64,000 nt of DNA, from the IMG/VR virus record IMGVR_UViG_3300032038_000021, positions 32,001 to 96,000 of that record. One strand, written 5' to 3'. Both the position numbers and the translations under genes were made by a program. Source of the stretch: a virus. Its lineage: Duplodnaviria; Caudoviricetes. The notes below the pieces were generated by a model. That model did not search any database, had not been told where the DNA came from, and saw only the letters and a list, made by a program, of their open reading frames with translations. Each line of letters starts with the position of its first letter. Positions within the stretch are counted from its first letter, which is position 1. This document shows, piece by piece, positions 1 through 64,000 of the stretch.

Positions 1-426
1 GAAACAAGGAATGATCCCATACTTAAACAGTATTTAGATTTTTATCTTCATAAACTTGTAATTCCGGATTTCGATGAATATTTCTTCGATGAAGAAGGGG
101 ATTATTTTTCGGCTAATGCTCGTATTGGAATAACTATAAGATTTGTTTCCAATGGATATTACTACTATCCTGAAGTAAACGATGACGAGCATTATATTCT
201 GGTAAGTATTATAGATCAGGATACTTACAAGTCAAAATGTTATAGAATTTCCTTATATGAACCTAAATACGTTTACAATAGCGATGATCTTCCTGAAGAT
301 GATAGAGATCTTGTTATTAAGACTATTATAAAGAATTATAAGGAGGGTTTACAATCTATAAATAATTGTCGGGGTAGACAGGTGCTCGATCCTAACAGAC
401 CGATTCCAGATTATAATCTACTGTAG
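1..426 (+). CDS. 5'-truncated hypothetical protein, paralog of 509-1291 and 14266-14667 ('RPIPDY' family)
   Basis: Frame 1 open from base 1 (ETRNDPILKQYLDFYLHKLVIPDFDEYFFDEEG...YRISLYEPKYVY...DPNRPIPDYNLL*); aligns by eye to the C-terminal half of 509-1291. Confidence 0.85.
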   Translation, partial: ETRNDPILKQYLDFYLHKLVIPDFDEYFFDEEGDYFSANARIGITIRFVSNGYYYYPEVNDDEHYILVSIIDQDTYKSKCYRISLYEPKYVYNSDDLPEDDRDLVIKTIIKNYKEGLQSINNCRGRQVLDPNRPIPDYNLL

Positions 427-508
427 TTTTAAGAGGATGGAGAAAATCCTATTGGAAACATTGCCGATTATAAAGGTAAGACTATAAAAATTTGCTAATG
501 AGGATTTT

Positions 509-1291
509 ATGGTAGATAATTTTTATTCGTATTTCAGTGCGTGTGATCCAAAACATTATATCTGGATTAGCTATGAAGGTCCAAGTAATGCTAAAAGACA
601 TCCTGAGATTACATCTGAAAGATTTAGTATAAAGATTGATCTTGGATTTGGTGGTATTCCACATCCTTATCTTATTACTTATCGTTTATATTTAGATAAA
701 CCAGAATATCATTCCAGCTGGTTAACTCGTATAACGCCGAGTATGAAAGATCATATTATAAACTGTATCAATAATACTTATAAGGAAGCGATAGCAAAGA
801 TTAATAAATCTGTACGTAGAGAGATTATTAATCCTGATAATCCTATTCCTGATTATAATGTATTAGAGACTGAAGAAGATGAAATATTAGATCAGTTTCT
901 TGATTTCTATTTCAACCATCTTACTATAACTGATTTCGATAGTTATTTCTTCGATGAAGAAAATGATTGTTTTATGTATTTTATTCGTCAGGGAGTAACA
1001 TTGTTATACGTTTATAATTGTTCGTATGATTTCCATGAAGTAAATAGTGAACAATTTTATATTAAAATTCGTACTTATGATCGAGAGACGGATAAACGTA
1101 TTAACTATCGTATATCTTTAAATGAACCTAAGTATATCTATAAAAGTGCTAAACTTCCTGTAGATATTAGAGATAGTGTAATAGAAGCTATATTTAATAC
1201 TTACAGTAAAGGGTTGCAGGGATTTAATGAAGATATACATAAACAGGTATTCGATCCTAATAGACCGATTCCTGATTATTGGAAATTGTGA
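509..1291 (+). CDS. Hypothetical protein with two copies of the 'RPIPDY' domain
   Basis: 260-aa ORF; internal repeat ...NPDNPIPDYNVL / ...DPNRPIPDYWKL; hairpin terminator at 1298-1322. Confidence 0.8.
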   Translation: MVDNFYSYFSACDPKHYIWISYEGPSNAKRHPEITSERFSIKIDLGFGGIPHPYLITYRLYLDKPEYHSSWLTRITPSMKDHIINCINNTYKEAIAKINKSVRREIINPDNPIPDYNVLETEEDEILDQFLDFYFNHLTITDFDSYFFDEENDCFMYFIRQGVTLLYVYNCSYDFHEVNSEQFYIKIRTYDRETDKRINYRISLNEPKYIYKSAKLPVDIRDSVIEAIFNTYSKGLQGFNEDIHKQVFDPNRPIPDYWKL

Positions 1292-1330
1292 TTTTGTGAG
1301 GATGGAGATTATTTCCATCCTCTTTATTTT

Positions 1331-1531
1331 TTATAACCACTTTAATCTTCTACACATATCGTCGAATGATTTCTCTTCAGAAGTATTTAATATTCTACTA
1401 CCTGTTCTACTATTTACGATAGCAAATACTCTCTTTCCGTTACTCATATATTCTTCAGCTTTACATCCATGATTAATAATAGCTTGTTGTGCTTGTAAGC
1501 TGCATCCCATTGCTTTAGTTGTTATTTTCAT
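1331..1531 (-). CDS. Small hypothetical protein
   Basis: 66-aa ORF with AAGGAGG RBS upstream. Confidence 0.65.
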   Translation of the reverse strand: MKITTKAMGCSLQAQQAIINHGCKAEEYMSNGKRVFAIVNSRTGSRILNTSEEKSFDDMCRRLKWL

Positions 1532-1590
1532 AATAATACACCTCCTTTATTATATGTCGTATCATTAATACCAGTAAAGGTGCTAACCGT

Positions 1591-1602
1591 AACATTCCTA
1601 TA
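1591..1602 (+). promoter_or_regulatory. Putative phage late promoter AACA-N6-TA
   Basis: AACATTCCTATA upstream of the protease. Same spacing at 4632, 10681, 14734, 29171 (+) and 34763, 17946 (-). Resembles the AR9 non-virion RNAP late consensus. Confidence 0.55.
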
Positions 1603-1644
1603 ATGATACGAATTTTTAATCCTATTGAAAGGAGTTTTATTATT

Positions 1645-2541
1645 ATGATACGTACTGATTATTTTAACGACATGAAAGTCGGATATATTGTGAATGAATC
1701 CTTTATCCCCGGATTTACAGAAACAAATATTATCCGTGAAGATAAAGAAGGTAGATTAATTGCTGAGGCTAATCTTCAAACAGCAGATGAATTAAATCGT
1801 AATGGTAGAATTTATCCAGCAGATGAATTATTTCCTCAGTTGGTTTGTCCTAGAACTAGAGAATTATTAGAAGCAGGTTATTTCCGAGGCGAAATGGGTC
1901 ATCCACTTTCGACAGAATTAGTAAGACAACAGACTATAGACGATACTAGAACCTGTGTACAGTTCTTAAAGTTATGGACTGAAGGTAAGGATGTTAAAGG
2001 ATTATATAGAGGAACGAATAATGCTTTTGGTAAAGCTATTAATGAAGATCTTAAAGATGGATGCAAGCCAGCATTTTCGTTAAGAGCTCTTGGAACAATC
2101 GTTAAAGATCCTAGGGGTAATATTGTAAGAAATCTCCGTATTATTACTTATGATTGTGTAATATATCCTTCTCATCCTGGTGCTTATACTCATGGAATTA
2201 TTAATGAATCTGCTAATATAGAAGAGAAAAAGTCTCATCTTCAGTCTGTAGCAGAATCTGCTAATATAGATTACTATAGTGATATTCTTAATAATAATGA
2301 TAAGATTGTAGGATTTAATCATTCTGATGTAGTTAGTTATATCAAGAGTGAATCTGCTAATTTTAAATATATTAAAGAGAATTTTGATTTCATCTACGAT
2401 ACGATTACTATAGATGAATCTTGTAATAGAGTTATATTGGATACTAAAGAAGGTGATAAGATTTATGTAAATCTTGAGAAGTATATTCAGAATGAGATAA
2501 TGAATTATTGTGATCTTCAGGATCAGATTATAAGAAATTAA
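1645..2541 (+). CDS. Prohead (capsid maturation) protease, T4 gp21-like
   Basis: Motifs LQTADELNRNGRIYP, GEMGHP, FSLRALG, YDCVIYPSHPGAY; start placed at ATG 1645 after AAAGGAG. Confidence 0.9.
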   Translation: MIRTDYFNDMKVGYIVNESFIPGFTETNIIREDKEGRLIAEANLQTADELNRNGRIYPADELFPQLVCPRTRELLEAGYFRGEMGHPLSTELVRQQTIDDTRTCVQFLKLWTEGKDVKGLYRGTNNAFGKAINEDLKDGCKPAFSLRALGTIVKDPRGNIVRNLRIITYDCVIYPSHPGAYTHGIINESANIEEKKSHLQSVAESANIDYYSDILNNNDKIVGFNHSDVVSYIKSESANFKYIKENFDFIYDTITIDESCNRVILDTKEGDKIYVNLEKYIQNEIMNYCDLQDQIIRN

Positions 2542-2566
2542 TTATTATATTAGGAGGTGATCTATA

Positions 2567-3361
2567 ATGGCGCTTGCTAATAATTATACTGATCTATTGA
2601 ATAAGATAGAAAGACGTTTAGGATTAATACCACTAGCACCACACTTACCAGAAGAATTAGGAAAGAAAGCTTGGGCTAAAGTAATTAAAGACGATACTAT
2701 GGTTACGTTCTCCAGATACTTTCCTTTAAAGGTAAGATTTGTGGTAAACGACGAAACTTGTCATAAGGTTAAAAGTGTTAATGGTACTACTGAATATATT
2801 ATAAAAGATGAATATCTTGGTGGTGCTAAACTATTAGGAGTAAGAGATATAGATTGGCAAGACTGTTCTGCTGATAACTTATCTGTAGGACAAACTGCTG
2901 GTTATGGATATTATATCCCTAATTATGGTGGAATGGAATCTACCTTTGAAGCATTCTTAGCACAACAGATGTCTGCTGATATAGCTTCATTATATAATAA
3001 CCAAATCTATATAGATTTTGAATATCCTAATAAGTTAAAGATAATGAGAGCTGGTAATGTAGATGTAAATCTTGCCAGTTTTGTAGTAGACTTATTAGTA
3101 GAGCATTCTAATTTACAGACTATATCTCCTACAAAGATGGAAACATTTGAGAGTCTTGCTCAATCAGATGTAGCAAGATTCTTATATATGAATCTTAGAT
3201 ATTATGATAATTTAGATACAATCTATATTAATATAGATCTTAAATTATCAGAATTAGAACAAGAAGGAAATAAGAGGGAACAGATTATCGATGATATTAA
3301 GAATGCTTATACATTAGCAGCATCAGATACAACTCCTCTTATTTGGTCAGTACCTGGATAA
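2567..3361 (+). CDS. Putative virion structural (head-completion/neck-like) protein
   Basis: 264-aa ORF with strong RBS, directly after the protease; function inferred from context only. Confidence 0.45.
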   Translation: MALANNYTDLLNKIERRLGLIPLAPHLPEELGKKAWAKVIKDDTMVTFSRYFPLKVRFVVNDETCHKVKSVNGTTEYIIKDEYLGGAKLLGVRDIDWQDCSADNLSVGQTAGYGYYIPNYGGMESTFEAFLAQQMSADIASLYNNQIYIDFEYPNKLKIMRAGNVDVNLASFVVDLLVEHSNLQTISPTKMETFESLAQSDVARFLYMNLRYYDNLDTIYINIDLKLSELEQEGNKREQIIDDIKNAYTLAASDTTPLIWSVPG

Positions 3362-3368
3362 AAATAAA

Positions 3369-3394
3369 AAGAGTAGGGAATATTCCCTACTCTT
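3369..3394. terminator. Bidirectional intrinsic terminator hairpin
   Basis: AAGAGTAGGGAA-TA-TTCCCTACTCTT between convergent genes. Confidence 0.75.
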
Positions 3395-3569
3395 TATTCT
3401 TCTATGTTTAATATTTTCTTTATTTCTGCTTCTGATAAATCTGCTATTTTTATTAATTCTATAAAATCATCTGTCTTTACTAATTGACGTTTACCAGTTT
3501 GATTATTTACTAATATTAAATGATTTTTCCAGAATTTCTTTTTCTGTCTTCTATTCATATAATATTCTC

Positions 3570-3896
3570 CTATTTTTGGTATATATAGTTTTTTCCTTTA
3601 ACTCTTTTAATTCCATTATCAGCAATCTCATTGCATTTTCTTACCATATATTCTGGAGTTATATAATCATATATAGACCAATTCTCTATAACCTGTTTGT
3701 ATATAGATAGTTCTTTTTCGTATTTCTTTTTACAATATTTTTTAGACTGTTCTTCTCTATCAGATAACATTTCTTTTTTATAAGTCTTTCTAGCTTTTAT
3801 ATAATCTTCAGAAGCTACTTTAATTACACCAGCTATTAAATTATCGTAACAGTCACTATAATTATTACTAGAATAACTTTTTTCAAAATAATTCAT
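3570..3896 (-). CDS. Hypothetical protein
   Basis: 108-aa ORF with AGGTGGTGA RBS-like sequence upstream. Confidence 0.65.
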   Translation of the reverse strand: MNYFEKSYSSNNYSDCYDNLIAGVIKVASEDYIKARKTYKKEMLSDREEQSKKYCKKKYEKELSIYKQVIENWSIYDYITPEYMVRKCNEIADNGIKRVKGKNYIYQK

Positions 3897-4006
3897 TGGT
3901 ATACTCTCACCACCTTTAACAATGAATTATTCCAATGTGGTTTTGTAATAAATTATTACATATATAACTATAATTTAAAAATGATACTAGCTACGACTAG
4001 TTATAT

Positions 4007-4090
4007 GCTGCTGTGATGGAACTGGCATACATAAGGGACTTAAAATCCCTCGGTAGAAATACCATGTGGGTTCGAATCCCACCAGCAGCA
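4007..4090 (+). tRNA. tRNA-Leu (anticodon TAA)
   Basis: Acceptor stem GCTGCTG/CAGCAGC, anticodon arm AGGGA-CTTAAAA-TCCCT, long variable arm, T-loop GGGTTCGAATCCC; no encoded CCA. Confidence 0.95.
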
Positions 4091-4156
4091 CTTGACCTTG
4101 CGATCAATCCACTTCGACTTATCCCAGTAGGTAATATTACCTACTGGGATTTGTTT

Positions 4157-4585
4157 TTATTTATTATTAAATACAAATGTAATTATAACTATTATTTGTA
4201 CCATATGAAATATTTGATCGGCTATCAAATTTATATCATTTGTATTTGCTTTTAAACTATCAATTAGGAAATGAAAACATGTATGAATAATTATTGATAC
4301 TAATATCGTTATTGGATTTATTGTATAAAATATCATAATTGGTAAATGAACAATGAAACTCCACATAAAACAATGCTCTAACATTGGCATCAGCCAATCT
4401 TTTTTACTTATCTTAAAACCATCTTGTCGTTTTGATTCTTGCTCTTTTAAATCTTTCCAGAATCTTACAGTTTTCATTTGACCCAATATACCTTGTAGAT
4501 TATAATCTGCTACTATATGAAAAAATAGCATAGTTATATAGAGAGTAAAATAGTTATAGGTTACAAATTCTTGAATTCCTTTCAT
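4157..4585 (-). CDS. DUF3307-family membrane protein
   Basis: Motifs HIVADYNLQ, HFLIDSLK, ADQIFH with hydrophobic helices. Confidence 0.75.
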   Translation of the reverse strand: MKGIQEFVTYNYFTLYITMLFFHIVADYNLQGILGQMKTVRFWKDLKEQESKRQDGFKISKKDWLMPMLEHCFMWSFIVHLPIMIFYTINPITILVSIIIHTCFHFLIDSLKANTNDINLIADQIFHMVQIIVIITFVFNNK

Positions 4586-4673
4586 AATAAATTCTCCTTA
4601 AAATAAAAATTTGCACAATGGTACCAAGTTTAACACTTCTATAATGATTACCTTATTTAATGGAGGAACGGCT

Positions 4674-7355
4674 ATGTCTAATATCGTAGATGGATTTGAT
4701 ATCAGAAAAAGAAAATTAATGAAGATGAATGAATCTACGGATTATGATATTCGTAGTAGTAAATATTGTGCTACTTTAAGTAATAGTATGAGAGAGGATC
4801 CTACTTATAATAATATATCTAAGTTTGTGGAAGAATGCTCTAATAATAAAGAAAATAGTAATGTTTATATACGTGAATGTATAGAAGCTGTTAATGAATA
4901 CGGGGATAAATATCCCCAGATTATTAATATTGTTTGTGATAGAGTAATTCCCAATTTAGATGATTTTACGATAAATGATATTAGAGAAGATTCTGATATG
5001 ATGCAGAATGAGAGTATTAGAAATAGTATTAATAGAATATATGAAATGAATACTGTAACTGATAGAATTCTTTCTAATCATGATAAGATTAATGAAGTTT
5101 ATGATGTAGAATCTTTAGTAGAAGATAGAATAGAAGAGGAAATATTAGTTACTAAAGTAGCTTCTATTATAAATGAATTTGATATGCCTACAGTTGGAAA
5201 ATTCTCTGCTACATTAGAAGAATTATCTTATATCGATCCTACTATAGATAAAGAAATTCTTGTAGATGAAGCTTATGATTATTTCTGTTTAGCTTGTGAT
5301 ACTGATAAAGAAATTAGAGAAGGTATGAAGAATGTTGTAAAGAATTCTCCGGTAATTCCTGATAGTATTAGAATTAATGAGAATTCTAAATATGATATTT
5401 ATGCCAATTATATCTATAGAGATAATCACAATATTCAATCTCTTGTAGAATTAAAGGATAAATTATTATCTTCTTCTAGTGAGCATATTAAGAATAAATT
5501 TAATTCTTTCTTAGAATTACTTACTAAGATTGTAACTAGTTCTTCTGATAAAGAATTGGTAAAATATATCTACGAGACTTTAATACCTGGATTAAAAGAT
5601 GAGATTATTAATAGATTATCTGGAGATCCAGATGGTTTAACTATTATGACAGCAATCAGATATTCTATCCAAAATAATATAGAGTTGTGTAATGATAAAT
5701 ATAATGTGTTGTATGATAATAATGGTACTGATATTTATCAATATATCAATGCTTTAAAGGCATTGGAGGAGTATATAGATAATACTAGAGATGTATTCTA
5801 CCCGTCATATAATGTAGAATGTATGACATATTCTTTAAATGAAACCAATGCTACAATATCATTACAGGAATTTAAATTATTTAAGTTTGATAATCTGATT
5901 ACTAGATTATGGAAAGCTGATAAATTTCTTCAGAAGAAATTTGATCAATTTAAGAATAGGGTTAAATCTAAAGTATATAAAGTAAGATCTAAGATATTTG
6001 AAAATTCTGATATTTATGAATTTTTAGATATTAATGGAAATATAGATTATTGTATTTCTAGTTTTGCTTATTCTCCAGATGCTGATATAATGGATTTACA
6101 CGAATATTGTACTAATTGTATCAGAGATATTAATAATGATATTTTCAATAATAGTGAATATGTGTGCTATTATGAAATTACCGGAGATACAATAGAGTTT
6201 AGAGTAAGATCTAATATGGTTTCTATTAGTCTTACAGAATCCGAAAGAATGAAACTGGATGAAATGATATCATATGAAGATATGAATAGAATTAGTGACG
6301 TATTATACGTTACAGATCTATTAAAAGAAAATTTTAATTTCGTAGATGAATCGGTTGGATTTTTCTCTAAGAAATCTAATTATGATAAATTTGGTACTTA
6401 TCTTGAATTATGCTCTACTGCTGGTATAGATAGAGAGATTATAGATCAAGTATACGAGAATACTCTTATCCGTTGTAGCGATCCTACTACGTTTATTATT
6501 AAGAATTCTTATTTATATGATTCTTATCATACTTCAGATGATAATATGGTGGATGTATCTTTAGAAGCTATTATCGGAATTCAAACTCTCTTTGAAGATG
6601 GAAATAATCTTACTGCTGCTGAGAAGAGGAGAGAGACTATTAGAAAGAAGAGAGAAGAACAACTCAGAAAGTGGGAAGAGGAAGAAGAAGACGAGGATGA
6701 AGATGAGGAAGATTCTAAAGTAAATAAAGATAAAGAAAAGAATAAGGATTTAAATAATAAGCTTACTGGTAATAAGAAACCGGAAGAGAATAAAAAAGAA
6801 GATAAGAAGCCTGTTAAACCTGATACTAAAGGTATGAGTCTTTTTAACAAAGTTAAATTATATTCTAAAGGATTATTACAATATGCTAGAACTGCTGGTA
6901 ATAAGATACGTGGTAAAGTTATGGATATGACCTCTTCTAGTGATAGATTAGGAGATGCTATAAAACGTGCTCTTATATCTGATAATAAGGAAGCTATTAT
7001 TAAAGGATCGGTAATACCTTCTTTCCATAAATGTATTATGATCTTTATTGGATTAGCAGGTCTTTGGGCTTTTAATCCGCCTTTAGCTATTGTAACTGCT
7101 ATTGGTGGATTTGCTGTAAGTAAGAATCTTACTAAGAAAGAAAGAGCTCTTATGTACGATGATGTAATGATAGAACTTAAGATAGTAGATAAAGAATTAC
7201 AGATGGCTGAAGATAAGAATCAAATTAAGAAGATGAGAGAATTAATGAGATTAAAGAAAGAATTAGAAAGAACTGCTGCTAGAATTCTTGTGGGTAGTAG
7301 TTTTAAGAAAGATTTAATTCCTGGCGGTTATTCTATAAATAGAGATAATGATTAA
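4674..7355 (+). CDS. Large acidic, probably head-associated virion protein
   Basis: About 890 aa, GGAGG RBS before ATG 4674, late-promoter motif at 4632, poly-Glu/Asp tract, lies in the head module. Confidence 0.55.
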   Translation: MSNIVDGFDIRKRKLMKMNESTDYDIRSSKYCATLSNSMREDPTYNNISKFVEECSNNKENSNVYIRECIEAVNEYGDKYPQIINIVCDRVIPNLDDFTINDIREDSDMMQNESIRNSINRIYEMNTVTDRILSNHDKINEVYDVESLVEDRIEEEILVTKVASIINEFDMPTVGKFSATLEELSYIDPTIDKEILVDEAYDYFCLACDTDKEIREGMKNVVKNSPVIPDSIRINENSKYDIYANYIYRDNHNIQSLVELKDKLLSSSSEHIKNKFNSFLELLTKIVTSSSDKELVKYIYETLIPGLKDEIINRLSGDPDGLTIMTAIRYSIQNNIELCNDKYNVLYDNNGTDIYQYINALKALEEYIDNTRDVFYPSYNVECMTYSLNETNATISLQEFKLFKFDNLITRLWKADKFLQKKFDQFKNRVKSKVYKVRSKIFENSDIYEFLDINGNIDYCISSFAYSPDADIMDLHEYCTNCIRDINNDIFNNSEYVCYYEITGDTIEFRVRSNMVSISLTESERMKLDEMISYEDMNRISDVLYVTDLLKENFNFVDESVGFFSKKSNYDKFGTYLELCSTAGIDREIIDQVYENTLIRCSDPTTFIIKNSYLYDSYHTSDDNMVDVSLEAIIGIQTLFEDGNNLTAAEKRRETIRKKREEQLRKWEEEEEDEDEDEEDSKVNKDKEKNKDLNNKLTGNKKPEENKKEDKKPVKPDTKGMSLFNKVKLYSKGLLQYARTAGNKIRGKVMDMTSSSDRLGDAIKRALISDNKEAIIKGSVIPSFHKCIMIFIGLAGLWAFNPPLAIVTAIGGFAVSKNLTKKERALMYDDVMIELKIVDKELQMAEDKNQIKKMRELMRLKKELERTAARILVGSSFKKDLIPGGYSINRDND

Positions 7356-7370
7356 GGAGGATTTGTATAA

Positions 7371-8102
7371 ATGTTTGAGTTTGGTTCTCCGTTTGAAAAG
7401 TATAATAAATCTATATTCTTAGAAGCAGAGGATGACAACAATCAGCAACAAGATAATGATAATGCTAATGATCAACCCGATGCTCCTGCAAATGATGCTG
7501 ATACTGGGGATGATAATACAGAACCTACTGATAGTGATTTTGATATAGATACAACTGACGATACCCCTACCGATGATGGTATGAATACTGGTGGTGGAGA
7601 TGATAATACAGATAATAACAGTAATAACGATAGCTCTAATAGCTCTGGTGATTCTGAAGCTGCTGTAGATACTGCGGCTAAGAAAAGAGATAGAGAAATA
7701 TTTGATTCTCTTTCAGCAGAAGAACAGAAATTAAAGACAGTTAAATTAAAAGAACTGTTTATGAAGTTATACTCTCGTTGTGGTCAAATTATAGAGAAAT
7801 ACGATTCTCTTGGTGTAAGATATGAAGATCTTACTGAACCGATAAAGAATTCTGTAAATGCTTTATATGGTTTAAAAGATACCATATCTTCATATTTATT
7901 ATATCTATTTGATTCTAAAACTTATTTAGAGAATGATATTATGTTTAATAGATTCTTAGTAGCTATGAATCAGATTAAGTTAATTACTAAAGATATGAGA
8001 GATAGTCATAAGGAAGAGATAGAAGCTGTTAAGAGTAATACACCTCTTAATGATAAAGATATCGAAAAAGAAAAGAGTACACCAAATACAAATAATAACT
8101 AA
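7371..8102 (+). CDS. Acidic Asp/Asn-rich hypothetical (possible inner-head/scaffold) protein
   Basis: 243 aa, AAGGAGG RBS, low-complexity acidic N-terminal half. Confidence 0.55.
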   Translation: MFEFGSPFEKYNKSIFLEAEDDNNQQQDNDNANDQPDAPANDADTGDDNTEPTDSDFDIDTTDDTPTDDGMNTGGGDDNTDNNSNNDSSNSSGDSEAAVDTAAKKRDREIFDSLSAEEQKLKTVKLKELFMKLYSRCGQIIEKYDSLGVRYEDLTEPIKNSVNALYGLKDTISSYLLYLFDSKTYLENDIMFNRFLVAMNQIKLITKDMRDSHKEEIEAVKSNTPLNDKDIEKEKSTPNTNNN

Positions 8103-8142
8103 AAAGAAAGCTCGGTAGGATAAAACCTACCGAGCAATATTT

Positions 8143-8361
8143 TCAATCATGCCAGACTTCTAACCCTGCTTTGTCAAGCAGAAACAGAACAAGCCAATAT
8201 CCTAACCCGAAGATAGCAAAGAACGAACCCTTCAGGATTCGATTCTTTCTCTTTGTTTCTACAGTATCTTCATCTGACTCCAGACTATCTGCGATAGTAG
8301 TACCAATGATTCCTCCAAGAACTACCAACAGCCAATCCCATGCATGTTTCTTCATTTTCAT
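8143..8361 (-). CDS. Small two-helix membrane protein
   Basis: 72 aa, two hydrophobic segments, AGGAGG RBS. Confidence 0.7.
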   Translation of the reverse strand: MKMKKHAWDWLLVVLGGIIGTTIADSLESDEDTVETKRKNRILKGSFFAIFGLGYWLVLFLLDKAGLEVWHD

Positions 8362-8465
8362 TTCCTCCTGTATGAATTTATTATATTGATTACATTTTTA
8401 TAATATAAGAGTATAGAGATTATCTAGTAAACAAATACATTAAATAGGAAACAAATATATCTCGA

Positions 8466-8636
8466 TTATTTAAAGTATTGCTTGGATTTTAAATAATCTA
8501 AAATAAACTTCTGCATTACAGAAGCTTCATGCCTACTGGGTAAATTAGTTATACTAATCAATCCAGCATCAATCATATTCTGTATCTTTATCCTGGCTTG
8601 GTCGGACAAACCAGGATATGAATACGAAGTTTGCAT
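8466..8636 (-). CDS. Small protein (56 aa) flanked by a 17-bp inverted repeat
   Basis: Not in ORF track; AGGAGG RBS, MQTSYSYPGLSDQARIKIQNMIDAGLISITNLPSRHEASVMQKFILDYLKSKQYFK*. Confidence 0.65.
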   Translation of the reverse strand: MQTSYSYPGLSDQARIKIQNMIDAGLISITNLPSRHEASVMQKFILDYLKSKQYFK

Positions 8637-8761
8637 AATATTTACCTCCTATAAAAGTATTTCTCTATACTCTTATATCAGAGATATAATATATTATTAT
8701 ATTTAGCAACTTTTACGAAAAAAGAAATATCCCGGTAGGTATTATTACCTACCGGGTGATT

Positions 8762-9172
8762 TTATTCAAATCTGATCATATCTTCTTTCTTCCATCCTGT
8801 AACTGTATATTTGACTGTATGATCTATAGGGTCTATGATTTTCAGATTCATAGTAGCTTTACTGATCGGAGGAAAACCAATTCTATCAAACATCTTAAGA
8901 AGTTTCTCGTTTTTCTTCCCGTCATAAGTCTTAAACTCAGTATTATGATATACAAAGGTATTGACAATAGCTTCATCTATTGGTTTTCCTTGACTCAGCA
9001 ACACGTTTATGCTTTTAATATCCATAACGTGAAATCGAAAATAATTATCTTTCTCTTTATTTTCCCTAAACGATATAATGAAATGATCGTCTTTATACTT
9101 ATTCTGAAATTTATATAACTTAGATAATTGGACCTGTTTCACCATATCCATTAACGTTATCTTATTTTCCAT
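8762..9172 (-). CDS. Hypothetical protein
   Basis: 136-aa ORF, GGAGG RBS; weak similarity to 9181-9480 (RIGF motif). Confidence 0.7.
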   Translation of the reverse strand: MENKITLMDMVKQVQLSKLYKFQNKYKDDHFIISFRENKEKDNYFRFHVMDIKSINVLLSQGKPIDEAIVNTFVYHNTEFKTYDGKKNEKLLKMFDRIGFPPISKATMNLKIIDPIDHTVKYTVTGWKKEDMIRFE

Positions 9173-9180
9173 TACTCCTC

Positions 9181-9480
9181 CTATATCTTTAATTCTAAAA
9201 ACCCTATCCTTGATAAAAATTCACCAAGAGATTCATCTGGATAGCTTACAACAAAAGCTTGTTGAATACCTTGTTTTATAGCTTTTTTGATCATGTAATT
9301 TAAATAGATAGTATTGATCGTAATATTGGTATCTTTCGGCAATTTAAATATTTTAGCATTAATTTTGCTAGTTAAAATCCAATTACAATTTTCCGTCCGA
9401 TAAAGAAGAAAATCAGTAGTATCAAATATAGGTCTTATATTAATATTGATTTTTGGTTTATTAAAGAAGCGGGTAGACAT
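9181..9480 (-). CDS. Hypothetical protein
   Basis: 99-aa ORF with RBS. Confidence 0.65.
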   Translation of the reverse strand: MSTRFFNKPKININIRPIFDTTDFLLYRTENCNWILTSKINAKIFKLPKDTNITINTIYLNYMIKKAIKQGIQQAFVVSYPDESLGEFLSRIGFLELKI

Positions 9481-9539
9481 CGTGCACTTCTCCTTCCATA
9501 TTATTAGCCCTTTTCATTATCTAATAATTTTATCTTAGT

Positions 9540-9863
9540 TTATTTTCCAATCACTATTCCTACTTTCATTGAAAAATTATTATTCATCTCTTCATAATTC
9601 TTTAAGTTATATTTTTTATCGTGCTTATCTTCTAAAATAGCAGATCCAAATACTACTTGAAATTTTGCTATCAAATCTTTCTGTTCTTCTGTAAGATTAG
9701 AATAGAAATCGGATAGATAATCACGACACGCAAATCTTTCTCCGTTAATACTCCTTATATTTAAATCCGAATACTCTTTTCTAGTAACCTCAGTATTAAA
9801 TATTGATCCCATTTCATTACATGTATCATAATATCTTTTAAATGACTTCATTAAATCTTTCAT
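9540..9863 (-). CDS. Hypothetical protein, tandem paralog 3 of 3
   Basis: Shares LSDFYSxLTEEQK and YNLKNY motifs with neighbours. Confidence 0.8.
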   Translation of the reverse strand: MKDLMKSFKRYYDTCNEMGSIFNTEVTRKEYSDLNIRSINGERFACRDYLSDFYSNLTEEQKDLIAKFQVVFGSAILEDKHDKKYNLKNYEEMNNNFSMKVGIVIGK

Positions 9864-10171
9864 ATTTTATTTTTTATTACTCCTTTCATTGAAAAAGTCT
9901 TATTCAGCATAACATAATTCTTTAAGTTATACTCTTTGTCTTTTTTATCTTCTGCAAGAACAGATCCAAATAATACACGAAACTCTGCTATTAATTTTTT
10001 CTGTTCCTCTGTAAGTTGAGAATACCAATCAGATAGATAATTACGACATAAAAATCTTTCTCCTTTAATACTCTTTATATTTAAATCTTTATATTTCGCA
10101 TCATTCAATAAGCAATCAATTTCATTACGTGTATCACGAAATCTTTCAAATGACTTCATTAAATCTTCCAT
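9860..10171 (-). CDS. Hypothetical protein, tandem paralog 2 of 3
   Basis: Same motifs; overlaps both neighbours. Confidence 0.8.
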   Translation of the reverse strand: MEDLMKSFERFRDTRNEIDCLLNDAKYKDLNIKSIKGERFLCRNYLSDWYSQLTEEQKKLIAEFRVLFGSVLAEDKKDKEYNLKNYVMLNKTFSMKGVIKNKI

Positions 10172-10524
10172 TTTACTCCTCCTTTTATTGAAAATTTATT
10201 ATTCAACTCTTCATAGTTCTTTAAATTGTACTCTTTATCTTGATTATCTTCTGTAATAGCAGATCCTAATAACACATGAAACTTTGCTATAAATTTCTTC
10301 TGTTCTTCTGTAAGCTGAGAATAAAAATCTGATAAACATTTGCGGTATATAAATCCATCTCCATTAATACCCATTTCATTCAGATCGTCATACTCTTTTT
10401 TATTATATTCATTATTAAAAAAGTAAGTTATTTCATTATTTGTAGCATCATATCTTTTAAGCTCTTCCATTGCTATTTTATATTTTCTTACTCCTTCAAG
10501 TTCAGAAATACCAATAGTTACCAT
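10159..10524 (-). CDS. Hypothetical protein, tandem paralog 1 of 3
   Basis: Same motifs; AAAGGAG RBS; AATAATATACTATA early-promoter-like motif upstream. Confidence 0.8.
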   Translation of the reverse strand: MVTIGISELEGVRKYKIAMEELKRYDATNNEITYFFNNEYNKKEYDDLNEMGINGDGFIYRKCLSDFYSQLTEEQKKFIAKFHVLLGSAITEDNQDKEYNLKNYEELNNKFSIKGGVKWKI

Positions 10525-10805
10525 ATTATACTCCTTTCTGTATATAAATCCATATTATCATATTTATAGTATATTATTCAAAAATTATTTATATAATAGA
10601 TATCGTATCATCCCCTAATATAAGCAATATTATCCTACTTTATTACTCTAAATATTGCCACTTTTGAAGAAATAAATTTCAACAATATAGTAAAAATTAG
10701 TGTATACCGCTTTCAGGTATCATATAATTTAAAATCTCAGTATTTATATTTTAAAATAAATTCAATAGCAATGTCTATTAAATATTATAAAAGGAGGAAT
10801 ACATT

Positions 10806-12557
10806 ATGCCTATCGCTGGTGTAAGAGAAACAAAGACTGTTGGCAACTCTTATCGTAAGAGTCCGCTTGCTGCTTATGCAAAGGCATTTTCAGAATGCGC
10901 TCAATCTATCCTGAAAGAGGATGGTTATGATATTTTTGAAGAACCGCAGAAGGTTTATCATCGCAAGGAATCCAATGCTGCAATGAAGAGATTCTTCATG
11001 GAGAATTGGTACGATGAGAAGAATAATACTCTCGATGCTGAAGATCGTGAAGATCTCCTTGAGCAGGCTAGTGCTCAGTTCGAGAATGACGTTGAGGCTA
11101 TGATGGAGCATTCTGCTCCGGCAGATTATAACCCGATCGTTGGTATGGCTCTGCCGATTCATAAGCTTATTCTTATGAACAACGTCTATGATAAAGGTGT
11201 ATTACAAAAAGTGACCGCAGTACAGCCGAAGTTCACGATCTCTCTTGAGAGAAGGCTTCTGGTTAAGCCGGATGGTACTGAAATTGATATGTTCCTTCAG
11301 CAGAATGAAATGACTGATGCTATCGATTCCACTAACCCGGTTAAGGTTATTGATCTTACTCTCCCGGTAACGGAAGATAAGGATATTATTACAGATGAGT
11401 TTGGTGGAACTTCTCTTGATAATCTGGATGTTTCTACTTATATCTCTGCTGTTAAGGTTAAGGACGTTCTGTTTGAGGTTGGTGATATCCTTCCGGATGC
11501 AGACGGTTATATCAATAAGGATGGCGAGGTTGCTACGGAAGATACGACTGCTGATGTTTGGTTCCGTACGGATATTCGCTTTGCTCCGAACTACGGCGGA
11601 CCGGCTCATTTCGAGAGAACTGTTACGACTCCGCTTCAGATTACTTATAAGGATGCTGCTAATTCGGGTGCTGTTACCACGAAGAAGGCTGTTATCACTG
11701 GTTCTATGAATAAGAACCGTTTCAATATTGCTGATCTGTCTGGTAATATTGAGGAGATTCGTCTGTCTGCGAAGCTCGATTCCAGTAACGCAATGCTCTC
11801 CACTGTATCTACTAAGTGGAAGGTTGATACTGATCTGGTTGAGATCGGAACCGCTACTCCGGTTAATGTAACGATCTCTCCGGAAGAAGTTAAGGACCTT
11901 GCTGCTATGTACAACGTCAACCAGCTTACTAAGCATCTTGAGCTTATCAAGACTGTTCTTGGTAACTATAAGGATGACAAGATCAAGAGCTTCATCGATG
12001 ATACTTATAATAGGCTCGATGAGAGAACCTCTTTCGCAGAGTCATTCGATTTCGCACCGAGGGATGAGTACGCACTGTCTCATGTCGAGTGGAGACAGGC
12101 TACGTTCATGGATTTCCTGGACGACTTTGCTACTCGTATGCTTCAGGTTCTCAATGATCCGAACATGACGATTTCTGTCGTTGGTGATCCTCGTATTGTC
12201 CGTAAGCTTACTCCGAAGGATTATAGTTATCAGGCTCCTAGCAATATCGGTCCTGTTACACTTGATTACACTCAGACGATTGTCAATATGAGTGATAAGA
12301 GAGTATACAACTTCGTTGGCTCCGATAAGATGCGTAATACCAATGAGCTTATGGTTATTCTGAATCCGCGCAATAGTGAGCGTATCTGCCTGAGGATCTA
12401 TGATTATCAGCTGTATGTCTCTAACGAGATTCGTAATATCAACAACCCGGCTCTTCCGGCTATTCATGCATTCGAGCGGTTTAAGACTGTTGCTTATCAG
12501 CCTGTGCTTGGTAAGGTTGCTATTCTTAATCCGAGCGGTCTTCGTGCTGGAGAGTAA
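10806..12557 (+). CDS. Probable major capsid protein
   Basis: 583 aa, strongly biased high-expression codon usage, own late-promoter motif (10681), strong RBS and terminator, near the prohead protease; assignment from context, not from a searched match. Confidence 0.7.
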   Translation: MPIAGVRETKTVGNSYRKSPLAAYAKAFSECAQSILKEDGYDIFEEPQKVYHRKESNAAMKRFFMENWYDEKNNTLDAEDREDLLEQASAQFENDVEAMMEHSAPADYNPIVGMALPIHKLILMNNVYDKGVLQKVTAVQPKFTISLERRLLVKPDGTEIDMFLQQNEMTDAIDSTNPVKVIDLTLPVTEDKDIITDEFGGTSLDNLDVSTYISAVKVKDVLFEVGDILPDADGYINKDGEVATEDTTADVWFRTDIRFAPNYGGPAHFERTVTTPLQITYKDAANSGAVTTKKAVITGSMNKNRFNIADLSGNIEEIRLSAKLDSSNAMLSTVSTKWKVDTDLVEIGTATPVNVTISPEEVKDLAAMYNVNQLTKHLELIKTVLGNYKDDKIKSFIDDTYNRLDERTSFAESFDFAPRDEYALSHVEWRQATFMDFLDDFATRMLQVLNDPNMTISVVGDPRIVRKLTPKDYSYQAPSNIGPVTLDYTQTIVNMSDKRVYNFVGSDKMRNTNELMVILNPRNSERICLRIYDYQLYVSNEIRNINNPALPAIHAFERFKTVAYQPVLGKVAILNPSGLRAGE

Positions 12558-12590
12558 TTTAGAGTATAGATTATAATAACACATAATGAG

Positions 12591-12623
12591 GAGGTGTAGG
12601 GAGAAATCCCTACACCTCTTTTT
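12591..12623 (+). terminator. Intrinsic terminator after capsid gene
   Basis: GAGGTGTAGGGA-GAAA-TCCCTACACCTC followed by a T run. Confidence 0.85.
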
Positions 12624-12745
12624 ATCATATTCAGATTATTATCATTAACTTATTTGTATAATTTACAAAGTAAGTTATATTTTAATAATATACTATAATA
12701 ATGTAAAAAGAAACAAATAATTTATTTATAAGGAGGAAATTTATT

Positions 12746-13207
12746 ATGTTAGATGATTTTGATATTATAGATCTGTTTTTGGAAGACGATGAAGAAGAGT
12801 GTCTTGACGAATCAGCTACGAAAGAAGGTTTGCCAAGATATATAGAATTATTATTTGAGCATTTATTAAAGTTCGAATATCAGCCTGAGAGGAGATCTAG
12901 AGGTTGGTTAAAAACTATTAATACCAATAATACAAATATAATGACATTATTAGGTCCACGGAGAGGAAAAATATATACACAAGTTAATTCTAAATATTTG
13001 GATGATAGATTTGTTGTAGCTGCACATGATGCTGGAAGAGCAATAGGTCAAAATTTAAGTTATCTTAGTAGGCCTATTGATTGGGATAGAGAATTTATTA
13101 TGAATAAAGAAGCTATAAAAGCTTGGTTGTATGATCATAATAATTATGCTGATAATTGTAAAGCTGTAGAGGAATATATTAATGATACAATCAAATATAA
13201 AGAATAA
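12746..13207 (+). CDS. DUF29-family protein
   Basis: Signature LFEHLLKFEYQPERRSRGWLKTI. Confidence 0.75.
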   Translation: MLDDFDIIDLFLEDDEEECLDESATKEGLPRYIELLFEHLLKFEYQPERRSRGWLKTINTNNTNIMTLLGPRRGKIYTQVNSKYLDDRFVVAAHDAGRAIGQNLSYLSRPIDWDREFIMNKEAIKAWLYDHNNYADNCKAVEEYINDTIKYKE

Positions 13208-13703
13208 TATATTAGGTTTTGAAGATTTTCAAAACAAATATCGTGACGAATGGAGAAAGGGTAATATATCTGAAAATAGTGTAAATGAATTATTATATGT
13301 ATTAAGTAATATTGATATAAATAATTCAATTTGTAAGAAAATATTTTGGACTGTTCAGGATATTATACCTCTTTTAATTAAGTATAGATTCAAAAAGAAT
13401 CAATCTTATAAATTAATAGAACCTATACGTATGGATAATTGGTCCTTACATACTTGGATCAGTATAGATCCAAATATAGTTGAATATGGTTGTAGTAAAA
13501 CTACTATATATGGAGGTGTTTGTGAAGGTTTTCGGTTAACTTACGGAGACGACAACTATGCTGATATAGCAGGAGATGAATTAATGAATCAATTAACTGA
13601 AGAATTTATTCTTAAAAATCTATCTGATATAGATTATATTGAGAATTATCTAAAAACTTATGCTAAGACAGATAAGATTAGAAGATATCTTCAGTTAATT
13701 TAA
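13182..13703 (+). CDS. Hypothetical protein (possibly divergent DUF29-like)
   Basis: 173-aa ORF, LLIKYRF motif. Confidence 0.6.
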   Translation: MIQSNIKNNILGFEDFQNKYRDEWRKGNISENSVNELLYVLSNIDINNSICKKIFWTVQDIIPLLIKYRFKKNQSYKLIEPIRMDNWSLHTWISIDPNIVEYGCSKTTIYGGVCEGFRLTYGDDNYADIAGDELMNQLTEEFILKNLSDIDYIENYLKTYAKTDKIRRYLQLI

Positions 13704-13716
13704 AAGGTAATTTATT

Positions 13717-14235
13717 ATGGATTATATAGATAAATTATTTGATAAAATCTCCAATTTCGATGACAATAAAATTATTAAATATAAATCTAAATGGTGTCTT
13801 ATCAGATTAATCTATATGTGTTTGAAATATAGGTATTGTTATCAGATAGGAGTAACACAACAAGTTGATTGGGTTAGTGAAATTGGTTGGTTATTATTAA
13901 ATTATGGTCCTGGTGAATTAGACGACTACGGTGTAAATGAAAGTATCGATTTCTTTCATGAAGGTGAAGTATTAGAAAATATATATTTAGAAGTAGTAGA
14001 TTTTATGGAGAATTATCAAGGATATAAAGACTTACCAAGAGATAAAGATACTATATATAAATTTGCTAGAGATAATATATGTAAAGGTGCTGACGAAAGT
14101 ATAAGATTTTTTGATACTATAACTCGTGATCCGTATAAATATCAACAATGGAAAGAAAGTTGTTTCATATATAAATGGGTTTGTAAATATGCTAGAGGTA
14201 ATAGAATTAAAGAAGAGATAAAATTGTATTTTTAA
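13717..14235 (+). CDS. Hypothetical protein (possibly divergent DUF29-like)
   Basis: 172-aa ORF, CLKYRYCYQ...WVSEI. Confidence 0.6.
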   Translation: MDYIDKLFDKISNFDDNKIIKYKSKWCLIRLIYMCLKYRYCYQIGVTQQVDWVSEIGWLLLNYGPGELDDYGVNESIDFFHEGEVLENIYLEVVDFMENYQGYKDLPRDKDTIYKFARDNICKGADESIRFFDTITRDPYKYQQWKESCFIYKWVCKYARGNRIKEEIKLYF

Positions 14236-14265
14236 ATCATTCCCAGTAGGTAATACCTACTGGGA

Positions 14266-14667
14266 ATGATTATTTATGAGGAAATAAGTATGGAAGACTT
14301 AATGGGAAACTTTGAGGGTTCTGTAACACAGTTCTTTGTACCTGATTCTGAAGTAGTTGTATTCTTTGGATTTATTAATAAGCTTCAGTATCCAGAAGCA
14401 AAAGAAGATGATTTCTATATTATGGTTTGTACGAATTTTATATATAATAACGGCAAGCCTGTAGAAGTATTTCGTATATCTTTAGAAGAACCTAAATATA
14501 TTTATGGGAGTGATAGACTTCCAGAAGATATTAGGGGAGCAGTTATTAAGGTTATAATGGATAATTATAAGCGTGGACTTGAAGCTATTAACGAATATAT
14601 GGAGAGTGGTTGTGAGACTCCTCTTTATGACGTTAATAGACCTGTTCCGGATTATACTAAGTTGTAA
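14266..14667 (+). CDS. Single-domain member of the 'RPIPDY' family
   Basis: FRISLEEPKYIY..LPEDIR..NRPVPDYTKL matches 1-426 and 509-1291. Confidence 0.8.
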   Translation: MIIYEEISMEDLMGNFEGSVTQFFVPDSEVVVFFGFINKLQYPEAKEDDFYIMVCTNFIYNNGKPVEVFRISLEEPKYIYGSDRLPEDIRGAVIKVIMDNYKRGLEAINEYMESGCETPLYDVNRPVPDYTKL

Positions 14668-14790
14668 TATATACTTGGGGATTGGTTAAACTAATCCCTT
14701 TATTTTTTATTTTATCAAAATTCGTATGATTTTAACACTTTAATAATGACTTATATGATATCTGTATCTGATTAGATATTAAAAATAAAT

Positions 14791-16038
14791 ATGAAAGGAT
14801 TAGAGATAATGGATAATCTTACTTTAGAAACAAAGATGCCTATTATTCATGAGCTGACAAAAGCTTGTGAATTTTTAAAGAGTGTTGTAGATTCTGTAAA
14901 TATTAGCGATGAGAATTTTAAAGATAATTGGAATGAAATTAATGAGATTCTTAATAGATTATTTCCCGATAAACAATGCTTACATGTAAGCGTAACGTTA
15001 AATACTGATAAGGTTTGCTTTAGTGTTATAGTAAACCCAGTAATTAGTAATATAGATCTTATGGATATTTTACTGAATGATAGTGAAATGTCTATAGATA
15101 AGTATATGGTAGAAATAGATTCTAAAATTGTATCAGCTTTATCTGCAGATGATTTAGCAATGTATATTATCCATGATATAGATGCTATTACAAGTCCTTA
15201 TGCTGTTACTAGAGTAAGAGCATTTATGGATATATTAATGGCAAATCAGGAAGATAATATAGATCTTAAGAATAGTATTAATTATAGTAATATTCTCATA
15301 TATGGTATTAAATATACTATGAGAAAATTAACCAATTTATTACATTATAACGACGAGGAGGAAAAATCTTGGCCTCGCTTAGCAGATATACGGGCTAATA
15401 TCAGAAACGCTGTTCCTCAGATTATGAGTGATCAGACTCAACCAGATCTGAGCCTTCTACAGTGGTGTTTATTAGTTTATAAGAACTTAGATATAGAATA
15501 TAAGGATGCTATAGAGGTTCTTACGAATGCGAAAGCTGTTACTGGATCTGAATTAGATATATCTGAAATTAATAAATTGATTAAATCTCTTAAAAGAGCT
15601 TCTAGTGAATTAATTACAGAAAGTTCTGTATATGAGAATATTAAGAATAATACCAACTCTACAGCTATTATAAAAGAACAATATCTTGCAGAGAAATTTA
15701 GTCTGTTTAAGAATCTTAAGAAGAATGGATTAAGATCAATAGAAGATGATTTATATGAATATAGATTAAGAACTAAGAATTGTACAGAACAATCTGACGC
15801 AATTTATATTCTGAGATGCATTAATACTAGATTATCTATATTAGATGATTATCTTGCTAATGAAGATATTACTGATTATGAAAGACAACACTGGCAGGAT
15901 GTAGCAGATCAATATAGAAATCTTAGAATAGAATTAGGAAGTAAGAAGTTTAATACAAATTCTGTCAGTAAGAACTTCAATAATTTCTTAAATATAGATT
16001 ATGATGCTCTTGATAGATTAGATAAGAATACATATTAA
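14791..16038 (+). CDS. Probable virion structural protein
   Basis: 415 aa, late-promoter motif at 14734, terminator hairpin at 16047-16068. Confidence 0.5.
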   Translation: MKGLEIMDNLTLETKMPIIHELTKACEFLKSVVDSVNISDENFKDNWNEINEILNRLFPDKQCLHVSVTLNTDKVCFSVIVNPVISNIDLMDILLNDSEMSIDKYMVEIDSKIVSALSADDLAMYIIHDIDAITSPYAVTRVRAFMDILMANQEDNIDLKNSINYSNILIYGIKYTMRKLTNLLHYNDEEEKSWPRLADIRANIRNAVPQIMSDQTQPDLSLLQWCLLVYKNLDIEYKDAIEVLTNAKAVTGSELDISEINKLIKSLKRASSELITESSVYENIKNNTNSTAIIKEQYLAEKFSLFKNLKKNGLRSIEDDLYEYRLRTKNCTEQSDAIYILRCINTRLSILDDYLANEDITDYERQHWQDVADQYRNLRIELGSKKFNTNSVSKNFNNFLNIDYDALDRLDKNTY

Positions 16039-16083
16039 AAAAGAAAGGAGTAGGGATAACCCTACTCCAATCTTTTTATTTAT

Positions 16084-17781
16084 TTATTTGGTTTCATAAT
16101 AGCTCTCAAGGCTATTCTTGATCACGTTTCCTTCCGAGTCGAAGTTAAACTTTCTAACCTCAACTGAGAAGTATTCTGGCTTCACGTTGATTATCGTCGA
16201 TACGATGTTTATAAATAACTCTTTATAATCTGCAATAGATTTACATACAATAGCAGCAGAAGTCTTCCTTGCAGGGTTATGAGCATTCTCGTTACAAACG
16301 ATAATATACAGGCAGTTAGTGCTCTGCTCTATATCTTTCATTGTACTGCATTTATATCTATAGATATAATCACCAAACGTTCTATATATTGCAGACACTC
16401 CCACACCCACTTCTCTATAAGTAGGATATTTATTGACACTATAGGGCTGCACATTATATTTTCTAGTATCATTATTATAGTGCAAGCAACAAAGATTCAC
16501 TTTAAGTTCCTCACAGGCTTTAATAAACGATACAAGAGGGCTCTGAAGACCCGTACAATAAAGATTAACTGATTTGTTTGCTCTACCTTCAGAATCGAAC
16601 CTCAGATATTTCTTGAGGAAATCCTTACATATCTGAAGCTGCTTATCATAATCAAACATAGTCTCTTTGTCGAGACCATCTTCAAATACTCCTTTAACAG
16701 CAGGAGTAGAATGTCTTCCATCTACTAATACACATTCAAACACCGGAGATGCAGAAGTAATTCTGTTAATATTCTTATTATGCAGAATACTCCGCGTATA
16801 CATACCAGGTATACCAGGTTTTATATATGACTCTTCGATGATTTCAGTTTTAGCTTTCTCAACAATGGTATCAACAACAGGTTCTTCTGTTGTAACTTCT
16901 ACTGTATTTACTGTAGGTGCCGGTATTTCTTTTTCCGGCTCACGAATAGGGTCCTGAACCTTTTCTTCTACAGCAACAACTTCTTCTTTCTTTACAGCTG
17001 TTGTGCTGCTTTTATTATTAGAGGAAGCTTTATTTTTATTATTCTGTAGCTTGAGCCTCCTTGCCTTAGTTTTCTTTTTCACTTCCTCATCCTCCTCGTT
17101 CGGCCTGTTAATATCATTCTTCTTTTTCACGTTACTTACTGTATTCTGACTCACATTGGCAAGTTCAGCAATCTCGTACTGTGTTAATGATGTGGTTTTA
17201 AGATCGTTGATAATCCGATCAACAATCTCCTTCGGTATCTTATTTGAAGGAGAATAGCAGGCGTAGAAATTATGATCCATCTTTACATTTGTATATTCCT
17301 TCATATAAGAAATAAGCGACACTATAGATACAAAATATTTTTCTGCAAGTTTACTCAATTCAAATCTGGTAATATATCTAGTACCGTCAATTTCAGCAGT
17401 AGCAGCCTTCTCAATCTTATCCGCTATAAACAGCTTCTCGTCATCGGTGAAACGCTTCTTCTTATCCTGATCTTCTTTGGTACGAGTCCAGACAAATTTT
17501 GGTTCTACGTCGTTGTTTTTTACAACAGAATGAGGTTCTTCTTTTATTATCATATATTCATTTCCCATTGAATTTGCAGTTTCCACCGGCTGCTGTGTTT
17601 TGATAGAATTCTTCAACGCAATAATCCTACCTTTGTTTCTTTTGCTTATGGTTAATACCTGGGATATATCCACCCCATATTTCTTCGCCATATTTTTTAA
17701 CGAAGATAAACTGTTGTTATCAGACTCTGCGAGTGCCGATATGATACAATCTTGCAAACTCTTTGTCATTTCCTTGTACAT
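16084..17781 (-). CDS. Large hypothetical protein with an HTH-like segment
   Basis: 565 aa; TQYEIAELANVSQNTVSNVKK helix-turn-helix pattern; early-promoter-like motif upstream. Confidence 0.6.
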   Translation of the reverse strand: MYKEMTKSLQDCIISALAESDNNSLSSLKNMAKKYGVDISQVLTISKRNKGRIIALKNSIKTQQPVETANSMGNEYMIIKEEPHSVVKNNDVEPKFVWTRTKEDQDKKKRFTDDEKLFIADKIEKAATAEIDGTRYITRFELSKLAEKYFVSIVSLISYMKEYTNVKMDHNFYACYSPSNKIPKEIVDRIINDLKTTSLTQYEIAELANVSQNTVSNVKKKNDINRPNEEDEEVKKKTKARRLKLQNNKNKASSNNKSSTTAVKKEEVVAVEEKVQDPIREPEKEIPAPTVNTVEVTTEEPVVDTIVEKAKTEIIEESYIKPGIPGMYTRSILHNKNINRITSASPVFECVLVDGRHSTPAVKGVFEDGLDKETMFDYDKQLQICKDFLKKYLRFDSEGRANKSVNLYCTGLQSPLVSFIKACEELKVNLCCLHYNNDTRKYNVQPYSVNKYPTYREVGVGVSAIYRTFGDYIYRYKCSTMKDIEQSTNCLYIIVCNENAHNPARKTSAAIVCKSIADYKELFINIVSTIINVKPEYFSVEVRKFNFDSEGNVIKNSLESYYETK

Positions 17782-18016
17782 GATATCTCCTTTCTACAAT
17801 GACAGTAATTAATATTACATACTTATAGTATATGATTGAAATTATTTAAAAGACATATATTCCCCGTAGGTTTTACCCTACGGGGAAATACAGGAGAATT
17901 TTTATGAAACCGTTAACGCACCACCTTTTTGTATTACTATTATGTTTTTATATGATAATATAGATATATTAATTTAAAGTAATAGATCCCCAATATAGTC
18001 AAGTAGATAAATGAAT

Positions 18017-18332
18017 TTATCTTCCATATACGATAACACGAAGTAGTGTATTTCCACTTTCCATATAATACCTTACAAGCGAATTATTAAAAAATATATA
18101 TAGAACCGCAATAATTGTACTGGTGTCATCTATTACACCTAAATAACATGGTTTACCAATTATATATCTGCTAGTATATATAATTCCTCCACCAAATGGT
18201 TGACCGCTATTATCTCTACCATACAAAACCATAATATCTGATATATTGTCAGGAATAGTAACATCAACAGGTGTTCGAGAACTTGTAGTATTATCGTTAA
18301 TAACGATAAATTGTTTGTTTATTTTTTCATCA
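18017..18332 (-). CDS. Silent tip cassette 25
   Basis: DEKINKQFIVINDNTTSSRTPVDVTIP... in frame with track ORF 18017-18232. Confidence 0.7.
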
Positions 18333-18371
18333 TCTTCTAAATTTATATTATAAATAAGTTTTAGTTGTTAA

Positions 18372-18660
18372 TTATTGAAGAATTTTCCACGAATCCCATG
18401 TTTGAGGATTTCCAACTCTTCGCCTGAACCCTTGTGAATTTCCACCTATAATTAATTGTATTCTGAAAGTATCGAATTGTATAAGTACTCCGTACCATGG
18501 AGAAAATTTAGATGGAAAACTTGTATGAACAAATTCTGTGCTAGATCCTATAGCATAATAACCAACACCTATATCTGTATTATCTATATTACCGGAAAAA
18601 TAACCTCTATTTCTTAACGGATAGCTTGACAATTTACAATAATTATTATTCAAATCATCA
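18372..18660 (-). CDS. Silent tip cassette 24 (pyocin-knob-like)
   Basis: DDLNNNYCKL...GYYAIG...GVLIQF...WDSWKILQ*. Confidence 0.75.
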
Positions 18661-18678
18661 ATCGGTTGTAAAATTATA

Positions 18679-18964
18679 TTATGTTTTAGCAAGTACGTAC
18701 CAACTAGTAAAACTATTATTAAGTCTATATCTAAGCACAGTTTGATTAGTATATATTTGTATTTGTATTCCATAGTCTAATGTTCTACGATATGATATGA
18801 TAAAATGAATATTACCTTTTAAATGAGCATCAGTTTCATATTGACCGTGACTAAAGGAAATTGATCCAGTAGGTTGATTATTAAATAGATCGGCGCATGA
18901 ATATGATTCATTTAATAATATAGGTGAAAATGTACATTTACTACGAAACTGTGTAGCTTCATCA
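18679..18964 (-). CDS. Silent tip cassette 23 (no start codon; absent from ORF track)
   Basis: DEATQFRSKCTFSPILL...DYGIQIQIYTNQTVLRYRLNNSFTSWYVLAKT*. Confidence 0.75.
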
Positions 18965-18976
18965 ATCGATTAAAAA

Positions 18977-19277
18977 TTATAATTCTTTTACAGGCTGCCA
19001 AGTGCCACTAATTTTTGTTTGATAAAGTAATTTACTAGTATTATATCCAAAAACTAAACCAGCAGCATAATCACTAGTTGCAAATTTTTGCACTATACAA
19101 GTAAAATTTCCATATACAAATATTATACCTATATGTATTTTATTATCGTTATCTATACTATCTATAGCTGTAGATATAACATCTTTGATTTGATTAGTAT
19201 TTTTATAACTTAAATAAAACGAATTACCAATATAACTAGTTATTTTATTTAATTTCTCAATAGGACCATTTTCATCA
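18977..19277 (-). CDS. Silent tip cassette 22 (paralog of cassette 5; absent from ORF track)
   Basis: DENGPIEKLNKITSYIGNSF...DYAAGLVFGY...SGTWQPVKEL*. Confidence 0.8.
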
Positions 19278-19433
19278 AAACAATCGGCTCTAGGGTTAAT
19301 TCCCTAGAGCCGTTAAAATTGCTAAAAATAATCATATATTATATTTTAAATAAATAATAGGAAACTGGATTAAATTATAGAAAGGTGGTGATTATATAAG
19401 GATAAAAGAAATAGGAAATAGACAAGGAGGTGA

Positions 19434-19607
19434 ATGAGATTGATTTATCTTAATAAAGATCAAATAGATCAAGTTGTCCAGATTGCAAAGTCGATACGAC
19501 CTGATCTATTTCCTGATGGCAACCATATCATTGGGAGATCTTATAAAGATTTATTTGAAGTTTCTAATCTTTACAGAACTATCTGTAAAGATTTAGGATA
19601 CAGATAA
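19434..19607 (+). CDS. Small protein (57 aa) flanked by a 17-bp inverted repeat
   Basis: AAGGAGG RBS; MRLIYLNKDQIDQVVQIAKSIRPDLFPDGNHIIGRSYKDLFEVSNLYRTICKDLGYR*. Confidence 0.7.
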   Translation: MRLIYLNKDQIDQVVQIAKSIRPDLFPDGNHIIGRSYKDLFEVSNLYRTICKDLGYR

Positions 19608-19778
19608 TAAATCACAAAAACCCGTAGTAACAATCCAATCTTTTATCCTAATCTATTTCCTATTATTTATTTGTAAAAAGAAAAGTAAATATTAAATATT
19701 TACTTTTCTTTTTTATCTGTATAATAATTTATAATTACCTCTTTATATTTTATAGTTTTCTGATGCTTAGAATCTTAA

Positions 19779-20139
19779 TCATATTGATGCTGATATTGAT
19801 TGTATTGTATTTGGTACTTGCCCATATATAATACCTAACCAATGTGTATATTGAATGTTTGCTGTGATCTTTATAGTTTTATTTGTAATTGTAGCTGTAG
19901 GGGTGGGTGGATTGTTACCACTATCACCACCACCAATAAATATAATAGTCGGATTATTAGATCCAGAAAAGAAACATAAATACATATTAGCATTTAATAC
20001 TAATAATATTCCACCATAACAAGCATTAAAATCCCCTACAGTAATATTTACATATTTTTTATTTATATATGAAAATATTATAGATTTTCAGAAAAAAGTA
20101 GTATATGATAATTGATTTTTAATCTGTGTATTTTCATCA
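19779..20139 (-). pseudogene. Tip cassette 21 with one in-frame TGA
   Basis: DENTQIKNQLSYTTFF*KSIIFSY...NANMYLCFFSG... continues in frame into track ORF 19779-19985; stop at 20088-20090. Confidence 0.65.
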
Positions 20140-20190
20140 TAAGTCAGTGAAATATAAGTAGATTTGGTAACTCACTGTATATAAGGAGTC

Positions 20191-20650
20191 TTAGAAGCTA
20201 ATTTTAGCGAGTGGAACCACACCACGACTGAGATCCGTCTTGATGTTGTACAAGATATCCCCACTCTCAAGGACAACATATGCGTTAGAATCGTTATATT
20301 TAGTGCTTGTCCAATATGGAAATCCATTATTTCGCACATATTTATTTATCATATTGGCTTCACTTTGAGTTGGGATTTTACAATTCTCTACCCTAATATC
20401 ACTAGATTTAAGATATAAGACTACTGTCCAAGAACAGTTACAAGCATCAGACCAATTTAAACTATCCTCATTAAGTCCTTTATAATTATATTGTGTATCA
20501 TATTTTCTACTTCCAATTGTAAAGTCAGTTCCCAAAAACCATGCAGCGGATCCGGATCTATAAGCACAAATAAATTGCATAGATCCTTTTTGATTTCCAT
20601 TATATGAACCTCTTACAAATGTACCTACTTTTATATTATTCAAATCATCA
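20191..20650 (-). CDS. Silent tip cassette 20 (C-type-lectin/DGR-target-like C-terminus)
   Basis: DDLNNIKVGTF...IPTQSEA...YWTSTKYNDSNAYVVLESG...GVVPLAKISF*. Confidence 0.75.
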
Positions 20651-20727
20651 AAAAGTTGTACTTACACCTATATTTCGTATTTGAGTAGCTTCTCATAAAC
20701 TATATTGGAGTTTAATAATATAAAACT

Positions 20728-31523: not shown

Positions 31524-31996
31524 TTATTAAAGGTATTATAGATGAAGATTTTGTAAACTATAAGAAGTGTAGTACTACTATTATGATGCCTAATTGTTCT
31601 TTTAAGTGTGAAAAAGAATGTGGTAAATTGGTATGTCAGAATTCTAAGTTAGCAAAGTCTTCTAATATAGATATTTCTAATGATAGATTAATAAATAGAT
31701 ATAAGAATAATATTTATAGTGATAGTATAGTATTTCAAGGATTAGAACCTTTTGATAGTTGGGAAGATTTAATCTTATTAATTTCCGATTTTAGAAAAGC
31801 TGGTATAGAAGATGATATAGTAATCTATACTGGTTATAAAGAAGATGAGATAGAAGATAAAGTAGAACTGTTAAAAGTGTTTAATAATATTATAATTAAA
31901 TACGGTAGATATATTCCTGATAGTGAGAAAGTATATGACGAATTATTAGGAGTAGAATTAGCCAGTAAGAATCAATATGCTAAGAGAATAAGTTAA
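31520..31996 (+). CDS. nrdG: Anaerobic RNR activating enzyme (radical SAM)
   Basis: CSFKCEKECGKLVCQN cysteine cluster, GLEP, IYTGY, GRY, SKNQ; overlaps the nrdD stop. Confidence 0.9.
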   Translation: MIIKGIIDEDFVNYKKCSTTIMMPNCSFKCEKECGKLVCQNSKLAKSSNIDISNDRLINRYKNNIYSDSIVFQGLEPFDSWEDLILLISDFRKAGIEDDIVIYTGYKEDEIEDKVELLKVFNNIIIKYGRYIPDSEKVYDELLGVELASKNQYAKRIS

Positions 31997-32003
31997 AATA
32001 ATA

Positions 32004-32038
32004 TCCCCGTAGGAGTAAATTCCTACGGGGATATTTTT
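32004..32038. terminator. Bidirectional intrinsic terminator between nrdG and cassette 6
   Basis: ATCCCCGTAGGA-GTAAAT-TCCTACGGGGAT followed by a T run. Confidence 0.8.
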
Positions 32039-32041
32039 ATA

Positions 32042-32378
32042 TTATCTAAAAACATGACCTATAACTGCATAAGAATTGACACTTGATGTTGAACCACGGT
32101 ATCTTTTACAATAACATCTATAAGTACCACTATTTAAAATTCCTGTCACAGCTTCTATTGATAGAGTACTATTAGATTCACCATATAATTTGGATCTGAC
32201 ACTACCATCTAGATTGTCACAAATAGCTAATACTTCCGGACGACCCGAATTCCAATTAGTACTATATCGTATAAGTGCAACATTCGATAATTCAAATTCT
32301 ATTCCAATATATTCCATATTTTCACTTTGTGATATATATGTAGTAGTAGCCAAAGTTAAAAATATAATCCTATCATTA
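32042..32378 (-). CDS. Silent tip cassette 6 (variant core TAATGA)
   Basis: NDRIIFLTLATTTYISQ... in frame with track ORF 32042-32353; upstream flank aaccgat as in other cores. Confidence 0.7.
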
Positions 32379-32390
32379 ATCGGTTTAAAA

Positions 32391-32688
32391 TTATATTTCT
32401 CTTACAGCCTGCCAAGTGCCTGCAGCTTTTATTTGAAAAAGTATTTTATTATTACTATATCCAAAAACTAAACCAGAAGCATAATTACTATCTATAAATT
32501 TTTGTGCTAAACAAATATACCATCCAGATCTAAATATTTCACCTATATGTAATTTACCATCGTTATCTAAACTATCTATAACTGTAGGTATATGATCTTT
32601 AATTTGACCAGAGGTATAATTTAAAGAAAATGAATTACCAATATAATTAGTTATTTTATTTAATTTATTAATAGGACCATTTTCATCA
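32391..32688 (-). CDS. Silent tip cassette 5 (absent from ORF track)
   Basis: DENGPINKLNKITNYIGNSF...NYASGLVFGY...AGTWQAVREI*. Confidence 0.8.
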
Positions 32689-32714
32689 TGCTTGTTTGTA
32701 AATATAATTTTATA

Positions 32715-33087
32715 TTATAATCTTTTTAATGTAATTGTATATATGTAAGCATATACATTTATATTTGTACCAGAATTTTGAGATGCATAACATTCTATGA
32801 TTTCACCAACATCATAACGTTCTACTGTTATAAGTTGTTGATACATTACTTTTCCTTTTATTGAATTTATAATATTTGTTTGATCCCTTGCACCTCCTAC
32901 TGATCTTACAGCAATAAGTCTAGTTCCAGTATCATTCGCCGCCACCCAGTTTGCACCTCTTATTACTAAATATTGTGCATGTGTGTTCACCGTGACAGTT
33001 GCAACAAGTATTCTTGAATCATTTCCGGATATAGATGTTGCATTTGGAAGTGTACCATCAAAAGTTCCACGATATGAATTTTCATCA
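32715..33087 (-). CDS. Silent tip cassette 4 (possibly C1q/TNF-like beta-sandwich)
   Basis: DENSYRGTFDGTLPNATSISG... in frame with 32715-32990; contains GTRLI and ECYASQNSG. Confidence 0.75.
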
Positions 33088-33089
33088 TA

Positions 33090-33381
33090 TCAAACAGTTA
33101 TAAAAGCTATTTTATACCATGTATTCCAAGTTTTATTACTATCATCTCCGTCGCGTTTATATAAATTAGAACTTATCATTGTGATAATCATCTGTACAAT
33201 TTGGTTTGAAAGATATGATCTTAATATTAATAAAAAACAATAAGTACAATCTGTAGGTGTGTTTTGTATATGATCACAGATATAATAAATACCTGTAGAT
33301 ATATAATTGTTAGCATTTTCACTAGCTACAGGTATTCTATTGATAAGACCAGGTGTATTTTTCAATTGTGCAGCTTCATCA
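33090..33381 (-). CDS. Silent tip cassette 3 (pyocin-knob-like)
   Basis: DEAAQLKNTPG...NANNYISTGIY...IVQMI...WNTWYKI. Confidence 0.8.
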
Positions 33382-33427
33382 TAAAATATTATAGTAATTA
33401 TATTAAATTGATTTATAATTAGGTATA

Positions 33428-33716
33428 TTACAGTATATGAGCAGTAAATGTTCCAGTTTGTTCATATGCGTACGAACTATTTAACTTTAGTATATCACCT
33501 TTTCGTAATCCCACTATGTCATTTATCGTAGAATCTGCATTCGAAGTATATCCAGTACAGTTAAAATCTTTTCCATTGATTAAGTAATTTATATAAGGCC
33601 TGACCCCATTTGTAGTACGATTTGACATCCTTACAAAACAATCATATGGTGCTGTATAAGGCGAAGTTTTTAACTGTGTTGAAATATCTATATAACCATG
33701 CAATATATCTTCATCG
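33428..33716 (-). CDS. Silent tip cassette 2 (variant core CGATGA)
   Basis: DEDILHGYIDISTQLKTSPYTAPYD...LRKGDIL; in frame with 33428-33703. Confidence 0.75.
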
Positions 33717-33724
33717 ATCGGTTA

Positions 33725-33965
33725 TTATTTATAATAGATAAACGTATAATTATGGCTAGTCGTTATAGGATATAAAACATATATGGATATAATAGATTGC
33801 TGCACACTCCATATACAACAATCTCGATGTTCAGTTACGTAAAATAAATTAAATAAAGAACCTACAATATTCTCATCTCTTATTTGGTATTTATCACCAA
33901 CATTTAATGCTTTATCAAATGTACCATATTTATAATATGCTGTTACTTTATTAAACTTTTCATCA
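33725..33965 (-). CDS. Silent tip cassette 1 (no Met; absent from ORF track)
   Basis: DEKFNKVTAYYKYGTFDKALNVGDKY...YVLYPITTSHNYTFIYYK*. Confidence 0.75.
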
Positions 33966-33984
33966 AAACACTTTTATCAATATA

Positions 33985-34626
33985 TCAATTACTCCGCCTA
34001 TGTAAAACAGTAACTCTAACAATATTATTTGTAATTTTAGTACCATTACTAGTTTTCCATCCAAGATCAATAAAATAAGAATTACTACTATCAATGCTTA
34101 TAAATAAATTAAATAAAAATATTTTACTATCTGTTTTTGCGTGCCATCCTGCAATGGCAATAGGTTTATAACCACTAATCAAATCCATAGTTACAATCTC
34201 TTCATGTTCTATAAAAGTACCTACAGATTTAATATCTATGGTATTATAAATTAAATAGTTGGATTTCAAATCATCATTTAGTGTAGCAATTGCCTCAGCG
34301 TTCAGAGAGCAAGCACGACGAAGAGATCCGATAATAGATCCGAGCGTCTTACCGGTCGTAACGTTAGCAAGAGCTGCAGTAGCCGTACTAGAAGTATCAT
34401 CGTTAATACCACCGGTGATCTCAGTAGTAGCAATATCTCCGCCCATTGCATAAGGAAGAGAACCATAAGCAGTAACACCATCGCCCATCTTCATCTTACA
34501 AGTACCGGTTCCAACACCAGTATCGGGCAATTCTATAAACATTTCGCCTGCTGCAAGCACTGTAGAGGACTTAGTTCCGTTCATTGTAGAAGCTTTACCA
34601 CGTCTGGGCTTAAAAATCTTAGACAT
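33985..34626 (-). CDS. Receptor-binding/tail-fibre protein: constant Mtd-N-like N-terminus plus exchangeable tip (putative expression locus)
   Basis: KPRRG...VLAAGEMFIELPDTG...KMGDGVTAYGSLPY domain; junction AIATLN|DD at 34271-34276; composition drops sharply to AT-rich after the junction; AAGGAGG RBS and late-promoter motif at 34752-34763. Confidence 0.8.
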   Translation of the reverse strand: MSKIFKPRRGKASTMNGTKSSTVLAAGEMFIELPDTGVGTGTCKMKMGDGVTAYGSLPYAMGGDIATTEITGGINDDTSSTATAALANVTTGKTLGSIIGSLRRACSLNAEAIATLNDDLKSNYLIYNTIDIKSVGTFIEHEEIVTMDLISGYKPIAIAGWHAKTDSKIFLFNLFISIDSSNSYFIDLGWKTSNGTKITNNIVRVTVLHRRSN

Positions 34627-34943
34627 ATTTAAATTCCTCCTTTTAGGAAAATTAAACTCCTCATCTCATACTTATTAGTAGCTCTCTGGATAGTATTATA
34701 GTAATCATAAAGATAAGGAGCGATACTAAGGTATCACTACTAATAAGCAATTATGTAAATGTTCCTCCGGTAAATAGCGAAAAACCCATCATTTGAAACT
34801 ATAGTAACTACTTTTGGCAGTTACTGAGCGTTTTCATATATTAAAAAATATATCATATTTAAATGATGGGTTTTTATAAATTTTTAATAATATACTATAA
34901 AAGTGTAAATGTGGTTACTAAACAAAATAAAGGAGTGAATATT

Positions 34944-35123
34944 ATGAAACTTGAAGACATCATAAGAACCTATGGAAAAAGTACCGATTATTATGATATG
35001 TATACTGGATATACATATCACTTGCCTCAGATGGGAGAACCGGATGAGGAAGGTAATCAGAAAGTTCCGGTGTCAGAAGATGGAACCATTATCGGAACTG
35101 TCACTGTGAATATGACAACCTAA
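34944..35123 (+). CDS. Small hypothetical protein
   Basis: AAAGGAG RBS before ATG 34944; hairpin terminator at about 35131-35157. Confidence 0.65.
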   Translation: MKLEDIIRTYGKSTDYYDMYTGYTYHLPQMGEPDEEGNQKVPVSEDGTIIGTVTVNMTT

Positions 35124-35165
35124 ATAAAATACCCAGAGTCTATTATAGACTCTGGGTTGATAGTT

Positions 35166-36035
35166 TTATTTTTTATTCTTATTATCAGTAGATTCTTCTA
35201 CAACTTCTTCATCTTCAGATCCAAATTCGCCATCGTCTTCTGGATCTTCTTCCTCTGCTTCTTCTACAGTATCATCTTCAGTAATTTCTTCAACAGGTTC
35301 TATCTTAACCTCTTTTTCTACATTTTCTTTTTTATCAAGAGAAGATATCGGTTTAAGAATATCTTGTAATCCTGCTGTAGATACTACAGTCTCAGCATCA
35401 CCACTATCTATTTCGGTATTATTATCATCGTCCTCTGTAGTAGGTTCTGTTGGTTCTGTGCTTGGTTCAACAGGTTCTACCGGTTCAGCAGTATCATCGT
35501 CTGTGGAGGGAGTAGTATCACCATATTGATCGAACGGGTCTGTTTCATAATTAGTATTATCAATTACATAATCTTCCATATTTGATAATGACATTGGAAC
35601 ATCGCCATCTTCTGTACCAAAATCGTAAGTAGTATCATCTTCCATAATAGTACCGGCAGTTATATAAGGGAGACTATTCCATCTACTACTACCATTTCCA
35701 ATCTTAATAGCATTCTTTGTAATATCGTAAGCTATTTCTCTTTCTGCAAGTATAGGATTAGTGTTAGCCCAAGCACTAGCGGTAGCAGATCTAACCTGAA
35801 TAAGAGCAGTAGCGTTTATACCACCACCATCTATAGCAGATGCTGCAGTTCCGTCGAATGCATATACTAAATTATTCCAAGGGCTTACTCCATCTCCAAC
35901 CTTAAACTTACATAATCCTGTTCCTATTCCACTATCAGGAAATTGTATTGCTAGTTCTCCCTCTGCAAGGACTGGGTTATATGAAGCCCATTCGTATTCA
36001 GTTCCCCGTCTAGGTCTTATTTTAGCATAAGCCAT
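35166..36035 (-). CDS. Tail-associated protein with two Mtd-N-like domains and an acidic tail
   Basis: RPRRG..W...NPVLAEGE...KVGDG..W..L.Y and NPILAERE...KIGNG..W.SLPY. Confidence 0.75.
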   Translation of the reverse strand: MAYAKIRPRRGTEYEWASYNPVLAEGELAIQFPDSGIGTGLCKFKVGDGVSPWNNLVYAFDGTAASAIDGGGINATALIQVRSATASAWANTNPILAEREIAYDITKNAIKIGNGSSRWNSLPYITAGTIMEDDTTYDFGTEDGDVPMSLSNMEDYVIDNTNYETDPFDQYGDTTPSTDDDTAEPVEPVEPSTEPTEPTTEDDDNNTEIDSGDAETVVSTAGLQDILKPISSLDKKENVEKEVKIEPVEEITEDDTVEEAEEEDPEDDGEFGSEDEEVVEESTDNKNKK

Positions 36036-36130
36036 AACAACTTATCTCCTTTCGGAACTATTTTCTATACTATAATTATCTAAATGTAATTAACAGGTCA
36101 AATTTATTGCAATTCAACCTGTTAATTATA

Positions 36131-38281
36131 TTAAGTAGTACTACCATCGTATAATAAATGGTATTCAGAATCATACCATTTAAATATCTTATAGATTCTA
36201 TTTACTTTAGTAATATTTATAACGAAATATACAGGTCTTTCTTCTCCAGTTTCTGGTAGATCGTTTTCTGATAAATAATAGTTATATCCCACAACATCAG
36301 GATTACCAAGAGATTCAAGATCATAAGCAAATATACGATTCAATAACCATCTCTCTTTTGCATTATATCCGAATATGTCGTTCTTTCCACCATAGTCAGC
36401 ATATTCATTTCTATAGAATAATAGATAGCTTCTATACCAAGAAATGACAGAAGCTTTAAACAATTTATCCCATGATTTAGACTTATTGGATACAACTACA
36501 TTACGAGCAGAATATGTATCAGAGGGATCAAAATAACTCCATCTAGATTCATTTATCAGATTATATATTTCTGCTTTATCATCTTGGAGAGCTTGTCTCA
36601 TTTGAGTTGTGACTCTATACTCTAGATCTTCTATATAAGCTCTCATATTATCATATTCTTCAATAGCTGTATCTATTGTATCATTATATTCTACAAGAGC
36701 TTCAGCAATTTTAGTATTGATAAGATCTGGAGTAACTTCACCGGTACATTCATTTACAGCTTCTACAAGCTGATCCATATATCTATCTATAATAATCTTA
36801 TATCTATTAAACGATTGTACCATTAACTCATATTTCTCTTGAGATGCTAAATCAGAAACATCTACATATAATCCACCGGTATCAGCAACCTGAATACCAT
36901 TATGATCTTTATCGGATATATTTACATAAGTTCTGAAAGTGTAATTATCCATAAAGGTTTGGGTAGTCTCTGTAGCATAACCGACATATTTATTTACATT
37001 ATTTAATCTATCGTCATATTGATAGTTTTGACCAGCTATATAAAATTGCTCAATATTTGGATTATATCTAATTACTGTATGCTCATCTATTCTTAGATCA
37101 GATCCTAAAGATAAACTTAATATATAACTACCATTATGGAACGGTAATTGTATTGTTCTGGATTGAAAATCTATATATCTAGATTCTGCATTCATGAAAT
37201 ATATAGTTCCTACCTGTTTAATCAGATCGATCTGATCCTGATCAGGAGTTCCTGTAGTATCTCTTTCTACTTCACCAATAAACGTTCTCTTTCCACTATA
37301 ATAGGTATACATCTTTCCTTCTGTAGTAATATACAGCATATTCTCTACAGGATTATTTGGAATCTGATCTACAATACAGAATGGATCTGTATAAAGACTT
37401 TGATATAAATATAGCTGCATTCTATCATAACAGAAATAAATATAAGACTTACGCCTTTCATTATATGACGGTAAGAATTGGTATTTGATAACTTTAAGAA
37501 CTCTAGTAGTAGGAACTCCATAAGAATCGTAACCAGTATCCTCAGAAACCATCTTAGGAGGATATTGAACCCATTTCCGCCAAATATAGGTTACTTTACC
37601 TCCCTCTTTCTCAGGTTCTACTCTAGTTCTTACAAATATTCTATAACCGTTAAGAGTTACTCTACTATTATCAGTAATATTAAATTCTTCTATATAAGAA
37701 TCTCCAGTAAGATTCCAACGAGAAGTATCATCTACAGTAACAGAAATATTACCTATTTCTATTCTATTATTCTTATTAAAATTACCAGTAAATTCAGAAC
37801 CTTCAGTAAGTTTAATTACTAAAGTAGATTCATAATCTAAATCATCTTCTTCATTTACTTCCCAAGCTAGAGACAACCCAGTAAGAGTCATATCTACAAA
37901 AGAATTCTTTATTCTAAATAATTTCTTTCCCGATAATAATACATTACCAAGATTTAATTTAAGAGCAGTATTTTCTATAAATATAGCATAACCATAAGAA
38001 GCAGATATTCTTTGATAATTATTAAGAGATACATTAGATCTAACTCTCATAGTATCTAAATCTATATCAAAGTTTATCTCATCTTCTCCGGTATCTTCTT
38101 CACCGGATGTATCTTCATTAAAATCGCTCTCTGAGGAAGAATCGTCTCCATCCCCTAAGATTACACTATAATCTCCAAATTTTACATCAGAGCGTTTTAC
38201 CACCTCTGTATCAGTATCTAAACTGATATCCTGAGAAGCGGTATTATCGATATTTTCATCTAATTTTATATTTTTAGACAT
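36131..38281 (-). CDS. Putative tail/baseplate-associated protein
   Basis: 716 aa; WNLTGDSYI beta-helix cap motif; lies in the fibre cluster. Confidence 0.55.
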   Translation of the reverse strand: MSKNIKLDENIDNTASQDISLDTDTEVVKRSDVKFGDYSVILGDGDDSSSESDFNEDTSGEEDTGEDEINFDIDLDTMRVRSNVSLNNYQRISASYGYAIFIENTALKLNLGNVLLSGKKLFRIKNSFVDMTLTGLSLAWEVNEEDDLDYESTLVIKLTEGSEFTGNFNKNNRIEIGNISVTVDDTSRWNLTGDSYIEEFNITDNSRVTLNGYRIFVRTRVEPEKEGGKVTYIWRKWVQYPPKMVSEDTGYDSYGVPTTRVLKVIKYQFLPSYNERRKSYIYFCYDRMQLYLYQSLYTDPFCIVDQIPNNPVENMLYITTEGKMYTYYSGKRTFIGEVERDTTGTPDQDQIDLIKQVGTIYFMNAESRYIDFQSRTIQLPFHNGSYILSLSLGSDLRIDEHTVIRYNPNIEQFYIAGQNYQYDDRLNNVNKYVGYATETTQTFMDNYTFRTYVNISDKDHNGIQVADTGGLYVDVSDLASQEKYELMVQSFNRYKIIIDRYMDQLVEAVNECTGEVTPDLINTKIAEALVEYNDTIDTAIEEYDNMRAYIEDLEYRVTTQMRQALQDDKAEIYNLINESRWSYFDPSDTYSARNVVVSNKSKSWDKLFKASVISWYRSYLLFYRNEYADYGGKNDIFGYNAKERWLLNRIFAYDLESLGNPDVVGYNYYLSENDLPETGEERPVYFVINITKVNRIYKIFKWYDSEYHLLYDGSTT

Positions 38282-38297
38282 TTATAATACCTCCTTC

Positions 38298-41200
38298 TCA
38301 AGACTCTTCAGTAATTCCGCTATAAGAAGCAATACTAATAACGTAATCACTGTTACCTTCAATTATGAGAGTATTATTAGTATTAACGATAGTTACTATT
38401 TTATCATTATTATCTCTAATAAGACTATTACTATTATTCGTAATATTCCTTAATCTACAATTCCCGGTAACTATAAACTTAGAATTATTGTCAATATTCA
38501 AATCACAATAACCTTCTGATCCAACAGCACCACCATTAAATGATTCGTCGTTTATAATAGCTCCGGTTAACTCAGAGACATTAGTAAGATTTATAGTAAG
38601 AGTAGATAATGAATCCCAATAGACATTTCCAGTAACTAATTGGCTACTCATATTGACAATACATTTACCACCATTAGATCCTGGAGTTCCTCTATTTTTC
38701 TTACCACTATTACCAGTAACCCTTATAAAGAAATCACTACTATTATCTCTTATAATATTCGTATAACTTAAATTGATCTCAGCTTCAGTATTGGTAATAT
38801 AGAAAATACCACCGTGCTTAGATCTAATATTACCACCATTAGAGGTAAATTTACATATACCAGAATCAGTGATAAAATCATTAATCTGATACATACCAAT
38901 ACCATAACTACAATCATTATCGGAATCATCCGCATGATTAAACGTAGATATTGTATTATTATATTCAACCTCACCAGCTCCAATAATATCTATTAATTCC
39001 GAAGCTACAGTAGTAAGATTTGCATTATCTACAGTAATAACACCACCATTATTTACAATAGCAGGAGAATCAAATCCACCAGTATAATACGTACCGTGGT
39101 CTACTTTAATAGATCCTCCTCCCTTAGATACTCTAATCGCAGGAGATTCTACCGATGTATTTGTACCTGCAGTTACATTTGTACTATTAGCTTCGATAAT
39201 ACCACCGTCTGCTACTTGTAATCCAGCAGATTCACTCTCTAACGTAGAGATATTTACACTATCTGCTTTAATATGAGAAGCAGCACTATAAGCGAATAAA
39301 GCATTACCTCCCAAAGCAAGAGTATTAATAGTAGTATTACTTATCTCCAATCCACCATTAGAAATCAATACAGCAGATCCAACACCATATCTTTCTGAAT
39401 TCTTTCCTCCAGTAGATTTATCATTTGATCTAATAATAGTAGCATTATCTATATATCCTAAAGCTCCTAAAGAAACCCATATAACAATTTCATCTACAGC
39501 AACATCAGGATTATCTACACCAGCAATACTATTAGTATAAACTCCACCATCTAAATCATAATCAACGGTATAATGATAAGCTCCTCTTAATACATATATA
39601 TCCGGATCTATTGGTACTGGTGGTGGAGTAGGAGTATCTCCTTCATCGTCATGAGGAGGATTATCATCTTCGTCATAACCATCTGGATATACAGGATCTG
39701 TAGATCGCTCGTTGTGTATATACAAACCTCCGGTAGCAATCTCAGAACTATTATCACTAATATTACCGCCTGATAATATAATATTACATTCACCAGATAT
39801 ATCTATAGGAGCTATAGATCTATCATGAGTAATAGTAACAGATTTAAGAGTAATATCAGAATCTTTTACTATAATTCCATTAGATCCTACACCAGCTACA
39901 GATATAGTAGAATTCTCTAAATCTAAGAATCCATCCCCTTCAACTCTAGCACCAAAAGATTTAGGTCCTGTTGTAGAAAGATTCAGATTATCTCCTTTAA
40001 TAACTCCCTTATCCATAGCTATAGCAGCACTAGAATTAATAGACTCTGTTAATACTTCTACATTAGTAGCATTAACAATACTACCTTCTCCAATAGAAAT
40101 TATACCATTAGCATAAGTAGCTTTACTATTAATATCAGAATTCTTTAAAGTAAGATTTCCACCATTTGTAACTAATACTGTAGTATTAGAAATATCATCG
40201 GTAAACTTAGAGTCACCAGATTTCTTTATATGAATATCTTCTAACTCTACCGCAGTTCCGTCAACTAATAGACTATGTTTATTAGACGTAGAAGTTACAA
40301 CAGTATCTCCACTTTCTACAACACCGGCAGATTCATCTCTAGCCATTTCATCTATCAGTTGTAGTATCGGATCTATATCTATAATCTTACCAGTAAATAC
40401 TAATCGATCTCTAGATACGTCATTATACGTAATTCTATCATCTGTATCATAAAGAGTAAATGTAGTATTTTCACCAACAGTAGTCTTTTCTATAATAACA
40501 ACATCTTCTTCAGATATTGTATTATCTTCACTGGTATAATGAACTACTGATCCTACAATAAAATCACTAGCAACTCTATTAACGTAAAGAGTTCTTTCTC
40601 CGATATTGATATTAGAATACTTATCTATATCCAAATTAGTAATGAAAGAATCTTGAGTTAAGACCCAATCCCCATCTCTCATTACAATATTTATTTTTTC
40701 TGCTGTATCAATGGTATTAATAAATCCAACAAGATTACCATTTTCCATAAGGTTGATATATAATGTAGAGGTATTATCTACATATATACCACCAGAGAGA
40801 TATCCAGCAGATACGTTCAGATATACAATAGAGTTATTTACAACTCTAAAAATACTTCCACCATATAAATTACAATTAGTGAGATTGATAGTAACCTCAG
40901 CACTATTTATATAGATATTAGCACTATCTTCAGCACCATAAGAATTCATATATGTATTGGAAATATCCAGAGTTATGTTGTTATGATCGTTATTATAATC
41001 GACAACATTAATACCATATTTATTAGCATAAATACTAGATCCACTGATAGAAATAGCTCCGGGTTGAACTCCGTTTACATTAATACCATTATCCAGATCA
41101 GATCTAATAATAGAATCAGAAATTCTTATAGTACCAGTATTTTCTCTATCAATATTAATTGCAGCAGATCCTTCACCCTTAGCAGTATAAGAACCCCCAT

Positions 41201-42782
41201 TTAATACTACATTGCCAGATAAAGGTACCATATTTACCACATGGGATCTTTCTCCCTCCGTACTCAATGTAGCATTATATAAGTATAAACTTCCACCATG
41301 AGACGAAGAAACTGCAGACGAATTATCTCCGGTGGTCTCTATAATAGAATCATTTACAGAAACACTAGAACTATTATAAGAGGTAACACCAGGAGATCCG
41401 ATACCTTCTGTAGTAATATAAGTCTTATTAGCAACAGTAACATTACTTTCATTTACGAATACAGCAGCATTATTACCATATTCATTCGCATCATATTCAT
41501 TACTATTACCAGACTTAATAACTCTTGATGTAGATAATATACCTGAGGTGGAGATATATTCACAAGCGTGCTCATTATCATTTTCATTGGTGAAAGTATC
41601 AATATATTCTACTTCACCTTCATCTTCTTCTCCACCCTCTTCTCCTTCTGGAATATATTTATAACCACTTACCCAAAGAGTATATCCGTTAAGGTTTATC
41701 GTTGAGGTTTTATCTAACGTGAGTTTAGAGATATAAGCATCACCAGTAAGAGACCAGAAACTATTAATAAGAGTTACATTAACAGTTCCAGATTGTCCAG
41801 ATTGATTTATTCTACCAGTATAACTACTATTCGATTTAAGTTCTAAATTCAATTCAGAATTCTCGTCTACTTCTATTATACCTGATAGAGTCTGATTAAT
41901 AGCAGTAAATTTAGTTTTACATTTACTACTAGTAGTATTAATAACAGATAATAGTTTATTATAACCATTATTTAGCTTTACTCCAGTAAGATTAATCTCA
42001 CCGTCAGCATTTTGTACTTTAAATACTGTAGTATATTCCGGTCTGTCTATATTGATAGCACCACCATTAGCAGTAAACGTACCACTAATCTTACCAGATT
42101 CAGATCCAATATATACTCCAATAAAATCTTCACTATGATCTATAATATCATCTTCATCCTCAGGATAATATCCAGAAGCATTAATATTGATTGTAGATTC
42201 TTGGCTATTGATAATAGCTTCATCGCCAATAATATGAAATCCGTCTGACATATTAGACGACATATTATCTACGTTAAAGAAGTTAAGATCAGATCTTACT
42301 ATAGCGATAGGAGATTTTTCACTCCTGGTTATAATATTACCACCTCTTACAGTAGTAGTATAACCGTATATATCCAAAGCTGCAGAATTCTCATAATTAC
42401 TTATAATATCACAATTATAAGCTTCTACAGATCCGCCATAAGTGGCAATTACAGGAGAATTCTCATTATTCGTATAGATAGCACTTCTATAAACAATAAG
42501 TTTTGTTTCTACATCTCTACCAAATATAGCAGGAGAATATTTTCCATTACTATCTATATAGCAATCATATAATGTAAGATTTGCTCTATTCTTAGCAAGA
42601 ATAGCAGCATTAACGCCCGTAGAGGGCGCTAATGCAGAATTTGTATCACCAGATTTTCTTACTCTTACTTTATTATAAGAAGTATAAACACCATCTGCTG
42701 TAATAGCATTAGTGTCATGATCTCTAGAAGTATATACAGCATCATAACTAGAGTCTGGATTAATAGTGATCAAATCAGGCAT
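38298..42782 (-). CDS. Large beta-helix (autotransporter-passenger-like) adhesin/tail-spike protein
   Basis: 1494 aa; repeated KSGD/NAA(V/I)L units and W(S/V)LT.D(A/S).I caps. Confidence 0.7.
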   Translation of the reverse strand: MPDLITINPDSSYDAVYTSRDHDTNAITADGVYTSYNKVRVRKSGDTNSALAPSTGVNAAILAKNRANLTLYDCYIDSNGKYSPAIFGRDVETKLIVYRSAIYTNNENSPVIATYGGSVEAYNCDIISNYENSAALDIYGYTTTVRGGNIITRSEKSPIAIVRSDLNFFNVDNMSSNMSDGFHIIGDEAIINSQESTININASGYYPEDEDDIIDHSEDFIGVYIGSESGKISGTFTANGGAINIDRPEYTTVFKVQNADGEINLTGVKLNNGYNKLLSVINTTSSKCKTKFTAINQTLSGIIEVDENSELNLELKSNSSYTGRINQSGQSGTVNVTLINSFWSLTGDAYISKLTLDKTSTINLNGYTLWVSGYKYIPEGEEGGEEDEGEVEYIDTFTNENDNEHACEYISTSGILSTSRVIKSGNSNEYDANEYGNNAAVFVNESNVTVANKTYITTEGIGSPGVTSYNSSSVSVNDSIIETTGDNSSAVSSSHGGSLYLYNATLSTEGERSHVVNMVPLSGNVVLNGGSYTAKGEGSAAINIDRENTGTIRISDSIIRSDLDNGINVNGVQPGAISISGSSIYANKYGINVVDYNNDHNNITLDISNTYMNSYGAEDSANIYINSAEVTINLTNCNLYGGSIFRVVNNSIVYLNVSAGYLSGGIYVDNTSTLYINLMENGNLVGFINTIDTAEKINIVMRDGDWVLTQDSFITNLDIDKYSNINIGERTLYVNRVASDFIVGSVVHYTSEDNTISEEDVVIIEKTTVGENTTFTLYDTDDRITYNDVSRDRLVFTGKIIDIDPILQLIDEMARDESAGVVESGDTVVTSTSNKHSLLVDGTAVELEDIHIKKSGDSKFTDDISNTTVLVTNGGNLTLKNSDINSKATYANGIISIGEGSIVNATNVEVLTESINSSAAIAMDKGVIKGDNLNLSTTGPKSFGARVEGDGFLDLENSTISVAGVGSNGIIVKDSDITLKSVTITHDRSIAPIDISGECNIILSGGNISDNSSEIATGGLYIHNERSTDPVYPDGYDEDDNPPHDDEGDTPTPPPVPIDPDIYVLRGAYHYTVDYDLDGGVYTNSIAGVDNPDVAVDEIVIWVSLGALGYIDNATIIRSNDKSTGGKNSERYGVGSAVLISNGGLEISNTTINTLALGGNALFAYSAASHIKADSVNISTLESESAGLQVADGGIIEANSTNVTAGTNTSVESPAIRVSKGGGSIKVDHGTYYTGGFDSPAIVNNGGVITVDNANLTTVASELIDIIGAGEVEYNNTISTFNHADDSDNDCSYGIGMYQINDFITDSGICKFTSNGGNIRSKHGGIFYITNTEAEINLSYTNIIRDNSSDFFIRVTGNSGKKNRGTPGSNGGKCIVNMSSQLVTGNVYWDSLSTLTINLTNVSELTGAIINDESFNGGAVGSEGYCDLNIDNNSKFIVTGNCRLRNITNNSNSLIRDNNDKIVTIVNTNNTLIIEGNSDYVISIASYSGITEES

Positions 42783-42830
42783 GTATATACCTCCTTTCTA
42801 TTAGAAGAGTCATGATTCTTCCTCCTCTTC

Positions 42831-45800
42831 TTAATCTTCTGTAGTATCAGGTTCAACAGGAGTGGTAATTTTAATTCTTTCTGCATATATATCTGTAGAA
42901 TTATACTCTACATCAGGATCAGATTCTGCAGCTTTGGTAAATGTGCTATTATTTACAACATTTACTCTATCTATCTGACTATATGTTTTTCTGGAATATT
43001 CTCCTAATCGATAATTGTACGTAGATCCATTATAAGCATATTGAGTATCCCCGTCAGTATGATCAAGAATCTCATCGTCATCTTCACTACCATAATCGGC
43101 AATATCATCCAAATCGTCAGACTCTTCTCCATACTCGCCAACAGAAAGTATTTGTTTAACTCCTCCTTGCCTAGTAATCATAAAGTCTTTACTCATATTT
43201 ACAACAGATTCAGGATCTTCATCTTCCACATCTTCACTACCATAATTAGACAAATTAATAGTATAGATAGATCCGTCATTTCTAGTTACTATAATATCAT
43301 CTTCAATATCATCCCCAGCTAAACTGATATCTTTGATAAGATTATTATATCCTATAGTATTAAAACTAGCCCAAGTTCCATCTCCTCTAAGGAAGCTAAA
43401 CGTTCCAGCATTTGCTCTAGGAGTTATACCAGCTGATGCCGTAGATAAATTGGGTAATTGTCCCCAAGTTCCATTAGATCTAAGATAATAATTCGTACTA
43501 GCATTATTTGGAGATGGGACCAAACCATTATTACTAGTAGAAAATGTACTACTGATATTTGCGGTAAATGTAGTACCGTCACCACGAGTAATAATGAGCT
43601 GATTTGGATCAGCATCGCTCTTTACTATATTCTTTACATATCCATCTATCTGATTATCAGAAGTATCATATTTAGCTTTATTTACAGTACCATTAGTAAT
43701 AGCATCACTAATAGCCTTCCTTGTCATTGTACCATCTGTACTGGTACCAGTAGAAGAATAAATCTTTACTAATCCTTCACTACTACTGGTAGCACTACCA
43801 TAAGTAGTATTATTATCCTGGGTAGTAATAGTAAATGTAGATCCATCTCCTTTGGTAAATGTAACTGTTTTACCTGATACAGAAGCGTTCTTGATATAAG
43901 TGGTATTAATAGTATTACCACCACTATCCTTTGTAGCAGCTGCAGCAGTACCGCTAGTACTAAGCTTGCCATCTAACTGACTCTTAATGGCACTCTGTGT
44001 CATTGTACCATCGGTATTTGTACCAGTAGTAGTATATAATTTAGTTAATCCAGCAGCTGCCGTTGTACCAGTGCCGTAAGTAGTATTATTATCCTGAGTG
44101 GTGATACTAAACGTAGACCCATCACCCTTAGTAAAAGTAACAACCTTACCAGATACTTCAGCATTCTTAATATAAGTGGTATTAATGGTATTACCACCAC
44201 TATCTTTAGTAGCTGCAGTTGCGGTAGCAGTACTATTAAGTTTACCATCTAATGCAGATTTAATAGCATTCTGCGTCATAGAACCATCTGTATTTGTACC
44301 AGTACCAGTATAAAGCTTAGTTAATCCAGCACTAGTAGAAGTACCTATACTATAAGTACTATTATCATTCGTATCTTGAGTAATAATAGTAAATGTAGAG
44401 CCATCTCCTCTGGTAAATGTAACCACCCTACCATTTACACTAGCATTCTTTATATATGTAGAATCAATAACCTGATCTCTATTATCTTTATTTGCAGCAA
44501 CTGCTGTAGCAGTACTATTAAGCTTACCATTAATAAGAGTAGACAATTCACTTTGTCTAATAGTACCATTCGTATTTGTACCTGTTGTAGAATATAATCT
44601 GGTTAATCCAGAGTATGTAGAACTACCTACACTATATGTACTATTATCATTCGTATCTTGAGTAATAATATTAAACGTACTACCGTCACCTTTAGTGAAA
44701 GTAACTGTAGTTCCATCTATTTGAGCATTCTTAAGATATGTACTATCAATTACTTGATCTTTATTATCTTTTACAGCAGCTACTGCTGTAGCAGAAGATC
44801 CAAGTTTATTATCAGTAAGATCAGTAAGAATAGTAGATAATTCTTTCTGTCTAATAGTACCATCTGTATTAGTTCCGGTAGTAGTATATAATTTGGTTAA
44901 TCCTGTATTAGCAGTATTACCGGTAGCATAAGTAGTATTATTATCTTGGGTAGTAATAGTAAATGTAGATCCATCTCCTTTTGTAAAGGTAATTACTTTA
45001 CCATTAATACCAACACCACTGATATAAGTATTAGCAATATTATGATTATTACCGTCATTATTAGCAGCATAAGCAGTACCAACTGTACTAAGCTTACCGT
45101 TTAATAAATCTGTAAGATTCTTTTGATCTATACTACCATCTAAGTTATTCCCAGTACCACCATAGATCTTAGTTAATCCTAATGTGGTAGAAGTACCTTG
45201 AGCATACGTAGTATTATTCAGATCAAATTTGAAAGTAGATCCATTTCCTTTCTCCATTGTTATTCTATTAATATCACTGGAGAAGGTGGCTCCAACTAAA
45301 CCATTATTCTTTATACTTAATAATTCTTCTGATACTTTCTTCTGGGTGATTGATCCGTTTGTATTACTTCCAGTAGTACTATATAATTTTACTAATCCTT
45401 CTTTATTACTGTCTACAACAGCTTGAGCATATGTAGTATTATTATCCTGAGTAGTAACTTTGAAAGTAGAACCATTACCTCTAGTAAAGGTAACTGTAGT
45501 ACCAGATATTTGAGCATTCTTGATATAAGTATCAGATATATTTTGTCCTTCAGCGTCTGCTTTTGCTCTAACAGCTGTAGCTGTTGTGGCTAATTTGGTT
45601 TCTAATAAATCTGTTGTAGCTTTCTGATTAATAGCACCAACAGTACTACCTCCAGTACTAGGATAAAGCATTACAAAACCAGCAGAAGCAGAAGTAGCTA
45701 TTGTAGATTCATCTACCTTGGTATCCTGAGTAACAATACTAAACGTACTATTATCACCTCTAGTAAATGTAACTACTTGACCATTTACATTTACATTCTT

Positions 45801-46976
45801 AATGTACGTGGTATCTATCTGCTGGTCAGCACCATCATGAATAGCAGCTATAGCAGTATCTCCAACATTCATTTTACTATTAAACGCTGAATACAATGCT
45901 GCTTGTGTCATGGTACCGTCCATATTCACACCAAGAGAAGAATATAATTTTACTAATCCTAAATTACTAGCAGTAGCCTCAGAATATGTGGTATTGTTAT
46001 CTACAGTCTCTATATTAGTAGTATTCCCATTACCCCAAGTAATGGTAAAGACATGACCGTCTAGAGAATTCTGAGTGATAGACTTAATATAAGTATTAGC
46101 AATATTTTGACCTTTACCGTCAAATTCTGCACCATAAGCAGTAGCACCAGTAGACATTTTTCCATCCAAAGCTTGTTTAATAGCTTTTTGTGTCATGGTA
46201 CCATCTTCATTATTACCAGCTTCTTTATATAATCTGGTTAAACCTGCATAAGTAGAATTACCACCAGAATAAGTTGTATTATCATTAGTATCCTGAGTAC
46301 TAATGGAAAATGTAGATCCATCTCCTCTGGTAAAAGTTACAATTCTACCATTTGCTAATACGCTCTTTATATAGGTTTGATCTATCACATTACCTTTATC
46401 GTCAGCAACAGCTTGAGGAGCTTTACCATCCTTAGTAGATACTTTACCGGCTAATAATTCTGTTATTGCTTTCTGGGTAATTGTACCATCTGTATGATTA
46501 CCAGATACAGAATACAATTTAGATAATCCAGAATATGTAGAATTACCAGTAGAATATGTAGTATCTAAGTCTTGTGTATTTACAGAAAAGGTAGAACCAT
46601 TCGCTTTATAAAATATAATAGAATGGTTACCAGAAGATACAGCATTTGTAACAAACCCGACATTGCCAGGAGTTGCAGTTCCATCTGTTACATAAGTCCA
46701 GTTTAAATTTACTGGATCGTAGTGATATAACTGATTGGTACTGATCGCATAATATATTACGGGTTCAGGATTCTCAAGAGCAAAAATTTCAGTCTCAGTA
46801 TCATATATGACAATACCAGACAGAGGAATTCTTCTATCGTCTATATCTGCGTAAAATTCATCCGTATCCATACAGATATTTAGAGATCCGTTTTTAAAAG
46901 CTGATTTATTAAAATTGGCTTTCGAACCTCGTCGGAAAGAAAAATCCACATTATTAAGAAGAGTATTATCAGCCAT
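42831..46976 (-). CDS. Long Thr/Ser-rich repeat tail-fibre protein
   Basis: 1381 aa, about 11 copies of the YIKN..V.G..VTFT(K/R)GDGSTF...GL.KLY...DGT.TQ repeat. Confidence 0.8.
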   Translation of the reverse strand: MADNTLLNNVDFSFRRGSKANFNKSAFKNGSLNICMDTDEFYADIDDRRIPLSGIVIYDTETEIFALENPEPVIYYAISTNQLYHYDPVNLNWTYVTDGTATPGNVGFVTNAVSSGNHSIIFYKANGSTFSVNTQDLDTTYSTGNSTYSGLSKLYSVSGNHTDGTITQKAITELLAGKVSTKDGKAPQAVADDKGNVIDQTYIKSVLANGRIVTFTRGDGSTFSISTQDTNDNTTYSGGNSTYAGLTRLYKEAGNNEDGTMTQKAIKQALDGKMSTGATAYGAEFDGKGQNIANTYIKSITQNSLDGHVFTITWGNGNTTNIETVDNNTTYSEATASNLGLVKLYSSLGVNMDGTMTQAALYSAFNSKMNVGDTAIAAIHDGADQQIDTTYIKNVNVNGQVVTFTRGDNSTFSIVTQDTKVDESTIATSASAGFVMLYPSTGGSTVGAINQKATTDLLETKLATTATAVRAKADAEGQNISDTYIKNAQISGTTVTFTRGNGSTFKVTTQDNNTTYAQAVVDSNKEGLVKLYSTTGSNTNGSITQKKVSEELLSIKNNGLVGATFSSDINRITMEKGNGSTFKFDLNNTTYAQGTSTTLGLTKIYGGTGNNLDGSIDQKNLTDLLNGKLSTVGTAYAANNDGNNHNIANTYISGVGINGKVITFTKGDGSTFTITTQDNNTTYATGNTANTGLTKLYTTTGTNTDGTIRQKELSTILTDLTDNKLGSSATAVAAVKDNKDQVIDSTYLKNAQIDGTTVTFTKGDGSTFNIITQDTNDNSTYSVGSSTYSGLTRLYSTTGTNTNGTIRQSELSTLINGKLNSTATAVAANKDNRDQVIDSTYIKNASVNGRVVTFTRGDGSTFTIITQDTNDNSTYSIGTSTSAGLTKLYTGTGTNTDGSMTQNAIKSALDGKLNSTATATAATKDSGGNTINTTYIKNAEVSGKVVTFTKGDGSTFSITTQDNNTTYGTGTTAAAGLTKLYTTTGTNTDGTMTQSAIKSQLDGKLSTSGTAAAATKDSGGNTINTTYIKNASVSGKTVTFTKGDGSTFTITTQDNNTTYGSATSSSEGLVKIYSSTGTSTDGTMTRKAISDAITNGTVNKAKYDTSDNQIDGYVKNIVKSDADPNQLIITRGDGTTFTANISSTFSTSNNGLVPSPNNASTNYYLRSNGTWGQLPNLSTASAGITPRANAGTFSFLRGDGTWASFNTIGYNNLIKDISLAGDDIEDDIIVTRNDGSIYTINLSNYGSEDVEDEDPESVVNMSKDFMITRQGGVKQILSVGEYGEESDDLDDIADYGSEDDDEILDHTDGDTQYAYNGSTYNYRLGEYSRKTYSQIDRVNVVNNSTFTKAAESDPDVEYNSTDIYAERIKITTPVEPDTTED

Positions 46977-47099
46977 GATTATTATCTTCCTTTCATATTT
47001 ATAGTTACACGAAACAAATAACGATATTTAATAATATGTGCAAAGCTAACAAATATAGCAAATTCTCAGTAGAATTGTTTATCCTACTGAGAATTCGTA

Positions 47100-48185
47100 T
47101 TATAACTCACTATAATTGTCTAAATAATCTAAAAATTCCATTAATCCCATAGAAGGAATAGTTGGTCCTGTTGCTATAAAAGCTGATTTACTAACCTGAT
47201 AATATTCCCTAGCATTATTAGCAGCCAGTATATCATAAATGTCTTGATTAGTAAATCCAAATCTTTGTTTAATATTTATCAGTAAATCTTTAGCATATTC
47301 TAGATTTTTTCTAATATAATTCTTAGGATCTTTAAACATAAACGACTGTATATAGAAATAACAATAACAAAGAATATCTACTGTAGACTCTATACAATAT
47401 TCTTTACTAATATTATTCCTATCATAGAAATCAAAATATACATCCGCAGTAGAATGTATATAATCTTTAAATAGATGCTCTAAGAAGGTTCTATTACCAG
47501 CTTCTGTAGTATATTTATGACGGGTAATAGATGTAGGAACAGCATACCAAACGTAAGTATAAATATCTACCCCCATTGGATCTCTTCCTAAACAATTCAT
47601 AATAGAATTAGCTTGAGAGCATATATAAATATCTTCATGAGATCTTATATCTTTCTCATAATGCATATCAAACTGATCCCACATATTTATTTTATTATAG
47701 AATTTACCGTGAGTCCATCCAGTACATCCTTCAAATTTATTTATAATATTTCTTGTAGATTTCTCCATCTCTACAAAATTAGTAATAACGTAAAACTGTT
47801 CGTTATTATCTACAATAGCTTTCTTTACATCATTAAAAGTATCATAAACAAATTGATCGTCATGATCAGCAAACGTCATCCATACACCTTCAGCATATTC
47901 TGATCCTCTTTGTCTTGTATTTCCGGGACCAAAATTATAATCTGTTTGTACTCTCTTTATACAGATCTTATCTAAATATGGTTCCAATACATCGTCATAC
48001 GGTTCTGTAGAATGATCGTCTGATAATATCACTTCAATATCATCTCTCATATTTTGTCCAACAATAGAATCCAATAAAGTTGGTAGAAATTTTCCACTAT
48101 TATAACACGGTACTATTATACTGAAGAAAGGTTTATGTGGTAGTGTTATAGAAGGAGTACCATCGAATTTGTTTTCAGTATTCAT
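47100..48185 (-). CDS. Glycosyltransferase family 2 (GT-A fold)
   Basis: FSIIVPCYN, EVILSDDHS, GPGNTRQRG, FADHDD, HEDIY motifs. Confidence 0.9.
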   Translation of the reverse strand: MNTENKFDGTPSITLPHKPFFSIIVPCYNSGKFLPTLLDSIVGQNMRDDIEVILSDDHSTEPYDDVLEPYLDKICIKRVQTDYNFGPGNTRQRGSEYAEGVWMTFADHDDQFVYDTFNDVKKAIVDNNEQFYVITNFVEMEKSTRNIINKFEGCTGWTHGKFYNKINMWDQFDMHYEKDIRSHEDIYICSQANSIMNCLGRDPMGVDIYTYVWYAVPTSITRHKYTTEAGNRTFLEHLFKDYIHSTADVYFDFYDRNNISKEYCIESTVDILCYCYFYIQSFMFKDPKNYIRKNLEYAKDLLINIKQRFGFTNQDIYDILAANNAREYYQVSKSAFIATGPTIPSMGLMEFLDYLDNYSEL

Positions 48186-48287
48186 AAAAACCTCCTGATA
48201 TATAATATAATTATCCTATTGTGTAAAAGCTATAAAAATACCAGAGGTATTTTATACCTCTGGTATAATAGTAAAAATTACATTATA

Positions 48288-51200
48288 TCAACCTTCATCT
48301 CCGAAATCTATTAATACATTTGTACCAAGAGAATTTGAACTGGTACTATTATTAAGAACTTTAGCAGATGCAGCTGTACCACTTGTGCTAAGCTTACTGT
48401 CTAACTGACTCTTAATGGCTTTCTGTGTCATAGTACCATCTGTAGCAGTTCCAGTAGTAGTATAAAGCTTAGTTAAACCAGCAGTTGCTGTTGTACCAGT
48501 ACCATACGTAGTATTGGTATCCTGAGTAGTGATACTGAACGTAGATCCGTCACCCTTTGTAAAAGTGATAACCTTACCAGATACAGAAGCATTCTTGATA
48601 TAAGTTGTATTAATAGTATTACCACCACTATCCTTAGTTGCAGCCGCTGCTGTTGCGGTGCTGTTTAATTTACCATTAATAAGAGTAGATAATTCTTTCT
48701 GTCTAATAGTACCATCTGTAGCAGTTCCGGTAGTAGCATACAATTTAGTCAATCCAGTTGCTGCTGTTGTACCAGTAGCATAAGTGGTATTATTATCAGT
48801 ATCCTGAGTGGTAATAGTAAATGTACTTCCGTCACCCTTAGTGAAAGTAACCACTTTTCCAGATACACTAGCATTCTTAATATAAGTGGTATTAATGGTA
48901 TTTCCACCACTATCTTTTGTAGCTGCAGCAGCCGTACCACCAGTGCCAAGCTTACCATCTAATGCAGATTTGATAGCACTCTGCGTCATTGTACCGTCTG
49001 TATTAGATCCAGTACCAGTATATAATTTAGTTAATCCAGCACTAGTAGAAGTACCTGTAGAATATGTGGTATTGGTATCAGTATCTTGGGTGGTGATACT
49101 AAACGTGGAACCGTCACCCTTGGTGAAAGTAACCACCTTACCAGATACAGTCGCGTTCTTGATATATGTAGTAGTAATCTGCTGATTAGCACTATCCTTG
49201 GTAGCTTTGGTAGCAGCTGCTGCAGTAGCACTACTATTAAGCTTACCGTCTAATGCAGATTTAATAGCACTCTGTGTCATGGTACCATCTGTATTTGTAC
49301 CAGTAGCAGTATAAAGCTTGGTCAATCCAGCAGTTGCTGTTGTACCTGTAGAATATGTGGTATTAGTATTAGTATCTTGAGTTGTGATACTAAACGTAGA
49401 TCCATCTCCCTTGGTAAACGTGACAACCTTACCAGATACAGTCGCATTCTTAATATAGGTTGTAGTGATCTGCTGATCAGCACTATCCTTGGTAGCTGAA
49501 GCAACAGCACCATTAGTAATAGCACTCGTAATAGCACTCTGCGTCATTGTACCGTCTGTAGCAGTTCCAGTAGCATCATATAATTTAGTCAATCCAGCTG
49601 CTGCTGTTGTACCAGTACCATACGTGGTATTGCTATCTTGAGTAGTAATACTAAATGTAGAACCGTTACCCTTAGTAAACGTAACAGTTCTACCAGATGC
49701 AGAAGCAGTCTTAATATAAGTGGTATTGATAGTATTGCCACCACTATCCTTTGTGGCTGCAGTCGCAGTAGCACTACTATTTAATTTACCGTCTAATGCA
49801 GATTTGATAGCATTCTGTGTCATCGTACCATCTGTAGCAGTTCCAGTAGTGGTATATAATTTGGTCAAACCAGTAGCTGCAGTTGTACCTGTACCATAAG
49901 TGGTATTATTATCTTGAGTAGTGATACTGAACGTAGATCCATCAGCCTTGGTAAATGTAACAGTTCTACCAGATACAGAAGCATTTGTAATATTAGCATT
50001 TAAGATATCTGACAATTCCTTCTGTCTAATGGTACCATCGGTATTAGAACCGGTAGCAGCATATAATTTGGTTAATCCAGTTGCTGCCGTTGTACCAGTA
50101 CCATACGTAGTATTGGTATCCTGAGTAGTGATACTGAACGTAGATCCATCACCCTTAGTAAAGGTAACAGTTTTTCCACTAGCACTAGCATTCTTAATAT
50201 AAGTAGTATTAATCTGCTGATTAGCACTATCATTAGTAGCCTTAGTAGCAGCTGCAGCAGTACCGCCAGTACCAAGCTTACCGTCTAATGCAGATTTAAT
50301 AGCTTTTTGTGTCATGGTACCATCTGTATTTGTACCGGTGCCAGTATATAATTTAGTTAATCCAGCACTAGTAGAAGTACCTGTAGCATATGTGGTATTA
50401 TTATCTGTATCTTGAGTGGTGATAGTAAACGTAGAACCGTCACCTTTCGTAAAGGTAACTACCTTACCAGATACAGAAGCATTTACAATATTGGCATTTA
50501 ATATGTCGGTTAATTCCTTCTGTCTAATAGTACCGTCAGTATTAGCTCCAGTAGCAGCATACAGTTTGGTCAAACCTGTAGCTGCTGTTGTACCTGTAGC
50601 ATAAGTAGTATTATGGTCTGTATCCTGAGTAGTGATACTAAATGTAGATCCGTCACCTTTAGTAAACGTAACCACTTTACCAGCTACTGTAGCATTCTTG
50701 ATATACGTGGTATTGATTGTATTACCACCACTATCCTTTGTGGCTGCTGCTGCGGTACCACCAGTGCCAAGCTTACCATCTAATGCAGATTTGATAGCAT
50801 TTTGTGTCATTGTACCATCGGTATTAGTTCCGGTAGTAGTATATAATTTAGTCAATCCAGCAGCTGCCGTTGTACCAGTGCCGTAAGTAGTATTATTATC
50901 CTGAGTGGTGATACTAAACGTAGACCCATCAGCCTTAGTAAATGTAACAGTTCTACCAGATGCAGAAGCATTTGTAATATTAGCGTTTAAGATATCCGTC
51001 AGTTCCTTCTGTCTAATAGTACCGTCAGTATTAGCTCCAGTAGCAGCATACAGTTTGGTCAAACCTGTAGCTGCTGTTGTACCTGTAGCATAAGTAGTAT
51101 TATGGTCTGTATCCTGAGTAGTGATACTAAATGTAGATCCGTCACCCTTGGTGAAAGTAACCACCTTACCAGCTACTGTAGCATTCTTGATATACGTGGT

Positions 51201-54200
51201 GTTAATCTGCTGATTAGCACTATCATTAGTTGCTTTGGTAGCTGCAGCAGCAGTAGCACTACTATTAAGCTTACCGTCTAATGCAGATTTAATAGCACTC
51301 TGTGTCATGGTACCATCTGTAGCAGTTCCAGTGGAAGTATATAACTTGGTTAAACCAGCAGATGTTGATGTACCTGTAGCATATGTAGTATTATTATCGG
51401 TATCTTGAGTGGTAATGGTAAATGTAGACCCATCGCCCTTAGTAAAGGTAACCACCTTGCCAGATACAGACGCAGCTTTAATATAAGTAGTATTAATTAC
51501 ATTACCACCACCATCTTTTGTAGCTGCAGTTGCAGTAGCATCAGCATTCAATTTGCCGTCTAATGCAGACTTAATAGCAGATTGTGTCATCGTACCATCT
51601 GTATTGGCTCCAGTACCAGCATAAAGCTTAGTCAGTCCAGAAGATGTAGAAGTACCAGTTCCATAAGTGGTATTGCTATCCTGAGTAGTAATGCTAAACG
51701 TGGCTCCGTCACCCTTAGTAAAGGTAACAGTTCTTCCACTAGCACTAGCATTCTTGATATAAGTGGTATTAATCTGCTGATTAGCACTATCGTTGGTAGC
51801 CTTAGTTGCAGCTGCTGCAGTAGCACCACTATCAAGCTTACCGTCTAATGCAGATTTGATAGCAGCTTGTGTCATAGTACCGTCTGTAGCTGTTCCGGTA
51901 TTAGTATATAACTTGGTTAATCCAGCAGTTCCTGATGTACCAGTAGCATACGTGGTATTATTATCAGTATCTTGAGTTGTAATACTGAAAGTGGCTCCGT
52001 CACCTTTCGTAAACGTAACCACCTTACCAGATACGGTAGCATTCTTAATATAAGTGGTATTAATGGTATTTCCACCACTATCTTTAGCAGCTGCAGTAGC
52101 CGTTCCGCCAGTATTAAGCTTGCCGTCTAATGCAGACTTAATGGCGTTCTGCGTCATCGTACCGTCTGTAGCAGTTCCGGTACTAGTATAAAGCTTAGTC
52201 AATCCAGCAGAGGTAGAAGAACCAGTACCATAAGTGGTATTATTATCTTGAGTAGTGATACTAAACGTAGATCCGTCATTCTTAGTAAATGTAACAGTTC
52301 TACCAGATACAGAAGCGTTTACAATACCAGCATTCAAGATGTCGGTCAATTCCTTCTGTCTAATAGTACCGTCTGTATTAGCTCCAGTACCATCATACAG
52401 TTTAGTCAATCCTGTAGCTGCTGTTGTACCCGTACCATATGTGGTATTACTATCTTGAGTAGTAATACTAAACGTAGCTCCGTCACCCTTAGTAAAGGTA
52501 ACAGTTCTTCCATTAACACTAGCATTCTTAATATAAGTGCTATTGATAGTATTACCACCACTATCCTTAGTTGCAGAAGCGACAGCACCATTAGCGATAG
52601 CATTTGTAATAGCACTCTGTGTCATGGTACCATCGGTATTAGAACCAGTACCAGTATAAAGCTTAGTTAATCCAGAACTAGTAGAAGTACCAGTAGCATA
52701 TGTAGTGTTATTATCGGTATCCTGAGTCTCTATAGAGAAAGTAGACCCATCACCCTTAGTAAACGTTACTACTTTACCAGAAACTTCAGCATTCTTGATA
52801 TATGTAGTAGTAATCTGCTGATTAGCACTATCCTTGGTAGCTTTGGTAGCAGCTGCTGCAGTAGCACTACTATTAAGCTTACCGTCTAATGCAGATTTAA
52901 TAGCACTCTGTGTCATTGTGCCATCTGTGTTAGAACCAGTACCAGTATAAAGCTTAGTCAAACCAGCACTAGTAGAAGTACCTGTAGCGTAAGTAGTATT
53001 ATTATCTGTATCCTGAGTGGTGATAGTAAATGTACTTCCGTCACCCTTGGTAAACGTAACTACTTTACCAGAAACTTCAGCACTCTTTATATATGTAGAA
53101 TCAATAACCTGATCTTTATTATCTTTATTAGCAGCTGCTGCTGTAGCTGTACTATCAAGCTTACTATTAATAAGAGTAGATAATTCTTTCTGTCTAATAG
53201 TACCATCTGTATTAGTTCCAGTAGCAGCATACAGTTTTGTTAATCCGGTAGCTGCTGTTGTACCTGTAGCATACGTAGTATTGCTGTCTTGAGTACTAAT
53301 AGTAAACGTGCTATTATCACCCTTAGTAAATGTAACTGTTTTACCTGATACAGAAGCGTTCTTGATATAAGTGGTATTAATGGTATTACCACCACTATCC
53401 TTTGTAGCAGCTGCAGCAGTACCACTGGTGCTAAGCTTACCGTCTAATTGACTCTTAATGGCAGCTTGTGTCATTGTGCCATCTGTATTAGAACCAGTAC
53501 CGGTGTATAACTTGGTTAATCCAGCAACCGCTGTTGTACCAACTGCATAAGTAGTATTATTGTCTGTATCCTGAGTAGTGATACTAAATGTAGAGCCGTC
53601 ACCCTTGGTGAAAGTAACCACCTTACCAGCAACTGTAGCATTCTTGATATAAGTAGTATTAATCTGCTGATTAGCACTATCATTAGTAGCCTTAGTAGCA
53701 GCCACAGCAGTAGCATCAGCATTCAATTTACTATTAATAAGAGTAGATAATTCGCTTTGTCTAATAGTACCATCGGTATTTGTACCAGTTGTACTATAAA
53801 GCTTAGCCAATCCAGTTGCTGCTGTTGTACCAGTGCCATACGTGGTATTATTATCTTGAGTGGTGATACTGAACGTAGAACCGTCACCCTTGGTAAACGT
53901 AACTACTTTACCAGAAACTTCAGCATTCTTGATGTAAGTGGTATTAATGGTATTACCACCACTATCCTTTGTAGCAGAAGCAACAGCACCATTACTAATA
54001 GCACTTGTAATAGCACTTTGTGTCATGGTACCATCGGTATTAGAACCAGTACCAGTATAAAGCTTAGTCAAACCTGCAACTGCAGTTGTACCCGTAGCAT
54101 ATGTGGTATTACTATCCTGAGTACTAATAGAGAACGTACTACCATCTTTCTTAGTAAACGTAACAGTTCTACCAGATACAGAAGCGTTTACAATACCAGC

Positions 54201-55859
54201 ATTTAAGAGATCTGTCAATTCCTTCTGTCTAATAGTACCGTCTGTATTAGATCCAGTACTGGTGTATAACTTAGTTAATCCAGAACTAGTAGAAGTACCA
54301 GTAGCATAAGTAGTATTATTGTCAGTATCCTGAGTGGTAATACTGAAAGTACTACCATTTTTCTTAGTAAATGTAACTACTCGACCGCTTACTGTAGCAT
54401 TGACAATATTATTATCGGTAGCATTAGTTATAGCTGTATCTGTTTGAGTGCTAGTATAATATCCAGACAGATCTACGTCAGTAAATCCAATCTCTTCATA
54501 CATAGAATCACTCTCAATCCAGAGATATTCTACATACCTATTACTTCCACTAGATTCTTCAGGTACAAAATATATTGTATGAGAAGCACCGGTAGTTGGA
54601 AGATCACTAGCGCTAGTACAGACAACAACTTCAAAGCTATTAATATTACCAATCTTAGTATTAAGATCGTTATAAGCAGAACTTATAGCATCACTAATAG
54701 CCTTTCTTGTCATAGTACCATCGGTATTAGATCCAGTACTAGTATATAATTTGGTCAAACCAGCAACTGCTGTTGTACCGGTACCATAAGTAGTATTATT
54801 ATCCTGAGTAGTGATATTGAAAGTACTTCCGTCACCCTTAGTAAAGGTAACTACTTTTCCAGATACAGAAGCACTCTTAATATAGGTACTATCAATAACC
54901 TGATCTTTATTATCCTTATTAGCCGCTACTGCTGTAGCAGTACTATTAAGCTTAGTATCAAAAATATTCTTAAGAGCATTCTGGTTAATTGTACCGTCTG
55001 TATTAGATCCAACACTGTTATACAACTTGGTTAATCCAGCAGTAGTAGAAGTACCAGTAGCATATGTAGTGTTGTCATTGGTATCTTTAGTAGTTATTGT
55101 AAACGTAGATCCGTCACCTCTAGTAAAGGTAACCAAAGTTCCGTTTACACTTGCATTCTTTATATATGTAGAATCAATAACCTGATCTTTATTATCCTTA
55201 TTAGCCGCTACTGCAGTAGCGGTACTATTAAGCTTACCGTCTAACTGACTCTTAATAGCACCCTGTGTCATCGTACCATCGGTGTTAGAACCGGTAGTAG
55301 TGTATAATTTAGTCAATCCAGCAACTGCTGTTGTACCAGTACCGTAAGTAGTATTATTATCCTGGGTTTCTATAGAGAAAGTAGATCCGTCACCCTTAGT
55401 AAATGTAACCTTTTTTCCAGATACACTAGCATCCTTGATATAAGTGGTATTAATCTGCTGATTATCGCTGTCACTGATAGCAGAATCTACAGGAGTATTC
55501 TTATCAACCTTATTATCAAGAGCACTAGAAATAGCTTTCTGCGTCATGGTACCATCTGTATTTGTACCACTGGCACCATACAATTTAACTAATCCGAGAT
55601 TAGAATTTGTTGCCTGACTATAAGTTGTATCATGAACAGTAAGAGTCTTCTTATTACCACCACCATCGGTATAAGTAATAATATTATTATTTATAGAAAG
55701 ATTACTAATATACTCAGTAATATCCTTTCCGTTCTTATCCTTATAGGCAATAGTAGCCTTTTCACTATTTCCATCGAGATAGCCAACGAAAGTAGAACCG
55801 TAAGTCTTTCCTATAAATCTAGAAGAACCACTTACTATCAAATCTTTAAATTGTGCCAT
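48288..55859 (-). CDS. Giant Thr-rich repeat tail-fibre protein (about 2520 aa)
   Basis: About 27 tandem 70-95 aa repeats of the same unit as 42831-46976; start placed at MAQFKDL after a GGAGA RBS. Confidence 0.85.
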   Translation of the reverse strand: MAQFKDLIVSGSSRFIGKTYGSTFVGYLDGNSEKATIAYKDKNGKDITEYISNLSINNNIITYTDGGGNKKTLTVHDTTYSQATNSNLGLVKLYGASGTNTDGTMTQKAISSALDNKVDKNTPVDSAISDSDNQQINTTYIKDASVSGKKVTFTKGDGSTFSIETQDNNTTYGTGTTAVAGLTKLYTTTGSNTDGTMTQGAIKSQLDGKLNSTATAVAANKDNKDQVIDSTYIKNASVNGTLVTFTRGDGSTFTITTKDTNDNTTYATGTSTTAGLTKLYNSVGSNTDGTINQNALKNIFDTKLNSTATAVAANKDNKDQVIDSTYIKSASVSGKVVTFTKGDGSTFNITTQDNNTTYGTGTTAVAGLTKLYTSTGSNTDGTMTRKAISDAISSAYNDLNTKIGNINSFEVVVCTSASDLPTTGASHTIYFVPEESSGSNRYVEYLWIESDSMYEEIGFTDVDLSGYYTSTQTDTAITNATDNNIVNATVSGRVVTFTKKNGSTFSITTQDTDNNTTYATGTSTSSGLTKLYTSTGSNTDGTIRQKELTDLLNAGIVNASVSGRTVTFTKKDGSTFSISTQDSNTTYATGTTAVAGLTKLYTGTGSNTDGTMTQSAITSAISNGAVASATKDSGGNTINTTYIKNAEVSGKVVTFTKGDGSTFSITTQDNNTTYGTGTTAATGLAKLYSTTGTNTDGTIRQSELSTLINSKLNADATAVAATKATNDSANQQINTTYIKNATVAGKVVTFTKGDGSTFSITTQDTDNNTTYAVGTTAVAGLTKLYTGTGSNTDGTMTQAAIKSQLDGKLSTSGTAAAATKDSGGNTINTTYIKNASVSGKTVTFTKGDNSTFTISTQDSNTTYATGTTAATGLTKLYAATGTNTDGTIRQKELSTLINSKLDSTATAAAANKDNKDQVIDSTYIKSAEVSGKVVTFTKGDGSTFTITTQDTDNNTTYATGTSTSAGLTKLYTGTGSNTDGTMTQSAIKSALDGKLNSSATAAAATKATKDSANQQITTTYIKNAEVSGKVVTFTKGDGSTFSIETQDTDNNTTYATGTSTSSGLTKLYTGTGSNTDGTMTQSAITNAIANGAVASATKDSGGNTINSTYIKNASVNGRTVTFTKGDGATFSITTQDSNTTYGTGTTAATGLTKLYDGTGANTDGTIRQKELTDILNAGIVNASVSGRTVTFTKNDGSTFSITTQDNNTTYGTGSSTSAGLTKLYTSTGTATDGTMTQNAIKSALDGKLNTGGTATAAAKDSGGNTINTTYIKNATVSGKVVTFTKGDGATFSITTQDTDNNTTYATGTSGTAGLTKLYTNTGTATDGTMTQAAIKSALDGKLDSGATAAAATKATNDSANQQINTTYIKNASASGRTVTFTKGDGATFSITTQDSNTTYGTGTSTSSGLTKLYAGTGANTDGTMTQSAIKSALDGKLNADATATAATKDGGGNVINTTYIKAASVSGKVVTFTKGDGSTFTITTQDTDNNTTYATGTSTSAGLTKLYTSTGTATDGTMTQSAIKSALDGKLNSSATAAAATKATNDSANQQINTTYIKNATVAGKVVTFTKGDGSTFSITTQDTDHNTTYATGTTAATGLTKLYAATGANTDGTIRQKELTDILNANITNASASGRTVTFTKADGSTFSITTQDNNTTYGTGTTAAAGLTKLYTTTGTNTDGTMTQNAIKSALDGKLGTGGTAAAATKDSGGNTINTTYIKNATVAGKVVTFTKGDGSTFSITTQDTDHNTTYATGTTAATGLTKLYAATGANTDGTIRQKELTDILNANIVNASVSGKVVTFTKGDGSTFTITTQDTDNNTTYATGTSTSAGLTKLYTGTGTNTDGTMTQKAIKSALDGKLGTGGTAAAATKATNDSANQQINTTYIKNASASGKTVTFTKGDGSTFSITTQDTNTTYGTGTTAATGLTKLYAATGSNTDGTIRQKELSDILNANITNASVSGRTVTFTKADGSTFSITTQDNNTTYGTGTTAATGLTKLYTTTGTATDGTMTQNAIKSALDGKLNSSATATAATKDSGGNTINTTYIKTASASGRTVTFTKGNGSTFSITTQDSNTTYGTGTTAAAGLTKLYDATGTATDGTMTQSAITSAITNGAVASATKDSADQQITTTYIKNATVSGKVVTFTKGDGSTFSITTQDTNTNTTYSTGTTATAGLTKLYTATGTNTDGTMTQSAIKSALDGKLNSSATAAAATKATKDSANQQITTTYIKNATVSGKVVTFTKGDGSTFSITTQDTDTNTTYSTGTSTSAGLTKLYTGTGSNTDGTMTQSAIKSALDGKLGTGGTAAAATKDSGGNTINTTYIKNASVSGKVVTFTKGDGSTFTITTQDTDNNTTYATGTTAATGLTKLYATTGTATDGTIRQKELSTLINGKLNSTATAAAATKDSGGNTINTTYIKNASVSGKVITFTKGDGSTFSITTQDTNTTYGTGTTATAGLTKLYTTTGTATDGTMTQKAIKSQLDSKLSTSGTAASAKVLNNSTSSNSLGTNVLIDFGDEG

Positions 55860-55953
55860 AATGAAAAGCCTATCTCCTTTCCATCTGTTGTTTATACAAA
55901 AGGGTAGATGTATAAAATACATCTACCCAATATATTAAACTACAGATTTATTT

Positions 55954-56319
55954 TCACGAGATCATTTCCCAATTTGCTGCAGATTCCAAATCAGAAACCC
56001 TACCAGCAAGAATGACACCCTGATTGGCAGATAAAGCAGCAGTAGCATCAGCAGTAAGCAGATCGTCTGCTACAGCAACATGAGTATCCTGGGTCTCGAA
56101 TGAAAATGTAGAACCGTCACCCTTAGTAAAGGTAACAACCTTACCAGATACACTAGCATTCTTAATATATGTAGAAGTAATAGCCTGTCCGAGTGCATCC
56201 TGTGTAGCCTTGGTAGCAGTATCAGCATTACCGATAATATTACCAACAAAATTCTTAGCATAAACGTTATCAAGTACTCTGGTAGTTCCAAATACCAGTA
56301 ATTCCTTAAACTGAGCCAT
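55954..56319 (-). CDS. Short fibre-related protein with one repeat unit
   Basis: MAQFKELLVFG N-terminus resembles the giant fibre; one YIKNASVSGKVVTFTKGDG unit. Confidence 0.75.
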   Translation of the reverse strand: MAQFKELLVFGTTRVLDNVYAKNFVGNIIGNADTATKATQDALGQAITSTYIKNASVSGKVVTFTKGDGSTFSFETQDTHVAVADDLLTADATAALSANQGVILAGRVSDLESAANWEMIS

Positions 56320-56360
56320 GAATTCTGGTCTCCTTTCATTAATTTTTAATTCTATAAAAA

Positions 56361-58193
56361 TTATACTTCGTACATGTCTACAGCACAAATCTTGTCACTG
56401 GAGACACTAAATCTAGATACGTCGTTTGTAGAAACCGATTCATTATTTATAGGTGTACTGAATACTGTAAATTCAGAACCCTTAATTACGCCGTTCTTTG
56501 ATATAGACAGCTTTTCACCATTTCCAACAATCTCATTACTATAAAGCTTACCAGTATCATCTACAGCAAATCTATTATGAACCAGAGAATCAATCTGATC
56601 AGCAGTCATTGATATAGCGTAGATTCTGAAATCAGACAGTAAGCCATTATAGTTATAATTGTTAGAATTATCCCAACCGTTGATATAGAGCTTAGATCTA
56701 CCAAGAGCAAAATACTTACTCGTAGATCCAATCAGAACACCGTCAATATATAAAGTATTTACACTACCATCTCCGGTAATAGCAAAGTGATGCCATTCAC
56801 CAGTATAACTAGATACGGAAACACCTTCACCAAACGGAACCTGAGATCCAGCATCTGTATCATAGATACCGAATACTCCACCAATAGTAGAGAAATTGAA
56901 TCTAGGATTCGTATTAAATCCGAAAAGTATACCGTTCGTAAACGATGTAGTCTTAGCCCATACAGATATTGTATAATTGGTGAGATTATCAATATCTAAT
57001 ATAGGAGATTCAATATAAGAGTTATTAGAGAAATCATAAGATCCAGTATATATTCTAGAATCTTCCGTCCAAATCGGAGCAGGAGAACTCATTGTTCCGT
57101 CCAATCTATTACCAGAAACATCCTGTTCGCTCTTACCGATCTCATAATACTCATATTCAGGAGATCCTACCGGAGGAATCCAAGCAGTTGCTGTAGTTCC
57201 CTTTTCTAACTTAACAGCATAGAAATCAGCTTCTACATTAGTAACACCATCACTATAAATAATACCACCAAGATAATAAGTCCCAGCAGTATCAATCGTA
57301 ACAGTACCAAATCCACCAGTCATATTAACAAATATCCTGGAAGCTACAGTATCATTACTATCTAAAGTATATAACTCTAATGCTACAGGATATGCACTAG
57401 GATCACTATTAACAACACTAGCACCAGAACTACTATTACTAGCAACCCAAGTACCAGAAGTCTCAGCAGATAATGTATAAGTATCTGCTTCTAATACAGC
57501 ATACATAGAATTATTCTCTACACGATTGACCTTATCTACTCCACTCACATGAAGTACAGCAGCAGATCCAACCATGAGATTAACGTTTCCTAAACCATTA
57601 TGGTTAAAGGTATAATTCAACGCTAATCCAAGAGACATATTCTGCAACTCTCTTGTCGATATAATATAATTATATAACTTTACGTCCTGGATATATCCAT
57701 CCCATCCGTTAGTTCCATTCGATCTTTGTCCAATATAAATATCTGATGCAGCAAAAGTAGAAAGTTGAGCGACTTCAGTAACGAGTTCTCCATTAACGTA
57801 AGCCTTTACAAAACGTCCATCGGCGGTGATAGCTACGTGGCTCCATTCACCGTCATTAATAGCAAAAATGGTGGTATTATCAGCAACAATACTACCACCA
57901 TTCATCTTATACGTTCTTGTATCGGAACCCAGATCAATCCTATCTCCATTTGTACCAAGCTCAATAAGAGTTGTAGACATTGCCGGAGAGTCGGGCTTAA
58001 CCCACATGGTTAATGTAAACACAGACGGAAACGAAGCGATATGAACATCTACCGCTCCGTCTCCAGATTTAAAGCACTTACTTCCGAATAATCCAGAAGC
58101 GTACATAATCGATCCAATCGACTGTACTTGTGCGTCGCTCAAGCCGTAGTTATCAGTATTGCCGCTCAGAGGTAACCAAACCTTTAGAGCCAT
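56361..58193 (-). CDS. LamG/concanavalin-A-like lectin domain tail protein (two LamG domains)
   Basis: FTLTMWVK..WSHVAIT..YVNG..IQDVKLYN and TISVWAK..WHHFAIT..LYIDG..LSDFRIY. Confidence 0.85.
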   Translation of the reverse strand: MALKVWLPLSGNTDNYGLSDAQVQSIGSIMYASGLFGSKCFKSGDGAVDVHIASFPSVFTLTMWVKPDSPAMSTTLIELGTNGDRIDLGSDTRTYKMNGGSIVADNTTIFAINDGEWSHVAITADGRFVKAYVNGELVTEVAQLSTFAASDIYIGQRSNGTNGWDGYIQDVKLYNYIISTRELQNMSLGLALNYTFNHNGLGNVNLMVGSAAVLHVSGVDKVNRVENNSMYAVLEADTYTLSAETSGTWVASNSSSGASVVNSDPSAYPVALELYTLDSNDTVASRIFVNMTGGFGTVTIDTAGTYYLGGIIYSDGVTNVEADFYAVKLEKGTTATAWIPPVGSPEYEYYEIGKSEQDVSGNRLDGTMSSPAPIWTEDSRIYTGSYDFSNNSYIESPILDIDNLTNYTISVWAKTTSFTNGILFGFNTNPRFNFSTIGGVFGIYDTDAGSQVPFGEGVSVSSYTGEWHHFAITGDGSVNTLYIDGVLIGSTSKYFALGRSKLYINGWDNSNNYNYNGLLSDFRIYAISMTADQIDSLVHNRFAVDDTGKLYSNEIVGNGEKLSISKNGVIKGSEFTVFSTPINNESVSTNDVSRFSVSSDKICAVDMYEV

Positions 58194-58219
58194 ATTTAAG
58201 CAACCTCCTATTTCTATGA

Positions 58220-61200
58220 TTAGAAATTAACGACAAGAGATTCTGAATTTGTATCAAACGTAAGAGTAGCAGCACCGAGCTTAATAGAATTAATAGCTAA
58301 TTGTCCAGTAGACGGATTCACCTTAACTCCAGAAGCATACTCTACAGCATCCTTATCATGACTTGCAAGAAGCAATTCACGCTCTTCATTAGCCGAAGTA
58401 GCCGTTACTACTACATTATCAGCAGCACCATTCTCGGTCTGAGAACCAGCATACTTAAAATCATGAGAAGCAAGCTCAGTTTCAAGATTACCAGCTCTAG
58501 TCTCAAGAGCATCGATATCTCCTTCAGCAGTAGTAACACGAACTGCAAGAGAACCAGCTACACTACCATCGAGAGCATCTTCGATCGTACCAAGCCTACT
58601 AGCAATAGTACCATCGGTAGCGACATTATAAGTACCAATCTGACCCTCAATCGTATCGATATCGGATTCAGCAGTATCAAGCCTACCGTCAAGAGCTACA
58701 TCAGCAGCTTCAAGATTAGTAGCTCTAGTCTCAAGAGCATCGATATCTCCCTCAGCAGTAGTAACCCTGCCAGCAAGAGTCGTAGCAGCAGATTCTACAT
58801 TGGTGAATCTTGTAGCTACATCCGGATCATTCGCACCAGTCGGATAGTTACCCATCTGATCCTGGAGAGTATCGATCTCTCCCTCAGCAGTATCAAGACG
58901 ATCTGCAAGAGAAGTACCGTCACCACTACCAATAGCATCTTCAATATCAGAAAGTCTATCAGCGATAGAATCAGTATTAGCCGGATAAGTACCTACTGCA
59001 GTTTCAAGAGTCGTAACTCTTCCACTCAGAGCAGTATCAGCAGCCTTGTAAGCAGTATCCATAGCAGATACAGTACCGCTTAAAGTATCAATATTACCCT
59101 GGAGAGTAGTATCAGCACCTTCAAGAGTAGTCTTGATTGCATCTACCTGAGCCTTGGTGTAATAGTTATTGAAGTCAGCTTCGGTAACACCGACCTTCTC
59201 ATAAGCACCGGTCTTAACACCGTCTACTTCCTTCTCAACCCACATATACTCATCGTACTTATTAGCATTACCGGTAATAACATCCGGCTCTTCCGGTACG
59301 AAGTACAGAGTATAGAGAGCACCAGTTGCAGGCAGAGATTCACCAACTTCAAGTACAACAATCTCAAACTTGTTGATATTACCAACAGTCGTGGTAAGAG
59401 CAGCAAGATCACTAGCTACATTACCAATAGCTGTATCTGTAGCAGTCTTATAATTTTCAACCTTAGTATCAAGAGTAGAAACCTTACCCTCAATATCAGT
59501 CTCATTAGTAGATACAGTACCACTAAGTGTAGACAGATCGGTCTGAAGAGTAGCAACCTTAGCAGCAAGAGAATTTGCTACAGATGCATCAAGATCATCT
59601 TCTACAGTATCAAGTCTACCCTCAACAGCATCGATATCCGATTCAGCAGTAGTAACTCTACCAGCAAGAGTCGTAGCAGCAGATTCTACATTAGTGAACC
59701 TAGTAGCTACATCAGGATTAGTTCCACCAGTCGGGTAATTACCCATCTGAGTCTGGAGAGTATCAACTTCACCTTCAACAGCACCTACACGAGTAGCAAG
59801 ATCAGTACCATTACCAGTACCAATAGCATCCTCAATATCAGACAGTCTGGTAGTAATAGTATCTCCACCAGTCGGATAGTTACCAACAGCACCCTGAAGA
59901 GTTGCAATATTACCCTCATTAGCAGTAACCCTACCAGCAAGAGAAGTATCAGCACTCTCAAGAGAATCTAATCTCTGAGCGATGGTCTGAGTTCCAGCAG
60001 CAGTCGGATAAGCACCAACAGCAGTCTCAAGAGTAGTAGCTCTATTTGCCAGTGCAGCTTCTGCAGTATCAGAAGCGGTCTTATTAGCAGCTACAGTAGC
60101 GATAAGACCAATCTCATCCTCACCATCACCATTAAGAGCCTCTTCAAGAGCTCCAACTCTCGTAGTAAGAGAATCACCTTCTCCACCACTACCAATAGCA
60201 GCTTCTACAGCATCAAGACGACCAGCAAGAGCAGCCTCAGCATTATCAGAAGCGGTCTTATTAGCAGTTACAGTACCAGCAAGAGTAGTAATATTAGTAC
60301 TATTAGTATCAATATTACCTTGAAGTGTTGCAGAAATAGCATTTACTTCAGCCTTGGTGTAATAATTGAGGAAATCTACTGTAGAGTCAATACGCTCAAA
60401 GTGAGCAGGAATTACAGTAGCTTCTTCGCCTTCCTCAGCTGCAGGAATAGTATGCTGTGCAACGTGGATATATTCAGCATACTTCTTCGTATCTCCATCA
60501 AGACCAGATTCCGGTACGAAGTAAAGAGTATACTCATCGATGTTATCCTGCGGAAGAGCATCAACAATAGCCTTCTTGAAACGGTTGATAGTAGCAACAT
60601 CTGCTTCAAGAGTATCAAGATCAGTCTGAGTCTGATCGGTGATAGCCTTATTAGCAGTAACCGTACCGCTTAAGGTATCGATATTACCCTGAAGTGTAGT
60701 ATCAGCAGCCTTGTAAGCAGTATCCATAGCAGATACGGTACCTTCAAGAGTATCGATATTACCCTGAAGTGTAGTATCAGCTGCCTTATAAGCTGTATCA
60801 ATTGCACTAACAGTACCACTCAGAGTATCAATATTACCCTGAAGAGTAGTGTCAGCAGCCTTATAAGCAGTATCTAATGCACTGATAGAACTATTAATAG
60901 TGGTTTCCTTGGCATCAATCTCAGCCTTGGTATAATAGTTGCCAAAGTTAGCTTCGGTAGTACCGATATTTTCGTAATGACCACCATTATCCTCAGCTTC
61001 ATTTACAAACCAAATGTACTCATCGTACTTATTGTTATTGCCAGTAATAGTATCATTCGGAACAAAGTAAAGAATATTACTCTTACCCGGAACCGGCATA
61101 TCAGCAACAGCAGCAACAGTCCTTACTTCAAAACTATTGATACCATCGATGGTAGTCTTAATAGAAGTAATTTCTTCATTAATTGCAGCGTGCTCTGTTG

Positions 61201-61573
61201 CAGCAGCAGCCTTTGTCATATAGGTATCGACAATGCTATTTCCAGCACCATCGTTTGTAGCACTGGTAGCAGTTTCAGCATGAGCTACACTATCACCACC
61301 AACTACAGACCACTTATTTTCGGAAACACTGTACCAATACAGTGTATTAGTATCACTAGAAATATAAATCTTAGGAAGAATACTAGCAGCCGGTAAAGCA
61401 GCAATCTGCGATGCTGTCAATCCAGTAACAATTGATCCAAGATGGAGTCTAGAGTCGTTAATATCTACGTATAATTCGTTAGTATCAGTAACTCTGAGCG
61501 TACCGTTAGCTACAGACTTAGCAAGAGTCTTTGCCTTAGTACCGTAACTTGCTTTAATAAACAGATTACTCAT
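58220..61573 (-). CDS. Coiled-coil tail-fibre protein
   Basis: 1117 aa heptad repeats (LAGRVTTAE.DIDALE), three LYFVP..KY.EY modules, high-expression codon usage. Confidence 0.75.
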   Translation of the reverse strand: MSNLFIKASYGTKAKTLAKSVANGTLRVTDTNELYVDINDSRLHLGSIVTGLTASQIAALPAASILPKIYISSDTNTLYWYSVSENKWSVVGGDSVAHAETATSATNDGAGNSIVDTYMTKAAAATEHAAINEEITSIKTTIDGINSFEVRTVAAVADMPVPGKSNILYFVPNDTITGNNNKYDEYIWFVNEAEDNGGHYENIGTTEANFGNYYTKAEIDAKETTINSSISALDTAYKAADTTLQGNIDTLSGTVSAIDTAYKAADTTLQGNIDTLEGTVSAMDTAYKAADTTLQGNIDTLSGTVTANKAITDQTQTDLDTLEADVATINRFKKAIVDALPQDNIDEYTLYFVPESGLDGDTKKYAEYIHVAQHTIPAAEEGEEATVIPAHFERIDSTVDFLNYYTKAEVNAISATLQGNIDTNSTNITTLAGTVTANKTASDNAEAALAGRLDAVEAAIGSGGEGDSLTTRVGALEEALNGDGEDEIGLIATVAANKTASDTAEAALANRATTLETAVGAYPTAAGTQTIAQRLDSLESADTSLAGRVTANEGNIATLQGAVGNYPTGGDTITTRLSDIEDAIGTGNGTDLATRVGAVEGEVDTLQTQMGNYPTGGTNPDVATRFTNVESAATTLAGRVTTAESDIDAVEGRLDTVEDDLDASVANSLAAKVATLQTDLSTLSGTVSTNETDIEGKVSTLDTKVENYKTATDTAIGNVASDLAALTTTVGNINKFEIVVLEVGESLPATGALYTLYFVPEEPDVITGNANKYDEYMWVEKEVDGVKTGAYEKVGVTEADFNNYYTKAQVDAIKTTLEGADTTLQGNIDTLSGTVSAMDTAYKAADTALSGRVTTLETAVGTYPANTDSIADRLSDIEDAIGSGDGTSLADRLDTAEGEIDTLQDQMGNYPTGANDPDVATRFTNVESAATTLAGRVTTAEGDIDALETRATNLEAADVALDGRLDTAESDIDTIEGQIGTYNVATDGTIASRLGTIEDALDGSVAGSLAVRVTTAEGDIDALETRAGNLETELASHDFKYAGSQTENGAADNVVVTATSANEERELLLASHDKDAVEYASGVKVNPSTGQLAINSIKLGAATLTFDTNSESLVVNF

Positions 61574-61675
61574 CTCTTTTTATCGTTCCTTTCTATTTAT
61601 TTTTATTTAATTTTAAGAACTTAATATACCAAATATTATATAAATTTAATTAATTGTATAAAATTATCGACTAAA

Positions 61676-62290
61676 TTAATCGGAATCCTCTGTAATAGTC
61701 AGAGGTCTACGGTTAGTTCTCTTAGAAACTTCATTATCTATAAGGCTTACAATAGCATCTATAAATTCGTCTGTCGTAGCCATTTGGTCTGAACCAATTA
61801 GGCACTTAATCTTATCTGCTATATCCTTATCTCTTCCAACAGGATCATCGTTAAGAGATCCGTCAGCATTAATTCCAACAGTCCTCCATGTTCTTCCGTC
61901 ATTAGAGGATACTTGGAGAAAATTATCCTTAATTCTCATATCTGTTACCCTCATAGCGTTATTAGGTGTATTAATAGGATGCACTCCTCGTCTCTGGCGG
62001 AGAACATTAAGATCAAGTATATTATTAATTGGAACTTTAGCAGAACTCATATTTTCCGGATCATCGCTAGAAACTACTATATACCAGTCTTTTCTAGACA
62101 GCTGTCCATTATACGGATTAGCATGAATAGTATTTACCATACCGGTTACGACTCGTCTACTACCATTACGGTTATAAGCCATGGAGATATAATCTCCTTC
62201 ACAGACAACAACCGTTCTGGTAGAATCATCGTCATAAACAATCGTAAGTACTAAATTCTGCTCAACTTCTGAACCAATCTTTAGTACCAT
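61676..62290 (-). CDS. Hypothetical protein
   Basis: 204-aa ORF with AAAGGAG RBS. Confidence 0.7.
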   Translation of the reverse strand: MVLKIGSEVEQNLVLTIVYDDDSTRTVVVCEGDYISMAYNRNGSRRVVTGMVNTIHANPYNGQLSRKDWYIVVSSDDPENMSSAKVPINNILDLNVLRQRRGVHPINTPNNAMRVTDMRIKDNFLQVSSNDGRTWRTVGINADGSLNDDPVGRDKDIADKIKCLIGSDQMATTDEFIDAIVSLIDNEVSKRTNRRPLTITEDSD

Positions 62291-62388
62291 ATTGGAGACT
62301 CCTTTCTTTAGATTTTAACGCATTATTATAAAGTTAACTCAATTAGAAGTTCAAAGACTAAGGAAAATGAATTCCTTAGTCTTTGAAA

Positions 62389-64000
62389 TTAGATATTAAT
62401 ACGTTTACTTAATGTAATATTTTCATTATTCTTATAGACCTTTACAGGACCATAAGAACTATCATCTATTTCGTCCCCGTGCTTTCTTTCAACCCTATTA
62501 TTTTCTACTATTTTAATCTGTTCTTCTATAGATAACTCAGGACTAGATCCTAGAGCTATTGGTTCTGTGGATAATTTAGATCCTTTTAATTTTCCTTCTT
62601 TATATTCTTGTATTGAGTTAGAACCTAAACCCGTACCAGAACCATTATTAGTAGAAGTAACAGGAATCATTGTGCTAGGGTCTATTGGATTATATGGATT
62701 TGCTGCTACAGACTGTTCTTGTGGAGTTATTGATTGACTAGCATACGATACTGTATTGTAGTTACTAGATATATTAACTCCAGACATAGCGTTAGTAAAA
62801 TTAGATTCACTTGTTTTACCATTACCATGTTCTACTTCACCGAATTCATTCGTATAACCTATATCTTTTATCTTACCCAATTTCTGAAATATGAATTCAG
62901 TTCTTGCTGAAAATTCTGTAGCGTTATTATATATGACTTCTTTCTTTGTTTGTAATACGTAGAATCCGTCATATTTCTTATACTCACCATAATTCTTAAT
63001 TCTATACCTCTTATTGGGACTGAATATAGATGCGTCTATATTTGCTTTACTAATAGAGAAAGTTACACTATTCGATTCGCTATTATTCTTAACCAGCGTA
63101 GCATTAACTCCTCTATTAAATACGTACTTAGGATCATTATAAGTATAATTATTAATATCAATATTAGCAGCATCTAAAGTACCTCTATCAGTTACTGTGA
63201 TAACGGTATTTGCTACTTTATCTTGACCCCTATTAGGAGTAATAGCGACATCTGAAGGATTTACATAAATAATATAAGAATTATTCTTTATTGTAATTCC
63301 TTCTTTATAAGCGTTAGTATTTACATAATCATATACCTCAAAGATTACATCATGATATGTGTTATCTTTTACTTTTACTCCATTTTTAGTCCTATCCAAT
63401 AGATAAGATCTACCAAAGTCTATAAAGAACGTAAAGTCTGTATCATAAAAAGGAGCTTTATCAAATAAGAATTTTAATATCTGTTTCCTACTATTCATAG
63501 GAGGTATAATTAATTTATTCTTCTTAAACTCCGTATTATGAACCGGTCCTTTTATGACGGTCTTTAATTTATATTTCTCAATACCTTCATATACTTTAGC
63601 GATAAGAGTATTCATATCTATATTAGAGAATATTCCAGATACAACAATACTATTATTAACATCCCTTTCTGCTCTAATAGCGTTTAATAATGAAGATGAT
63701 AATAATGCTACGTTAATAACTCTCTGAGAAGCATCACCAACTAAATCTGCTTTCTCTAATTCCTTCTCATAATTAGGATTCTCTCTAGATATAATGAAAT
63801 CAAATTCATCTTTAATAGAAGTTTCAAATAATGCTGCTTGAGATAGCTTATTAATTCTTTCTATTTTCAATACAAATTTAGATTTCGTTTTCTCTCCTTC
63901 TAAACGCATATTCTGAGAGTCGTATATTTCTTGATATAATTCTGCACTTACCACCATAGATATGTATATTATAGGCATCATCTTCCTGAAATACATACTC
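62389..64000 (-). CDS. Putative tail/baseplate hub-like protein (probably 5'-truncated by the window edge)
   Basis: Over 535-aa ORF reaching the window end; function inferred from context. Confidence 0.45.
   Translation of the reverse strand, partial: SMYFRKMMPIIYISMVVSAELYQEIYDSQNMRLEGEKTKSKFVLKIERINKLSQAALFETSIKDEFDFIISRENPNYEKELEKADLVGDASQRVINVALLSSSLLNAIRAERDVNNSIVVSGIFSNIDMNTLIAKVYEGIEKYKLKTVIKGPVHNTEFKKNKLIIPPMNSRKQILKFLFDKAPFYDTDFTFFIDFGRSYLLDRTKNGVKVKDNTYHDVIFEVYDYVNTNAYKEGITIKNNSYIIYVNPSDVAITPNRGQDKVANTVITVTDRGTLDAANIDINNYTYNDPKYVFNRGVNATLVKNNSESNSVTFSISKANIDASIFSPNKRYRIKNYGEYKKYDGFYVLQTKKEVIYNNATEFSARTEFIFQKLGKIKDIGYTNEFGEVEHGNGKTSESNFTNAMSGVNISSNYNTVSYASQSITPQEQSVAANPYNPIDPSTMIPVTSTNNGSGTGLGSNSIQEYKEGKLKGSKLSTEPIALGSSPELSIEEQIKIVENNRVERKHGDEIDDSSYGPVKVYKNNENITLSKRINI

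Follow-up and report, generated by a model that had tools for sequence, protein, structure and literature searches.

A library of start-less receptor-binding tips keyed to a six-base core points to DNA-level cassette exchange at a phage tail fibre

Our results indicate that the phage studied here very probably exchanges the receptor-binding tip of one short tail fibre by a cassette system that operates on DNA. The DNA analysed is a 64-kb stretch (the window) contained in a 118.9-kb record, which is a fragment of a phage of ~250-300 kb. We document the anatomy of the locus, the purge of its hexamer TGATGA (the core) outside the cassettes, the receptor-binding fold of one stored tip, and joints at cores in near-identical genomes. 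An earlier interpretation made from the letters alone (the sequence-only reading) was largely supported as a whole, and the observation behind it was confirmed by a recount of cores and frames.

The record holds TGATGA 29 times at 28 sites (two copies overlap), 0 on the forward and 29 on the reverse strand, and every copy is either the junction of the fibre gene or the start of a cassette. The 24 exact copies in the window fall between 18327 and 34276, every one of them on the minus strand (plus strand, 0); dinucleotide shuffles predict 48 ± 7 per 64-kb window for both strands. One is the junction copy inside gene 33985-34626 (minus), read as CTA AAT GAT GAT (L-N-D-D), and each of the remaining 23 opens 66-152 codons in the GAT frame, with the exception of c20139. 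Together with two decayed cores (CGATGA at 33716 and TAATGA at 32378; Table 1) and four cassettes in a second depot, located outside the window and 42 kb away in the same record, these amount to at least 29 spare start-less tips. Across the record, the 27 non-junction TGATGA sites open ORFs of ~100 codons that have neither start signal nor RBS. The gap from a stop to the next core is mostly 2-80 bp, ~165 bp twice, and kilobases across intervening plus-strand genes, and the core flanks hold very little conserved information. The sequence-only reading had described 25 silent segments in the window, 65-150 open codons with one internal TGA, and cores usually 2-80 bp past the previous stop, and these figures agree with our counts, the TGA being that of c20139. 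Cassettes do not fill the region alone: NrdD, NrdG, PhoH, an HTH protein and further genes of the plus strand are interspersed among them.

The expressed gene encodes 213 aa behind a strong RBS (AAAGGAGG) and an ATG. Its residues 5-75 display 45% identity to a neighbour carrying Pfam Mtd_N, and the AF2 model is confident for residues 1-121, with a helix at 95-121; the RBS and the Mtd-N-like constant region ending L-N-D-D, both proposed earlier, were thus recovered. The anchor is at least 96% conserved in nine metagenome proteins bearing other tips. As for the claim of a single expression locus, it stands within the 118.9 kb and holds for that span only.

Table 1. Parts of the expressed fibre gene and silent cassettes of the window, in order from the expression site (window positions).
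Feature	Positions	Strand	Size	Evidence or remark
Constant part, Mtd_N-like anchor and long helix ending ...AIATLN	34277-34626	minus	aa 1-117	RBS, homology, AF2
Expression-site core TGATGA, xxT GAT GAx = N-D-D/E	34271-34276	minus		Similarity of all relatives stops at 34271
tip0, tip now expressed	33985-34270	minus	96 codons, including two core codons	Absent in L108
c33965, silent	33725-33965	minus	79 codons	Absent in L108
Silent, degenerate core CGATGA	33428-33716	minus	95 codons	Absent in L108
c33381, silent	33090-33381	minus	96 codons	Absent in L108
c33087, silent	32715-33087	minus	123 codons	Tip joined to anchor in L108
c32688, silent, no ATG/GTG/TTG	32391-32688	minus	98 codons	Paralogue of c19277
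Silent, degenerate core TAATGA	32042-32378	minus	111 codons	Core and open frame
c28981, silent	28630-28981	minus	116 codons	Core-to-core duplicate of c26879; absent core-to-core in L108
c28461, silent	28209-28461	minus	83 codons	Core and open frame
c28196, silent, no ATG/GTG/TTG	27905-28196	minus	96 codons	Core and open frame
c26879, silent	26531-26879	minus	115 codons	96.5% identical to P0003 expressed tip; models as receptor-binding head
c26370, silent	26169-26370	minus	66 codons	Core and open frame
c26157, silent	25872-26157	minus	94 codons	Core and open frame
c25234, silent	24937-25234	minus	98 codons	Core and open frame
c24917, silent	24611-24917	minus	101 codons	Core and open frame
c24585, silent, no ATG/GTG/TTG	24264-24585	minus	106 codons	Core and open frame
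c24237, silent	23964-24237	minus	90 codons	Core and open frame
c23949, silent	23583-23949	minus	121 codons	Core and open frame
c22055, silent	21794-22055	minus	86 codons	Core and open frame
c21049, silent	20728-21049	minus	106 codons	Core and open frame
c20650, silent	20191-20650	minus	152 codons	Distantly like expressed tips of P0021 and P0023
c20139, broken	19767-20139	minus	One in-frame TGA after 16 codons	Core and frame
c19277, silent	18977-19277	minus	99 codons	Core-to-core paralogue of c32688
c18964, silent	18679-18964	minus	94 codons	Core and open frame
c18660, silent	18372-18660	minus	95 codons	Core and open frame
c18332, silent, last of the array	18017-18332	minus	104 codons	Core and open frame

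Recombinant joints at the core were found in relatives. The metagenome contig L108 matches window positions 34381-34271 at 100% and then, at the core, positions 33088-28976 at 99.2%, so that its anchor is fused to the c33087 tip and the 4 kb behind it, with the four cassettes in between precisely missing; the c28981 unit is missing as well, in a second exact core-to-core difference. Contig L107 follows the window at 99.9% identity for 1830 bp as far as 34271 and continues with a novel tip, and in four other relatives (L009, L101, L102 and L103) all similarity ends at 34271, the last base of the core. Among the nine other tips found behind conserved anchors, that of protein P0003 corresponds to a cassette that is silent here (c26879). 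The sequence-only reading had supposed that a stored tip becomes joined to the constant N-terminus through recombination at the core, for which L108 supplies a joint in public DNA, and had suggested looking in related genomes for other tips at the expression locus, where the nine variant tips and the breaks of L107 and L108 at the core now appear. Within the genome, paralogues are alike from one core exactly to the next with unrelated flanks, and the boundaries of duplicated cassettes are cores; excision and re-integration of single cassettes may be deduced from these old duplicates, and the difference directly seen is only of the deletion (or block-insertion) type. The diverged relative L010 has an expression site and 13 cassettes, and the complete genome G001 (249.6 kb) has ~20, with TGATGA occurring 26 times forward and 2 times reverse compared with 276 and 177 for AGATGA. 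One 23-kb scaffold retains the expression-site core as its sole TGATGA core, and G002 (92% complete) is without the LNDD fibre, the purge and the Xer-like tyrosine recombinase discussed below.

Outside the junction and the cassette starts, TGATGA is absent from both strands of the 118.9-kb record (0 compared with ~75-115 expected), where GATGA is preceded by A, C and G 168, 88 and 53 times, respectively. Its removal works via synonymous codon choice: for Asp before D/E, codons ending in T are followed by GAC 39 times and by GAT once, at the junction, whereas after A, C or G the ratio is 232 GAT to 66 GAC, and no codon ending in TG precedes ATG-Axx in the same codon-choice count. The purge is present in at least three diverged lineages, and, whichever way a gene points, both TGATGA and its complement have been cleared from its sense strand, which indicates a signal in duplex DNA.

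Exchange of modular receptor-binding tips is common between phages, and the array could be regarded as passive mosaicism, that is, as relic or imported cassettes exchanged rarely, over evolution, between co-infecting relatives, with LNDD as a conserved stalk edge and no dedicated machinery. The joints, all drawn from assembled contigs of different samples, and the failure to find an enzyme in the 118.9-kb fragment would fit such a history. However, it leaves the synonymous, both-strand purge in several lineages unexplained, and is difficult to reconcile with breakpoints that in all comparisons coincide with one and the same hexamer, where the cassette side offers no homology, with 27 start-less open frames held in one phase, and with two exact core-to-core differences between genomes that are 99-100% identical elsewhere; we consider it improbable. 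Joining at the RNA level, by discontinuous transcription or trans-splicing at a shared UGAUGA, would allow many tips to be made together; the layout resembles the leader and body core sequences of nidoviruses, and many cores are preceded by AT-rich, -10-like boxes. Nevertheless, the fusions are present in DNA contigs, the duplex signature of the purge argues against it, neither a splicing ribozyme nor anything comparable was detected, and the core flanks lack conservation, all of which makes it highly unlikely.

The cassettes might also be independent small genes with unconventional initiation, TGATGA acting as a signal in regulation or translation (e.g., through NTG-ATG tandem starts or overlapping stop and start codons), given that an A or T almost invariably precedes the core, which creates ATG/TTG-ATG in another frame, and that the same -10-like boxes are available. 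Yet this ATG frame runs for 2-59 codons (in most cases under 20) before it closes, and it is always the GAT frame that stays open. As the sequence-only reading had it, the cassettes show no evident RBS: a Shine-Dalgarno motif was found just upstream of 0 of 28 core positions, compared with 41 of 56 long ORFs of the phage, such a motif accompanies an internal start in a single cassette of the 28, and four cassettes lack any ATG, GTG or TTG. Furthermore, the same domains are fused to the anchor in relatives, and a sequence search with the c26879 tip returned longer proteins carrying the domain C-terminally, which leaves independent expression barely credible. Avoidance of host restriction unrelated to the cassettes (e.g., of a Type III enzyme tolerating one orientation) could invoke the depletion of both orientations, survivors that all point one way and the comparable one-orientation bias of T7 for EcoP15I sites, but is just as hard to credit, as one orientation is enough against a Type III enzyme and yet the surviving strand is cleared too outside the cassettes, the survivors all occupy the same codon phase at cassette starts, and the recombinant joints fall within the hexamer.

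In the cassette-exchange model that we prefer, the expressed gene would provide the promoter, the RBS, the Mtd_N-like virion anchor and a helical stalk ending at codons AAT GAT GA(T/A), and dozens of head domains of ~100 aa would be stored without starts on one strand, behind the same six bases and in the same frame. If DNA is cut and resealed within TGATGA at both the expression-site core and a cassette core, an in-frame anchor-tip fusion would result, and exchange between any two cores, those of cassettes included, would move, delete or duplicate whole core-to-core units. With an asymmetric core repeated in direct orientation throughout, the expected outcomes would be deletion, insertion and unequal exchange rather than inversion. 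An exchange site of 6 bp would be hazardous anywhere else in the genome, a danger that would explain why the phage purged it from both strands. We infer that a phage enzyme catalyses the exchange, and does so often enough for host-range bet-hedging; as frequent recombination between direct repeats should erode the arrays, some control must exist.

The model of the c26879 tip (pLDDT 88) matches the receptor-binding heads of lactococcal phages p2 and TP901-1 (TM 0.63-0.68) and, more weakly, adenovirus fibre knobs. This silent tip is therefore confidently predicted to have a receptor-binding head fold, and tip exchange would be expected to change host range. The pyocin-knob and lectin-like resemblances proposed from the letters were not confirmed, the one modelled tip being a match to the lactococcal head.

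Regarding the enzyme, no recombinase of any known family was found in the 118.9-kb fragment. A Xer-like tyrosine recombinase is encoded by relatives with the fibre, namely G001, scaffold_3451 and contigs of 256,798 and 269,224 bp; the latter two are also top fibre matches. It lies 11 to ~135 kb from the fibre gene, within a conserved gene block, and may thus serve another purpose, and in the relative examined it scores far under integron-integrase thresholds. The Xer family typically uses a 6-bp central region (dif sites), and tyrosine-recombinase sites normally have binding arms of 11-13 bp, for which the poorly conserved core flanks are unusual. We regard this protein as a candidate only, with the chances evenly balanced.

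By definition, the system is not an integron, a shufflon or a diversity-generating retroelement (DGR). In the Rin shufflon of Bifidobacterium prophages, described together with Min (p15B), Gin (Mu) and Cin (P1), a tyrosine recombinase works with the 11-bp rix, and the variable tips have little sequence in common (PMC6109161). All four systems share with our phage a constant receptor-binding N-terminus joined site-specifically to start-less C-terminal segments and a short asymmetric crossover repeat, rare elsewhere, just 5' of these; they differ in acting by inversion between opposed sites, with 2-6 segments at one compact locus and an adjacent invertase gene (PMC6109161). Our phage has 29 direct cores (28 sites) and at least 29 cassettes over 16 kb plus the depot 42 kb away, its conserved site of 6 bp is purged genome-wide, and there is no recombinase gene nearby; with every core direct, as the earlier contrast with Gin, Cin and shufflons had anticipated, the possible outcomes are limited to deletion, insertion or unequal exchange. 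The R64/IncI1 shufflon (Rci recombinase, PilV tips) and the Mycoplasma vsa, vpma and vsp switches (Xer-like or HvsR recombinases) likewise activate silent 5'-less segments, of adhesin genes, at a single expression site by Xer-type tyrosine recombinases, for which the phage offers only a candidate; unlike it, they are inversion-based and bacterial, with sites of 19-34 bp.

An integron cassette is a complete gene that has its own start codon, is transcribed from Pc and is recombined (attI x attC) by IntI. The label integron-like remains useful as an analogy, considering the promoterless array in one orientation, the short shared core, the single expression site at its head, the core-to-core modules that can be lost, duplicated or reordered, and the tyrosine recombinase (for the phage, a candidate); it fails on the defining IntI and attC. 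The phage cassettes are gene fragments expressed only as in-frame fusions, trailers as short as 2-20 bp leave no attC hairpins, the core is not GTTRRRY, and the system is located in a phage. Lactococcal receptor-binding proteins (p2 and TP901-1; PDB 2bsd, 2f0c) have the head fold modelled for c26879 and the same succession of anchor, helical neck and exchangeable head, and a functional chimera of both exists (PDB 3d8m, by its title), the heads being swapped from phage to phage in the course of evolution or by experiment; we know of no stored head library or crossover core in these phages. The DGR acting on Mtd of Bordetella phage BPP-1 also varies the receptor-binding end of a fibre with an Mtd_N-type anchor; here, the 118.9 kb yielded no reverse transcriptase and whole domains are swapped instead of residues being mutated, in line with the earlier contrast. 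Stored tips combined with core-exact swapping would constitute a layout undescribed for a viral host-range switch.

The very large minus-strand genes at 36-64 kb (716-2544 aa), a few of which matched virion or fibritin-like families, form a block that terminates in an Mtd_N protein, followed by the fibre gene. The latter is preceded by AAAGGAGG, eight bases upstream of its ATG, and residues 5-75 of its product display 45% identity to the Mtd_N neighbour, in agreement with the ribosome-binding site and the Mtd-N-like constant region ending in L-N-D-D proposed in the sequence-only reading. Residues 1-121 were modelled confidently by AlphaFold, with a long helix at residues 95-121 that ends in L116-N117-D118-D119, encoded by CTA AAT GAT GAT, the hexamer TGATGA (core) being read as xxT GAT GAx. 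When the expressed protein was modelled in full with AF2, pLDDT fell below 50 past residue 121 and no usable tip resulted; a PDB fold search with this model returned only weak matches, to phage hyaluronidase fibres and Mtd. The Mtd_N neighbour itself contains two Mtd_N-like repeats and a very acidic tail, ~150 residues long, in which D, E, T and P abound. Between both fibre genes, on the opposite strand, lies a small ORF that occupies this position in every relative examined (59-71 aa) and whose product is 64% identical to its counterpart in L010, a 296-kb relative.

The sequence-only reading had recognized 25 silent segments starting at the core in the junction phase, and this count was reproduced: 23 exact cores besides that of the expression site, plus one CGATGA and one TAATGA. 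Each exact core opens 66-152 codons in that phase, with the exception of c20139 (cassettes are named by the position of their core), which is interrupted by a single TGA. An in-frame stop mostly lies within a few codons upstream of the core, the gap from a stop to the next core is frequently 2-27 bp, and of the two other frames at the core one meets a double stop and the other, NTG-ATG, closes after 2-59 codons. The absence of evident ribosome-binding sites was likewise borne out, as a Shine-Dalgarno motif precedes 0/28 silent core positions versus 41/56 long ORFs; only 1/28 has one ahead of an internal start, and ATG, GTG and TTG are all absent from four cassettes. The tips are highly diverse, with detectable similarity in only eight pairs among 74 tips of five genomes. 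In the pairs c26879/c28981 and c19277/c32688 the similarity starts at one core, covers tip, stop and trailer, and takes in the following core as well; the flanks are unrelated. Their intact frames and dN/dS values (1.0 and 2.8, respectively) suggest diversifying use rather than decay; the differences are chiefly non-synonymous, arranged in clustered patches and, as judged by eye, not confined to A positions, a pattern that diversifying selection on binding loops could produce.

The features of the cassette region and of a second group of cassettes (depot) are collected in the table. One cassette of this second depot carries an overlapping double core, TGATGATGA. The plus-strand genes found between cassette groups encode NrdD, NrdG, PhoH, an HTH protein and several products of no assigned family; nrdD and nrdG (anaerobic ribonucleotide reductase) and the phoH-like gene are embedded among cassettes, and therefore a deletion joining distant cores would take them out. 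Three copies exist of a small-gene module in which a hairpin and a strong ribosome-binding site accompany a 66-aa ORF (first residues MNLG) and a conserved 3' tail of ~100 nt. This tail stops ~16 nt short of a core in two copies, the core being decayed in the third; the module may be cargo inside cassette units, or may play an accessory or leader role. Two paralogous proteins, one per depot, are 52% identical and matched no family; both contain a pair of internal repeats bearing the motif Q/S-x-V-x-G-x-N, which may recall cystatins. Directly after the last cassette, a 565-aa protein displays weak HTH-type matches, an acidic/lysine-rich linker and a C-terminal domain without match; searches of Pfam, PHROGs, the protein atlas and PDB sequences gave nothing informative. 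In G001, a complete relative, a partial homologue occurs at 115.8-116.2 kb, next to a depot of cassettes.

Features of the fibre locus and of the cassette depots (coordinates prefixed G000 are those of the 118.9-kb record, the others of the window)
Feature	Coordinates	Strand	Remarks
Mtd_N neighbour	35166-36035	-	
Small ORF between both fibre genes	34863-35123	+	
Fibre gene	33985-34626	-	
Expression-site core	34271-34276	-	TGATGA
Cassette with decayed core	33716		CGATGA
Cassette with decayed core	32378		TAATGA
nrdD, nrdG and phoH-like gene (first stretch)	29493-31996	+	
nrdD, nrdG and phoH-like gene (second stretch)	22810-23541	+	
Small-gene module, copy in window	22260-22688		
Small-gene module, second copy	G000:C1:5645-6072		
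Small-gene module, third copy	G000:C1:7690-8117		
Paralogous protein	21132-21722	+	196 aa
Paralogous protein	G000:C1:6413-6988	+	191 aa
HTH-type protein	16084-17781	-	565 aa
Second depot	G000:C1:4974-7671	-	four cassettes, same core, strand and frame; ~24-27 kb before window start

Evidence for tip exchange at the core comes from DNA. A search with fibre residues 1-120 yielded 96 proteins, nine of which have an anchor 96-99% identical and are wholly different after LND[D/E]; across the fibre family, down to ~50% identity, L116, N117 and D118 are near-invariant and no alignment extends beyond them. In one of these nine, P0003, the fibre protein of a relative with an anchor 99% identical, the tip is 96.5% identical to that of the silent cassette c26879. 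At the nucleotide level, the similarity of four contigs, 90-94% identical upstream, ends at window position 34271, the last base of the core. Two near-identical contigs were obtained by an exact-pattern scan of JGI metagenomes. The first, L107, shows 99.9% identity over 1830 bp up to 34271, followed by a tip absent from this record. The second, L108, is 100% identical to window 34381-34271, and from the core onward it matches window 33088-28976 at 99.2%; therefore, its anchor is fused in frame to the silent cassette c33087. What it lacks is precisely the expressed tip together with c33965, c33716 and c33381, and farther on the c28981 unit is missing, core to core. Thus, relatives carry other tips at the expression locus, and a silent tip is joined to the constant N-terminus at the core as the sequence-only reading had anticipated. 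Two further returns were discarded as chance matches, namely L106 from the metagenome scan and L109, the sole return of a viral-contig scan with a junction 20-mer. Near-identical anchors with other tips occur mostly on contigs of 0.9-3.7 kb, several of which stop no more than 100-250 bp from the tip, and these short contigs fit assembly breakage at a heterogeneous locus.

Homology-driven gene conversion between silent and expressed copies, as in pilE/pilS, vlsE or MAT, needs two-sided homology, and here expression site and cassettes have no more in common than the 6-bp core, extended to 12 bp in a few cassettes. Further, L108 remains collinear with the array past the joint, which argues for a deletion of reciprocal type and not for a copied patch, and gene conversion was rejected. 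A diversity-generating retroelement (DGR) was rejected as well, as RVT_1 (reverse transcriptase) gave no match in the 118.9-kb record, in line with the distinction drawn in the sequence-only reading.

The bias in core occurrence noted in that reading was confirmed and proved stronger than stated there. The window contains 24 copies of TGATGA, none of them on the plus strand and all within 18327-34276, versus 48 +/- 7 expected over both strands from dinucleotide shuffles, and the hexamer is purged elsewhere: the whole record holds 0 forward and 29 reverse copies (28 sites), the five additional ones belonging to the second depot, 42 kb away. In the record GATGA follows A, C and G 168, 88 and 53 times, respectively, and therefore ~115 TGATGA are expected by base composition. 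The purge is brought about through codon choice. In long ORFs, Asp before D/E is encoded after a T-ending codon by GAC 39 times versus GAT once, the lone GAT being that of the fibre junction, and after A-, C- or G-ending codons by GAT and GAC in a proportion of 232:66; furthermore, ATG-Axx is never preceded by a TG-ending codon. The complement is equally missing from sense strands, and therefore selection acts on duplex DNA and not on one mRNA orientation.

The IMG/VR record, of which the window covers bases 32001-96000, has a CheckV completeness of 48% and a G+C content of ~31%, and its DNA found no match in the phage record collection; its relatives measure 250-296 kb, and therefore we consider it a jumbo phage. 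Translation table 11 suits the long genes of the window, and alternative codes (TGA as W, TAG as Q, TAA readthrough) were rejected, as they did not merge the fragmented 18-34 kb region into long genes. In L010 (anchor 83% identical) the expression-site core is followed by 13 cassettes in 10 kb, with no further TGATGA in 20.6 kb. G001 (249.6 kb, IMG/VR; anchor 60% identical) has ~20 cassettes in several depots, one cassette being on the reverse strand, and contains 28 TGATGA versus 453 AGATGA; on a 23-kb scaffold, whose anchor is 86% identical, the expression-site core stands alone. These comparisons indicate that the cassette system is conserved among relatives. Three phages with distant Mtd_N fibres (G002, G003 and G004), which have neither the LNDD junction nor the TGATGA purge, were set aside as members and served as negative controls.

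For c26879, a tip model was built from an alignment with the few homologues present among 1.8 billion representatives, two of them being longer proteins with the domain at the C-terminus. The model (pLDDT 88, pTM 0.81) resembles the receptor-binding head domains of lactococcal phages p2 and TP901-1 (TM 0.63-0.68) and, more weakly, adenovirus fibre knobs. On the basis of this modelled case, the cassette tips are predicted to be receptor-binding heads.

The recombinase sought to explain such exchange did not appear in the 118.9-kb record, where Phage_integrase gave no match and Resolvase a single sub-threshold match with an internal stop. The complete relative G001 encodes one tyrosine recombinase, Xer-like, with Pfam Phage_integrase and SAM-like domains, which scored 209 bits on the XerA / integron integrase model NF040815 (cut-off 220), and 74 versus 265 and 52 versus 435 on the integron-integrase models TIGR02249 and NF011946, respectively. 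In relatives 11 to about 135 kb separate this gene from that of the fibre, the shortest distance being that of the orthologue on the 23-kb scaffold, and contigs of 256,798 and 269,224 bp are listed among recombinase matches and fibre matches alike. The syntenic gene block bearing it falls outside the 118.9-kb fragment, and the single nearly complete control phage (G002, 92%) has neither this fibre type nor the recombinase. Xer-type sites (dif) have a 6-bp central region flanked by two inverted arms of about 11 bp, and the invariant core is of the same size as this central region. Outside the hexamer, almost nothing in the way of conserved arms or dyad symmetry flanks the cores; because no conserved binding arms were found, the Xer-like enzyme is put forward as a candidate, and we give about equal weight to its being and not being the exchange enzyme.

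All these facts fit a reciprocal break-and-rejoin event inside the asymmetric 6-bp core of directly repeated sites. An intramolecular event would delete the interval, and an intermolecular or circle-mediated event would insert or duplicate it, the integration step being presumed. All products would be in reading phase, because the phase of the core is shared by every cassette; residue 119 (D/E) comes from the cassette side, which fits a crossover within or before base 6. We find it reasonably probable, though well short of certain, that the phage encodes an active cassette system of deletional and integrative type. In it, heads devoid of a start signal would be cut out, inserted and swapped at a bare 6-bp core, each coming to be joined in frame to the one fibre stalk. 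A single population would thereby continuously yield varied receptor specificities from a library of 30-50 tips, and the need for a unique core would have reshaped codon usage over 250-300 kb.

To our knowledge, a programmed host-range switch in a phage either selects one of 2-6 tips by inversion or, in the case of DGRs, mutates a single tip. The number of complete receptor-binding heads putatively stored here would be an order of magnitude beyond that; the topology also differs, with direct repeats leading to cassette gain, loss and fusion, and the 6-bp signal appears strong enough to force synonymous recoding genome-wide. If active, the system would account for the ability of uncultured jumbo phages to cope with diverse or phase-variable host surfaces, and for assemblies that break at the fibre gene; it would also provide a minimal, naturally occurring 'plug-in' junction (…LND|D/E) at which receptor-binding domains could be swapped in laboratory phages, and a clean example of a recombination site moulding codon usage.

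Full-text literature searches turned up inversion shufflons and DGRs and found no direct-repeat tip library, in keeping with the view that this is not a described system. In the tail-fibre shufflons Rin, Min, Gin and Cin, which operate by inversion, an N-terminus that stays constant is combined with alternative C-termini devoid of starts, and the crossover repeat is short and asymmetric (PMC6109161). They are functionally the closest to the present case, which has all of these traits except inversion in common with them. Conversely, all cores of the record are direct, as the sequence-only reading had stressed, and L108 corresponds to a deletion or insertion; moreover, unlike in invertible switches, no recombinase gene adjoins the array. 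The resemblance to integrons noted in that reading holds in part. On the one hand, the IntI and attC hallmarks failed: the enzyme of the relative stays far below the integron-integrase cut-offs, and instead of a structured imperfect inverted repeat at the 3' end with core GTTRRRY there are short gaps, near-uninformative flanks and the core TGATGA. On the other hand, the 118.9 kb present promoterless cassettes in one orientation with one expression site, and the cassettes appear individually mobile, since duplicates and indels span core to core and all cores lie on one strand; unlike those of integrons, these cassettes carry fragments of genes, which come to expression as protein fusions and not by transcription alone.

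Follow-up and report, generated by a model that had tools for sequence, protein, structure and literature searches.

What are two similar reading frames without start codons doing in the genome of a giant rumen phage, and why does their similarity begin and end at the same short word? We addressed this question for the stretches 18959-19277 and 32373-32688 of a 64,000-nt window, corresponding to bases 32001-96000 of the 118.9-kb IMG/VR virus record IMGVR_UViG_3300032038_000021. The record has a GC content of 31.5%, is rated about 48% complete by CheckV, and carries phiKZ-like markers, namely phiKZ_IP, a divergent family B polymerase and an S80/S77 prohead protease. A first-pass annotation made from the sequence alone had described the pair as an older duplicate whose similarity stops at both flanking cores, had taken the open frames as a sign of purifying selection and of occasional expression, and had taken the pair as support for long-range movement of cassettes as units.

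Our analysis indicates that the phage keeps about 25 start-less spare tips for one tail fibre, which open with the hexamer TGATGA (the 'core') except for at least two with degenerate cores, and that the pair is one tip family stored twice. The observation itself is confirmed. Its interpretation is only partly supported, since the movement of cassettes as units holds whereas the argument for purifying selection does not.

Similarity between the two cassettes ends at the hexamer

A repeat search of the window lists 18959-19193 and 32373-32607 at 81% identity (repeat family D20), and BLAST within the genome gives 82% over 319 nt (E 8e-86). At the protein level, the two stretches are 63% identical. 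We aligned both copies on the minus strand with about 80 nt of flanking sequence. Identity begins at the first T of TGATGAAAATGG, while the bases before it are unrelated (..GATTGTTT versus ..AACAAGCA). It continues through a frame of 99 codons in cassette 22 (c22) and 98 codons in cassette 5 (c5), which differ by one codon indel, then through the TAA stop and a 12-nt trailer (TTTTTAATCGAT versus TTTTAAACCGAT). It ends at the next core, after which the sequences are again unrelated. The first-pass annotation requires one correction here, as the core behind c5 is a one-base variant, TAATGA, rather than TGATGA. Because the hexamer occurs only 29 times in 118.9 kb, four breakpoints within 1 nt of it cannot be chance.

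Neither frame contains an ATG, GTG or TTG start that gives 60 aa or more, and each has an in-frame stop 9 codons upstream of its core. On its own strand, c22 is immediately preceded by a terminator-like hairpin. Both copies are silent in this genome. Selection on a fusion junction therefore cannot explain why their borders are exact, so the precision must come from the mechanism. The features of the locus are listed in Table 1.

Table 1. Features of the cassette locus and of other parts of the window (window positions unless stated otherwise).
Positions	Strand	Feature	Remarks
19272..19277	-	TGATGA core that opens c22	Left end of the similarity; frame GAT-GAA.. open for 99 codons
18980..19276	-	c22 coding frame, 99 codons, no start codon	Predicted tail-fibre knob-like tip
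18965..18979	-	TAA stop and 12-nt trailer (TTTTTAATCGAT)	Belongs to the copied unit; trailer conserved in c5 and in related contigs L032 and L037
18959..18964	-	Next TGATGA core, opens cassette 23	Right end of the similarity
19285..19312	-	Terminator-like hairpin, 11-bp stem	T-run runs into the core of c22; same hairpin context precedes the first copy in L037
32683..32688	-	TGATGA core that opens c5
32394..32687	-	c5 coding frame, 98 codons, no start codon	Found 99.9% and 99.2% identical in related contigs L030 and L031
32373..32393	-	Stop, 12-nt trailer and degenerate next core TAATGA (32378-32373)	Degenerate core heads cassette 6
33985..34626	-	Expressed tail-fibre gene, 213 aa	Constant stem is residues 1-117; core at 34276-34271 (..LN-DD-L..); resident tip 96 codons
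18017..34276	-	Cassette array	24 TGATGA sites (the master plus 23 cassettes) and at least 2 cassettes with degenerate cores; interleaved with nrdH/D/G, phoH, an XRE regulator and others
genome 5311-7671	-	Five more hexamer sites	Outside the window
about 33710-33721		Degenerate core CGATGA (near 33715)	Heads cassette 2 (P-I-D-E-D)
19779-20139		Decayed cassette (core at 20139)	Broken after 16 codons, continues in another frame (19779-20087)
about 21757-21793 and 32000-32035		Hairpins at the ends of units
16084-17781	-	565-aa protein with HTH motifs and an unassigned C-terminal half	At the far end of the array, on the cassette strand
42831-46976 and 48288-55922	-	Two giant genes (1381 and 2544 aa)	Built from more than 30 diverged repeats of about 207-291 nt
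47100-48185		Family 2 glycosyltransferase gene	Between the two giant genes
9540-10524		Three tandem paralogous small genes	Share a 287-nt unit that is 71-77% identical

The hexamer is confined to the fibre gene and the cassettes

To understand what the core is, we counted TGATGA in the whole record. It occurs 0 times on the plus strand and 29 times on the minus strand. By comparison, AGATGA occurs 66 and 102 times, CGATGA 37 and 51 times, and GGATGA 23 and 30 times. The maximal-order Markov expectation for TGATGA is 66 over both strands together, while base composition alone predicts about 40 per strand. All 29 sites lie at window 18332-34276 or at genome 5311-7671. One is located inside the fibre gene at the end of its stem, and each of the others heads a start-less frame, read T-GAT-GAW (Asp-Asp/Glu), that stays open for 66-152 codons. 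The single exception is the decayed site at 20139, whose counterpart in L032 (from 3334) is open as far as the contig goes. Information content is confined to W-TGATGA-W, with almost none outside the hexamer, which is unusual for known site-specific recombinases and speaks against the recombination reading given below. A subset of the trailers ends AAC(C)GAT just before the hexamer (for example at window 23949, 18660, 18964, 26157 and 24585, at L005:18430 and at L037:3766 and 4079), and other subsets end CCTTA or (G/C)TTT. This may be part of the site or a trace of common descent. If the hexamer is the recognition site, the two units headed by TAATGA and CGATGA may be locked in place.

The fibre gene is the only complete gene of the set. 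It encodes a short fibre with an Mtd_N-like N-terminus, lies downstream of large structural genes, and has a 289-aa Mtd_N protein as its immediate upstream neighbour. Within it the hexamer encodes the DD of ..ATLN-DD-LKS...

Two other reasons for the distribution of the hexamer were considered. Type III restriction avoidance could have accounted for the one-strand bias, but was rejected because the hexamer is also missing from the permitted strand outside the cassettes. A role as a promoter or leaderless start was rejected because the ATG inside the hexamer is out of frame and the variants described below are in DNA. Other hexamers are also strongly under-represented in the record: GCTAGC (0, 15 expected), GCAGTG/CACTGC (0, 12 expected), GGATCC (10, 43 expected) and GGTACC (38, 80 expected). 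This looks like restriction-site avoidance.

Hairpins at the ends of units, namely those upstream of c22, at about 21757-21793 and 32000-32035, at L030:100-135 and at L010:2025-2060, share a CCTAGG/CTAGGG stem and an AATTA-like loop. They look like a recurrent terminator element that marks block ends in the array.

Related phages carry other tips joined to the same stem

Next, we searched for relatives of the locus. The phage GenBank collection contained no close relatives, and IMG/VR, searched by the fibre protein and by a 17-nt stem/core pattern, gave 19 hits that were all chance matches with no fibre homology. In contrast, the fibre protein has 95 homologues in metagenome collections, most of which match only the first 56-62% of the query. 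In the closest ones, the match stops at LN-DD/DE and mutually unrelated tips follow. A 156.7-kb contig carries the identical fibre protein. Hereafter, L numbers denote contigs of related phages and P numbers denote proteins from these searches.

Several variants place the junction exactly at the core. P0004 has a stem 98% identical to ours and a tip 96.5% identical over 115 residues to the cassette that is silent here at 26879. L008 is 99.9% identical to window 36100-34271 (1830 nt) and diverges completely after the last base of the core, and L038 does the same at 98.4%, carrying another tip. L031 carries the last 111 nt of the stem (100% identical) joined at the core to the cassette that is silent here at 33087. 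It then runs colinear at 99.2% down to 28976, where the cassette 28981-28462 is missing exactly core-to-core. In L030, our resident tip is itself silent, preceded by the end of another gene and a hairpin. L032 shares flanks at 96.5-96.8% but has different cassettes between the same cores. Cassettes are present, absent or replaced hexamer-to-hexamer.

These variant junctions come from assembled metagenome contigs, not from reads. Assemblers need k-mers far longer than 6-7 nt, so the hexamer cannot create the joins as artefacts, although they still need confirmation at read level. Short contigs that carry the fibre gene (L008, L009, L038 and the P0004 contig) tend to end within 60-240 nt after the tip, which is what an assembler would do if the DNA behind the tip varies within the sample.

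The confinement of the hexamer also holds in about 82 kb from relatives. Every hexamer is on the fibre strand and, wherever the frame was examined, lies at the stem/tip junction of the fibre gene or at a cassette start. None is on the other strand, where about 28 are expected. L005, from a 296-kb rumen relative, has 14 hexamers in 20.6 kb, all at its fibre gene and 13 cassettes, while L006 and L007 have only the fibre-gene site in 19 kb.

A possible alternative is that there is no dedicated machinery, and that ordinary homologous or microhomology-mediated recombination between mosaic phages produces breaks that appear at the hexamer only because it encodes a conserved Asp-Asp/Glu at a domain border where fusions remain functional. 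Tail-fibre genes are classic mosaics that break at domain borders, and a stem 99.9% identical followed by an unrelated tip is also what a crossover anywhere in the stem would give. The lack of a detected recombinase in the half-complete record is likewise in its favour. However, this reading cannot explain the total absence of TGATGA from both strands of the rest of the genome and of relatives, the exact hexamer borders between silent cassettes where no function is selected, or the 1.2-kb join in L031, where only 6-7 nt are shared. We therefore consider it unlikely.

Joining of tips to the stem at the RNA or translation level (splicing or ribosome hopping), or expression of each tip as its own gene, is very unlikely. 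All cassettes do lie on the strand of the fibre gene, but the variants are in DNA, a terminator hairpin sits directly upstream of c22, genes on the opposite strand with terminators interrupt the array, no start codon is present, and the ATG inside the hexamer is out of frame.

The tip family occupies other slots in related phages

Four more copies of the c5/c22 family, 78-84% identical in DNA, occur in three further contexts: directly behind the fibre gene in L010, in the slot of our cassette 21049 in L032 (with flanks 96.5% identical up to the core), and twice in tandem in L037, the first copy of which (L037a) also shares the hairpin upstream of c22. These copies are bounded by the hexamer, except that in L010 the core at the end of the unit is replaced by a terminator hairpin. 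In four of the six DNA copies, including the two in this window, the unit ends with the same trailer, TAATTTT(T)AA(C)CGAT or a one-base variant of it, followed by a core; L037a was left out of this comparison of unit ends. Cassettes therefore do move as units, as the first-pass annotation had proposed.

Whether the pair arose by duplication within this genome is less certain. The tree of the six DNA copies is a star: c22 and c5 are 81.6% identical, c22 and L037a 83.0%, and c5 and L032 82.0%, and no clade of c22 plus c5 is supported. The two copies are no closer to each other than to copies in other phages, and 'duplicate' should be read as two members of one mobile cassette family. It remains possible, though tentative, that each was captured separately from related phages by the same core-to-core exchange during co-infection. 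The shared hairpin context of L037a indicates that the c22 slot is old. With only six DNA copies and an unresolved tree, an ancient in-genome copy and separate capture cannot be told apart, and the choice does not change what the unit is or where it breaks.

No contig or protein showed a c5/c22-type tip fused to the stem; such a fusion was absent among the 95 stem homologues and in a search of longer proteins. Expression is shown for other cassettes of the library but not for this tip family.

Amino-acid changes cluster on a conserved scaffold

To test the claim of purifying selection, we compared c22 and c5 over 98 aligned codons. We counted 4.7 synonymous differences over 58.0 sites (pS 0.080) and 48.3 nonsynonymous differences over 236.0 sites (pN 0.205), giving a pN/pS of 2.55 and an NG86 dN/dS of 2.8. 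Differences by codon position 1/2/3 are 21/25/7, so that third positions are the most conserved. The ratio is therefore not below 1, although NG86 pS is uncertain at a GC3 of 6-10%. We then simulated 53 neutral substitutions with AT-biased mutation. The frame stays open in 8.4% of runs, so open frames in this pair alone prove little. Seven or fewer third-position changes occur in 0.8% of runs, and a pN/pS of 2.55 or more occurs in 1.2% of the runs that stay open (neutral 95th percentile 1.85). The nonsynonymous excess is thus unlikely under neutrality (P about 0.01).

All six pairs of the first four DNA copies of the family give a pN/pS of 1.2-2.6. Nonsynonymous changes are clustered in about half of the codons: 48 codons are unchanged at positions 1 and 2, against 37 expected (P 1.5e-4), and an invariant scaffold remains, with motifs such as DS.D.D, QK and GLVFGY. 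Taken together, the pattern is not the purifying selection originally proposed but a conserved scaffold with diversifying positions, which still indicates selection on the protein.

These results bear on two further readings. The first is that the cassettes are dead remnants of former tips that pile up behind the fibre gene and are never used again. Some decay is visible, in the broken cassette at 20139 and the two degenerate cores, and the other pair in the array, 26879/28981, gives a pN/pS of 1.0. On the other hand, all but one of the cassette frames behind a hexamer are open at 28-31% GC, silent cassettes of this genome are found fused to the stem in near-identical phages, and third codon positions are conserved with clustered nonsynonymous changes, which makes this reading very unlikely. 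The second is that the differences were written by a diversity-generating retroelement (DGR) through mutagenic retrohoming. Changes do fall mainly on codon positions 1 and 2, as in DGR variable regions. However, a search of the record with RVT_1 found no reverse transcriptase, 16 of the 53 differences involve no adenine in either copy, A<->G changes are symmetric, and the differences spread over the whole frame rather than one variable region. We regard a DGR as highly improbable.

The cassette is predicted to encode a knob-like tip

With a 17-sequence alignment, AlphaFold2 gives a model of c22 with pLDDT 94 and pTM 0.82, consisting of an N-terminal helix, which would continue the coiled coil of the stem, followed by a compact beta domain. 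Foldseek hits are weak (E 0.02 in the PDB, 1e-4 in BFVD; TM about 0.45-0.69), but the leading rows in both libraries are mostly fibre or receptor-binding proteins: R2 and R1 pyocin fibres, phage K gp144, the phi812 baseplate and the Mu fibre in the PDB, and tail fibres and baseplate proteins in BFVD. Sequence relatives end the complete proteins P0112, P0109 and P0100, whereas no Pfam family matches. These features fit the functional class of phage tail-fibre receptor-binding tips.

No known recombinase was found in the record

We searched the record for the families Phage_integrase, Resolvase, RVT_1, Y1_Tnp, the TnpB Zn-ribbon, IS110 and HNH and found no recombinase, transposase, HNH nuclease or reverse transcriptase of a known Pfam family. 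The only Resolvase match is 12 bits, inside a repeat protein. About 70 ORFs scanned with Pfam or PHROGs gave only phiKZ-like and housekeeping hits, and the ORFs around the array have no recombinase family. Because the record is only about 48% complete, this is weak evidence against a dedicated enzyme. The 565-aa HTH protein at the end of the array was considered as a candidate, but gave only weak HTH hits and uninformative ESM Atlas neighbours, and could not be linked to the switching.

A library of silent tips probably exchanged at TGATGA

Our preferred explanation, which we hold with good confidence, is that both stretches are copies of one family of receptor-binding tip, about 98 codons long with a predicted knob-like fold, in a library of silent, start-less tip cassettes of a phiKZ-like rumen jumbo phage, and that these tips are exchanged by DNA recombination at TGATGA. 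The analysis demonstrates that recombinant DNA joints lie at the hexamer, that the copied unit (tip frame, stop and short trailer) runs from one core to the next even between silent positions, that in nearly identical phages from rumen metagenomes the stem is joined at the hexamer to other tips, including a cassette that is silent here, and that the hexamer has been purged from the rest of the genome. What we infer from this is a hexamer-specific DNA recombination activity, joining any two cores and frequent enough that any stray site is costly; the receptor-binding role of the tips is likewise inferred, from predicted structure and sequence.

All cores are direct repeats. Recombination within one molecule would therefore delete the DNA between the stem and a distal cassette, and L031 looks like this. 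Recombination between genome copies, or re-insertion of an excised unit, would copy or move a unit, which would account for c22/c5, for 26879/28981 and for the slot changes in L032. In this view, the c22/c5 pair is an old product of the second route, or of capture from a related phage by the same route. While a tip is fused to the stem it is exposed to selection, which would explain the excess of amino-acid changes in some codons on a conserved scaffold.

A more far-reaching hypothesis, which we consider about as likely as not, is that a clade of rumen and gut jumbo phages uses an undescribed recombination activity that recognizes only TGATGA, fuses any of some 25 stored tips in frame to one tail-fibre stem, and moves the stored units around the genome. 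The activity would be potent enough that the phage has purged the hexamer from both strands of all its other DNA. This would be a deletional and insertional (V(D)J- or integron-like) rather than inversional host-range switch, run by an enzyme of no known recombinase family.

Host range is the main limit on what a phage can do in nature and in therapy, and known programmed switches (Gin, Cin, Min, Rin and DGRs) offer a few alternatives or point diversity. A library of about 25 unrelated tips exchanged at a six-base word would be a much larger and more modular repertoire, with a direct-repeat logic that is not known from phages, and would point to a very short-site recombination activity of possible use as a tool. 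The c22/c5 pair is a small but clean piece of evidence for such a system: its exact borders between silent copies show the mechanism rather than selection on a working fusion, and its pattern of change shows that stored tips have been under protein-level selection. The mechanism is only partly resolved.

Comparison with known systems

Literature searches found no description of a TGATGA-keyed system or of a silent or direct-repeat tip library, and a crAss-like phage paper that came up concerns DGRs only. We therefore compared the locus with the closest known systems. Silent-cassette antigenic variation (Neisseria pilE/pilS, Borrelia vlsE, yeast MAT/HML/HMR) likewise has one expression site and many start-less silent copies, with diversifying selection on the variable part. 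Those systems copy donor sequence by homologous recombination through long conserved flanks. Here, the flanks of the cassettes and of the stem are unrelated outside the hexamer, and at least one variant (L031) looks like a deletion rather than a conversion.

Integrons (IntI, attI/attC gene cassettes) share an array of promoterless cassettes in one orientation, units that move as site-to-site modules, and a position next to the expression point that decides what is expressed. No integrase was found in the record, however, whereas integrons need the IntI tyrosine recombinase. Integron cassettes are whole genes with their own start codons and a structured attC of 60-140 bp, while here the cassettes are gene halves fused in frame and the site is a bare hexamer.

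The closest system is the Rin shufflon of Bifidobacterium prophages (Mavrich et al. 2018, PMC6109161), together with Min of p15B, Gin of Mu and Cin of P1. As in the present locus, one constant N-terminal part of a receptor-binding protein is combined with several alternative, start-less C-terminal segments, joined in frame at a short repeated site (rix, 11 bp) that is rare elsewhere in the genome. Rin, Min, Gin and Cin work by inversion between inverted sites, inside one compact locus, next to their own tyrosine or serine invertase. Here no invertase was found in the half-complete record, the site is only 6 bp, and all 29 sites, like all those in the relatives, lie on one strand as direct repeats. 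They spread over 16 kb plus a second cluster about 43 kb beyond the far end of the array (about 59 kb from the fibre gene), with housekeeping genes interleaved, and the variants seen are deletions, insertions and replacements, not inversions.
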